Shown piece after piece: positions 1 through 64,000 of a stretch of 64,000 nt of DNA. Under the pieces are notes generated by a model that saw only the letters and a program-made list of their open reading frames with translations, had not been told where the DNA came from and ran no database searches. This DNA is from Tubulanus polymorphus (lineage: Eukaryota; Animalia; Nemertea). The stretch is taken from assembly GCF_964204645.1 (NCBI RefSeq), contig NW_027437436.1, forward strand, positions 1 to 64,000, in the 5' to 3' direction. Within the stretch, counting starts at the first letter, position 1; the number at the start of each line of letters is the position of its first letter. The translations under genes and the position numbers were made by a program.

Positions 1-402
1 GCACAACGTGACCATACAAGTAAGTGACAGTGTCTTATATTTAATTCGAGGAAGTAGCAGACCTAACAACAACCCGAAAGAACAAGAAAATCACATATAT
101 GGGAACCAGATACAGAAAGTCGGAACAAACATGGAATGTTCGAACAATAATGTAAAAATCTAAATTAAAATCTATAACTAACAACTTGTTTCCTTGCCTT
201 CCCCGTCATTCGAATTCAAATGAACACAATTTTCACCTTATTTTCCATGCATGTGACAGCATAAACCAGTAAGGAATTATCGCATTATCAGGCTCGGAGC
301 CAAATACATTTCTTTCATATATTTCATTTCCGTAGGACAACGTAACGCAGTCCCATTGCTGAAATATTCGCCCGTCGTCGGTATATACTATCATATACGA
401 AC

Positions 403-17783
<17,381 letters not shown>

Positions 17784-19399
17784 AATGATCGTCGTATTTA
17801 TTAAGGTTTATTTATCTTCTCGGCGATTCAATCTCGCTACAAAACTTTGGTATCCTTCCAATCAGCCTGGATTAAGTTTCACTACGTTAACACCACTTTA
17901 TCTAATTTTACTAGTCAGGTATTCATACCAAAAATACTGTTGTCGGTATCAACTGCCTCCAACAATCCGAGGCTGGTCAAATCGTTTCAATGGTGGATGA
18001 AATAAAACCAGTGGTTAAAAACACGATAAAAACAATATTAAAGCGGTAGCGATGTCACTTATCTACGCTGAACTACCTAGAACAATCGAACGTTTGTACC
18101 ATGAACCCCATATGTACAATCTGCTGTTTGTGTATACTACGCTCCTGTGAAAACTTGTACTGTGAATACTTTGTTCATAACTGGCTTAATATACCTAACT
18201 ACCGCTAAATATACTGGACAATACCCAGAATAACTTCTAAGCGGCAAAGTTAGCTTACGTCACCATACGTCGCCGCTAGGCAGGAAACAACTGGGATTAC
18301 AAGTATGCGATTATTTCATGTACTATTTAAATTAATTTTGATTTCAATTTATTCATTTAAAAGAAAAGTTTATTCGATTTTTGGTGAAAGGTAGAAGGAT
18401 TGAACGGTAGAGGTTTGATTCCGATTATAAATTACTTACTTATTTAGCATCGATAAAACAGATGGATCACCGAACTAACTCAAGCTTTAGTCGTCACGTA
18501 CCCGTTCTGCGGTATTATGAAGTCTGCGTTGAGTCAAGTTCTCCACCAGCTGTTAATAAATTCCCATTTTCAAGTACGTTAAATATGCTTTCAGTTCTTT
18601 TATAAATATGGACGACGGATCGCGTTACTGCGTTATGCACGACGATTCCAACGGCAAAATATCGACCTTTCCCTACTCCAACCGATATAGAAATAATTAC
18701 AAAATATGTACTTTTGAACAACGGTTTCATCGAAATGCTTATATGTATATAAAAATATATAGTCGATATATTTTATTGAAATGCAAAAATACGATCAAAT
18801 TATTTTGCCACGAACGCTTCTTCAACAGAACTTCAATACTAATATATTATGGTGAACATGGTCCAGGTCGATCACCGAAATATTGATTTTAGACGTACCC
18901 ATTGCAACTACTCGCGCTAGTCAACTTATTTACAAATTTGGGCCGCACGGCAAGCTAAATCTGACGTCATCTCGGACAATGCGCCAAATAACCTACATTG
19001 ACAAAGCGAGGAAAAACATCTTAAAATAGTTGTTAAAGACGTCAATTAGCAATGATGACAGAAACTCCCAATATTGACTACCAAGTGGTAATTATCGCAT
19101 TGGATCATTCTATTTTGAAGTCAACGCTGGTAAAAAAAATACCATCTATAAAAATGCCACCAGGATAAAATTTAAGTTATTTACATTCATACAGTCATTT
19201 AAGCTGACTGCATTTATCATCAGTCATCTTGTCAAAGATTCCTATTCAATTTCCAACATCAACTACGCCTATGTTCGTGGCTCTTCAAATCACCGATTCG
19301 GTGACCAGACCGTGGTCTAAAATTATACTCGTGTAAATACATGTTCAGAAAACGACACAGTAGCATCAGTCCGAGCGGCTGCATACGTGGAACCATAAT

Positions 19400-21270
19400 T
19401 GACACGTTTATTCGGCAGGCCAAGACTAGGCTTACTCCGTTTATTCAGCTGGCCAACACTAGGGTAACTACATTTATTTAACAGGCCAACACTAGGGTAA
19501 CTGCGTTTGTTGAACAGGCCAACACAAAGGTAATCGCGTTTATTAAACATGCCAACACTAGGGTTACTACGTTTATTAATCAGGCCGACACTAGGGTAAC
19601 TGCGTTTATTGAACAGGCCAATACGAGGGTAATTGCTTTTATTAAACAGGCCAACACTAGGATAACTGCGTTTATTAAACAGACCGACACTAGGGTTGCT
19701 GCGTTTACTAAACAGGCCGACACAAAGGTTACGGCGTTTATTGATAAGGCAAACACTAGGGTAACTGCGTTTATTAAAGATGCCAACACTAGGATAACTA
19801 TGTTCATTAAACAGGCCGGCACAAGGGTTGCTGCGTTTATTAGACAGGCCAACACTAGGGTTACTGCGTTTATTAAACAGTCCAACACTAGGGTTTCTGC
19901 ATATACTAAACAGGCCGACACTTGGGTTGCTACATTTATTAAACAGGCCAACACTAGAGTAACTGCGGTTATTGAGCAGGCTCACACAAGGGCAACTGCG
20001 TTTATTAAACAGGCCAACACAAGGGTAATTGCATTTATCAAACAGGCACACACTTGGGTTACTACATTTATTAAACAGGCCAACACTAGAGTAACTGCGT
20101 TTATTGAGCAGGCCAAAACTAGGGTTGCTGCGTTTACTAATCAGGCCGACACTAGGGTTGCTACATTTATTAAACATGCCAACACTAGAGTAACTGCGTT
20201 TATTGGAGCAGGCCCACACAAGGGTAACTGCGTTTATAAAACAGGCCAACAAATGGGTAATGGCGTTTATCAAACAGGCCGGCACTAGGGTTGCTGCGTT
20301 TACTAATCAGGCCGACACTTGGGTTACTACATTTATTAAACAGGCCAACACTAGAGTAACTGCGTTTATTGAGCAGGCCAACAATAGGGTAACTGCATTG
20401 AATAAACAGGCCAACACTAGGGTAACTGCGTTTACTAATCAGGCCGACACTAGGGTTGCTACATTTATTAAACAGGCCAACACTAGAGTAACTGCGTTTA
20501 TTGGAGCAGGCCCACACACGGGTAACTGCGTTTATTAAACAGGCCAACAAATGGGTAATGGCGTTTATCAAACAGGCCGGCATTAGGGTTGCTGCGTTTA
20601 CTAATCAGGCCAACACTAGGGTTACTACGTTTATTGAACAGGCCAACACTAGGGTTACTGCGTTTATTGAACAGGCCAACACTAGGGTAACTGCGTTTAT
20701 TGAAGAAGCCAACTCGAGGGTTACTGCATACACTAAACACTCCGACACTAGGTTTGTTGCGTTAACTAAACAGGACAGCATAAGGGTAACTGCGGTTATT
20801 TAGAAGGCCAACACAAGGGTTACTACTTTTATTAAACTGGCCAACACAAGGGTAACTGCGTTGATTAAACACGCCAACACTGCCTTTATCAAACAGGCGA
20901 ACATTAGGGTTATTACGATTATAAAACAGGCCAACATAGGGTAACTGCGTTTATTAAGCAGGCCAACACTAGGGTAACTGCCTTTATCAAACAGGCGAAC
21001 ACTAGGGTTATTGCGATTAATCAACAGGCCAACACTAGAGTAACTGCGTTTATCAAACAGACCGACACCAGGGTTACGACGTTTGTTAAATAGGCCAACA
21101 ATAGGGTTGCTGCGCTTATTTAACAGGCCGACACGAGGGTTACTGCGATTATTAAACAGGCCAACACTAGGGTAACTACGTTTATTAAACAGGTCATCAC
21201 TGGGGTTTCTAAATTTATTAAACCGGCCATCACTAGGGTTACTGCGTTTATTAAACACGCCAACACTAGC
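19400..21270. repeat. 33-bp minisatellite
   Basis: Consensus approximately TTTATTAAACAGGCCAACACTAGGGTAACTGCG, more than 50 copies. Confidence 0.95.
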
Positions 21271-23574
21271 AACACTCCGGGACCACTTTCTACTCCGCGG
21301 AGTGGAAACACTCCGGGACTGCTCTCTGATAAATGGACAAGCAACATTCCGGGACCACATTCTACTCCGCAGAGTGGAAGCATTGTGGAGGGAAAAACTT
21401 ATACCACGGTTGATGACCTTAGCACACAGGCTGGGCGTAGACCTAACTCAGATCTGCTTTCCGATTCTGATCTAGACACATTTCTACCCCTATCGCTGAC
21501 GTCATGGGCAAAGGCAATGAGGCAAACTATGATCGGGCGGTTGTAATCAAGGACAATCCGATATCTAGTAATCCTTAATCTGCATGAATGTAAAAAACAT
21601 ACATTTGCAATACAATTCTCTCGCTTCGAACTTTCAGTACTACCTTCTATAGCGTTACTTTACTTTGTATACATCGACACGAATAAAGCGAAACGCTCGA
21701 AACAGCTAACAAGGAGATCGTTGGTTGCCGGGTGTCATCACATTGTAACAGTACATGACCCCACGATAAATTTATCGCACTTTCACAGATAGGTTATTAT
21801 GAAATGTTCTAGGACCCGTACATTACCGGCAAACAGTCCCTAATTCTTCGGCTATTACAAAGTTCGATTTTGGTAATTTCAAAGGACCAGAAGCACAACG
21901 AAATATGAGCAACGTTTAGGTCACTTAAAACGAGCTAATTAAGAAGGTGAGAGTTAATTAAAAGTTTACGTGGTACATCAATAGGCGCTCCTCCACGTTA
22001 ATCAGGATTTAAAATGATTCGAACCAACATCATAGAATGTCAACATTCCCCTAATATATATAACAAGCTGAGAAATGGTGAAAGTAAAATTAATTAAAAT
22101 TGAGTACCCGCAGTTGCTGCTGAGGCAATCAACGATTCCGCGTATGGTAGGTGAGGATCCACCAGGTTCGCGTGTAGATAGTTGGTCGTCCACATTCGAT
22201 TTTCCTACATTTCAATTCTGAATGATCAATAATCTATGAAAACCCCGCTGATATCCGAGTAGAAGAATATAAGCATTGTATATTTGGTGGGTGGTGTGGT
22301 TATATATAGATTCCTGAGTCTAAAACTTCTGTTCAAAGCTCATTGAAAATGAACTAATTTTGACAACGGGCGACCTACTGCTCGTCACGACATCTGGTCG
22401 GATAGCTGGTTATTCGGGTACCCAATTGATGAAATAAAACCATACTTGTGAATTAAATCAACGCGGTACCGGTGAGGCTGCTGATGGAAACGAGGATTTG
22501 GCGATAGTCCGCTTTATACTACTAAAGGATATGATCCGCCATTAACTATGTTTTTGATGAGCGAGAAACTCTCATGATCGCCACTTCGTTATATCGCCTA
22601 AAAATTGGTGGTGTTATATCGAGCTTTGACTGTATATTACACGTGACGATACAGATTCCTTTCTTACTGTGGAACTGGATTCAGAGTTTTTCATCGCTTT
22701 CAGACAATATCTAAATCATCATTAAAGGTTTCAATACTTCAAAATTTACGCGTTGATATCATTTGCAAAATTTAACGGAGAAATTCTAAGATGAAATTGC
22801 AGTGGTAAATACGTACAATGTATGTAGTTTATTCCCAATGTGTTTAACCAATAGATGAGGATTCTCGATCCACCCCGGCAGACGCTTCTAAAAATTCAAT
22901 CACCACTCCTCTCGAATCCCGATCATGCGGATTTCACTTTCATGTTCAGACGGCCTTATTTCTAGAACTGGTCTGTAACAAGTACCCGAAAACAAACATG
23001 TTCAGTGTGTGCAGCAGCGCTTCCCAGAAGAGAGGATATTACTAACACGTGTACTAGGAATTGAAACTTCAATAATCTTACCTTTATCAAGTTATCAACA
23101 AAGTTAACAACAAAGTGTCGCATTTCATTGGGGTCAGTAAACTGTAACACTTCCAACAGTTATAATTCATCTTCGCTCTATAAATCTACTAAAATCAATC
23201 CATTCTCCGCCATGCATAATGTTTATAACAGAGATTTCAATTTAACCATCAAATAATTTGAGAATTGAATACTGCATAAAATATATCAGTTTATATAAGA
23301 TGCTTTAAGTATTAGAATGTTAATCGATTTAAAACTCAAAAATATGGAATCAACTCAAAATGTAGAAATTGCAGGAATTGTGACTATTATAGCTCACAAA
23401 CGTTGAACCTCATCCAACCCGGGTGTATTCTACCCGGACTGCACTTGAAACAAGAAAGTATTTTCTTTCTATGGATAAATTATCTTTATTAAGCGAATAA
23501 AATATTTGAGCACGTTACATTATTAGCAATTTCTAGTACAAATCACATCAGAAAGTTGTTATTGTTGCCGAGTA

Positions 23575-23775
23575 CCTCCCTGGCTTTACAAGGAACCTCC
23601 CTGGTTTTACCAGGAGCCCTTGATCTCTGTTTTACCAGGAGCCAGCGACCCTCCTAGTTTATCAGGTGCCCCCTACCTCACAAGTTTTACCAGGAGCCCA
23701 CGAACTCCTGGTTTTACCACGAGCCTAAGACCTTCCTGGTTTTACCAGGAGCCCACGTCTTACTGATTTTACAAA
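23575..23775. repeat. Short degenerate tandem repeat of about 30 bp
   Basis: Recurrent GGTTTTACCAGGAGCCC core. Confidence 0.7.
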
Positions 23776-23844
23776 GCGCATCAAACATCATTGGTTTCAT
23801 AAATTGTTATGTTTTACAAAACTTCTTCAAATGAAATAAAATTT

Positions 23845-26048
23845 ATCACAGCTTTCAATAATACTACTTATCAAGAAGTAAATCAGTAACACATTATCAC
23901 TACTTTCAATAATAATAATTATAAACTAAATCAGTAATACATTATCACTGCTTTCAATAATAATGGTTATCAAGTCAATCAGTAATATATTATCATTGCT
24001 TTCAATAACAATACTTATCAAGTCAATCAGTAATACATTATCACTGCTTTCAATAACAATACTTATCGAGTCAATCAGTAATACATTATCACTACCTTCA
24101 ATAATAATAATTATCAATTAAATCAGTAATACATTATCACTGCTTTCAATAATGATGGTTATCAAGTCAATCAGTAATACATTATCACTGCTTTCAATAA
24201 TAATGGTTATCAAGTCATTCAGTAATACATTATCACTGCTTTCAATAACAATACTTATCAAGTAAATCAGTAATACATTATCACTTCTTTCAATAATAAT
24301 GCTTATCAAGTCAATCAGCAATACATAATAACTGCTTTTAATAACAATACTTATCAAGTAAATCAGTAATACATTATCACTGCTTTCAATAATAACACTT
24401 ATCAAGTCAATCAGTAATACATAATAACTGCTTTTAATAACAATACTTATCAAGTAAATCAGTAATACATTATCACTGCTTTCAATAATAATAATTATCA
24501 ATTAAATCAGTACTACATTATCACTGCTTTCAATAACAATACTTATCAAGTAAATCAGTAATACATTATCACTTCTTTCAATAATAATGCTTATCAAGTC
24601 AATCAGTAATACATAATAACTGCTTTTAATAACAATACTTATCAAGTAAATCCGTAATACATTATCACTACTTTCAATAACAATACTTATCAAGTCAATC
24701 AGTAATACATTATCACTACTTTCAATAACAATACTTATCAAGTCAATCAGTAATACATTATCACTGCTTTCAATAACAATACTTATCAAGTCAATCAGTA
24801 ATACATTATCACTTCTTTCAATAATAATGCTTATCAAGTCAATCAGCAATACATAATAACTGCTTTTAATAACAATACTTATCAAGTAAATCAGTAATAC
24901 ATTATCACTGCTTTCAATAATAACACTTATCAAGTCAATCAGTAATACATAATAACTGCTTTTAATAACAATACTTATCAAGTAAATCAGTAATACATTA
25001 TCACTGCTTTCAATAATAATAATTATCAATTAAATCAGTACTACATTATCACTGCTTTCAATAACAATACTTATCAAGTCAATCAGTAATACATTATCAC
25101 TTCTTTCAATAATAATGCTTATCAAGTCAATCAGCAATACATAATAACTGCTTTTAATAACAATACTTATCAAGTAAATCAGTAATACATTATCACTGCT
25201 TTCAATAATAACACTTATCAAGTCAATCAGTAATACATAATAACTGCTTTTAATAACAATACTTATCAAGTAAATCAGTAATACATTATCACTGCTTTCA
25301 ATAATAATAATTATCAATTAAATCAGTACTACATTATCACTGCTTTCAATAACAATACTTATCAAGTAAATCAGTAATACATTATCACTTCTTTCAATAA
25401 TAATGCTTATCAAGTCAATCAGTAATACATAATAACTGCTTTTAATAACAATACTTATCAAGTAAATCCGTAATACATTATCACTACTTTCAATAACAAT
25501 ACTTATCAAGTCAATCAGTAATACATTATCACTACTTTCAATAACAATACTTATCAAGTCAATCAGTAATACATTATCACTGCTTTCAATAACAATACTT
25601 ATCAAGTCAATCAGTAATACATTATCACTTCTTTCAATAATAATGCTTATCAAGTCAATCAGCAATACATAATAACTGCTTTTAATAACAATACTTATCA
25701 AGTAAATCAGTAATACATTATCGCTTTCAATAATAACACTTATCAAGTCAATCAGTAATACATAATAACTGCTTTTAATAACAATACTTATCAAGTAAAT
25801 CAGTAATACATTATCACTGCTTTCAATAATAATAATTATCAATTAAATCAGTACTACATTATCACTGCTTTTAATAACAATACTTATCAAGTAAATCCGT
25901 AATACATTATCACTACTTTCAATAACAATACTTATCAAGTCAATCAGTAATACATTATCACTTCTTTCAATAACAATACTTATCAAGTCAATCAGTAATA
26001 CATTTTCACTGCTTTCAATAAAAAAAATAATCAAGTCAATCAGTAATG
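23845..26048. repeat. 48-bp satellite with higher-order structure
   Basis: Consensus approximately AATCAGTAATACATTATCACTGCTTTCAATAACAATACTTATCAAGTC; variant monomers recur in a fixed order. Confidence 0.96.
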
Positions 26049-27773
26049 CATTTTGAAAATCTTAAACTTATATAAATATATAAACTTATAAATATACTGT
26101 AGTATAGTTAAACCTTATACGACTTACATTGTATTCAAATCAAAATACAGTTACACATTGTTTCAAGCACCTTTAAAAGCATTTTCCGTTTAGGAGTTCT
26201 TAAGGGATGAGGTTTAAGTGAAGTTTGAGTATATCCCCCTATAAGACATACCGCTGATAAAAAGCAATTTCAATTATATATATCACTCGCTATAGTTACT
26301 AACTTTATTTGATCTATTTTATGCTTGATGATCAGTTATATTGTATTCCATCTACTCTAGTAACGCTGTATATATTTCAGTAGTCAATGTAGCACATTTC
26401 AGAAGGCGACTGATAAAAGTAATACCACTCCACCTCCCCGTTCTCATCAAATTCTATGTCAGAAATTTCTGCATCGCTAGAGTAGCCCAACTATCAACAT
26501 ACGGAAATTGCCGAGTGCTGACGGATAACACTCGCGTATCGTATTACGTAACGAGCCCCACCAAATACGCTGATACGATCAATGACAGCTGACACGTTCA
26601 TACTCCACTCACTCCCACCCAGGTGATACAAACACATCTGAGGAGTTCTGAACCTCAACAGACTACAACAATAAAAAGGCAGGTTTTCTCTTACTAGCGG
26701 AAGAAAACAGATTAGATGCGGAAAACGACAAGTATATAATTCGTTCTTTTCCAATAGATAATAGCAGAAACATAGCAGTTTTAACGATCAACTAATGTAA
26801 TTAAAATTAATTGATTCATCAAATAAAATAGAGATTAAAAAGTGCAGAAATAACATTCAATTCTGAACAAAAACTACAATGATTGTATTTAAAAACACAT
26901 TCATCTCCTTTCGACGGATTCTTTTTCTTTTCGTATTAAATATCACTTGATTCAACAAGATTGATTTACAGCATCAATTATCCGTAATAGGAGTGGTAGG
27001 GGTTCGGGAGAGTTGCGAGTGGTTAATGATAGTACATCGAACTATAACCGCCAGTCTTTATATACAGAATTGACACACACAACCTAAATATTTTAAGATA
27101 CGAATTATTAAGATTTCCCATTTTTAAAGTTACCATAATTCTTGGGTATATAGGAAAATATAATATAAATCTTAATTGTCAACATCTCTGAGGATATAGA
27201 ATAATAATATATAGATTCAATCATCACAGTCCTATTTTTCTCCATAGTCTCACCCATAAGAACCGCTCACCTAAAATGTCACCTTACAAAAGATTATTCA
27301 TTTAACTAAATATACATAGTAACATACGATGAACCTCGAGCACGAGTTAAGGAGGGGGAAATACGTTTATAAAAAGTCAGAAAAGTGATCTACGTTTAAG
27401 TCCCAGTTACTTAAATGTCTGACGAGGAAGGCGAGGTTTAGTCATACCTGTAATACCCAGGGAAGACGTAAAGAATATGATATGAATTATTGTCATGTTA
27501 ATTGAAATGCATAAAATAAAATGTATAGAATGAATTGTTAAACTCGATGTTAATCAAACGGATCTAATTAGTATATTTGGGCAGTTGAATGTGTGTAGTT
27601 TCAATTTATTCCGGTTTGATCTCGGGCTATGTCATTTATTCAAAGAATACAGTTTGATATCAGTGCTGCAGTTCTGCTCTGCTCTGTTCTGTTCCGTTCC
27701 GTTCCGTTCCAGATTCAGGAAAATGACAGGCTCAGATGTACACAACGTTGTTTTTTTCATTCCTCTGCGGAAA

Positions 27774-30508
27774 CTAAGAAAACAATAAATGTACACTCAC
27801 TCTTTTATTGAGTTCGTTAAGTTCTGATTCGATGCAGTTTTTCATCCTAGCTCGGTCGCTGGCTCGGCAACGGAAATACAGGTGAGATAGGTGCGGAAGG
27901 TTTTTGATTAATTCGACGATTGATTTGACAAATGAATCGATATCGTCCTGTGTATCAAACCTCTCCTTGTAAACGTTGAACTGTAACATACGAAGCGATG
28001 AGACGTTTTTAAGTAGTCGTAAGATGGTCCGATGCTGTTCGGTGCTTTTAAGTGAGCTTGTGATACCGATATTTTTCAGCTGATTTACCGCATCTGATGA
28101 TAGATACCGAACAAGTGCTTGGTAATCAGCTTCTAACTTTACATCTACTGATAAAACCGTCAGCTGCGGCAGGTGAGGCAGAATGCGGCTTTTTTCTAGA
28201 CTAGATCTGTGACAAGAAAGAAGCTTTAGTTCCGACATTGAAGCGATACAATCACTGATTTTTGTCGATTGATCTTTGGTTAGTTGAATCAGATCAAGAT
28301 GAATTGTTTCGATCTTTGAAGATCGTAAGGCACTGTTAAAATCTTCCAATTCTGTATCGGTCAAATCTTCATCTAATATTCTCCCATAAGGCTTGGATTT
28401 TTCTCCGCCTCGAAGATGAATTTCTTTCAAGCGCGGAATTATGTTTGTCAGCCCTCTATATATATTTTCACTGGGAGGCACGCGGATAAACAAATGTTTT
28501 AGGGATGGATTAGATTTGTGAATATTGCCAAAGATTTTTGCACTAGCCTCCGTTTTGATATAGAGAATTTCCTCTTTATATTGTGTGGATGGATCACGAG
28601 TGATCGACTGAACGTCATCTTCAGATTCAATCAATCGACTCGTTTTTATCCATTCACAATCGAGTTTCTTGTAACCGATACGGAATTCTCCTTTTAATAA
28701 GTCCACAAGCCAGTTCGTACTGTTGCTTTTCTGACACAATACCAAGTACGGATCACTGTCTATTGAACAACACCTCTCTCGTGCGATTATCATACCCTGA
28801 AGACGAGTGTTACTCGCTATGGCTGTTTCTAATGCGCAGTATTCGCCAGTGCCGGGTTTCAGTTCGTTACTCATATCTCTTAGATAAACTACCTCGATCG
28901 GGCATTGTTTGTGTTCGAGTATTTTTGCGAGTACTTTTATTTGCACGTCGCTAGTTATATTTACAATCAACATTTTTCCGGTGTAGTGAAATATTTCGCT
29001 AATGGCGTCATCCGGACAGTCGGCTTCATTCAGGTAGACTGATAACCGATCAGATAACCAATAGCTTTCAGATTTAAGTTCGATGTAGCGTTCATATTCG
29101 GGAAGGGCCGCTATCTGGACATTTTGTTGATCGTTTATTATGTCATCGAAACCGTCCTCGTCTATTGTGACTGCTTTTAAATTCTCATCAATTAAAGTTC
29201 TGAAAAGTTCACCGAAGGCGTTATCATGCTTGAGACGATACAGCAGCCCTACCATGAATCTCGGGTATAATTCACCATATTTTTTCAGTTCGTCCGGTAG
29301 TTGTTCAAACGCACATTTTTTCCAGGGTATTTCACCACTGTTGTTGAATTGTACAACCGAGTGAAACGCCGCCAGAAATTCGTGCACAGATTTGAGTATG
29401 AATCTTAGCTGGACGAAGCGGTCTGAGTTCATTCCCGGCGACACCTCTTCGCATGTCAAAGCCGTCATCTTCGATTCGTCGAGTTTGAGATGATTTTCAC
29501 TGAAGCTGTTTTGACCCTTGATGAGCGTCTCATACGCGACTTGACAGATTTCTTTAAGTGCTTCTGAATTTCCGATATCGCGGAAAAAACATTCCGACGA
29601 CAAGTCGAAGCCCTCACGTTTACTGATCAGAAAACACGTCAAATCGATGTAGATATCGGTGAGTTTTGATGGTATCGTAATTTCTTTCTTGTCCATATAC
29701 AGAGAACAAAACATATGTAGTATCAACGGGTTGAAGTAGGTACTTTGAAATAAAGGTGGCGCCGCGACTTTAAACATGTTGAATAGCTGATCTGCATCGC
29801 GCTCGGGGAATTTTCTCTTCATTATATCGAAGACTCCTTCCTCTCTGAAGCCGTATATCGATACAACGGTGAATTTGGAATCAGTGGCGATCATGCTTCC
29901 CCTGGACTCACGTGTTGTTATGACGATGTGCGCTTTCAGTAATTCATTGGTCGCGCGTACGATTTCTTTCTTCGCTTTATAGTTTTTCAACTCGTCGAAG
30001 CCGTCTAGCAAAAATATCGCTTTTTCTGCATTTTCCTGTACAAATCTCATAAAACCATCATACGGCGCGTCTTTTTTTACTACTTGACTTAAAAGATTAT
30101 CGTAAATGTACGTATAAATACACGCGTTATCAGCGGGCAGTTCATTTAACGGTATATAGAATAACATGGGAAATCTTTCTAGAAACGGTGATCGTTCCCA
30201 TGACAACACTTGATTTATCACCTGTGTAGTTTTACCAATACCAGGATCACCTACGAGGCATATATGCTTCTTTTCGGGCTGTTCATAAGTGAAAAGCTTC
30301 TCGAAATCATCGGGTAAAATCACTGACTGCTCCTCACTTTCTTCATTTCCCCTCGGGTTTCGTTTTTGCGGCCGAATTCTCGCGTGTTCTGTGGTGAAGA
30401 TTTCGTTGAAATTGACGAATTCATCGCTCCACCAAACCTCTTTATAATTTTTATCATCAATCAGTTGTTTATACGTTTCTTTCAGATACTTCTGAACTTG
30501 AGTAACAT
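27774..30508 (-). CDS. NLR immune receptor, NACHT-WH-LRR-like terminal exon
   Basis: Walker A GDPGIGKT, Walker B IFLLDGFDEL, sensor IVITTR, NPLILHMFC, WH motif F..KSVHEFLAA, and a C-terminus with LxxLxL repeats. The frame is open upstream of the listed ORF to an acceptor TTTTTACAG at 30509. Confidence 0.92.
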
Positions 30509-33500
30509 CTGTAAAAAAAGAAATCAGTTTCGGACTTTTGAATGGTGGCTAACTTGGGCCACAAGATTTCCTATTTATTAAAAGAAAATTGTTTTGAAAA
30601 AGATTTTCTGTAGCACCTGCTAAAAACAACTGAGCTGATTTTAACAACCAATGAAAAAATCTTCTTTTATGACCTAAAATCTACTAGTTGATTTAAGTAT
30701 CATCTGAAATCAATGTTTTGGTTGAGAAAACAATATTTTAATACATGTAGTAGAAAACACGCAAATCAAAATCTTCATCATGATTAAATGATTTTATTTA
30801 CATGTTTCAATTGATTTTGACTAATCTTTAATCGACTTAATTCTAAACACAACTAGAATGAGGCAAAGCCATTGAAATTCACCGCCACATGTGAACTTAT
30901 GGGGTTTGGGGTAAATCCATTGGACATATCGAGACCACATGTACACACACACATGTGTCAAAGGTGTCAAAGATGACAAAAAGATGCGATTAGTAACTGG
31001 AAAGAAATTTTATGAGAGAAAAAATATGTCAAAAAGGACTTAATTTTGGTCAGTGATAACTGACATTTTAACGAGAACGAAATCTTTGAAAAATTGAATA
31101 TGGGAACTTTTGTCCTAACAAATTAATGTTCATAATCTTAATACATTTATAGAATTACATTACATAACAACTAAAACTATGGGTGACCCGGCAAATTGAG
31201 AGTCTGGGTTTCATTGGACAGAAGCTCCCATGTTTATGCAAATTTGAGGCCTGTGCCGTTTACTGACGAAATAAAGTTTATCGATTGATTAATAAATTCA
31301 CGATAGGATTGCTTTAAGTGGGCAGGCAAGCTTACATCTTCACTCAGATAAATCGTTGTTACGCGCGACCTGCACCTTGGCGCGCGTTATCTATAACTGA
31401 TATGTATATACACGCATAGCATCTAGAGTAATAAGGCAAAATACTGCCTACGCAACTGTACACTAATAATCAAGGTCGTTAATGCAAACGTCAATAAAAT
31501 GACTTCAATTGATAATGATAAAACAATTATTTCAGTCGTGTCAACATCAGACTCATATTAAAAATTTAGATGCTATCAGGTGATCGGTATCATCAGTGAA
31601 TCAGCCGTGTGGCGAACACATAAGTAAATATCCTCAATTTCAAACCAGAATTCCGTCATATACTTTGATGCAACGTTATCTTATGCACGGGATTTCAAAA
31701 CTAGATGAATCATTGAACACATCGCACACAATAAATCGTTATATCATACGCCTTGAGTATCAGTATTCGCGCCAGAATTGATGAATATGAACCTCTTCAA
31801 TTGTGCCACCATTTTGTTACGCGAAATATCGCACCTGCTGATCCACCTCATTTAAATATTCAACAAATGCTATGACAAAGCGTCGGATCTTGGCGATATA
31901 AAGTTCTTTCGACACAAATAGCAATGAATTTTCACATGTGTAATTTTGGACAGCTAAAGATGCTGCATAAAAAAATTGCTCAAATAAATCGAATGACACT
32001 TTTTGGTTAATTTCTCAATAAATATGAAACCCACGGCTTTCAACTTTGCGCACCATCAAGAAAAACGAATTACGAAATATATTTTTTCTTATTCCGTTCG
32101 ATTCGCCAATTAGTAGTGAAATCAGAGGCTACTGAAATTGCGTTTGAGTGTGCTAAAAATAGCTTTGAGCGTAGTGTATTAAGCATACGAATGATAATCG
32201 ATCGGCCAGACCGTTGACATATGCTCGCAAACGGGAGCCAAAAATGTTGATCATGCATTTAACTGTTCAGTAGAGATTAGAACCACAAATACCATGCTCA
32301 TGAATTAAACCGGAAGAAAATGAATCTAAATTTCATTTAAATCTTGTGGATTAACTTTATCCCGAACTGTTTAATTTTGGTCCTGGATTAACCCAAAACG
32401 CAACTACTGTATAATTTACTTACTCGACTCCTCTATCAGGAAACCTCTCGTTTTTAGTTCGCCTGAAAAGGAAATGATATTCATTAATCAGGAATATCAT
32501 GATAACACTAAAAAATCAACTTCAAACTTCAAAAATGAAGCTTCAACAGATATCATTGACTGTTCCTATACGTAGCGGCCCACATGGTATGAGTATTTAT
32601 GGTATACTAGGCAAAAATGCCAAATTTTTCGAAGTAGGTGGAAAATCCTTCCACCTTAGAATGTAGTGCAAGGATATCATGATCATACTAAGAGGGGCGC
32701 ATCCAGGTTGAGCGCAAGGTCACCTCATATCACAAGATGCTTACTTACTCGCCGAGTAGATTTTGAAAATCTAGGTAAAGCTTACGTTTTTATGCAATTT
32801 AAGTGCATATTACTGCTTAGGGATGTAGACCTTTGTCATAGATCAATGTCGGGTAAATGTTTTCACATGTGATTTTCAAAAGGGCACTTGATCGGGAAAT
32901 AATGGATCCGCCCCTGACTAAATATTGAACATTGCTACAAATTAACAGTTCATATACTTTAATCATTCTGAAAGTTACCTGCGCAATACATATATATATA
33001 TATCAAACTGGCTTGAATTTAAAACATTTCATATTAGAACTTCATTACTTCTAACTTCTCGCATCGTAATTTTCTCTAGTAGTCATTTGTATTGGTTCTC
33101 ATATGGGGTACTCATGAGAGGTACTCATGAAATGTACTCATGAGAGGTACTCATGAGGGATACAAATGATAGGTACTCACCAACACTATAACTCCTCACT
33201 GTTTCAATGCATTCACCCAAATATTCGTCAACTGAAATGAAAATAAATAGTTAAGTAAATATTTAAGTTGATACAAAATGTGACCAAAGTGTGATAACTT
33301 TAAACACATAAGTTTAACACTAAAAACATAGCACTGGATCAAGGCAGAGGACAGATACCTCTGAAGATCTGATTTTAATTGATGCTATATTTTTGTTTTA
33401 TTTTAATCTTTTTCATATTCACCTATATGCTGGAGTTCAGTTGTATCTGTTACACTGTCAATTTCATCTCCTATTCAAATAGAACAAACAATTATTTCAA

Positions 33501-33712
33501 CCCTAAAAATCGAATCATTAATACAATTCAGTGAAACAAGAATTCATCATTTACCGAAACTTTCTTTCACTCGTTTCCAATAACCTGTGCTAATCTTTAA
33601 AGTTGTACTGGCAAGTTCACTGAGTTTAGACACTATGTAATAAATACAAGATAATAGTTTTTATACGAAGAATTCTATTATAGATCACAATCTGATTTCA
33701 CTGTGAACTTAC

Positions 33713-34486
33713 CCGCACGAGATATATCATATGCCCATTGTTGTGCTGATGACCACATACTGCTGCGAAACTTTTTACATTTCTCTTTTAAAACAGTCTC
33801 TAGTGAATCTATAATCACACATGTTAAATGTAACTAATGAGGAGCAAAGAAAACTTATCGACATTGTCGAAACGATTGTTATATTGGGTACAAGTACGTT
33901 CCTCTCTATCTGTCTTATCCCATCACCCACAGTGATTGCATGTTCTGAATTCAGTCAGGTTTATAATCAGGTTATCTGGTATATTAGATATTTTAAGACG
34001 TTCTAGTATAAAATCTTGCTTGAATGAACTGTAGAACGAGCCTTTGGAAGTGATAGAACCTATAATCAACTCCTCCATTCCAAAAAATGATCCTTTTATC
34101 TCTGGCGAAGAGATACCTAGCCAGTTTAGATTTGGGAATAATTGGCTAAGTATTGATAAAACCAATAGATACAAAGATTACTTTTCAGTAATTTCATTAC
34201 GTAAAATTTCTCATTTCCAGTGAAATTGTGTTGTTCCGGTACTTGGATAAATTCCCACGAACTAGGATAGTAAAATACAGTCGACCTTCACCCTTACTCG
34301 GCACCAGCCGACCTTCACCCTTACTCGGTACCAGTCGACCACCACCCTTACTGGGGACAAGTCCTCTCCACCCTTACTCTGTACCGGTTTCATTTGTCTA
34401 TTAAAACACCTCACAGTCAATACAATGTATTCATTCACCTTTGAATTTCGGAATTCTGTCTGCAATAATTGCTTTGATGTGAATCA
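33713..34486 (-). CDS. Putative upstream exons of the NLR gene (34486-34439, 33808-33713)
   Basis: AG/GT-bounded, open, 48- and 96-bp phase-1/phase-1 exons compatible with the phase-1 acceptor at 30508. Confidence 0.4.
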
Positions 34487-36720
34487 CTGAAACAGAATAA
34501 ACACCATAGATTACTGCAGAGAGAGAGAGCGAAATATGTTCTACTTTCCTAATTCAATCAACAATTTAGTCGATTTAGGCCTTTTTAATGGCTGGCTTTA
34601 CGGGGTAAACATTTCAAAATATCATTCCAGAGGAGGAAATAAGAATTTTAAGAAAATTCCCTTAGTGAGACTAAATTCATGAACTGGGAACTGTCAAGAG
34701 GGCTGAATATACAAATGTCCAAATAAAATATGCATGGAAAGTTCGAATTCTGCACACTGCGATCAAAAAGGAACCACGCGGTTTTCAATTTGTTCATCAT
34801 TCAAGCCATGATTCTCATTCGGCGGAGGTGAAAGGCATTTCCTTGCTAATTTTTTCACTCAATTTATACACGAACGGGAACAAAAAATTATTTGTTTATT
34901 CTTCCAATTTATGGAGGCGGTTCCCATAAACCTAGCTATTAAAAAAGAGAATAGATATTGTCTGTTTATAAAAGGCCCGTAATATTGAAGATCAATGAGG
35001 AAAATTTGTTACTCTGACATTTCAAGTAGTATACTTTTATCCATCTTCAGAGATTTATTCAGGTTCGAAGTCACTACTACTGATATTCCCCAAAACTGTG
35101 AAACAAGCTGCAGTTCACCCTGTGGGCCATTTTCATGAAATTATGAAGCATTTCAGTTTTAAGTGTTCTGAACAGCTAAGCTGGATTAAGAGCTGCATAA
35201 GAACCACTACTTGTGTGAGGGCGCACCATCTCGTAAATAGTTGAGACTACTATAGCAAACCAATATTATTCATTTTTACAAAACGTACTTTCTGGATTTG
35301 GCAGTTTCATTTTTGGAATAACTATGTCATGGTAGACATAGATTTGATCTGCATAAATATAGCTTTTAAAATATCAGAGTTACATTTTTGAAAAATAACA
35401 TTTTATCAATCATTTTATATCTGAGATTATTTTCTTGTTTCTCTTTGTACCATTTATGACTGCCAAGCCTAGTTACTCTGGTCTGAGAAGCTTTGTTCTC
35501 ATAGTATCTTTAAGTCAACAAACCACAACATTTGCCTAGATACTTAATGGTGACACTAATTACAAAGTTTGTTTTCTTGGCAATCTGGCATCTATCCGTT
35601 GTCAGAGCCCAAGTACCTGGATCCTCCAATCAGATGAATCTTTGCTAGATTGGGTTTGTAGGTGGAGCCAGAGTCATCAAGGTCCAGCTCAGGCCTAGCT
35701 GGGTTATTCTGACTTTGGATTTCATCAAATAAACCCAATCTGCAATTAAAGATTCACTCTCGTATTTTCATTGGATTTCCAGGTAAGATATTTAGTACAC
35801 TTTGTTATTCATAGTGTTTCCATTTATTACAACTTAGCTTAGGCCTAAAACAATAAAGTATAATTTGTCTGCTATATTCTCGCCTCCCCCGAGTGAAGTA
35901 TTCTACCGATCCTTATGGATCTCGATTATTAAAGAAATCGAATGTAAATTAGAATTACAAATAACTGAAATTAGGTTTTGCTTTAAACCATGCAAGACGC
36001 ATATATTTGAATTACAAACTAAAACTTAAGCTGGCAATTTGAGTACTCTGTATATATATACATATATATATTTATATAATTAGTCAACAAGGTGTTATGA
36101 CGATATGATATATAATCTCAGCAATTATTAGTATAATCATGTATATTCAAATGTATGAACTATGACTTTTAATATCTTATTATTCTGACTTTGGATTTCA
36201 TCAAATAAACCCAATCTGCAATTAAAGATTCACTCTTGTATTTTCATTGGATTTTCAGGAATTTCAGGATCACAAAACATAATTATAACCGCGGTGGTTC
36301 ATCCCAAAAACCTCCGCATTAAACTACTTTCAGTCTTAAATGTCATGACGAGAGAAACCCATAATATTATATAGATCGAAAACAACAGCCCTTGTTTTTT
36401 TTTCTTGGCGCCGTTTCTTTCATCTGATTTTGTCCTAATAACATCCCTTCAGGAGAGGTTCCTAATGTGAGCTCTGGTGTGACACTCACTACTATTAAAC
36501 CTTATTTCAAATAATTCCACCTGGAACATTAGGAAACAACAAGCGGTTATTTTATATCTGCATTGTGGGGTTTTCTCTGCATGACATAATCATAATATGA
36601 GTTTAACGTGGAAGTTGATACTTACTCGCTATTTCATCTTTAGCTGAAAAACGGCAAACAACAATAACTAACAAATATAAATTAGTTAAGTAGATCTAAA
36701 CAGGTAAATTTATACAGTTC

Positions 36721-36792
36721 AGTAATTAGAAGATGGCGTTTTCATACCAGAGTACTAGAGTACTAGACACCACTCATCACCACAAGTAATTT
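36721..36792 (+). repeat. Left TIR of element 2
   Basis: Exact reverse complement of 53275-53346; extends imperfectly to 93 bp. Confidence 0.97.
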
Positions 36793-39700
36793 TTTTTCCT
36801 AATAAATGGGGGAGAATGAACACCAGCCAGAAAACAATAATGTTAATGAAAATCAATATCATTGTCCATATTGTAAAAAATACATTGATAAGTCTAATAA
36901 ATCTAAACATGAAAAATCTGCAAATCATATAAAAAATGTAATACATTTTGAAACCCCAGAAAATTCCAATGAAAGAAAGGAACGATTAGATGATATGAAT
37001 GTGGATGAAATAAAATGTGAAGTTTGTTATGAATTTATAGTAAAAAGGAATTATAAAAGACATATCAAATCACAAAAACACCATCAAAATTTGAGTAATG
37101 ATGTTTTAGGAAAAGATTATTTCGATGATAAACCTCAAAAAGTAAAAAAACCAACTTCAAAAACTAAATCCATTTCAAATAAACCTTACATGGAAAATGT
37201 TAGAAATTATATTGATTCACTAGAAATAAAAGATACAATTGAAATTTTAGAAACATTACATAGTAAAATTGGTTCTGCGGCTATTATATTTAGATTCTTT
37301 AAAGGAACAAGAATAGAAGATTATAGTAAATTTAATGAAATAATAGAAAAAATACTAGATTTGATAACAGATGTTGAATATCCAAAAATTAGTATCTCTG
37401 GGAAAGTAAGTTTTATAAAGTCAGAAGATAAAATGGATTATAATATTCAAACACTCTCTGAAGAAATAATTTCAAAAACGCAAATAAAAGAGAAGTTAGA
37501 AAAAATATTTAATGAATTTAAACGTCATATTGAAGAGAGATATTTTGAGGGTTCTGGTTTAACATTGAATGGAATTATATTTTTAGATTTAAATGTTTAT
37601 AATACTTAAAGGAATAAAACATCAAAAAGTAAAACAACGTTTAAAATGACTCAAACTTTACAACAGAAAAGGATATTAAAGCATCAAGTTATATTAAATT
37701 ACCATTTACAACAAAAGCAGTAATAAATGTTCAAAATGAATATAATAAATGTTTTCTATGGTCAATTATTAGTTGCTTACACCCAACAGAAGATATTACG
37801 CATAGTTTTAGAATAACAAATTACCGGAAATATGAAACATTATATAAAATTGATCAATATCCAGTAACTATAAAAATGATACCCAAAATAGAAAAATTAA
37901 TAAGTTAAAAATAAATGTATTCGAATTAATGCAATTACCAAACACAAAAGGTGAAAATATTAAAGATTATACATTGGAAGCTTTATATTTAACAGAATAT
38001 TATGATGATGAAAATGCTATAGATTTGTTATATTACAAAAAAGATGAAAATGAACATTATATGTGGTTAAAACAAATTGATTTATTCTTTAGAACAGAAA
38101 GTGATTTTAACAGTCATAAGATTTATCTATGTAGAAAATGTTTATCTAAATTTAGAACTGAGAATGCGTTACTAAAATATAAAGAATTATGTGATAATAA
38201 AGATTTTTGCAAATTAATAATGCCAACAGAAAAAGATTATAAATTGAAATTTACTAATCATAAATTTAAAAATATTGTTCCATTTGTAATTTATGGGGAT
38301 TTTGAATCGTTGAATAAAGAATTAACTGATCAAGATAGAAAAGAAATATATAACAAAAAGCAATTATTAAAATCAATGGATAAAGGAAATGAATTAAATG
38401 AAGACACAAGACCACCAATTATAAATACAATTAAAAAAGTTCATCAAAGAGCTGCTGCTTATGGAATTTATATAAAATCAAAGTATCCTGAATTATATGA
38501 AAGTCAATATATTTCTTTTAGAGGTGAAGATGTAGTTAATGATTTTTGTAACAAAATGATTGAATTAGAAAGTGATTTTGCAAAATTATTAAACAAAAAT
38601 AAAAGAATAGTTATGACAAAAGAAGATGAAATTGATTTTAATTATGCAACTCATTGTTGTTATTGTGAAAAACGTTTTTATTCATTTGATAAAAAAGTTA
38701 GAGATCATAATCATTAAATTCAAAATATCGTGGGGCTGCTCATGAAGATTGTAATTTACAAGCTAAAAAAGTAAATTTCGTTCCAATATTATTTCATAAT
38801 TTATCCGGCTATGATACCCATCTATTTATAAAACAATTATCAAGGAAATTGGGCGCAATTAATCAAGAAATAGAAGAATATAATGCTATGAATGGTGTAA
38901 ATGTAAGAACATATGATTTTAAACTATTAGCTAAAACATCTGAAAATTATATTTCATTTCAATTTGGTTGCATTAGATTTTTAGATTCTTATAGATTTCT
39001 AGCAAGTTCATTAGATAATTTATTAAAAAGTTTAGTTGATAATGATTTTGTTATAACTCGATATCATTATCCAAATGAACAAGATTCTAAATTATTGAGA
39101 TATAAAGGTGCAATTCCTTATTCATTTTATAAAACACACAATGATTTTAATGTAACAGAATTATTAAAAGATCAATTTTATGATCAATTAAAAGAGGAGT
39201 ATGTGAAAGATGAAGTGTTTAACAGAACATTAAATATTTGGAACCATTTTAAGATGAAAAATCATTGCGAATTAGTTGATTTATATTTATATTTATAAAA
39301 TCAGATGTTATGATATTGGCTGACATATTTGAAAAATTTAGAGAAGTTAATTTGAATCATTTTAATGTTGATCCTTGTTATTGCTACTCTAGTCCTGGTT
39401 TAACCTGGCAATGTGGTTTAAAATACACAAATGTAGAATTAGATTTATTAAAAGAACCAGTTATGGTTTTATTATTTTAAAAATCAATTAGAGGTGGAAT
39501 TAGTGGTGTTATGGGAGATATATATTTTAAAGCAAATGATGAATATAAATTATAATATATTGACGCCAATAATTTATATGGTTGGGCAATGATGCAACCT
39601 CAACCATATAAAAGTTTTATATTAACAGAAGTTGAAAATGATGATAAAACTGATTGGGAAAGCGCAATTGCGAGTTTAAAAGATGAAGCACCAATTGGTT

Positions 39701-39933
39701 ATTTCTTTGTAGTTGATTTAGAATATCCTGAAAATATAAAGTTTAAAACAAGAAACTTACCTTATTGCCCAGAACATTTAACCGTAGATGATAGTTATTC
39801 AAGTGAATACCAGAAGAAAATAAAACCGAAAGATCATGTTTTTACAGAAAAATTAATACTTACTCAAATTAATAAATACAATTATATTGTTCATTATAGA
39901 ATGTTAAAATTCTATCTAAAACAAGGAATGAAA

Positions 39934-40545
39934 CTCTTTCCATGCGACTTCCCTAAAAACCAGATCCTGAGATTTTGCGAACTTTTTTCAAAAAATATTG
40001 GGTTCTCAAACTTCTAGACGGTCTAATACGCTTCCCTACACTAAAATATGATGATTCAGCTTGTTTCTGATGATCTAGCTATTCTGGGGTCGTTAGGGGC
40101 CCCCAAAATGTCAAAAAAAAAAATTTGACCTACTTTCGGGTCATTCGGGTACCCCTACCCCTAACTGCAGCTTCATATTCTCTCTATATATCTTCATTAT
40201 ATCCACTGCGTCATGTATAGACACCGTATACCAGCCGCTGTGTCTATTTATAAAGCTTTCAATTTTGCCCTACTTTGTTTACACAACTTGACCTCAATTC
40301 ACCGATAATGACTTTCGTGACCTATATAGATTTTATTCATACACCCGCCAGCGAACTCGAACAAAAACAAGTCCCTGGGGTTGCCAGGACTACCAGGCAT
40401 ACATACAAGCCGTATAAGCTTTATACATTGCCATTTAGACAGTAAGGGGATAAGTAGGTCAAACACCTGTGACGTGGCGCCACACCGCGCAAAAACAAAG
40501 CGTTCTGGAGACTGTGTCGTCCGGTCACAGTTAGCATGGAAAGAG
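39934..40545. mobile_element. MITE-like insertion interrupting pPolB
   Basis: About 610 bp, GC-richer than its surroundings, bounded by CTCTTTCCATGC / GCATGGAAAGAG inverted repeats. Removing 39936-40543 restores QGMKLEKVHRYIEF. Confidence 0.8.
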
Positions 40546-40964
40546 AGAAAGTACATAGATATATTGAATTTAATCAATCGAAGTGGTTAGAAAAATATAT
40601 AGATTTCAATACTCAACAGAGAACCATATCAAAAACAGATTTTGAAAAAGATTTCTTCAAATTAATGAATAATAGTTTTTATGGTAAAACATGTGAAAAT
40701 ATTAGAAATAGAAATGATATTGAATTAGTAAATAATTCTGAAAGATTAAGACATTTACAATCAAGTCCTAGACATTTAGGAAATAAAAGATTTGAAGATT
40801 ATTTAACAGCAGTTAAATTAAAAAGAACGTCAATGAAATTTGATAAACCTATATTCATTGGTTCAACTGTTTTAGAAGTATCAAAATTATTAATGTATGA
40901 TTTTTATTATAATGTTTTACAACCTTTTTTTGGGGAAAAGCATATTGAAATATTATATTTTGAT

Positions 40965-42029
40965 TCTGTAACAGCTGACGCCCCAATATTATTAAAATGT
41001 AATAATAAAATATTGATAAGAAGAATTTCAGAAATAATTCCAAAACAAAATGAATGTTATATTTCATATGGTGAAAAAGAATTAATACAAATAAATGGAT
41101 TAATGGATGTTTGGACAAGAAATGGATGGAAAAAATTAAAGAATATTATTAGGCATAAAACAAATAAGAAAATCTATAGAGTTAGAACTAAATTAGGGTT
41201 TGTAGATGTTACAGAAGATCATAGTTTAATTAAACGAAATGGCGATGAAATAAAACCAACTGATATAAAAATTGGAGATGAATTATTACATAAAAGATTT
41301 TTCCAAAGAATGAATCATATGTCATTTGATGAAATTATTGATAATTTTTATAACATAGAACCCGAAACATTAGAAGAAAAAGAATATTTTTTTAAAGGAT
41401 TTTTCATGGGAGATGGTTCAGCAGGTGTGTATAATTATGTTAATCGCAATCAATATTGCTGGTATTTATGCAATCAAGATTTGAAATTATTAGCAAGAAT
41501 TAAGAAATTCTGTGAAGAAGTTTATTCACATAAAACATTTAGAATCGTGGATCATATGAAATCAACAGCAGTTTATAGAATACTTGTAAATAACCATAAA
41601 GATTTTGCTACAAAATATAATGACGAATTCTATATCCATACAATAGTTAAAAGTAATACTTCAACTAAAGAAAAGATAGTTCCAGATTATGTATTAAATG
41701 CAAAATATAAATTAAGAAAATGGCTCTTCATTGGATTCTATGCTGCAGATGGTTCAAAAAAATATACGAGATCTCCAGTAATAACATTTGCGCAAAAAGG
41801 AAAAGTTGCTATATCAGGATTGAATATATTATGCAGTTCATTAGGATTTAATATGAATATAGAATTAATTAAATCTAAACCAAATTGTTTTAATTTAAGG
41901 CATACAGAAAAAGATTTAACTGAAGAAGTTATAGATTTATTTGAAATATATAACCCATCAGATTATGTTTATGATTTATCAACTGAAGATGGCACATTCA
42001 ACTGTGGATTTCCATTAATAGCCAAAAAT
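40965..42029 (+). mobile_element. Intein with LAGLIDADG homing endonuclease (355 aa) in pPolB motif C
   Basis: N-extein ..LYFD; block A SVTADAPILL; block B VDVTEDHSL; LAGLIDADG helices FFKGFFMGDGS and LFIGFYAADGS; block F YVYDLSTEDGTF; C-terminus IAKN; +1 Thr (TDA). Confidence 0.95.
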
Positions 42030-42481
42030 ACGGACGCCTACATACTAAAAATCAAGACAAATGATATAACAAAAGACTTAAAAACATTAAAACATCATTT
42101 TGATTTTAGCAATTATCCCAAAGATCATGAACTATTTAGCAATGATAATAAAAAGATTCCTAGTAAGTTTAAAGATGAATTAGAGGGTGATGAAATGATT
42201 GAATTTGTTGGGATAAGAAGTAAAATGTATAGTTACAGAACAAAAGATCATGAAGCTAAAAAGTTAAAAGGAATAACAAAACATGTGGTTGATAAACATA
42301 TAGAATTTCAAGATTATATAAAGTGTTTATATAACTCAATTGTAATGAAACATAAAATGAATTGTTTAAGATCAGAAGATCACGAGATGTACATTAATGA
42401 AGTTGAAAAAACTAGTTTGAATCCATTTGATGATAAAAGGCATATTTTAGATGATGGTATAAAAACATTACCTTATGGCCA

Positions 42482-43810
42482 TTAAAACATAAAATCAATA
42501 TCATCATACTCGAAATCACTATTGGCTTCTTCATTTTCATTTAATTGTTCTTGTATAATTTGTTTCGGTTCTTCCATTTCATTTTTCTCATTTAAATATA
42601 GTTCTATCTTGCGCCACATTTCATCTCGCTCTCTTTGTTTCTTTTTGTTTGTTAATTCATCAAATGGAATTATAATATCTATGTTTAAATTATTTACAAT
42701 CTTATTTAAAAAGAATTCATAATTTATTGAATCTGTTATTCTATTTTCCAAATGATACATTAATATTTGTTTAAATATTTTTTTTTTATTTTCCATATCT
42801 TCTTCTGTTAATTTAGGTTTTTCATAATAATCGTTAAATAATGAATATAAATACATTTTCTTTTGTTTTGTGTTAAATGTTGACGGAATAATTGTTTTTA
42901 TAATATCTTTTTTAGTTATTTCACCATTTTTATTTTCTATTATTTTCATTTTTTCAAGCCATTGCATATATTCTGGTGTATGATCTTCTATAGAAAATAT
43001 TTTAAAAATTTCATCTAGATAATTTAATTTTGGCTCTATGAGAAAATTTCTAGTTTTTTCTTCACCCCATAAATTCTTTTGCCATCCACAATCAACACAA
43101 AATAACACAGTACCTTCTTGTCTTAAGGTCGCATAACTACATTGTGGACATTTTCGTTTATAATTTATTGGTAGTAGATCTTCATTAAGCTCTTGGTATT
43201 TTCTTACGTTTTCTTTATGTTTTATTGTTCTATTATGTAGATTTGAATTACTTGTTGTAATAATCAATTTACAATATTTACAATAATATGTTTTTCTTGT
43301 TAATTCATTATATTGTTTTTCTAACTTTTCAACTGTTTCTTTATTATCTGGTAACGTTTTCTCATATTTTATTTTTTCTAATAAATTATTTTTTCTTTCA
43401 TTGAATTCAGTTTCAAATTTATTAGAAATTTTATCTATATGTACTTTACGAAATTGATGATTCTCCCAATCTTCTATATTTTCAGGGCTATATTTTATTC
43501 GACAAGGCTCGCAGAAATGATCTTTCATATTATCCTTATCATAGAATAAGAAAGGTCTTTTCCAAATAATTTCAGGTTCAACTTCAACAGAATTACTATT
43601 ACTTTCATTACTATCAACATTAGCCGTTGCGCCATTAATTTTACACTTCTCTGAATGTTTTTTAACATAATTTCTTGAGAATAATTTATTACATTTTGGG
43701 CAGTTTAGTTTAGGGGGTTTATAATTTTCTTCATGTTTTTTCATATGTCGAGCCATATTACTTTTTCTTAGAAGTTCACCACAAATTTCGCATGGTATCT
43801 TCTCATCCAT
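42482..43810 (-). CDS. Multi-zinc-finger protein (element 2)
   Basis: CEIC..HMKKH, CPKC..HSEKC, CEPC..HQFRKVH, CKYC..HNRTIKH, plus a CPQC..CVDC ribbon; intact 442 aa. Confidence 0.8.
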   Translation of the reverse strand: MDEKIPCEICGELLRKSNMARHMKKHEENYKPPKLNCPKCNKLFSRNYVKKHSEKCKINGATANVDSNESNSNSVEVEPEIIWKRPFLFYDKDNMKDHFCEPCRIKYSPENIEDWENHQFRKVHIDKISNKFETEFNERKNNLLEKIKYEKTLPDNKETVEKLEKQYNELTRKTYYCKYCKLIITTSNSNLHNRTIKHKENVRKYQELNEDLLPINYKRKCPQCSYATLRQEGTVLFCVDCGWQKNLWGEEKTRNFLIEPKLNYLDEIFKIFSIEDHTPEYMQWLEKMKIIENKNGEITKKDIIKTIIPSTFNTKQKKMYLYSLFNDYYEKPKLTEEDMENKKKIFKQILMYHLENRITDSINYEFFLNKIVNNLNIDIIIPFDELTNKKKQRERDEMWRKIELYLNEKNEMEEPKQIIQEQLNENEEANSDFEYDDIDFMF

Positions 43811-43878
43811 TTATTAAGGAAAAATTTTATTAAAATTAATTTTTAGTGATGAGCGGTAATTTTTTTATGTTATAAATA

Positions 43879-44632
43879 ATGGTAGAATTAAAAGAATACA
43901 GAATATTTGTTGATTCTAGAAAACTTACAAATTATAAATCACATAATTTAATAGTTCAATTAGATAGAGAATTTAAGAATTGTGTTGATTTAAAATTAGT
44001 AAATATAAGTTTATGTAACTCATTTTACAATATATCGGAAAAAAGTCTAGAACATTTAATTTTTTCAATCTTTTACAAAAAAAAGGAATAAATGGTTTTT
44101 TATATATTTAAAACCAGGATTATATAATTTAGATACATTAGCACAAGAAATTAATAGAAAAGCTCGAGCTAAATTAGGAAGTGATTCCGGATTTAGTATT
44201 AGAATTTTAAAAAGTGATAGTTCTAATAAAATAAAGATTAGGTTAGCTAATGACGAACAATTTAAATTTACAGTAAGAAAACCTTTAGGTAAACTGTTAG
44301 GAATTAACCCAGGTATTGTTACAGCATACGCAGAAGGTAAATCAAACTTAATACCTTTTACACATTTTTATATTTATTGCAATTTAATTGACCCAACAAA
44401 AACATTTGAAGCAACTAAAGATACAATTTGTAATTCTGGTTTATTAAATATTTTACCATTAAAAAATGTCAAACAATTTGGAACTCAAATAAATTATAAT
44501 TTAACTGAATGTGATTTCAAACCTTGTATTCCACATTTTAATAATTTTAGATTAGAAATAAGAAATCATAATGGTTATTTAATTGATTTGAATAACTTTC
44601 CTGTGATATATGAATTAGTTATAAGATGTTAA
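43879..44632 (+). pseudogene. Minor capsid protein (penton), frameshifted
   Basis: IFVDSR..NSFYNI at the N-terminus; after a frameshift near 44090, FYIYCNLI..LLNILP..RLEIRNHNGYLIDLNNFPVIYELVIR, a pattern typical of Polinton single jelly-roll pentons. Confidence 0.75.
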
Positions 44633-44654
44633 GAGTAATTTTTTCACTATATAA

Positions 44655-45014
44655 ATGAATATAACTGTTGGACCGAGTATATGTTTTGGATTTGATTTTA
44701 AACGTGAGAAAGAAATGAAATTTAACATTAATGATGTAATTACACATATCAAAAATATAGCATTTTCTAATGAAACAACATTTGAGTATGAAACAACAAT
44801 AGATAAAGAAACTTTAAATGTAGAAAAGATTACTAATTTAATTAGAGAATCTTTAAGATTTTATGAATTAGATGAAGATTTTATCATAGATGATATTAAA
44901 AACATATCAACCAAAATATATGATAATCATAAAAGTAGTAATGAAATAAATGTTGAATTAATCATCACTAAGATAACTAAATATTTTGAAGAAAGTAATT
45001 TTTTTGATAAATAA
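44655..45014 (+). CDS. Hypothetical protein (element 2)
   Basis: 119-aa ORF with a TAAATG start. Confidence 0.65.
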   Translation: MNITVGPSICFGFDFKREKEMKFNINDVITHIKNIAFSNETTFEYETTIDKETLNVEKITNLIRESLRFYELDEDFIIDDIKNISTKIYDNHKSSNEINVELIITKITKYFEESNFFDK

Positions 45015-45239
45015 ATGAGTGATAATAAGTGGATAATAACTGGATTATATAATGGAGCATTACTATCAGTTGGAACTGTTGGTTATTCAATGGTATTAAA
45101 AAAAGTATTCAAAATGGGAAGTGTTAATCTTGATAGATTTGATATAAATGATATTTTAAAATTAACATTAGCAGTTACTTTATCTAATTTAACTATTGAT
45201 TATTTAGAAAAAACAAAAATATATATTCCTCCCACATAA
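45015..45239 (+). CDS. Small hydrophobic protein (element 2)
   Basis: 74 aa, two hydrophobic segments, TAAATG start. Confidence 0.65.
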   Translation: MSDNKWIITGLYNGALLSVGTVGYSMVLKKVFKMGSVNLDRFDINDILKLTLAVTLSNLTIDYLEKTKIYIPPT

Positions 45240-45263
45240 ATGCATAATTTTTTTGCTAAATAA

Positions 45264-45686
45264 ATGGCTTCTGCAATTATAACTATTATAGGATCGGCAA
45301 TTGTTAACGCTTTAGCATTTACTGGTGGTGGTTATTTATTTAAGCATATTGATAAAAATAGTTCATTAGGAGAACAAAGAAGACATAACTTAGCATTAGA
45401 GAAATACAATAAAGCAGCAGAAGAATACAGAGAAAAACGACAAAACTATATGGATTATATTAACAAGGAATTATATGATCAGAAGATTTCACATAGAGAT
45501 TTTCAATCAGTTGATGATGCTATGAGTTTATATAACGCAGTAACCAATAAAGAAAAATTACATCTATACAAACCTAAATTATCAGATTATTATACCCCAA
45601 GTAAAGAACAACAGAAATATGAAATAATATGGATTTTAGGTGGAACTGTTATTGTTATATTTGTAGCATATAAATTTACTAATTAG
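45264..45686 (+). CDS. Small protein with hydrophobic termini and a central coiled coil (element 2)
   Basis: 140 aa; MASAIITIIGSAIVNALAFTGGG..HNLALEKY..C-terminal TM segment. Confidence 0.7.
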   Translation: MASAIITIIGSAIVNALAFTGGGYLFKHIDKNSSLGEQRRHNLALEKYNKAAEEYREKRQNYMDYINKELYDQKISHRDFQSVDDAMSLYNAVTNKEKLHLYKPKLSDYYTPSKEQQKYEIIWILGGTVIVIFVAYKFTN

Positions 45687-45706
45687 TAATTTTTTTTTCT
45701 AAATAA

Positions 45707-46126
45707 ATGGAAGATAAAGTTGATAGTATTGATATTATTCCTCATGATATAAATAAAACTAAATTGAAAATATATTTAGAAAAACAAATATTAGAATTTG
45801 AAAGTGACTTAAAGATAAAAAAGAAAAAATATTTAAAAAGTAAAATTATATATTATCTTATTATTAGTGGTTCGGTTACAATTAGTTCTGTAATAACATT
45901 TCTAGCAATATTCAGTCCATTAACACCTTTAGCTATATCAATTGGTGTATTAGGATTAAGTTCAAGTGTTTTAACTGGTATAAGTTCAAAATTAAATATA
46001 AAAAGTAATAAAGAAAAAATTAAAACTAATATAAAAGAAATTAATAAATTAAAGAATACACTAGATTATATAATAAGTTTAAATGGTCATATAACAGTTG
46101 AAGAACAAGATTTAGAAAAGAATTAA
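45707..46126 (+). CDS. Coiled-coil protein with two TM segments (element 2)
   Basis: 139 aa; hydrophobic hairpin flanked by Lys-rich helices. Confidence 0.65.
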   Translation: MEDKVDSIDIIPHDINKTKLKIYLEKQILEFESDLKIKKKKYLKSKIIYYLIISGSVTISSVITFLAIFSPLTPLAISIGVLGLSSSVLTGISSKLNIKSNKEKIKTNIKEINKLKNTLDYIISLNGHITVEEQDLEKN

Positions 46127-46153
46127 TAAATTATTAATTTTTTAATTATGTAA

Positions 46154-47557
46154 ATGGTAGATAGTTTTCCAAAAGCTTTCCAATATGATAAATCAATTAA
46201 ATATAATATTCCAGCAATAGATTTTAATAAAGATATTACATATAGAAATGAAGTTTTAGATTCATTAACTAATTTAGAAATTTATGTTACTGAAACTAAT
46301 AATTTTAATGCAAAGATGGAAAATATATTTCATGTATATTTAATTAATTTTAAAAAATTGAAAGATGAAAAACAATGGTTATTAAAATCTAATATGAAGT
46401 ATTGGCAGAACCAATTAAATTTTGCTGTTTATTGTGCAACAACAGGATGTGGAATTAGTTGGAATGATCATTTGAATAATTCTAAATATAAATTAATTCA
46501 AAGTTTATTTAGATTTCATACATACTTTCAAATCAGAATAATATTAAATGAATTAGAGTGCGCTTTACCAGGATCTAGGTATTTTAAAGAATTAGATAAT
46601 AATATTAATTTATCAAAGTTTAATACAATTTGTAATGAATTTAATATAGATATAAATAATTCTGATTTTAGAACAAAAATTGGAACAATAAGATCACGTC
46701 CTTGCCCTAAAAAGATTGCAGAATATTGTGCACTTCCCATACCATCTAATAGTTTGTATAATATCTATAGTAATAAATTAGGTTATGGTAAAATAGAAAC
46801 TAAGGATTTAGAAACATTAAATTTCAATAAATTACCGACATTTTATGATAATTTAAAACAAGAAAACAATAATGGTTGGGTTTATTTCATTTTAGAAAAT
46901 AATGAAGGTTTTACAAAATCAGGTATACAAAGAATAAATCAATCTATTAGAACTTATTTGATATGTATTTTAGGTGCGCAAGTTGAAACAAGATCCCCAA
47001 TAATTGGAAATTTAAATACATCATTTGATACACAGAAACAATTCAAAGTATTATTTGAAGATTCTATTCATAATGATAAAAATAGATCGATTCCAGAAAA
47101 CATTGTAAGATATCAAAATTATTTAGATAAATCTCATGTAAGACTAAATTATTGTATAGGCCCTAATCTATTAATTATTTCTAATGATTTAGTACTAAAG
47201 ATGGGAAACATAATTGGTTACAATAATCTAATTAAAACTGCAACAATAAATAATTCATTTGGATTAAATGATATAAATAAAAAGATTATTACCGCTCCAA
47301 AATTAATGGAAGGTGAAAAAAATAAAAAACACATTCAATCTACAGAAACTAAAACTAAAAATATTAAATTGCATAATGATTCTAAAATAAAAGATTACAA
47401 TACATCAGAAAATATAAAAACTGATAATATTCAACATGATATAATTAAAACTGATAATGATAATAAATTCCATGAAAATACTAAATTAGCTTTAACTTGT
47501 ACAGGAATTGTTATAGGAGGAATATTATATTTTAAATTTTATTTTTTTATTATATAA
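46154..47557 (+). CDS. Hypothetical protein with a C-terminal TM anchor (element 2)
   Basis: Intact 467 aa; WQNQLNFAVYCATTGCGIS..FRFHTYFQ..ILGAQ motifs. Confidence 0.75.
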   Translation: MVDSFPKAFQYDKSIKYNIPAIDFNKDITYRNEVLDSLTNLEIYVTETNNFNAKMENIFHVYLINFKKLKDEKQWLLKSNMKYWQNQLNFAVYCATTGCGISWNDHLNNSKYKLIQSLFRFHTYFQIRIILNELECALPGSRYFKELDNNINLSKFNTICNEFNIDINNSDFRTKIGTIRSRPCPKKIAEYCALPIPSNSLYNIYSNKLGYGKIETKDLETLNFNKLPTFYDNLKQENNNGWVYFILENNEGFTKSGIQRINQSIRTYLICILGAQVETRSPIIGNLNTSFDTQKQFKVLFEDSIHNDKNRSIPENIVRYQNYLDKSHVRLNYCIGPNLLIISNDLVLKMGNIIGYNNLIKTATINNSFGLNDINKKIITAPKLMEGEKNKKHIQSTETKTKNIKLHNDSKIKDYNTSENIKTDNIQHDIIKTDNDNKFHENTKLALTCTGIVIGGILYFKFYFFII

Positions 47558-48993
47558 ATGGATGTAGAAGGTGGAGAAGATATTGGAATGGATCCTTTAG
47601 ATGAACCTGGTATAACTGATGAACAACAACCTGATTTTAGTGAAACAAGTTTTAATGACGGTAATGCGTCAGGATATAATAATAATTTAAATATGCCTGA
47701 TTATATTAGAAATGCAATTAGAATCACAATTAAATCCTGAAAATTTAGACCCAGATTTAGTAAATCAAGATTTAGATAATTTAAACAAAATACCTAAATT
47801 AGAAGATTTAATTGAAAAATCTAAACTTAACATAAATGATGAAGACGTTGGACTTTTAGCAGATCAATTAAAATTTTTAGATAATGGTAAATGTTACTAT
47901 CGTTTGAAAGGTGATTATTATATTGATATCACTTATAAAAATAATAAAAATAAAATATGATCAGAATCAACTTTAGAAAAATTAAAACCAGATAGAATTA
48001 AAAGAATAAGTAATAGTAATGAAATAACTGATGTTACACAAAAAGAAAGAGATGATAATATAGACGTATTTAAACAAAAAATTAATGAATTATTTGAAAT
48101 AATCAAAAAGAAATCAGAAACAGAAACAACTTCTGAACAGAATATAACTTCCAAAACTAGTAAACTTAAATCAAATAAAGTTTCAATTGAAAAACTTTTA
48201 CCGAATGGATTAATTGATGCAACAGATCAAGAATTAGAAGATTTAGATATATTTTCTGATAAAGCAATTAGAGAGATTATTAGTATAAGAAATGAAGCTG
48301 ATAAAATTGCGCATGATAAAAGTATAAGAGATTTAAAAATTAGAACTTTAGAAAAAGAATTAACTGATAAAAATATAGAAATAGAACAATTAAAATTAGA
48401 TAGAGATAATAAAGTTATTGAAGAAATTGAATTTAAAAAAAAGAAATGCATATTTAGAAAAAGAAATTGATGATTTAGAATATAACATAGAATTACAAAA
48501 AGAAGAAATAAAATTATTATTAAAATCATATGATTATAATATTAATAGATTAAAAGTTATTTTCAAAGATTTATTGATAAAACCAAATTCTGAAATATCA
48601 TTGAAAGATAGAATAAAGTTATTATTTAAATTAGAAGGAATAACAATTCTTTCAATTATAACAGCTGTAACTATGTTATTTACAACAATAGGTTTAGCAA
48701 TATCAAATGCTTTAAAATCTACTCCTACTCCCAATAAACCGGATAAACCCCCGAATGATAATTCTATACAAGATAAAGTTAAAGATGGTTTAAAGAAATT
48801 AGCAAAATATTTATGGGAACTATCTAAAAAATCTGCTGCAGCTTTACCAGGAATTATTGCATCAATTGTTGGTTTTATATTGAAATCTGCTGGGAACATT
48901 CTTAACTTTGCTGCTGAATATATTATTTTATTTTTAATTACGGTTGTAAGTGCTATTATTTTTGGGTTAGTGAATATGATTAAAAATAAATAA
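47558..48993 (+). pseudogene. Long coiled-coil protein with C-terminal hydrophobic/amphipathic helices, fragmented
   Basis: ORF pieces 47558-47740, 47712-47960 and 48418-48993 share one TAAATG start. Confidence 0.6.
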
Positions 48994-49013
48994 TTAATTT
49001 TTTTGTTAAATAA

Positions 49014-50261
49014 ATGAGTGGGAGTTATATAAGTCCTTCTAAGATTTCTAGAATATCTAATGCTATTAAAGCAGAAAGATCACATCATATAATTACTCAT
49101 AATCCTTCAAATATTAATCCCGATGAAACTTTATATGTTAGAATTCCTCGATTAACACAAAATACTTTTTATGTTCCAAATAGTATTTATCTATCAGCTG
49201 ATATAAAAGTAACTGGTCATGATAATAATTATGTTGTTGATAATGTTGGGAGATATTTGATTAAAAAATTAACTATAAAGATTGGTCCAGAAACAGTTTT
49301 CTCATTAGATGATTATAATTTATTTATGCATTATGAAGATTTATAGTTAACTAAAGAAAATAGAAATAATATGATATTTCAGGGTATTCAATCGGAAAAC
49401 CATAATAAATTAAGATCAGGAGCTAATGACGCAATAGTAACTCGTGCCACAGATAATATGATTAAAAAGATTTATGGAAGCAAATATGAAATTCCATTAG
49501 ACTTTGAATTGATAAATAATAATGCACCTTTATATAAATATTTAATTCAAGAAGATATTATATTTGAGATAACATTTGCTCCTGTAAATGAAATTGTATT
49601 ATCTAGCTTTGTTAAAGATATGGGTTATAAATTATCAAATATATGTTTAGAATATGACACAGTTACTAATGAAAATATTGCTAGCACAATTCAAACTCAA
49701 TACAATCAAGGATTTTCATTATTATATGATTATATTGATAAATTAAAAACTGTAACTATTAATGCAAATGATGAAATAATTAATGAGAATATTAACTTCC
49801 CAAGAAGATCTATTAAAGGTATATTAATATTTTTTACCATTGCAACATATTCTAATGGCGCAATAAAGGTAGATAATTATTATAATCCTGAAATAACAAA
49901 AGTAGAAATAACTATCGAAGGAATAGCATATAAAATATTTTGTCAAGGAATGAGAATGATAGATCAATGGCCAGAAATTAGAAAACATTTTATGAATGAA
50001 AAAGTAAAATCATTTGAAAATTGTAACATTAATCAAATTGATTATTATACCGGCAATAAATATGCATTATGGTTAGATTTAAGAACAACAGAGGATAATT
50101 CATTACATGGTTCTGGGAAAAAACTACAGAACACTAAAGATGGAATACAATTATTCATGGCGAAGAAAACAGGAGACAAAAATTTCAAAATGCAGATTTA
50201 TATTATATCTGACGCACAATTAAATATTGTAAATTCACAATTAGATAGTATTCAATATTAG
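49014..50261 (+). pseudogene. Major capsid protein (double jelly-roll), one in-frame stop
   Basis: About 415 codons in one frame with TAG at 49344-49346; beta-rich (NPSNINPDETLYVRIP, IIFEITFA, PRRSIKGIL, WLDLR..LHGSG); lies next to INT and ATPase. Confidence 0.75.
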
Positions 50262-50291
50262 AAATATAAAGTTAAAATTAAGGATATATAA

Positions 50292-51419
50292 ATGGGTGGT
50301 AAAAAAACTCCTAATACTATAAAACAATATTTAAGAAATTTATATTACAACCCCGAGAGTTCGGTTGCTTATTCTTCTACCAAAAATATATGGCGTCAAG
50401 TAAAACAAGATAAATTAGATAAGACAATCCCACAAAATTTAGTTAAATATAAAGATATAAATGAATTTATGTTAGAACAACCAGCATACACAACACATAA
50501 AAAAATTGTTAGAAAATATAAAACTCGTTAAACTATGGTAAGTTATGTAGATCAACAGTGGCAAGGAGATTTAATTGATATGAAAAATGTTAAGAAAGAT
50601 AATGATGATTATTGGTGGTTATTGAATATAATTGATATTTTTAGTCGTTATGTATGGAGTTTCCCACTTTATAGAAAAGATGCTGTACAAACATCAAATG
50701 TTTTAAGAAAATTTCTTTCGGATGATAAACTAAAACCAGAAAAAATACAATTTGATGATGGAAAAGAGTTTGATAATTCACTTGTTCATGAACTCTTAGA
50801 TAATCATAATATTAAATATTTTTCAACAAAATCGGATAAAAAAGCAGCAGTTGTTGAACGATTTAATAGAACATTAAGAACAAGAATGTGGAAATATTTT
50901 ACAGCAAATAATACTTTTAAATGGATTGATGTTTTACCAAAATTGATAGAAGGATATAATAATTCCTATCATTCTTCTATTGGAATGAAACCTATTGATG
51001 CTAAAAAACCTGAAAATGCTGAAATTGTTTGGAATAATTTATATGGAGCATTTCTTGTAGATGATTTTGGTGAACCTAAATTTAAAGTTGGTCAAAATGT
51101 TAGAATTTCTAAGTATAAAAAGATATTTGACAAAGGATACGATCGAAATTTTACTAGGGAAATATATAAAATAAAAAAGGTAATAACAACAAAACCACAT
51201 GTCTATAAATTAGAAGATTTAGATGGTGAAGAAGTTGATGGCTACTTTTACGAAGAAGAATTAAGTTTAACTACTGAAAATCTACAACAAGAATATAAAA
51301 TTGAAAAAGTATTAAAAACAAAAACTATTAAAAGAAAAAAATATTCTTTAGTAAAATGGGTTGGATGGCCAGATAAATTCAATGAATGGATATTATCAAG
51401 TAAAATTAAAAATATATAA
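50292..51419 (+). pseudogene. Retroviral-like (rve) integrase with C-terminal chromodomain, one in-frame stop
   Basis: WQGDLID, IDIFSRY, QFDDGKEF, VVERFNRTL (DDE triad); IEKVL..LVKWVGW..EW chromodomain; TAA at 50529-50531. Confidence 0.93.
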
Positions 51420-52028
51420 ATGAATAAGGAATTATTTATATTTGAGCCTCATAATATGTTAATTTCTGGTGTAACAAATTGTGGAAAAACTTATTTTATA
51501 TTAAATTTATTAGGAACTGTTTATAAAAACTATTTTGATAATATAGTATTATTTTGTCCAACATATGAATTTAATCAAACTTATGATAGTAATATTACTA
51601 GAAATAATAAATTTATTATATTAGATCCTAAAACAGTAAAAGAAAATTTAGATAATTGTATTAAAATAGCAATAGATATTTATAAAGGATCAAATACATT
51701 ATTCATTATAGATGATTGTGCAAATTTACATGATTCAAAAATTAGAGAAAGTGAGTTATGTTATTTAGCTTTTTCTGGTAGACATTTTGGGATAACAACA
51801 TGGGTTTTAAATCAAAAATATAATTCAATTGTTAAAGACTTTAGAGAAAACATTAGATTTCTAGTTTTATTCTACAATAAAGATAGAAAATCGATGAAAA
51901 ATGCACTTGAGGAAAATGATATTATTCCACATGATTTACATAATGAATATATGGATAAGTTGAAAAATATTAAAAGATCAAAATTACTATTTAGATTACA
52001 ACACCCATTTAAATATGAATTTATTTAA
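51420..52028 (+). CDS. A32/FtsK-like genome-packaging ATPase
   Basis: Walker A GVTNCGKT, Walker B FIIDD, GRHFGIT..NQ, REN. Confidence 0.92.
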   Translation: MNKELFIFEPHNMLISGVTNCGKTYFILNLLGTVYKNYFDNIVLFCPTYEFNQTYDSNITRNNKFIILDPKTVKENLDNCIKIAIDIYKGSNTLFIIDDCANLHDSKIRESELCYLAFSGRHFGITTWVLNQKYNSIVKDFRENIRFLVLFYNKDRKSMKNALEENDIIPHDLHNEYMDKLKNIKRSKLLFRLQHPFKYEFI

Positions 52029-52029
52029 A

Positions 52030-52205
52030 TTCAACTAGCTTGTTAATCTAGTTTAATTCTAGTTACATTCTAGTTGAATTCTAGTTGTTAGTAGTTGGAA
52101 CAAAAATCAACTAGATTTAACAAGAAATAAACAAAAACAACAATATTTCAACTAGCTTGTTAATCTAGTTGAATTCTAGTTACATTCTAGTTGAATTCTA
52201 GTTGC
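52030..52205. repeat. CTAGTT-rich internal repeat block of element 2
   Basis: Two copies of about 57 bp of TTCAACTAGCTTGTTAATCTAGTT..TTCTAGTTG. Confidence 0.8.
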
Positions 52206-52235
52206 AACATCACAACTAATTTTTTTGTTATATAA

Positions 52236-52773
52236 ATGGGAGGTGAAAAGAAAATAAAATCTAAAAATGGTGATGTTCCAATTGAAAAAACTTTAGATGA
52301 TTTAGGAATAACAGAAAACAACTAATTCCAGATGATGGTGCTTTAAATAATGTTACAACAAATGATAATTATGAATATTATCTTTATTCTAAACATCAAT
52401 TAGAAATATTAATAGCATCTGGAAAATGTAAAAATTTTGTCGGTAAAAATTTAACTTATAATGAATTAGATACAATGAAATCAGATGAAATTATTAGATT
52501 ATTTAAGATTTATGAAACCGCGAGAACAGCTAGAATTAATGACGCGATATCAGAAAATGTAGTAAAAGGTTATAGTAAATTATGTAATTATATACTACCA
52601 ATTGAAGATGAAAATAGATTATATTCCGATTTAAAAAATGACTATTTAGTTATGACTGAATTAAATAAATGGATTGGATATTTATCATTTCAATGAGGTG
52701 GATTTATGACATTATTATCAACTGGGGTTATAACATTTTCAAATATTGAAAGTAAAAATATTTCTTTGGATTA
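52236..52773 (+). pseudogene. Homologue of ORF 60945-61547, disrupted
   Basis: IEKTLDDLGI..YEYYLYSKHQLE..ARINDAISE..LKNDYLVMTEL; frameshift or stop near 52324 and TGA at 52694. Confidence 0.8.
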
Positions 52774-52934
52774 ATATTTTAGAAAAAAAGCAAAAAAATA
52801 ATTTTTTTAATTAATTGAATATTAATTGAATATCTCACTACTTTTGTCTATCTATGCGGAGCAATTAAATTGTCCAGATAAGTCATTTCGGATTCTAGAT
52901 ATTCATTATTTTTATTAATTTATCTTTTTTAAAT

Positions 52935-53261
52935 TTAATCAACAATTTCTAAATCATGATGGCCATCTTCATTTTTTCCATGATAGATTATTTTAAATCC
53001 TTCTAAATCTTTTAATTCCTCTGTACTCAATGAAAACCATTTATCAGGTAAAAATACTTTAAATTCTCGTGATGTACTAACATTACAGTAGCTTAAATTA
53101 GCTGATACTTTCTCTCCATATTTAGTTTTTATCTTTTCTAATTTCAATATTTTATGTTCAATTTCTTTTGTAACATCAATTAACTTTTTTATTTCAAATT
53201 GTTTTTTTGCTGGTTTTATTCTGTTATTTATTGTTGCTAAGAATGCTTTTCTATCTCCCAT
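52935..53261 (-). CDS. Small terminal protein (108 aa) whose start lies in the extended right TIR
   Basis: Intact ORF; homologous to 5656-5990. Confidence 0.75.
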   Translation of the reverse strand: MGDRKAFLATINNRIKPAKKQFEIKKLIDVTKEIEHKILKLEKIKTKYGEKVSANLSYCNVSTSREFKVFLPDKWFSLSTEELKDLEGFKIIYHGKNEDGHHDLEIVD

Positions 53262-53274
53262 TTATAAGGAAAAC

Positions 53275-53346
53275 AAATTACTTGTGGTGATGAGTGGTGT
53301 CTAGTACTCTAGTACTCTGGTATGAAAACGCCATCTTCTAATTACT
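53275..53346 (-). repeat. Right TIR of element 2
   Basis: Exact reverse complement of 36721-36792, followed by the TSD CAGTTC. Confidence 0.97.
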
Positions 53347-53464
53347 CAGTTCACTTAAACAGTGTCTAAATAATTCTATATTACTCCTAGTTTTGATCTG
53401 AATCAAAAGTGGAATCAGAATTGGTTTATTTGCCCTTTGAAGTTCAACCTTGAATTCTACTCAC

Positions 53465-54126
53465 TTTTATAAGCTACGATTCCTCGTTGCTCCAATTCCT
53501 CTGAAATCACAAATAGAAAAGAACGTAATTTAGCAATGAAACAACGATGAAAAATCTGTTAAATTCATTCAATCATTCATTCCTTCATTCATTCATTCAC
53601 GTGGTCATTTGACATGAAAACTCGACATGTGACATGTGAATGCATGTGAATAATTTACGAACATGTCGATGAAGATGTTTTATCTAAGTAAATCAGCAAT
53701 TGACCCTATGAAACGGGTGTAACCACGTACCAGCACATTTTGCGTATAATTTGGAAATATGCACATGTGCTTGTTATATGTTTGTGCAAATGTAACATAT
53801 ATATGACCATTCTATATGTTAATACATTTTTACAAGCATGTGCAAGCATATTTACTTTCATTCATATCAGTGATATATTCAAACGCCTGACAAACTGAAT
53901 TGTGAATTATTCTGTTCATTTCCTCTTCATTTTTTCTCACTTCATTTTCCTCTTGTTTCAGTTTCTCTTTGAGTTCTTTCACTCTTTCCGCTCGTCCAGC
54001 GTACAATTCTAAGAAAAATTTGACTCAGGTTGAATCATTGAAAATGATCCTGCTGATTCTGATGCAATCCATGCATAGACATCTTACCTTTGGTAGATTT
54101 GAAAACTGCAATTCTAAATTTCATTT
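53465..54126 (-). CDS. Putative host exons (54126-54088, 54008-53856, 53500-53465), possibly the 5' part of the NLR gene
   Basis: AG/GT-bounded 39-, 153- and 36-bp phase-1 symmetric exons that splice into one open frame containing a coiled-coil-like stretch (RVKELKEKLKQEENEVRKNEEE). Confidence 0.4.
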
Positions 54127-55551
54127 CTAAAAGAAAGAACATAATTCATGATTACAAGGCAGCATCCGCTACTGGTGACATCGATACTTCTATTTTAGTA
54201 GTCTATTCAAATATCTGAAAGAAATTCTGTGTCTGTTTCTGGCTAATCAGAAAATAGCGAGAAACGACTAGAAATGATCATCTAAAGTGTGTCGCTAATT
54301 GTTAGCTATTTGTTTTTAAGCGTCCGCTTTCATCCCGAGACCACAATAATCATTGGTTGTTACTATTAGTTCTTACCTAAAACATCTCGGCTTATTTCAT
54401 GAATACCTGTAAAATAGTTGAAACAACTAAATCAACGTGTCAGAAACTGATTTTCCCAAAATGCCACATTTTGACAGAAATCCACCCCATAAGGCCCCGA
54501 GCCTCCCTATCGCTTAATAAAAATGTTATTTGCGGATATTGTCAAAGAGCCACTGGAATCATTGGAATCCAATATACATGAACCAAAACATAGTTCTTTT
54601 CTCACGCTGTTATTAATTTTCAGAAAAAGATACAGCTCAACTTTCTTGGATGCTGCAGAAAAAGATACAGCTCAACTTATGGATGCTGCAATTTAGTTAT
54701 TTTTGGATCCACCCACTAGAGAAAGGTACGGCTCCTAATAACACGATTGATTTTGAACAGACAGTGGAACCAATGATGCTGCGTGGCTTTTTCGTTTAAA
54801 CATGACTGATTATAATAATCGATGAATTTCGTCGTCTGAAGAATATCGATACATATTGTGACCCAGGAAGAAAGACACTCTAAATATTTGGATGGATATA
54901 TGAAAGCTGTGGGTACTGGAGTGTGTAATGGGTAGCGTAGTGTGATCTGTGTGCATTTGTGGCCAGCACACAGATCACATTGTTACATGGGGTTTGGTCC
55001 AGGACTCGCGAGATTTTCAACAACAGAGAAGTAACGTGTAATAAATGATGACTTGAATTGCATGACTACCTACCACCCCTCATTATTGTTGGAAAACTAA
55101 ACGTTCGGCACTGACTAAAGATTAGTAATAACATTTTAGAAATGGCCAGAATTTCAACTTAGGTTCTATCTCATTTTTATTTTACAATTGCGATTGGTAT
55201 AATATTTTTTTAAACGGCCGTTAAGGCTTCATGTTTCGTCTGCAATTCACTGTAAATAGTTACGCAACTACGCACATTTCAGTGTTTTTGGCAGCTGTAC
55301 ACTCAATCGGCACCGTTCGTGACTAGCTTCACTGCGGAATTATCATTAATAAACATCGCCATATCACATCATCAACTTATATTGTGCCTTTAAACCCTAA
55401 CAGCCGAAATAATTGAAATGCACACACGATTTCTATCATTGGAAATTGAGAGAGTGGCCATGTTTGTGTTTGCTGCTTCGCGTAAATCCCGCGCGGTGGC
55501 GCAAGCGCGCGGAGTGGGGCCGATACGTCTAGAAAATCTTACTTTAACCAT

Positions 55552-55595
55552 GGAACCATGGACTCTAAAACGATTTCGTCTTAGAGTCCATGGTT
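55552..55595. repeat. Short palindrome / micro-MITE
   Basis: ACCATGGACTCTAA..TTAGAGTCCATGGT. Confidence 0.65.
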
Positions 55596-57629
55596 AAATT
55601 ATAGGTTATTGCACGGTTGAATTCGAAGCGCGTTAACGCCGAGATTTCCACCGTGCAATAACATACTTAATACGTGGCTCTGAACCAAAACAGATGCTTC
55701 TAACAATCTGATGATATGATCATGAAATGGTATCAAATAAATCAGCTGCAAGCACAAAGATTGTTCACACTTACTTTTATCCCGTTCTGTAGAATGTTTG
55801 TTCCCGATTAATTTCTTCGAACTTGACTCCGATAAAACCGATTCTACAATTATATGAGTGAAATAACACAGAAGCCCGATGGTACTAAGTCCCAAGTGGG
55901 CTCAATGGGTCCAGGGACACCACGCCAACTTAGGAAGTGGCATGGAATGCACAACAATCATAAAATCCTAACATTCAATGCCGTTGGTGATCGTATAAAG
56001 AAGTGAATGACCTAGAAACTCACCACACTGTCTCAAAATTGTGTTATGAGCTACAATCCTGCAATTGACTGGTATAAGTTGAGGTCGTACAGTTGTATGA
56101 ATCATGATCTAGATGTAGACGACCTTGAATGACCTTGAAACTCGATCAGGACGATCGGGGAAAATGTAAAGTTGCCTATATCGGATGGCTCAGGATCACC
56201 TTTACAATTCTCATTTCGGATATATCAGTTCTCAATTCATATTGAACCGCCGTTCCAGCATCAACATCGGCGGTCGATTCAACCGATTCCAGCAATCCGA
56301 TGAGGGCCGTTGAGGGTCCCCAGCGTGTTTTGGCATGGGCTTGTCGGGTTTGGGGAAGTGTCAAATTTTAAACAATCTGGTAATATACCGCATAAAAACA
56401 ATAACTCATATCTATCTGCTAGCAAATGCTATCATCCACAACACTCACACGTCATTATGTATGTGCTACTGCAGTATGTTTTTTTTTTCTCATTGGTTTT
56501 TAATAGCAGGTGTGTTTCTGTTTTTGACAACAATTAATGTTTTAACTAAACATCTTTCCTTTCCCGTACGATTGCCAATATGTTTGTAAATCATTCCCAG
56601 TTTTGATGGGACAAGAAAACAAGGTGTCAATGGGCACTGTTAGATTCAGCGCAGAAGTTATTGAATTGAAGGAGCTAATCATATCCATCCACCATACTAG
56701 ACCATACATTGGTTTAGTAAGGTACTCTATCAGCATATACTTGACATAAAAGGAAGTGCATGTTATAAAAGTATAAGGTAATTAGATTTTAAATAACAAA
56801 CAGTTGTTTATACAAGGAAGAGAAGGTAAAAGCATAACGCATTTTAAGTAGGCCTAATAGATTTTGAAATTAAAAACATGTAATTATCATAAATCATAAG
56901 CCTCCTAATAAGATAATAAGGTTTCGTTAAATCAAAAGCATCTCAGATGTCATATTTAAATTTTTGTTGTTGAAGCTGAAATCAAATCTAGCTGTATCAG
57001 GAAATGAGAAAGTATCCTAAGTTCCATACAAACTCTGCTACCCTGCTACGTAACCGTCTCATCATACATCTTAGCGTCAAGCAGTAGCGCGAAAGAGACG
57101 CAGAAGTCACCAAGACGAATCCACGCAATGACAGGATCGTAGCAGTAAGCCATTATGCGTTCGATTTCAAGTATATACTACACAATATTGGTCGACTTGT
57201 ATGGTGTTTTTAATGCGAATTTAAGTGTTTAAAATTCATCTGCATATCGATACAAACGTTTGTTTCGTTAAGATAACCCAAAATATTTCCAAACAAATCT
57301 TTTTCTATTAAGAGAATATCCTTTATCTAAAGATAAACGGCTCCGCTGATTTTGGTGAGCTTCACTTGTAACTAAAACGAGGGCTCTATCATCACAGCTG
57401 CACAGTAAATACTGCAAACTACGCCGCGCATCGACATGAAATTTTCAGCACAGCACATGAAAAATCCTCGTCAATTTTATTTCTTCTTTTGTAGTTTTCT
57501 TATTGAAGAATTTGATATAATGTATCAGTATATAAAAAGCCTGCTTGTAAATTCGACAGCAAATGTTGTACAATGCCGCTCATATTGATTGTGTCTACTT
57601 TATAGATCAAGATGACGTCACACTACATC

Positions 57630-58035
57630 AGTAATAGGGGTAATAGGCTTTCATACCAAAGGTCGAACGGTCGAGCCCATTAAAAAACAAAATATTAAAA
57701 GTAATTAAAAAACTATAATATATTTTCATAACCGCGTGCATTTTATATCAAAACTAAATATTTATTATAAGATATCAATAATATAAAAAGCATATTGTAT
57801 TAAATCAATTGGTCGCTCCACTTCGCTACCGCTCCGCTCCGCGACCAATTGATTTAATTACAATACACAAATTCAAATAATCAAATATATTCAAATGATA
57901 ATAATTATTCTATTATTCAACTGAAATGCACGCGGTTATGAAAATATATTATAGTTTTTTAATTACTTTTAATATATGTTATTAATGAACTCGATCATTA
58001 AACCTTTGATATGAAAGCCTATTACCCCTATTACT
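57630..58035. repeat. 406-bp terminal imperfect palindrome of element 3
   Basis: Outer arms about 57630-57742 / 57924-58035; inner 18-bp stem 57799-57816 / 57841-57858. Confidence 0.92.
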
Positions 58036-58117
58036 CTTAAAATATTCATATATATATGAATAACATTTAAATCATTGAACTTCTAAAATCAATTTTAATA
58101 AAAAATATAGCATTAAA

Positions 58118-58354
58118 ATGGAAGCAAATAAGTACTACTGCCCAACATGTAATATCGATATAGATAAATCTCAAAAAGCAAGACACAATAAAACTATAAC
58201 ACATTTAGAGAATAAATTGAAACTAGAATATTTACAGTTATATTCAGAACAGTTAACAAAGGGAAAGAAATTCATAGAATTATGGAATAATGATCCAAAT
58301 AATAAACAATATGTTGAGGATACGATGTTTATACTAGAACATGATTCTATTTGA
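58118..58354 (+). pseudogene. Chimeric ORF: pPolB-type first zinc finger fused to an HNH-gene tail
   Basis: The N-terminal half matches 6039 onward (MEANK.YYCPT..SQKARHNKT); the C-terminal half LQLYSEQL..KKFIELWN matches the end of 60457-60720. Confidence 0.7.
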
Positions 58355-58885
58355 GCCTATATACATTCAATGTATAGAGCTATAGAATAAATCTATAAAT
58401 TCACAGCTGTTACAGTTGTTACTATAACGACGAGACATTATGACTCATAATATTACAAACTGTGCTGGAACTCTGAATAGAGATGACACATCATAATCAG
58501 AAACGTGTAGAATATTCTAGAAAGGCGCGCCGGAACTAGATGATGTGGTATAATCAACGACGTGTCATTCTAGAAATCGCCCCGGAAATGGACATACGCT
58601 GTAATATTGTGCTCAGGATATTCTATCTTTCGAAACGAAATTAGGAGTTTATAGTTTACAATTATAAATCTAAATGTAAGTACTGTTTGTTGTAGTTATT
58701 AAGGCTATTAAATATGAAACCTTTAAGTGCTTTTGACAACTACAACTTTATACAGTTAATTCTATTTTACGTTAGATAGATAATAACTTGAACTATAATA
58801 AGTTATAATAATTAGAAACGATAGACTTGAAAATATTTATATCATTTAATATCGCGGTTCCTGTTCTACCGCTGATATCTTTTAG

Positions 58886-59644
58886 TTGAATAAAATGTCG
58901 TGTGTATCAAGAAGTACTCTTGATTCTCAGAGGACAACCGAAATGGAAGATGAACCAACCGAAATGGAAGATGAACCAACCGAAATGGAAGATGAACCAA
59001 CCGAAATGGGTGTTGAAGTAAAAGAATCTTTCGATATAGAAGATGAAACGTTAGAAGAAGTTAAAAAACATTTATATTACCATCAAGAAATGACATTAAT
59101 TTTAGAAAAAATTATAGAAAACCAGCAATCAAGCGTAACATCATTACCAAAAAAGCCAACAACCAATGTAGAAATATTGTTAAGACTAAAAGGAACAAAA
59201 ATTAAAAAGAAAATGAGCGGAAATGAGTTAAATGAGTTTTTTAAATCAAAATTATCAATTGAAAAAGATGTAAGTTTTAAAGAAATAGAAGGTATAACAT
59301 CATTTAATGAAATAACTGTTTTATTGAAAAAAAAATATAGAACCTTGTTATTCAAAAAAGCAAAGCATTTATGGGATTATATCATTTTCGGGGATTGTTT
59401 AAATAGGGGATTTTTAATGTTTAATAAACAAACTGCGGGGATTCCTTGGGCTTCTTGGGTTAAAAAATATATAGGTATCAGTGTTGGGCATGAAAGAAAA
59501 TTAAGGAGCGTAGGGAGATTAATTACATATAAAAGATTCAAATTATTAAGTTTGTCATTTAGTGAAGTAATCAGATATATGCCAGAAATTGAAAAAATGC
59601 TTGTCAATGATCCAGAAATTGAAAAGTTCTGGTTGGAATTATAA
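58886..59644 (+). CDS. Hypothetical cargo protein with (TEMEDEP)x3 repeat
   Basis: Intact ORF of about 250 aa; 21-bp tandem repeat at about 58936-59008; helical C-terminal domain. Confidence 0.65.
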   Translation: MNKMSCVSRSTLDSQRTTEMEDEPTEMEDEPTEMEDEPTEMGVEVKESFDIEDETLEEVKKHLYYHQEMTLILEKIIENQQSSVTSLPKKPTTNVEILLRLKGTKIKKKMSGNELNEFFKSKLSIEKDVSFKEIEGITSFNEITVLLKKKYRTLLFKKAKHLWDYIIFGDCLNRGFLMFNKQTAGIPWASWVKKYIGISVGHERKLRSVGRLITYKRFKLLSLSFSEVIRYMPEIEKMLVNDPEIEKFWLEL

Positions 59645-59945
59645 ATCAAATTATGTACAACGACTGAACAACTTGTATAATGTATTGTGTAAATCTGTTT
59701 GGTGAATTTTTATGTTCGGTCGTTTCTATTTCTAGAATGAATATATAATTATGATTAGCGCATGCGCATTGATCAAAAGCGCGCACGAATGCGCGCTTTT
59801 GCCCAGTGGTATTATTTAGATATCAGGAAATCGAAACTGACTTATCAAAAGCAGCGAGGAATGAAAAAGGATGACGTTGGTTGGTTGAAGAAATGGAAGA
59901 GGATTATAAAATGTTAATCAATTTTAATAAAAATATATATTATAA

Positions 59946-60720
59946 ATGGAGGAACAATCACAAGCTATAAATATAAACAATGATGGTGTAATAAATATAT
60001 GCTATAAGAAATGTAATAAGTGTGAATTGAATAAATCATTAACAGAATTTCATAATCATAAAAAAACTAAAGATGGTAAAAGTTGTTATTGCAAAACTTG
60101 TTATAAACTATATAATAAACAATATCAAGCAAATAATCCAAATTATTCAACACAATATTATATGGATAATATTGAAAAATTCAAAGTTAGAAATAAACAA
60201 TGGAGAGAAAATCACTCAGATTATATAACAGAATATATGAGAGAATGGAGGGATAATAATAGAGAATATTATAAAGCGTATCAAAATAATTATCAAAATG
60301 AAAAATATCAAACAGATTTTAATTACAAATTGAAAAAATGTTTAAGATCTAAAGTATCAAAATTATTCAGTAAAGAAAACCACTCAGTTACACTAACACA
60401 TTTATTGGATTGTTCAGATAAATTTTTTAAATCATGATATAGAATATAATGATAAAATGAATATAAATAATTATGGCAATTATTTTCAAAAAGACCATGT
60501 TTTACCAGTTTCAAAATTTAACATGAATGATGAATACAATAAAAAGTTAATTTGGAATTGGAAGAATTTAAGACCTCTTGAAAAGAAGGAAAATATGATT
60601 AAACATGACAAACTAGATTTACAGTTATATTTAGAACAGTTAATAAAAGTAAAGAAATTTATTGAATTATGGAATTCAACACATAATGAACAATACGTTG
60701 AGTCTTTAATGAGTGGTTAA
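59946..60720 (+). pseudogene. HNH-type endonuclease with N-terminal zinc finger, one in-frame stop
   Basis: CNKC..EF..KDG..YCKTC, a Tyr-rich helix, DHVLPVSKF..WKNLRPL..EN; TGA at 60435-60437 in frame. Confidence 0.8.
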
Positions 60721-60944
60721 AGAATAATATATCTCAAATAAAATATAATAAAAATTACATACCTTCAACTATCTACCATTTCTATTATATTTTTAATATT
60801 TTCTTTTCAAAAGAGAATACTTTATATCACAAATAAAAAATACTTAAAAAACAATAACTAATACTAGAATTCTTTAACTTTAACTATCTAGTATCATTTG
60901 AAGAATACTTATAATATTTTTCTTATTAAATTTCTCTAATATAA

Positions 60945-61547
60945 ATGTCAAAGAAATCTAATAAGAATAGTATTGATATTGAAAAAACATTCGATGATTT
61001 GGGTATAAGTGATAATAAAGATACAGTTGTAACTAATTCTATTCAAGTTAATAACAATATAGATTATGAATACTACTTATATTGTAAGCATCATCTTGAA
61101 TTATTAATTGCTGGCGGGAAATCTAAGGACTTCTTAGGAAAAATAATAACTTTTCAAGAACTAGACTCTATGAAACCCGATAAAGTAATAAAATATTTTA
61201 AGATTTATGAAGAGTCAAGATTAGCTAGAATAAATGATTCTATTTCAGATGGTATTGTCAAATGTTATTCAAAATTATGTAACCAGTTAATACCAATTGA
61301 TGATGAAAATAAATTATATAATGATTTGAAAAATGATTATTTAGTTATGACTGAATTACAAAAATGGGTTGGATATGCTTCATTTCAATTAGGATCGGTT
61401 ATGACGTTGATTTCTACTGGAGTTATAACATTTTCGAACATCAAACCTATGGAATATAAATCAGGTAAGAACGAAACAGATATACTACAACAAAACATCG
61501 AAACAGAAAATGAATCAGAACAAAAATTAACTAAAATAAATGAGTGA
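60945..61547 (+). CDS. Conserved hypothetical protein (element 3)
   Basis: Intact 200 aa; paralogue at 52236-52773. Confidence 0.75.
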   Translation: MSKKSNKNSIDIEKTFDDLGISDNKDTVVTNSIQVNNNIDYEYYLYCKHHLELLIAGGKSKDFLGKIITFQELDSMKPDKVIKYFKIYEESRLARINDSISDGIVKCYSKLCNQLIPIDDENKLYNDLKNDYLVMTELQKWVGYASFQLGSVMTLISTGVITFSNIKPMEYKSGKNETDILQQNIETENESEQKLTKINE

Positions 61548-61899
61548 TGGAGTTAAGAAAAAGGCTAGATCCGAGAAACAAATTAAATGGGCAAGAGAAT
61601 TAGGTAAAAGATCATCAGAATTAAAAAAAGCTAAGAAAAAGAAATTAACTGATATAAATGAATCTGATATTGATTCAAATAATAATCCATCTAATTCTTC
61701 TAATGCTGGAAGTAATTATAAATTATATATTACAATTGGATTAGTAACAGTTATTATATTATCCGGTGTAATATATAAATCAAAATTCAAATCTGATGAT
61801 AAAGATGATTCCAATGACAATCGGAAACATATTATACCAGAAAATAAGTCAAATCATAAAGTCATTGAAAATAAATCTAAAATATTATTAATGGATTAA
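61540..61899 (+). CDS. Basic protein with one TM segment (element 3)
   Basis: 119 aa; Lys-rich N-terminus; LYITIGLVTVIILSGVIY. Confidence 0.7.
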   Translation: MSDGVKKKARSEKQIKWARELGKRSSELKKAKKKKLTDINESDIDSNNNPSNSSNAGSNYKLYITIGLVTVIILSGVIYKSKFKSDDKDDSNDNRKHIIPENKSNHKVIENKSKILLMD

Positions 61900-61902
61900 A
61901 AT

Positions 61903-62991
61903 ATGATGAAAAAAGAACAATATTTAAGAGAGTTATATTATAACCCAGAAAGTGAAGTATCATATTCAAGTGTTTCGGAATTATGGGATAAAATTAAATC
62001 TGATAAAGAAAAAATAAAATATAGTGAATTAAAATCATGGTTACAAAATCAACCAACATATCAAATTCATAAAAAGATGGATAAAAAATATTTAACAAGA
62101 AAAGTAATGGTTTCATATATTGACCAACAATGGCAAGCAGATTTAATTGACATGAAAAACTTAGAAGAATATAACAAAGGATATTTCTGGATACTGAATG
62201 TTATAGATATATTCAGTAGATACGCATGGAGTATCCCGATTAAAAATAAAACTGGTATAGAAGTAACAAATGCTTTTAAATCTATATTTAAAGAAGCTAT
62301 CCCAGATAAGATACAATTTGATGAAGGTAAAGAATTTTATAACAAACATTTTAAAAAACTATTAACTGATAACGATGTAGAATATTTTTCAACACATTCA
62401 GATAAAAAAGCATCTGTTATAGAAAGATTTAATAAAACATTGAAAACTAGAATGTGGAAATATTTCACCGCTAATGAAACATATAAATATATCGATGTGT
62501 TAGATGATTTAGTTAAAGGTTATAATAATTCTAAACATAGTTCTATAAATATGAAACCTATACAAGTTAGAAAAGAAGAAAATTCAGAAATAGTTTGGAA
62601 TAATTTATATGGAGCATTTGTTACACACGATTTTGGAGAACCTAAATTTAAAATAGGACAACATGTTAGAATTTCTAAATATCGAAAAACATTTTATAAA
62701 GGTTATACCCCTAATTTTACAGAAGAAATATTTAAAATTAAAAAGATAATATTAACTAAACCATTTGTTTATAAATTGTTTGATTTAAAAGATGAAGAAA
62801 TATTAGGTTATTTTTATGAACAAGAATTATCATTAGTACCAAATCCAGATGAAATAGAATACAAAATAGAAAAGGTATTGAAAACAAAAACTCTTAAAGG
62901 AAAAAAGTATTCTTTGGTCAAATATAAAGGATATGATGATAAATTTAATGAATGGATTTTATCTAGTAAAATTAAAAGAATAAATGAATAA
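61903..62991 (+). CDS. rve integrase with chromodomain, intact
   Basis: WQADLID, IDIFSRY, QFDEGKEF, IERFNKTLK; C-terminal chromodomain. Confidence 0.95.
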   Translation: MMKKEQYLRELYYNPESEVSYSSVSELWDKIKSDKEKIKYSELKSWLQNQPTYQIHKKMDKKYLTRKVMVSYIDQQWQADLIDMKNLEEYNKGYFWILNVIDIFSRYAWSIPIKNKTGIEVTNAFKSIFKEAIPDKIQFDEGKEFYNKHFKKLLTDNDVEYFSTHSDKKASVIERFNKTLKTRMWKYFTANETYKYIDVLDDLVKGYNNSKHSSINMKPIQVRKEENSEIVWNNLYGAFVTHDFGEPKFKIGQHVRISKYRKTFYKGYTPNFTEEIFKIKKIILTKPFVYKLFDLKDEEILGYFYEQELSLVPNPDEIEYKIEKVLKTKTLKGKKYSLVKYKGYDDKFNEWILSSKIKRINE

Positions 62992-63598
62992 AGATTTATT
63001 TATATTTGAACCACATAATATGTTAATAACTGGAGTTACAAACTGCGGTAAAACACACTTCATATTAGACTTGTTAGAAACTATTTATAAAAATCATTTT
63101 GATAATATAATATTATTCTGTCCTACTTATGAAATGAATGAAACGTATAATAGAGATATAGTTTTTAAAGATAAAAAGTTTATTATATTAAATTCTAAAA
63201 CAGTAAAAGAAAATTTAGATAATTGTATAAAAATTGCATTAGATATTTATAAAGGATCTAATACATTATTTATTATTGATGATTGCGCAAATTTACATGA
63301 TTCTAAAATTAGAGAAAGTGAGTTATGTTATTTAGCTTTCTCTGGTAGACATTTTGGGATAACAACTTGGGTTTTAAATCAGAAATATAATTCAATTGTG
63401 AAAGATTTTAGAGAGAATATAAGATTTCTAGTTTTATTCTACAACAAAGATAGAAAATCTATGCAACAATCATTGGAAGAAAATCAAATTATACCTACTG
63501 AATTACATGATGAATATATGAATAAATTAAAAAATAATAAAGGTTCAAAATTACTTATGAGATTACAATTTCCATATGAATATAAATTTATAAAATAA
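62984..63598 (+). CDS. A32/FtsK-like packaging ATPase, intact
   Basis: GVTNCGKT, FIIDD, GRH motifs. Confidence 0.93.
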   Translation: MNKDLFIFEPHNMLITGVTNCGKTHFILDLLETIYKNHFDNIILFCPTYEMNETYNRDIVFKDKKFIILNSKTVKENLDNCIKIALDIYKGSNTLFIIDDCANLHDSKIRESELCYLAFSGRHFGITTWVLNQKYNSIVKDFRENIRFLVLFYNKDRKSMQQSLEENQIIPTELHDEYMNKLKNNKGSKLLMRLQFPYEYKFIK

Positions 63599-63619
63599 CT
63601 ATTTGTATACCTATGTATT

Positions 63620-63685
63620 AGATACCCTAATACCTGATACCCTAATACCTGATACCCTAATACCTGATACCCTATTAGATACCTT
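63620..63685. repeat. 15-bp tandem repeat downstream of the ATPase
   Basis: (GATACCCTAATACCT)x3+. Confidence 0.85.
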
Positions 63686-63757
63686 AAATAATTTAATCCC
63701 CCTTTTTTATTTACTATTATTTTATACAATTTTCAACCTTTATTATTCGAGTTTTAG

Positions 63758-64000
63758 TTAATCAATTTCTGAATCACTTTCACTATAAGACGCTAACAAT
63801 TTATTTAAATGCTCTACCGAATCTTCTTCAATATCTTTATAATTTTTTTTCACCTTTTTCACCTTTTTTACCTTTTTCATATTTTTTACTAAATCATCAA
63901 TAGTTGTTTCATTTTTAAACTTATTCTTCCAATCAAATTTATTATTATTTTCTACTTTAAGTTTTATAGAATCTTTATTATCAATATGTTTAACTGTAAC
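63758..64000 (-). CDS. C-terminus of a convergent element 3 gene (partial)
   Basis: Open frame from the window edge to TAA at 63760-63758. Confidence 0.45.
   Translation of the reverse strand, partial: VTVKHIDNKDSIKLKVENNNKFDWKNKFKNETTIDDLVKNMKKVKKVKKVKKNYKDIEEDSVEHLNKLLASYSESDSEID

Follow-up and report, generated by a model that had tools for sequence, protein, structure and literature searches.

The window, the whole 64,000-nucleotide stretch of DNA analysed here, contains three elements, and we focused on Element 2 (36721-53346, 16.6 kb), a decayed copy of a multi-copy Polinton. Element 2 combines terminal inverted repeats (TIRs), a 6-bp target-site duplication, a broken protein-primed DNA polymerase B (pPolB), an rve integrase, an A32 ATPase and a double-jelly-roll major capsid protein (MCP), hallmarks it shares with animal Polintons/Mavericks of the adintovirus type, whose target-site duplication measures 6 bp. 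Two further Polinton traits are a penton protein and an adenovirus-type cysteine protease: of the putative penton only a 70-aa piece is left, and Pfam detected no protease family either in the window or among 57 relatives' ORFs.

Gene content and state of Element 2

The features of Element 2, together with the related partial element downstream, are as follows.

36715-36720, left target-site duplication CAGTTC; an identical hexamer lies at 53347-53352, directly beyond the TIRs
36721-36813, + strand, left TIR, 93 nt, 97% complementary to 53254-53346
36787-36808, + strand, promoter motif TAATTTTTTTT-N-TAAATG of the zinc-finger gene 36806-37609
37640-42485, + strand, protein-primed DNA polymerase B in at least five frame pieces with an intein inside (similarity to relatives' PolB, Pfam)
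39934-40545, 612-bp GC-richer insertion within PolB, lacking in most other copies
42482-43833, - strand, 442-aa multi-zinc-finger gene; TAAATG start at 43810, upstream motif an A/T-rich variant
43857-43881, + strand, penton-gene promoter: TAATTTTTTT, 6-nt spacer, TAAAT, A, ATG
44636-45014, + strand, motif and 119-aa gene
44996-45239, + strand, motif (within the end of the upstream ORF) and conserved small 74-aa gene
45245-45686, + strand, motif and conserved membrane-type 140-aa gene (26 related loci)
45687-46126, + strand, motif and 139-aa gene
46135-47557, + strand, motif and conserved 467-aa virion-module gene (24 related loci)
47535-48993, + strand, motif (T-run variant) and fragmented gene, homologue of a 485-aa ORF of locus L001
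48995-50261, + strand, motif and major capsid protein gene, with a single in-frame stop at 49344-49346
50268-51419, + strand, TAAATG start lacking a T-run and rve-chromodomain integrase (PF00665 at E 1.6e-10, chromodomain in addition, both by Pfam), with an in-frame stop at 50529-50531
51396-52028, + strand, TAAATG start (stop-start overlap, lacking a T-run) and A32-type packaging ATPase (PF04665, E 6e-13)
52030-52204, two 58-nt direct repeats of 11-nt units, in the sole long intergenic gap
52217-52696, + strand, motif and frameshifted homologue of a conserved protein of about 206 aa
52935-53282, - strand, 108-aa terminal gene; TAAATG start at 53261, within the right TIR
53254-53346, - strand, right TIR, partner of the left TIR
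53347-53352, right target-site duplication CAGTTC, pairing with 36715-36720
57500-64000, + strand, Element 3, a partial related element

Within the left TIR lie a complete promoter motif and the opening codons of the terminal gene. Intronless, tightly packed genes had been described for Element 2, and its ORFs are indeed unspliced and 0-30 nt apart, with one exception of 207 nt past the ATPase. Its GC content is 22-29%; an ORF with a NACHT domain is present in the flanking DNA. Element 2 exists in tens of copies, germline or nuclear, that are flanked by target-site duplications. To judge from the ends of reads, most of the other copies diverge left of 43878, and 143 raw DNA reads of run X7 link 39933 directly to 40546, joining the two sides of the 612-bp insertion. 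More distant MCP relatives (about 40% identity) come from eukaryotic contigs of megabase size, among them a bivalve genome entry.

In the left half, the zinc-finger gene 36806-37609 gave only weak zf-U1/C2H2 matches in Pfam, and the 267-aa zinc-finger protein matches Element 1 only, among the loci compared. The 442-aa protein returned no homologues in a homologue search, and among relatives matches only 56 aa at the end of L001; it contains a zinc ribbon only, and comparison with the VLTF3 profile gave a probability of 0.8%. At 26-44% identity, the PolB pieces resemble PolB ORFs of L020, L023 and L035; the L020 ORF matches PF03175 at E 7e-14, and the Element 2 piece 40536-41030 matches it at E 7e-5, too weakly to pass the cut-off. 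The intein combines an Intein_splicing match (E 2e-8) with a LAGLIDADG_3 domain (Pfam). The penton gene, so named in the preliminary description, is frameshifted after 70 codons, and this 70-aa piece is 68% identical to a 254-aa ORF of L001.

Capsid identity was addressed through the MCP of L001, which is 77-80% identical to that of Element 2. In Foldseek its structural model (pLDDT 85.7) paired at E 1e-16 with the capsid proteins of SGIV and PBCV-1 and at E 1e-19 with viral MCPs, which assigns the Element 2 MCP to the double-jelly-roll capsid proteins.

The TAAATG start signal

TAAATG is present at all 13 Element 2 starts and all 4 Element 3 starts for which the preliminary description had reported it. 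Counted over all gene starts of Element 2, the share is 13 of 15, the penton gene having TAAATA instead (its start reads TAAATAATG at 43873-43881). Across both strands of the element only 48 of 665 ATGs lie within TAAATG, meaning that TAA precedes 7% of ATGs, and against this background the gene starts are strongly enriched (binomial p ~1e-13); the enrichment survives removal of the stop-start overlaps at 45015, 47558 and 51420 (10/12, p ~2e-10), which answers the refuting condition set in the preliminary description. Element 3, whose integrase and ATPase are 65% and 82% identical to those of Element 2, has TAAATG at 4 of 9 ORF starts.

The hexamer is not alone. A T-run had been noted upstream of most starts, and we found one of at least 5 nt ahead of 10 of the 13 gene-start TAAATGs, against 4 of the 35 other TAAATGs (Fisher p 3e-5). 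The composite pattern TAATTTTT-N6-10-TAAATG has 8 matches in the window versus 0.09 expected from 100 shuffles, and all 8 are Element 2 gene starts. A weight matrix restricted to positions -22 to -4, thus omitting TAAATG itself, and trained on metagenome relatives alone, ranked Element 2 gene starts as the top 3, 5 of the top 8 and 8 of the top 25 among about 33,000 positions.

Over Element 2 and 16 related loci, TAAATG starts 78 of 105 ORFs of at least 60 aa. Conserved across these 78 sites are T at -15 to -12 (47-69 sites) and A at -18/-17, and 54 have G at +4. Eleven of the 27 ORFs that lack TAAATG are internal pieces of broken Element 2 genes or antisense ORFs, and 3 of the 27 have a TAAAT within 12 nt. 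The start region of PolB lacks TAAATG in Element 2 and likewise in L058, so the rule is not kept by every gene.

The distance from the end of the T-run to TAAAT is 6-8 nt. In the penton gene TAAAT lies at the usual 6-nt spacing while the ATG is 3 nt farther away, which indicates that the geometry is tied to the T-run and not only to the ATG. Where two genes diverge across no more than 19-28 bp (L015 2017/2046, L058 6447/6476, L002 5548/5568), each of them carries a TAAATG, and the first gene within each TIR, with no gene upstream, also has the motif; both observations imply that it works on single genes. MCP N-termini are conserved from Met1 in 19 loci, 14 of which lack a second Met up to residue 80, indicating that translation begins at the motif's own ATG; TATAAATG therefore cannot be a TATA box about 30 nt ahead of a downstream start. 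A frequent form of the motif, AAATAAATG, contains AATAAA, which could double as a polyadenylation signal. These comparisons indicate that the start signal is a real, gene-by-gene, promoter-like element.

Distribution among relatives and likeness to poxvirus late promoters

In an MCP tree, loci with TAAATG at most ORFs formed one clade (SH-aLRT 99) of 15 rows, 13 of which carry the motif, the remaining 2 having one ORF or none to judge; L058, with TAAATG at 12 of 13 ORFs, sits in the sister group of this clade. The clade as a whole is set apart from other Polintons by being far more AT-rich (23% GC) than its host flanks (about 38%). Its members at 36-44% GC keep TAAATG (3/3, 3/4 and 3/5 ORFs), whereas AT-rich relatives outside it (L019, L021, L032 and L075) have it at only 1 of 21 ORFs; because of this, the motif reads as a lineage trait, not a product of AT-richness. 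Most Polinton relatives sampled lack TAAATG starts, with GC-rich loci having it at 0 of 7-15 ORFs each.

In a sister lineage (L013, L016, L017, L032 and L037), 68% of 22 ORFs have a TATA no more than 16 nt from the ATG, often preceded by ATTTT some 10 nt upstream. The late promoters of African swine fever virus share this two-part architecture, with a TATTT core and TATATA at the start (PMC5294985); the likeness is a resemblance only, and concerns the sister lineage rather than the element in the window.

The layout of the Element 2 signal is that of poxvirus late promoters, as had been proposed for the combination of a T-run and TAAATG. In these promoters, 5-7 bp separate a core containing T residues from the TAAAT(G/A) at which transcription begins, with no 5' UTR (PMC5294985). 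Poxvirus late (and intermediate) promoters, for example those of vaccinia, have in common with Element 2 a core that is rich in A/T and contains T residues, followed after about 6 bp by a TAAAT(G/A) that overlaps the ATG. The constant AA at -18/-17 and the TA(A/T)A at -7 to -4 belong to this clade's own matrix, and the likeness to poxviruses is one of layout. Poxvirus late transcription itself begins within TAAAT, produces a non-templated 5' poly(A) leader and relies on a viral multisubunit RNA polymerase with late factors. In Element 2, unlike in poxviruses, the signal sits on a 16.6-kb integrating Polinton for which Pfam and ORF sizes show no RNA polymerase, and the late factors VLTF-1/2/3 were not detected in it.

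As a control, the element's motif served as a blind query that drew 120 loci from IMG/VR. Among these, TAAATG starts were proportionally most frequent (5/6; runner-up 3/9) in L095, a 200-kb chordopoxvirus contig with A11, A12, A14, A15, A16 and A17/P21, whose late genes share the layout, for example a gene with a Pox_A14 match. TAAATG starts are also frequent in a GVMAG (L249, 4/6) and a chlorovirus (L259, 5/12), so a helper need not be a poxvirus proper.

Candidate readers of the signal

The preliminary description proposed that the element, with its pox-like motif and no RNA polymerase of its own, may be transcribed in the factory of a helper virus, which in that view would also explain the intein. 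Its premises stand: the signal is promoter-like, its layout is that of pox late genes, and neither the three elements of the window nor 57 relatives' ORFs gave a Pfam match to RNA polymerase, TBP (PF00352) or TFIIB, in agreement with ORF sizes, the largest unassigned ORFs being 467 and 442 aa. The step from these premises to a helper is less secure. No helper virus was found, none of the RNA runs listed contains the element, and the sole candidate RNA run gave matches to it of 20-30 nt only. As the best reading, to which we give an even chance, the Element 2 start signal may well serve as a promoter for the pox-type RNA polymerase of a co-infecting large DNA virus.

Precedents support it. Virophages share late-promoter motifs with their own giant virus, and CroV reactivates only those EMALEs that bear the CroV late motif, as reported in PMC10945749. 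By the same source, mavirus/EMALE04 with CroV and Sputnik with mimivirus are likewise small integrating elements with pPolB, rve integrase, A32 ATPase and double-jelly-roll capsid; one short motif before nearly all genes is the helper's late promoter, and the elements are silent until helper infection. They differ in their motif (TCTA for CroV), in their protist hosts and in having a known helper and a dependence shown by experiment; the L001 MCP model resembles iridovirus and chlorovirus capsid proteins (E 1e-16) more than that of mavirus (E 5e-11). Polinton-like viruses have also been co-sequenced from entomopoxvirus occlusion bodies, and a beetle chromosome contains an integrated relative (Barth et al. 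2024, PMC11296320). There they are described as elements of about 12 kb tied to animal poxviruses; integrase was not detected in 2 of 4, and their capsid genes are called highly divergent. Promoters are not treated in the text of PMC11296320, where 'promoter', 'TAAAT' and 'motif' have 0 occurrences.

Under the helper proposal, integrated copies would lie silent until infection by a virus with TAAAT-type late promoters. Transcription would start inside TAAAT, giving mRNAs almost devoid of a leader, as in poxvirus late genes. The element would then behave as a virophage: its expression and replication would take place within or next to the helper's factory, its own capsid and ATPase would package it, and its integrase would insert it again.

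An ordinary nuclear Polinton would fit the tens of nuclear copies with target-site duplications equally well. The signal would then be the element's own promoter, used by host RNA polymerase II with an element-encoded DNA-binding factor, and the element an autonomous nuclear virus with a private late switch. Two lineage-specific zinc-finger genes adjoin PolB, and their products (267 and 442 aa) could be the promoter-recognition factors, which counts against the helper proposal; the different TATA-type box of the sister lineages suggests in addition that a start-proximal initiator may be a family habit for which no helper is needed. However, neither zinc-finger gene is conserved in the relatives that keep the motif, most other copies apparently differ in the region left of 43878, and TBP and TFIIB were not found by Pfam. 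A Pol II TATA box lies at a set distance ahead of the transcription start, a spacing that a box ending at the translated ATG misfits. We regard this explanation as rather unlikely.

A signal acting at the RNA level appears improbable. Long polycistronic transcripts would start at the TIRs and be processed, or translated, one gene at a time, TAA-ATG promoting termination-reinitiation and AATAAA polyadenylating the upstream gene; the short intergenic distances, the AATAAA within the common AAATAAATG form and the three true stop-start overlaps are in keeping with this. Yet in 10 of the 13 cases the upstream ORF has its stop 20-30 nt before the TAA, and the motif stands ahead of each TIR's first gene as well as of both genes in closely spaced divergent pairs. 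A conserved T-run at fixed distance has no role in reinitiation, and there is no AG for a splice acceptor. Finally, although the element's low GC and the 7% of ATGs preceded by TAA would favour a by-product of extreme AT-richness and ORF calling, this explanation is refuted by the shuffles, the binomial test, the distribution in the clade and the prediction of motif sites by the relatives-trained matrix, and can be set aside.

A broader extension of the helper proposal is possible, if on balance doubtful: that the whole clade consists of integrating Polintons with a virophage-like, parasitic dependence on pox/asfar-type (Pokkesviricetes-like) viruses still to be discovered in marine eukaryotes, perhaps in animals. 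Each promoter type would then correspond to a helper: pox-type late transcription for the TAAATG clade, and asfar-type late transcription for the sister lineage with its ATTTT and start-proximal TATA. Genomic copies would form a dormant reserve that wakes on infection, and could constitute an inherited antiviral defence, as for mavirus-like elements in Cafeteria.

In the literature we found no description of TAAATG starts in Polintons or virophages, nor of poxvirus late promoters in Polintons. Promoter mimicry is the best sequence-only marker of a virophage's giant virus and has so far been documented in protist systems. If the helper proposal is true, a Polinton lineage with pox-type late promoters at almost all of its genes extends the logic of promoter mimicry to pox-like viruses and offers a mechanistic counterpart for the entomopoxvirus-associated polinton-like viruses. 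The share of TAAATG starts per element would provide a simple test for sorting eukaryotic Polintons into autonomous and helper-dependent, and the signal itself would predict that this host has a helper virus so far unseen, and what promoter grammar that virus uses.

Element 2, a decayed Polinton with relatives nearby

The window, at about 38% GC, contains three AT-rich stretches of 22-29% GC, the second of which is Element 2. Its ends are terminal inverted repeats (TIRs) of 93 nt that are 97% complementary, and a CAGTTC hexamer abuts both outer sides as a 6-bp target-site duplication. These ends, together with a gene set of PolB, integrase, ATPase and capsid protein, identify Element 2 as a Polinton/Maverick.

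Features of Element 2 and its surroundings (window coordinates)
36721-53346: Element 2
In Element 2: protein-primed DNA polymerase B (PolB), in several frame pieces, with an intein and LAGLIDADG domain
In Element 2: integrase, rve type with a chromodomain
In Element 2: packaging ATPase, A32-type
In Element 2: major capsid protein (MCP), double jelly roll by way of the model of a close intact relative, L001
In Element 2: several small conserved virion-module genes
In Element 2: two lineage-specific zinc-finger genes
27774-30548: intronless NACHT ORF of 924 codons, in the flank of Element 2
4271-5561, 15268-17300, 19323-21550, 24118-25842: microsatellite and minisatellite regions

The capsid model of L001, a metagenome locus, has a double jelly roll fold (pLDDT 85.7), and its matches include capsid proteins of iridovirus and chlorovirus (E 1e-16) as well as models of viral MCPs (E 1e-19); an Atlas search with the 467-aa protein of Element 2 gave no matches. 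The intein splits PolB at window 40990-42060, where the flanking residues resemble the polymerase's conserved acidic motif; Intein_splicing (E 2e-8) falls just short of its Pfam cut-off and LAGLIDADG_3 passes its own. Two 58-nt direct repeats, 98% alike and built of 11-nt units (window 52030-52204), occupy the sole long intergenic gap, which directly follows the ATPase gene.

This copy of Element 2 is decayed: its capsid and integrase genes each hold an in-frame stop (one TAG, one TAA), and frameshifts interrupt PolB, the penton gene and two further genes. Reads that cover the capsid stop differ from Element 2 there in 655 of 665 cases, which marks the stop as private to this copy. An alternative genetic code is ruled out by the use of both TAG and TAA, by the frameshifts and by these disagreeing reads; the in-frame stops are decay, not recoding. 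PolB also carries a GC-richer insertion of 612 bp (window 39934-40545), across which 143 raw DNA reads of run X7, which bears the same species label, join with four additional letters at the junction; the insertion is missing from most other genomic copies and is probably a small nested transposon.

Read depth over the interior of Element 2 is about 3 to 30 times that of its flanks (summed depth 82-999 vs 19-40), which indicates a multi-copy family. Hundreds of X7 reads from other copies depart from Element 2 at 43878, 52765 and 52901, so that the accessory regions of both arms vary among copies; one diverging read end opens on a further TAAATG start. Besides being multi-copy, the family is clustered. 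Two more partial, related AT-rich elements lie within the 64 kb, at window 5500-12500 (Element 1) and 57500-64000 (Element 3): the zinc-finger ORF of Element 1 shares 50% identity with that of Element 2, and Element 3 shares 65% with its integrase and 82% with its ATPase. Long (TG/TA)n microsatellites occur in the host DNA that separates the elements, as do several minisatellite arrays.

A start-proximal motif in Element 2 and its clade

The preliminary description had named TAAATG starts at 13 genes of Element 2 and four of Element 3, and all 17 were confirmed; the penton gene starts as TAAATAATG. Against a background of 48 TAAATGs among the 665 ATGs of Element 2, 13/15 gene starts are TAAATG (p ~1e-13), and the enrichment survives removal of the three stop-start overlaps, a control specified in advance (10/12 starts, p ~2e-10). 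A T-run accompanies 10/13 gene-start TAAATGs vs 4/35 others. The composite TAATTTTT-N6-10-TAAATG matches eight times in 64 kb, all at Element 2 gene starts, compared with 0.09 expected from shuffles. In the penton gene the distance from TAAAT to T-run is kept at 6 nt while the ATG lies three bases downstream, which indicates that TAAAT is placed relative to the upstream core, not the start codon. A matrix of positions -22..-4 trained on relatives alone ranks Element 2 gene starts 1-3 among ~33,000 positions; they make up five of its top 8 and eight of its top 25.

Before some genes the T-run is replaced by TTTTAATAAAAAATAT followed by (TA)TAAATG, a form that may be a second promoter class.

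Sites of the TTTTAATAAAAAATAT form
Window: 43810(-), 58118, 59946, 5656
Metagenome relatives: L001:565, L002:2461, L005:2287

The PolB genes of Element 2 (window 37640-37930) and of the metagenome locus L058 (12253(-)) have an A-rich stretch at the start instead of TAAATG, and PolB may form a separate, possibly earlier, expression class.

A capsid-profile scan of metagenome contigs yielded 80 loci, which include the nearest capsid relatives of Element 2; farther relatives, at ~40% identity, lie on megabase-scale eukaryotic contigs, one of them a bivalve genome entry, and a search of IMG/VR with an ATPase and an MCP profile returned no relatives. TAAATG starts dominate in close relatives (14/16 in L001, 7/8 in L002, 3/3 in both L009 and L015) and in L058 (12/13), and such dominance is otherwise absent among the 80 loci. 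It holds at 36-44% GC in L006, L007 and L008 (3/3, 3/4 and 3/5), whereas the equally AT-rich L019, L021, L032 and L075 have TAAATG at 1/21 ORFs combined. In an MCP tree of the window and the 53 of 80 loci with an MCP ORF of at least 330 aa, loci with a majority of TAAATG starts form one clade of 15 rows (SH-aLRT 99), 13 of them motif-bearing and two with too few ORFs to judge; L058 is a long branch in its sister group. The motif is a trait of the lineage, not of composition.

Across Element 2 and 16 clade loci, 78/105 ORFs start with TAAATG. These 78 sites conserve A at -18/-17, T at -15..-12 and T-A-(A/T)-A at -7..-4, and 54 have G at +4. Eleven of the 27 ORFs lacking it are internal pieces of broken Element 2 genes or antisense ORFs, and three of the 27 have TAAAT within 12 nt. 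A deoxynucleoside kinase gene (PF01712, E 1e-31), unusual Polinton cargo, stands behind a TAAATG promoter in L001 (10343-10981(-)) and L007 (2898-3377(-)).

Several features favour reading the motif as a promoter. Both members of divergent gene pairs 19-28 bp apart have their own TAAATG (L015, L058, L002), and terminal genes inside the TIRs bear it with nothing upstream of them. In 10/13 cases the preceding gene ends at a stop other than this TAA, which argues against a signal acting solely in translation or RNA processing; a trans-splice acceptor is ruled out because AG is missing ahead of the ATG. Capsid N-termini are conserved from Met1 in 19 loci of all lineages, 14 of which have no further Met within 80 residues, indicating that translation begins at the ATG of TAAATG; conserved Met1 is incompatible with TATAAATG being a TATA box ~30 nt before a downstream start. 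Conserved information ends at about -22, leaving an entire signal of ~25 nt that finishes at the ATG, and we infer that transcription would start inside TAAAT. Run X9, guessed to be RNA, matched the element over 20-30 nt only.

Likeness to late promoters of large viruses

Vaccinia late promoters, as outlined in the relevant passages of PMC5294985, have a ~20-bp core with T residues, a 5-7 bp spacer and an initiation site of conserved TAAAT, usually followed by G/A, with no 5' UTR; late promoters of ASFV are described there as similarly two-part (TATTT + TATATA). As a control, IMG/VR was scanned twice with the composite motif of Element 2, giving at least 120 loci and then 92; every listed locus of the first scan had a single match, as did all of the second except L280 (two). 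Among the first-scan loci listed, L095 had the highest share of TAAATG starts (5/6; runner-up 3/9). It is part of a 200-kb contig with Pox_A11, A12, A14, A15, G9-A16 and P21 ORFs (E 1e-32 to 1e-142), and its poxvirus promoters have a layout identical to that of Element 2. The second scan was topped by chlorovirus contigs (5/10-12), a 299-kb contig (4/12) and a giant-virus MAG fragment (4/6). The TAAATG signature is typical of poxviruses, yet present in some other Nucleocytoviricota. The likeness to poxvirus late promoters, proposed from the motif in the preliminary description, is real: the layout agrees with both the vaccinia account and L095. The matches listed included poxvirus, GVMAG and chlorovirus controls, with no host-linked helper candidates among them.

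A sister lineage on the MCP tree (L013, L016, L017, L032, L037) is without TAAATG; 68% of its 22 ORFs have a TATA-type box no more than 16 nt from the ATG, vs 9% at -40..-25. In L017, ATTTT(C) often lies ~10 nt upstream. The box fits either a family habit of start-proximal initiators or lineage-specific helpers; different helpers per lineage are conceivable because the ATTTT-plus-TATA layout recalls the ASFV late promoter in the account of PMC5294985.

Proposed systems serving the promoters

Pfam searches of the window's three elements and 57 ORFs of clade relatives bear out the earlier claim that RNA polymerase is missing from the element, and TBP, TFIIB and VLTF families were likewise not found there. 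The 442-aa zinc-finger protein, in which a helical region comes after a zinc ribbon, has no detectable homologues and is not conserved among relatives bearing the motif. Its Atlas scores are at most 0.77, its PDB matches are weak C2H2 and zinc-ribbon hits, and its single-sequence AlphaFold model is unusable (pLDDT 38). A VLTF3-like late transcription factor is unsupported as its identity: the BLASTP alignment with a chlorovirus VLTF3 spans 75 aa at E 0.11, and profile comparison gave a probability of 0.8% with a narrow VLTF3 alignment whose members are all at least 74% identical.

The best-supported mechanism, for which we see about an even chance, is that a viral transcription system of pox type, provided in trans, would serve these promoters, in keeping with the helper-virus transcription first proposed from the TAAATG starts. 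The main rival, in which an element-specific factor directs host Pol II to the motif, draws support from the different start-proximal TATA box used by sister lineages within this Polinton group; we regard it as possible though rather unlikely.

We found no published description of TAAATG starts in Polintons or virophages, or of poxvirus-type late promoters on Polintons; the literature found on Polinton promoter motifs is protist virophage and PLV work only. Polinton-like viruses have been linked to animal poxviruses, in a paper that says nothing of promoters (PMC11296320). The observation of TAAATG starts is confirmed and widened to a whole clade. In virophages, according to the pertinent part of PMC10945749, motifs agree with the giant virus's own late promoters, and of eight EMALE types CroV reactivates only the one bearing the CroV late motif. 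Promoters of Element 2 served in trans by a viral system would follow the same logic, and helper dependence of Element 2 is plausible.

Follow-up and report, generated by a model that had tools for sequence, protein, structure and literature searches.

Do inteins live in animal genomes? Reviews state that metazoan genomes lack them (PMC8529194, in part; works so marked are cited from the portion of their text that was available), and the original prediction for this locus rightly took that view as its background. The stretch of Tubulanus polymorphus DNA analysed here (64 kb, hereinafter the window) raises the question directly: an insertion splits the active-site motif C of a protein-primed DNA polymerase (pPolB) encoded by an integrated element. 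The explanation that we consider probable is that a full-size LAGLIDADG intein occupies the active-site motif of a Polinton pPolB, very likely in an animal genome; that it belongs to a Polinton-wide clade with, likely, one entry from an RNA-primed viral PolB; and that it is likely kept by homing between copies. The features of the window are collected in Table 1.

Table 1. Features of the 64-kb window, with positions, strand and basis or remarks.
Feature	Position	Strand	Basis or remarks
PLAT-lipoxygenase gene, intron-split, at least five collinear exon pieces	957-17807	-	2 of 5 pieces weak (E 0.02-0.03)
NACHT-LRR (NLR-like) gene, 6 kb left of the element	27774-30548	-	NACHT E 9e-17
Left terminal inverted repeat, starts AG	36721-36813	+	target duplication CAGTTC at 36715-36720
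Upstream pPolB, five frame segments, at least one further stop	36806-39936	+	
Insertion of ~0.6 kb, MITE-like, short inverted ends, breaks pPolB	39933-40546		GC 42% (richer)
pPolB segment right before the intein, motif B to YFD of motif C	40547-40964	+	PF03175 E 5e-5; 71-90% to empty relatives
Full-size intein, 355 aa, Ser1 to Asn355, pol-c site in pPolB motif C	40965-42029	+	translation, Pfam/TIGR profiles, model
N-terminal splicing (Hint) region, aa 1-110, Ser1 and block B T83-E-D-H86	40965-41294	+	profile; beta-strand region in model
Two-motif LAGLIDADG endonuclease region, ~aa 136-313	41370-41903	+	D150 and D262 end both motif helices
C-terminal splicing region, block F Asp337, Lys354-Asn355	41916-42029	+	without block F His or penultimate His
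pPolB C-extein, +1 Thr, TD of motif C to stop	42030-42485	+	
Probable major capsid protein, split by stop	49014-50261	+	weak Capsid_N match, E 0.005
Retroviral-type integrase with chromodomain, split by stop	50292-51419	+	rve E 2e-10, Chromo E 2e-4
A32-type packaging ATPase	51420-52028	+	Pox_A32 E 6e-13
Right terminal inverted repeat, ends CT	53254-53346	-	target duplication CAGTTC at 53347-53352

The translation of 40965-42029 comprises 355 aa with no stop and is flanked by EILYFD and TDAYIL. Its boundaries are exact, because the four closest polymerase relatives (C-extein 75-83% identical) have an empty site that reads uninterrupted YFD/TDS (here and below, the slash marks the insertion point). 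The following motifs can be located: (i) TEDH of block B at aa 83-86; (ii) GFFMGDG at aa 145; (iii) GFYAADG at aa 257; and (iv) VYDLST of block F at aa 335. The Pfam Intein_splicing match (E 2e-8) reaches 34.5 bits, slightly below the curated cut-off of 35.8; LAGLIDADG_3 (E 8e-6) and TIGR01445 (intein_Nterm) are matched above their cut-offs. An AlphaFold2 model built on a 30-row alignment (pLDDT 92, pTM 0.91) displays a Hint fold and a two-domain monomeric endonuclease fold, in which helices 136-150 and 248-262 carry the LAGLIDADG motifs; both LAGLIDADG aspartates are conserved in at least 90% of the 30 aligned rows. The best solved folds for this model in Foldseek are intein homing endonucleases (TliVMA, 1e-18; PI-PkoII; PhoVMA; PI-PfuI; PI-SceI), the matches to intein structures span the full length, and the I-DmoI fold is also matched. 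The best named viral fold matches are the PolB inteins of a phycodnavirus, Pandoravirus, Marseillevirus and Megavirus, the latter at 27% identity.

As for the splicing residues, those of class 1 inteins are present (Ser1, T83, H86, D337, Asn355 and Thr+1), with Lys354 instead of His as the penultimate residue. A penultimate His is usual, not universal, in class 1 inteins. Among 181 extracted family members, the termini are HN in 103, KN in 64 and SN in 14, and 63 of the 181 miss both C-terminal histidines, as does the intein studied here. By a coarse pattern match, block F His is absent in all 63 Lys-Asn-ending inteins scored, a covariation suggestive of a C-terminal chemistry that dispenses with either usual histidine. 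Taken together, the stop-free frame, the Hint and LAGLIDADG profile matches and the exact empty alleles confirm what had been proposed, namely, a real full-size intein, predicted to splice, with a two-motif LAGLIDADG endonuclease. A hedgehog-type Hint domain or a bacterial intein-like domain is ruled out by the endonuclease insert, the terminal Asn, the +1 Thr and those same empty alleles.

The insertion between D and T of motif C, together with the nearest similarity to pol-c inteins, identifies a pol-c allele at the level of sequence. The claim that giant-virus PolB inteins use this site holds as well: the 351-aa intein of the Mimivirus PolB, R322, lies at YGD/TDS (PMC549080, in part). With giant-virus (Mimivirus R322) and archaeal pol-c PolB inteins, as far as the available text describes them, the present one shares the site (YFD/TDA here), the size, the Ser1, Asn and Thr+1 residues, the block B Thr-His pair and the two-motif LAGLIDADG. 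Unlike those, it resides in a protein-primed polymerase with ~20% background identity to those PolBs, and in a multicopy element inserted into what is very likely an animal genome. For a pol-c-type homing intein, both the protein and the genome that house it are of a new kind.

The element itself is 16.6 kb long; its 93-bp terminal inverted repeats are identical at 90 of 93 bases, the 6-bp target duplication is exact, and GC is 22-26% within it versus 33-38% outside. With a pPolB, a retroviral-type integrase, an A32 ATPase, AG...CT repeats and a 6-bp duplication, it is a Polinton/Maverick. No adenain-type protease was matched among the 25 element ORFs scanned. The original prediction was right as to an integrated Polinton and animal-type host genes. 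The NACHT-LRR gene (27774-30548) is one long frame of 924 codons from stop to stop, and the clusters nearest to it come without exception from animals (Mollusca, Arthropoda, Porifera, Echinodermata, Chordata). The best solved matches of the lipoxygenase are allene oxide synthase-lipoxygenase and arachidonate 5-lipoxygenase, and a frame-keeping GT-AG phase-2 intron separates its first two exon pieces. To judge from these genes, the window is very likely a piece of animal chromosome.

Two further elements accompany the Polinton described. A second Polinton-like element (57630-64000) runs off the window end; its integrase and ATPase are 77% identical (DNA) to those of the first, and it opens with a 406-bp fold-back whose arms begin AGTAATAGGG. 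An AT-rich decayed element (5505-11100) lies within a lipoxygenase intron, with a shorter fold-back start like that at 57630 and N-terminal pPolB remnants at 6039-6823; its ORFs 8905-10257 and 10610-11128 have no Pfam match. Rfam gave no match anywhere in the 64-kb window.

The original prediction passed over the fact that the pPolB of this copy is broken upstream of the intein. Four frame changes, at least one stop and the 0.6-kb insertion interrupt this part; pPolB has at least five breaks and, in consequence, the copy in the window is a fossil. The domains of the upstream part we take to be a zinc finger, an HNH/endonuclease VII-type insert, an exonuclease and motif A. The open frame that holds the intein (40473-42482) covers the C-terminal part of pPolB alone. 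At the observed break density, the chance of an unbroken 1065-bp stretch is ~0.26; since intactness is expected by chance about once in four, the open frame is no sign of selection here. Host co-option of this copy's intein is unsupported on the same count (p ~0.26). Part of the MITE-like insertion at 39933-40546 is deeply covered in one contig set and, hence, it probably represents a host repeat family.

In a raw-read run from a separate study with the same species label, of which ~12% underlies the depths given, read depth is 191 in the intein bin versus 23 and 26 in the flanks. This ~8-fold excess implies that the family is multicopy and that several copies carry the intein. The neighbouring extein has a depth of ~285-320, and the lower value over the intein is compatible with some empty copies or with divergence. 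The family is also represented by 224 raw reads without the 0.6-kb insertion that breaks this copy. Runs with a small share, from a marine metagenome and from another organism, were left out of the evidence. No intein-skipping joint occurs among the 15 joints listed (there are 186 others), and none of the matches listed, read or contig, bridges an element end by 31 letters on each side; one does so by 30.

A survey of relatives for occupied and empty alleles, which the original prediction had called for, yielded both in the clusters of P0002 and P0005. In the P0002 cluster (136 members), the 15 members listed comprise 7 occupied alleles, 5 empty ones and 3 without coverage of the site. Within one cluster, occupied and empty alleles that are 97-99% identical to each other occur on numerous separate long contigs, which reach up to 1 Mb. 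When the empty P0133 is compared with the residues common to all 7 occupied alleles, 12 of 1191 differ, and 8 of these lie within 9 residues of the site (binomial p ~1e-12); the occupied-type flank in the P0002 family resembles the sister families P0003 and P0004. From the sequences, such differences would fit either (i) flank conversion by an invading intein; or (ii) the survival of cleavage-resistant empty alleles, and either would imply an active nuclease. In the P0005 cluster (121 members), 3 of 746 extein residues distinguish the empty P0141 from the occupied P0138. None of 50 C-extein matches was occupied, a figure that gives no frequency as the search missed known occupied relatives (e.g., P0001). 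The hosts of these related pPolBs are presumably animals.

Mobility is also apparent at a larger scale. P0006 is a pPolB of another group, probably VSR-type by its motif; its exteins show 21% identity, that is, background, and its intein 45%, values that show a jump of the intein between polymerase groups. Inside the main pPolB group, intein/extein identities are 63/59, 48/44-47 and 46/41%. Intein identity therefore tracks extein identity, which points to an old invasion followed by long co-residence; vertical descent with loss would give it too. None of the full-length clade members (337-355 aa) has lost any of the endonuclease region or either aspartate. On a 56-row extein tree with 8 occupied rows, occupancy changes at least 6 times, only slightly below the shuffled mean of 7.7.

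Where did the intein come from? A longer-protein search with the intein was considered for its best 120 of 299 matches: 9 of the 13 best are pPolBs whose intein occupies the same position (39-62%), and the remaining matches listed are nearly all RNA-primed PolBs or topoisomerases. A profile-free scan of 1.84 billion representatives returned 2050 matches. In a 76-row tree (16 pPolB, 55 best-scoring others and 5 topoisomerase rows, near-duplicates and lower-scoring rows excluded), the pPolB inteins form one clade of 16 rows with an SH-aLRT of 100. In a careful 45-row tree, the 8 pPolB inteins are again one clade (100/100), joined at 96/93 to ten PolB inteins that include the giant-virus-bin PolB P0015 (locus L002, 99.8%) and T4-like phage PolBs (PHROG 262). 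The rows of the intein tree were picked by similarity to the query, and the root is formed by topoisomerase inteins. The identity of the intein to the nearest giant-virus-bin and phage PolB inteins is 40-43%, and YGD precedes the intein in 98 of 103 related viral or metagenome loci. Both searches and trees hence agree with the earlier claim that the nearest relatives outside Polintons are RNA-primed viral PolBs.

The original prediction went further and had an NCLDV intein cross into this element. A single crossing into this particular element does not stand, given an old and widespread Polinton clade whose divergence tracks that of the polymerases; an NCLDV donor is likely rather than established, the sister clade including T4-like phage PolBs besides those of giant viruses. 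Separate intein and extein trees, also proposed there, resolved the pPolB inteins as one clade with repeated changes of occupancy. None of 200 bootstrap trees has a branch that separates the RNA-primed PolB inteins from all others; their monophyly is nonetheless not rejected by the AU test (p 0.264). In consequence, that Polintons acquired the intein from an RNA-primed viral PolB is likely rather than proven, and the donor could have been something other than a giant virus. The co-infection that the original prediction saw as a requirement is conjectural, and the first jump into Polintons may have occurred in a protist host.

Intein-bearing pPolBs were also sought elsewhere. Intein scans of viral and metagenome contigs, based on a few short patterns, gave 117 loci, none with pPolB exteins; four occupied pPolBs, used as queries in similar pattern scans of viral contigs, gave no match. 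The phage collection returned two weak matches (<30%), the prokaryote genomes five loci with pPolB-like pieces in bins and no intein match, and the ESM Atlas, searched with P0002, leads that were all <0.9. P0011 and L118-L121 are Polinton polymerases in bacterial genome bins, probably through host contamination; P0011, which is occupied, is filed in the bin of a clam symbiont.

Other readings of these data must be weighed against homing between integrated copies. The intein could be real and yet have its homing confined to settings other than animal germ lines (a phase as free virus, or protist hosts), being in animal chromosomes a passenger of integrated copies, seldom or never expressed. The broken copy in the window agrees with this idea. 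Nevertheless, it is unlikely in view of the nearly identical occupied and empty alleles on many separate long contigs of a single cluster, and of the 224 reads from the same organism that lack the insertion breaking this copy; the viral contigs, under admittedly weak pattern searches, also yielded no intein-bearing pPolB from a free virus. An intein ancestral to this pPolB group that has since then only disappeared, through repeated exact losses or through recombination with lineages devoid of it, and whose endonuclease no longer homes, would account for intein identities that follow those of the exteins within the group, and the tree count cannot separate gain from loss. We regard it as quite unlikely, however. 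Under the homing-cycle model, inactive inteins are expected to shrink to mini-inteins, but the endonuclease region and both aspartates are whole in every full-length member; furthermore, P0006 reveals a jump, and the differences between occupied and empty alleles are concentrated at the site.

That the contig is not animal, or that the element was mis-joined from protist or symbiont DNA, is very improbable, even if the relative P0011 is filed in a bacterial symbiont bin: the 6-bp duplication is exact at both element ends, the lipoxygenase is intron-split and has the solved matches given above, the clusters nearest to the NLR come from five animal phyla, and flanks and element are both covered by the raw reads of a separate study with the same species label.

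If homing between Polinton copies is indeed what keeps the intein, its cycle would be as follows. In an intact copy, class 1 splicing would begin with an acyl shift at Ser1, helped by Thr83 and His86, continue with transfer to the +1 Thr and end with cyclisation of Asn355, thereby rebuilding motif C; because the intein splits that motif, splicing would be obligatory in such a copy. The released endonuclease would then cut empty YxD/TD sites in sister copies, and repair templated by the occupied copy would transfer the intein along with some flank. In multicopy families, targets would be continuously available, and this would account for the retention of the nuclease region in all full-length members. 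To a wider proposal we give an even chance: that inteins live in animal germ-line genomes, where one clade would ride Polinton polymerases in several animal lineages, would need to splice in animal cells if the element is to replicate, and would drive homing among integrated copies, with cleavage-resistant empty alleles as a counter-move.

Several known systems come close to this one. Endogenous giant-virus PolB inteins have been described in the nuclear genomes of Klebsormidium, Tetrabaena and a labyrinthulomycete (PMC10710043, in part). Like the present case, those are viral polymerase inteins on eukaryotic nuclear scaffolds; unlike them, here occupied and empty alleles segregate within transposon families. 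The available main text of that work does not mention animals, Polintons or Mavericks. HNH and VSR nuclease inserts occur in Polinton pPolB (PMC10748475; PMC11161782; both in part), and one sentence of PMC11161782 speculates that pPolB nuclease inserts stem from "intein invasions"; the word "intein" has 0 occurrences in the available text of PMC10748475. Those inserts are likewise nuclease domains within Polinton pPolB, but they have no Hint splicing domain reported in these sources and belong to other nuclease families and positions; the element studied here has an HNH-type insert plus the intein. The intein of Chilo iridescent virus, a glutamine-type one from a free iridovirus (as cited in PMC549080, in part), belongs to a DNA virus that infects an animal, but not to a pPolB or a host genome. 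In a eukaryote-wide survey, viral inteins were found only in giant-virus families and unclassified viruses (PMC5784728, in part).

No report of an intein in a Polinton or in any protein-primed polymerase was found in the available full-text literature (including PMC12220804, PMC13768754, PMC3671162, PMC5718144, 10.1101/299784 and PMC7544198, all in part), supplements, subscription journals, InBase and Repbase being beyond its scope; in the available text of the Maverick, adintovirus and coral polintovirus papers, "intein" occurs 0 times. The Polinton intein clade is apparently undescribed so far. It ends the metazoan absence stated in reviews (PMC8529194, in part), at least for integrated elements. 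Where a family has occupied and empty copies by the dozen, the stages of the homing cycle (invasion, conversion of the flanks, resistance and loss) can be counted per genome. The clade is, in addition, a source of inteins and LAGLIDADG nucleases that are probably already functional in animal cells. Finally, contacts at the level of DNA, be they of Polintons with large DNA viruses or among distant Polinton groups, can be traced through the intein.

Related inteins are found in other proteins too. The T4-like phage PolBs P0018, P0165 and P0168 carry an intein of a giant-virus PolB subclade; the inteins of P0015 and P0018 are 53% identical and their exteins 24-28%, which amounts to a phage/giant-virus exchange. 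A related intein is present in P0103, named as a DNA polymerase delta of Chloropicon primus. Six type II topoisomerases (P0075, P0097, P0098, P0008, P0106 and P0112) have related inteins at a DQD/TDG-like site that mimics the polymerase motif.

Follow-up and report, generated by a model that had tools for sequence, protein, structure and literature searches.

Palindromic fold-back termini of a multi-copy Polinton family in the nemertean Tubulanus polymorphus

Results

Three Polinton-type elements lie in one stretch of the genome

The stretch of Tubulanus polymorphus DNA analysed here, 64,000 nt in length and referred to as the window, contains three AT-rich elements of the Polinton/Maverick type (Table 1). 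Among the genes by which such elements are recognized, element 3 carries an rve integrase and a packaging ATPase; a capsid gene is not present in its visible part, and the profile scan returned no match for a protease. Element 2 encodes a broken polymerase with an intein, an integrase, an ATPase and a protein with a weak capsid match (Capsid_N, E 0.005). It has terminal inverted repeats with AG...CT ends and is bordered on either side by the 6-bp target-site duplication CAGTTC. Two metagenome contigs, L001 and L002, with integrases 83-84% identical, carry a homologue of the Capsid_N-matching gene of element 2 downstream. Together with a third contig, L003, they hold close relatives of elements 2 and 3 in two differing gene orders. 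In all three left flanks (5499-5504, 36715-36720 and 57624-57629) the AGT of the element is preceded by TC, which possibly reflects a target preference.

Table 1 Positions of the elements, their termini and the genes discussed in the text.
Feature	Position	Strand	Remarks
Element 1	start 5505	+	Decayed; only left end visible, right end apparently broken
Terminal palindrome, element 1	5505..5591	+	87 bp, 24-bp perfect arms
Inner junction, element 1	5592..5618	+	18-bp palindrome 5599-5616
Broken polymerase 5' part, element 1	6054..6823	+	Zinc fingers and predicted terminal-protein domain
Inverted remnant of 6806-6907 and 5865-5949, element 1	11128..11305	-	
Element 2	36721-53346		Both ends present; plain 93-bp terminal inverted repeats
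Left terminal repeat, element 2	36721..36813	+	93 bp, no palindrome, TSD CAGTTC; control
Right terminal repeat, element 2	53254..53346	-	CAGTTC directly after; control
Host hexamer TACATC	57624..57629		Precedes element 3; presumed target-site duplication whose second copy would lie beyond the window
Element 3	start 57630	+	Extends past the window end; only left end visible
Imperfect terminal palindrome, element 3	57630..58035	+	406 bp, AGT...ACT
Outer tip, element 3	57630..57655	+	26/26 complementary to 58010-58035; resembles element 2 terminal repeat
Middle block	57691..57742	+	Pairs 51/52 with 57925-57976; reads show a one-base gap mirrored in the other arm
Loop	57817..57840	+	24 nt, strand-asymmetric, GCTCC repeats, closed by 18-bp stem
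Inner junction, element 3	58036..58065	+	Constant, common to element 1; 20-bp perfect palindrome 58043-58062
Polymerase gene start, element 3	58118..58231	+	Covers about 33 initial codons; probable inner boundary of a putative terminal repeat of about 600 bp
Broken HNH/endonuclease-VII-like ORF, element 3	59946..60437	+	phrog_1035, E 3.5e-09
rve integrase with chromodomain, element 3	61903..62991	+	PF00665, E 2.3e-09
A32-type packaging ATPase, element 3	62984..63598	+	PF04665, E 8.2e-13

Several further features of the window are recorded here. A gene-start motif in element 2 (AGTAAT, a T run and TAAATG; 36785, 44634, 44994 and 45685) begins like the element tip. Element 1 contains a 701-bp tandem duplication (6896-8300, 97%), each unit of which includes a palindrome of about 96 bp (6942-7037 and 7644-7739). 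Its ORFs at 8902-10188 (428 aa) and 10607-11092 (161 aa) could not be assigned to a family; the former had no match in Pfam, PHROG or the Atlas. Region 10333-10879 is covered by a 548-nt X1 contig with a depth of 946 compared with about 40 for low-copy sequence, and by X5 reads with a depth of 25-45 compared with 5-10; one of the samples may contain it in many near-identical copies. A 12-bp direct repeat (5432 and 11116) flanks element 1. Host sequence includes a NACHT-domain gene (27774-30323) of a species-specific expanded family (13 close matches) amid long tandem arrays and two copies of a short repeat (11636-11729 and 12934-13024). The NACHT protein matches an NCBI protein of Tubulanus polymorphus with 100% identity along its full length, and the window is accordingly animal DNA. 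A 42-bp palindrome lies at 55554-55595.

Elements 1 and 3 open with hairpins and element 2 does not

An earlier, sequence-only reading of the window held that element 3 opens with a 406-bp imperfect hairpin with a GCTCC-repeat loop and element 1 with an 87-bp hairpin, that the same sequence follows both, and that element 2 has no such structure. All four statements were borne out. As DNA, 57630-58035 folds into a single hairpin of -116 kcal/mol (z -20.7), a value matched by none of 100 shuffled sequences, and 5505-5591 folds with -22.9 kcal/mol (z -10.9; none of 200 shuffles as good). Along the outer arm of the 406-bp hairpin, pairing in successive segments amounts to 26/26, 24/33, 51/52, 37/55 and 16/16, i.e., three separate blocks stay perfect or near-perfect while the others drift. 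The motif CGCTCC occurs at 57814, 57830 and 57835. Both hairpins lead into the same junction, in which the AT run of element 3 is longer by two letters that are absent from 809 of 2122 reads. The tip, AGTAAT, recurs in inverted orientation 87-406 bp inside; with this second copy the whole element end forms a palindrome, just as had been proposed. The palindromes are flush with the element end and the 3' base is paired, which is the geometry of a parvovirus-type terminus. In element 2, no inverted copy of its 12-nt tip was found within 1 kb of either end (the best candidates have 3-4 mismatches), and the ends do not fold back. The arm tips of the hairpins nevertheless resemble the element 2 terminal repeat, with 11 of 41 columns invariant over six tips, and the hairpin arm is thus Polinton end sequence. 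An Rfam search of the sequence yielded no match. The score in a bacterial promoter scan, which has no bearing here, did not exceed that of shuffled sequences.

The palindrome is part of the element end

Raw Illumina reads from a second study (set X5, 150 nt, unphased) were mapped on positions 57030-58830. No bin among the 30 is left uncovered, and in 1897 reads the outer tip continues into diverse flanks, so that the hairpin is not an assembly artefact. The reads that leave the outer tip at 57630 enter flanks unlike each other (agreement 0.34). Across the inner tip, read depth holds, with 1974 reads over 58006-58066, 2122 at 58048 and 1711 over 58067-58127, and a loose end at 58035 is not among the six best-listed X5 rows (the lowest with 434 reads; best 24 of 752 overall). 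Neither hairpin has a 6-bp duplication of its own, the hexamers on its two sides being TACATC and CTTAAA in element 3 and CATGTC and CTTATA in element 1. The sequence-only reading had named in advance what would speak against an integral terminus, namely that the palindromes are independent MITEs with their own target-site duplications. For such insertions diverse flanks are expected on both sides; the flanks are diverse at 57630 and continuous at 58035. Diverse outer flanks, a continuous inner tip and the lack of a separate duplication identify the palindromes as element ends and not as stray MITEs. It is no separate insertion that is seen here but a Polinton family, present in many copies, whose ends have the palindrome as their extreme tip.

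With a low-copy depth of 5-21, the number of inner junctions is estimated at about 100-400, and the long hairpin is present at 65-270 of these; contig depths of X1-X3 were excluded from these estimates. Under eight read-clipping assumptions, the ratio of outer ends to inner junctions ranges from 1.07 to 1.65. All these figures are rough, because arm reads may map to the opposite arm and hairpins are possibly under-sequenced. Even if the whole excess of outer ends consisted of solo hairpins, these would make up about 4-25% of all hairpins at most. While stray MITEs are excluded, a minority of solo hairpins of up to about 25% is compatible with the reads.

The two arms change in step

When elements 1 and 3 are compared, nine of the first 24 tip columns differ, and each inner arm bears all nine differences, even though the junction that follows is shared. 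Related observations were made in the X5 reads, where mirrored changes represent population shares only, as the reads are unphased. Of the reads, 61% have a one-base gap at 57707/57708 and 51% have one at 57955, its mirror position; at 57995, 78% carry a letter that pairs with its partner at 57670. Three of the four gap rows listed were used here; a 6-base insertion at 57783 was left out. In addition, short hairpins with other centres exist. Their joints connect 57665, 57674 and 57676 to 57996/58001 via 14-37 other letters (5-12 reads each), and two of these centres are self-complementary by eye. Loose read ends at 57686 (657) and 58001 (573) belong to the same picture. Among the best 40 of 558 substitution rows, nine fall inside the hairpin: two pair with the window partner, five break the window pair and two are partnerless. 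Of the five pair-breaking changes, that at 57960 is probably mirrored by a gap shift at 57707, and for the other four (57735, 57767, 57876 and 57903) the partner row is absent among the best 40 of 558. A mirrored change means either that one arm was copied from the other or that whole hairpins were swapped. Taken together, the nine mirrored tip differences and the shorter variants with other centres indicate that the arms have likely been copied from each other.

The start of a polymerase gene follows the hairpin

The gene after the hairpin encodes the N-terminus of a polymerase, and only its 5' part follows the hairpins in elements 1 and 3; the polymerase of element 3 proper would be situated past the window end. 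For ORF 36806 of element 2, a word-index search recovered no longer relative; a HMMER search found P0031, an intact protein of 1319 aa that aligns along the whole polymerase region of element 2. Its residues 3-251 align to 6054-6823 of element 1 and residues 2-33 to 58127-58222 of element 3. Relatives of the element 2 polymerase match PF03175 and have an endonuclease VII match below the Pfam cut-off; P0031 itself has no PF03175 match and shows weak endonuclease and zinc-finger matches alone. The intein in the broken polymerase of element 2 (40536-42485) contains a LAGLIDADG domain, and this stretch is absent from P0031.

A model of modest quality for the N-terminal ORF (seven sequences, mean pLDDT 63) predicts two zinc fingers followed by five strands and two helices in the order beta0-beta1-alpha1-beta2-beta3-alpha2-loop-beta4; the loop that precedes beta4 contains Ser250, flanked by glycines. 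This fold agrees with the written description of the terminal-protein domain in the available part of PMC11161782, a comparison made without superposition. Element 1 keeps the same loop-serine motif. With a predicted terminal-protein domain after the hairpin and the loop serine kept in element 1, hairpin and protein priming appear to occur side by side. A hairpin is not required, since element 2 lacks one and yet has a polymerase of the same kind.

A terminal repeat may open both ends

At 58231, 731 reads exit into a polymerase continuation that by eye resembles element 1 from about 6157, while a depth of about 580 stays on the interior of element 3 past this point; a further 523 reads exit at 58072 into another interior. 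Reads leaving at 58231 while interior depth is maintained are expected if one terminal repeat opens both ends. The simplest reading would be a repeat of about 600 bp, made up of the hairpin and the polymerase gene start; at one end the polymerase would begin in it, and at the integrase end it would appear as a stub. In element 2, likewise, both terminal genes have their start codons within the repeat. An outer-to-inner ratio of 2 is expected for one hairpin end and one plain end, and the lower values obtained fit hairpins at both ends. In element 3, the polymerase stub has been joined to a duplicate of the HNH-like gene's 3' part (58220-58318 and 60610-60702).

For element 1, the order of the inverted remnant at 11128-11305 would fit a broken right terminal repeat. 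Delimitation of this element as 5505-11089, with unlike ends and the target-site duplication CATGTC, was considered and rejected. The sequence TATTACT followed by CATGTC is indeed found at 11083-11095, and ATTACT plus CATGTC occurred in none of 3000 shuffles (ACT plus CATGTC in 36 of 3000). However, sister-copy reads and contigs run through the site: depth is 60, 55 and 48 over 11079-11201, two X1 contigs bridge the candidate end, and a loose end at this place is not among the best 12 of 124 rows. The reads that run through 11083-11095 could come from larger duplications. The candidate hexamer near 11090 contains the start codon of the 161-aa ORF.

Discussion

We lean, with a little more than even confidence, towards fold-back self-templating of a single-stranded end, operating beside protein priming, as the process that would keep the arms alike. 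The hairpin would be present at both ends as the tip of the terminal repeat. Strand displacement from protein-primed ends would free a single strand, whose 3' tip could snap back on the inner arm, and the polymerase would then repair or extend the tip from this arm. A nuclease of the element, either the integrase or the endonuclease-VII-like domain, may trim or resolve the folded end, and the integrase would act chiefly on the AGT tip at the outside. Protein priming itself would, as predicted, persist. The hairpin-based replication intermediate already proposed in the sequence-only reading is the best inference at present.

This process would amount to a local version of the panhandle proposed for adenovirus and PRD1, where the displaced strand pairs with itself, which is proposed to restart replication and to restore terminal homology (PMC11886824, in the part available). 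The panhandle pairs both genome ends, whereas the nemertean hairpin pairs one end with itself, and the same source states that direct evidence for panhandles is still lacking. In the Polinton cycle as relayed in the accessible text of 10.64898/2026.07.28.741278, the end is proposed to become single-stranded at excision and during strand displacement.

The end could alternatively replicate as in parvoviruses: the folded 3' tip would be the main primer, a nick at the inner AGT/ACT boundary would resolve the closed end and the palindrome would be inverted (flip/flop). The geometry suits such rolling-hairpin replication, since a tip whose last base is paired to the inner arm has interior template immediately in front of it, and the weak endonuclease-VII-like match of the polymerase family, below the Pfam cut-off, could provide a means to resolve junctions. 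AAV, as far as described in the portion of PMC11575299 at hand, likewise ends in a palindrome, from the 3' base of which synthesis on the interior could be primed. It is, however, a single-stranded DNA virus with a T-shaped palindrome of 125 nt, nicked by Rep and occurring as flip and flop. No Rep/HUH nickase was detected among the 26 ORFs scanned, elements 1 and 3 being incomplete, and the predicted terminal-protein domain and its loop serine are kept. A weak further point against it is that no strand-change joint was among the best 15 of 70, as flipped copies would mostly be mapped as mismatches. We consider rolling-hairpin replication, although the strongest rival, unlikely as the main mode.

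The same model has been proposed, as a hypothesis, for elements of the protist Halocafeteria seosinensis. According to the available part of 10.64898/2026.07.28.741278, virophage subtypes 1, 2, 5 and 6 and PLV subtype 4 carry terminal palindromes that lie within the terminal inverted repeats beside the target-site duplication and mostly accompany non-pPolB replication genes. The nemertean ends share with them a palindrome in a terminal repeat, here putative, that adjoins the expected target-site duplication of an element with an rve integrase. They differ in belonging to an animal Polinton, in their size (87-406 bp and length-polymorphic, compared with 52 nt in the subtype figured there), in the mirrored change between the arms and in being followed by a pPolB-type gene for which a terminal-protein domain is predicted. 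A figure legend in the accessible part of 10.64898/2026.10.13.758929 also marks a palindromic repeat in a related genome. A hybrid route is conceivable in some animal Polintons, in which protein priming would be combined with rolling-hairpin self-priming, folded ends would be resolved by the element's own integrase or endonuclease-VII-like domain, flip/flop ends would arise and the hairpin might occasionally be released as a mini-element; we regard this, too, as rather doubtful.

The sequence-only reading had also offered a self-contained mobile mini-element, i.e., a captured derivative of the structure tip-spacer-tip that the integrase can mobilize alone and that acts as an interchangeable terminus. 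In its favour, the AGT...ACT ends are perfect at both tips, hairpins of several lengths share one junction, there are 7-65% more outer ends than inner junctions, and in one X2 contig 57686 is connected to 58037, so that the inner arm is apparently missing. Against this, neither hairpin is flanked by a target-site duplication, the X5 rows listed include no loose end at 58035, and the swap of whole hairpins at a fixed junction requires an extra mechanism. The excess of outer ends, which plain or diverged ends can also yield, caps solo copies at about one quarter. This part of the earlier proposal has become the weaker one, and we judge it improbable.

It is similarly improbable, in our view, that the hairpin is a neutral by-product of an ancient copying slip whose arms are kept similar by host cruciform repair or gene conversion. 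Element 2 manages without a hairpin, and palindromes are prone to central deletions, a well-known behaviour of such sequences. However, the window copy seems to have decayed from pairing at 57995, which suggests that symmetry is not repaired in the chromosome, and three separate blocks have stayed perfect or nearly so while others drifted. That independent MITEs landed beside the elements is, despite their MITE-like size and inverted ends, very hard to reconcile with the same inner junction in both elements and in the estimated 100-400 ends, with the missing duplications and with flanks that are diverse at the outer tip only.

With Polintons/Mavericks, as characterized in the available parts of PMC8097293, PMC10748475 and PMC11161782, the elements of the window have in common the rve integrase, the A32 ATPase, a probable pPolB-type polymerase, AGT...ACT ends, an AT-rich body and a 6-bp target-site duplication, the last seen for element 2. 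For vertebrate and nematode Polintons, the accessible sections of PMC8097293 and PMC10748475 describe simple end motifs such as (AGT)2//(ACT)2 together with terminal inverted repeats, and no terminal fold-back; the nemertean tip, in contrast, is AGTAAT and has an inverted repeat of itself 87-406 bp inside. A literature search, with limited coverage of subscription journals and repeat-database entries, revealed no terminal fold-backs in animal Polintons; the hairpins treated in bioRxiv 10.1101/2022.05.25.493380 are beta-hairpins of proteins alone. In viral contigs and metagenomes, junction and hairpin patterns gave 0 matches, and no viral contig proved related when integrase and capsid sequences served as queries. 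The 67 metagenome loci showed neither DNA similarity to either hairpin nor a terminal AGT...ACT fold-back, the closest loci stopping before their ends.

We thus describe a Polinton end in an animal that is integral to the element and self-symmetric, for which protist virophages and PLVs provide the precedent. To our knowledge, the exit of a Polinton from the chromosome and its copying have never been shown, and the racket (panhandle) model is an inference. The nemertean family offers a way in: hundreds of ends with a strand-asymmetric loop make the replication mode testable from sequence alone, rolling-hairpin replication and fold-back repair can be told apart by the orientation of the loop in the different copies, and a sister family lacking the hairpin, represented by element 2, is available as a control in the same window. 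In protist elements, terminal palindromes have been suggested to go together with the loss of a protein-primed polymerase, a link that does not appear to hold for the nemertean hairpin.
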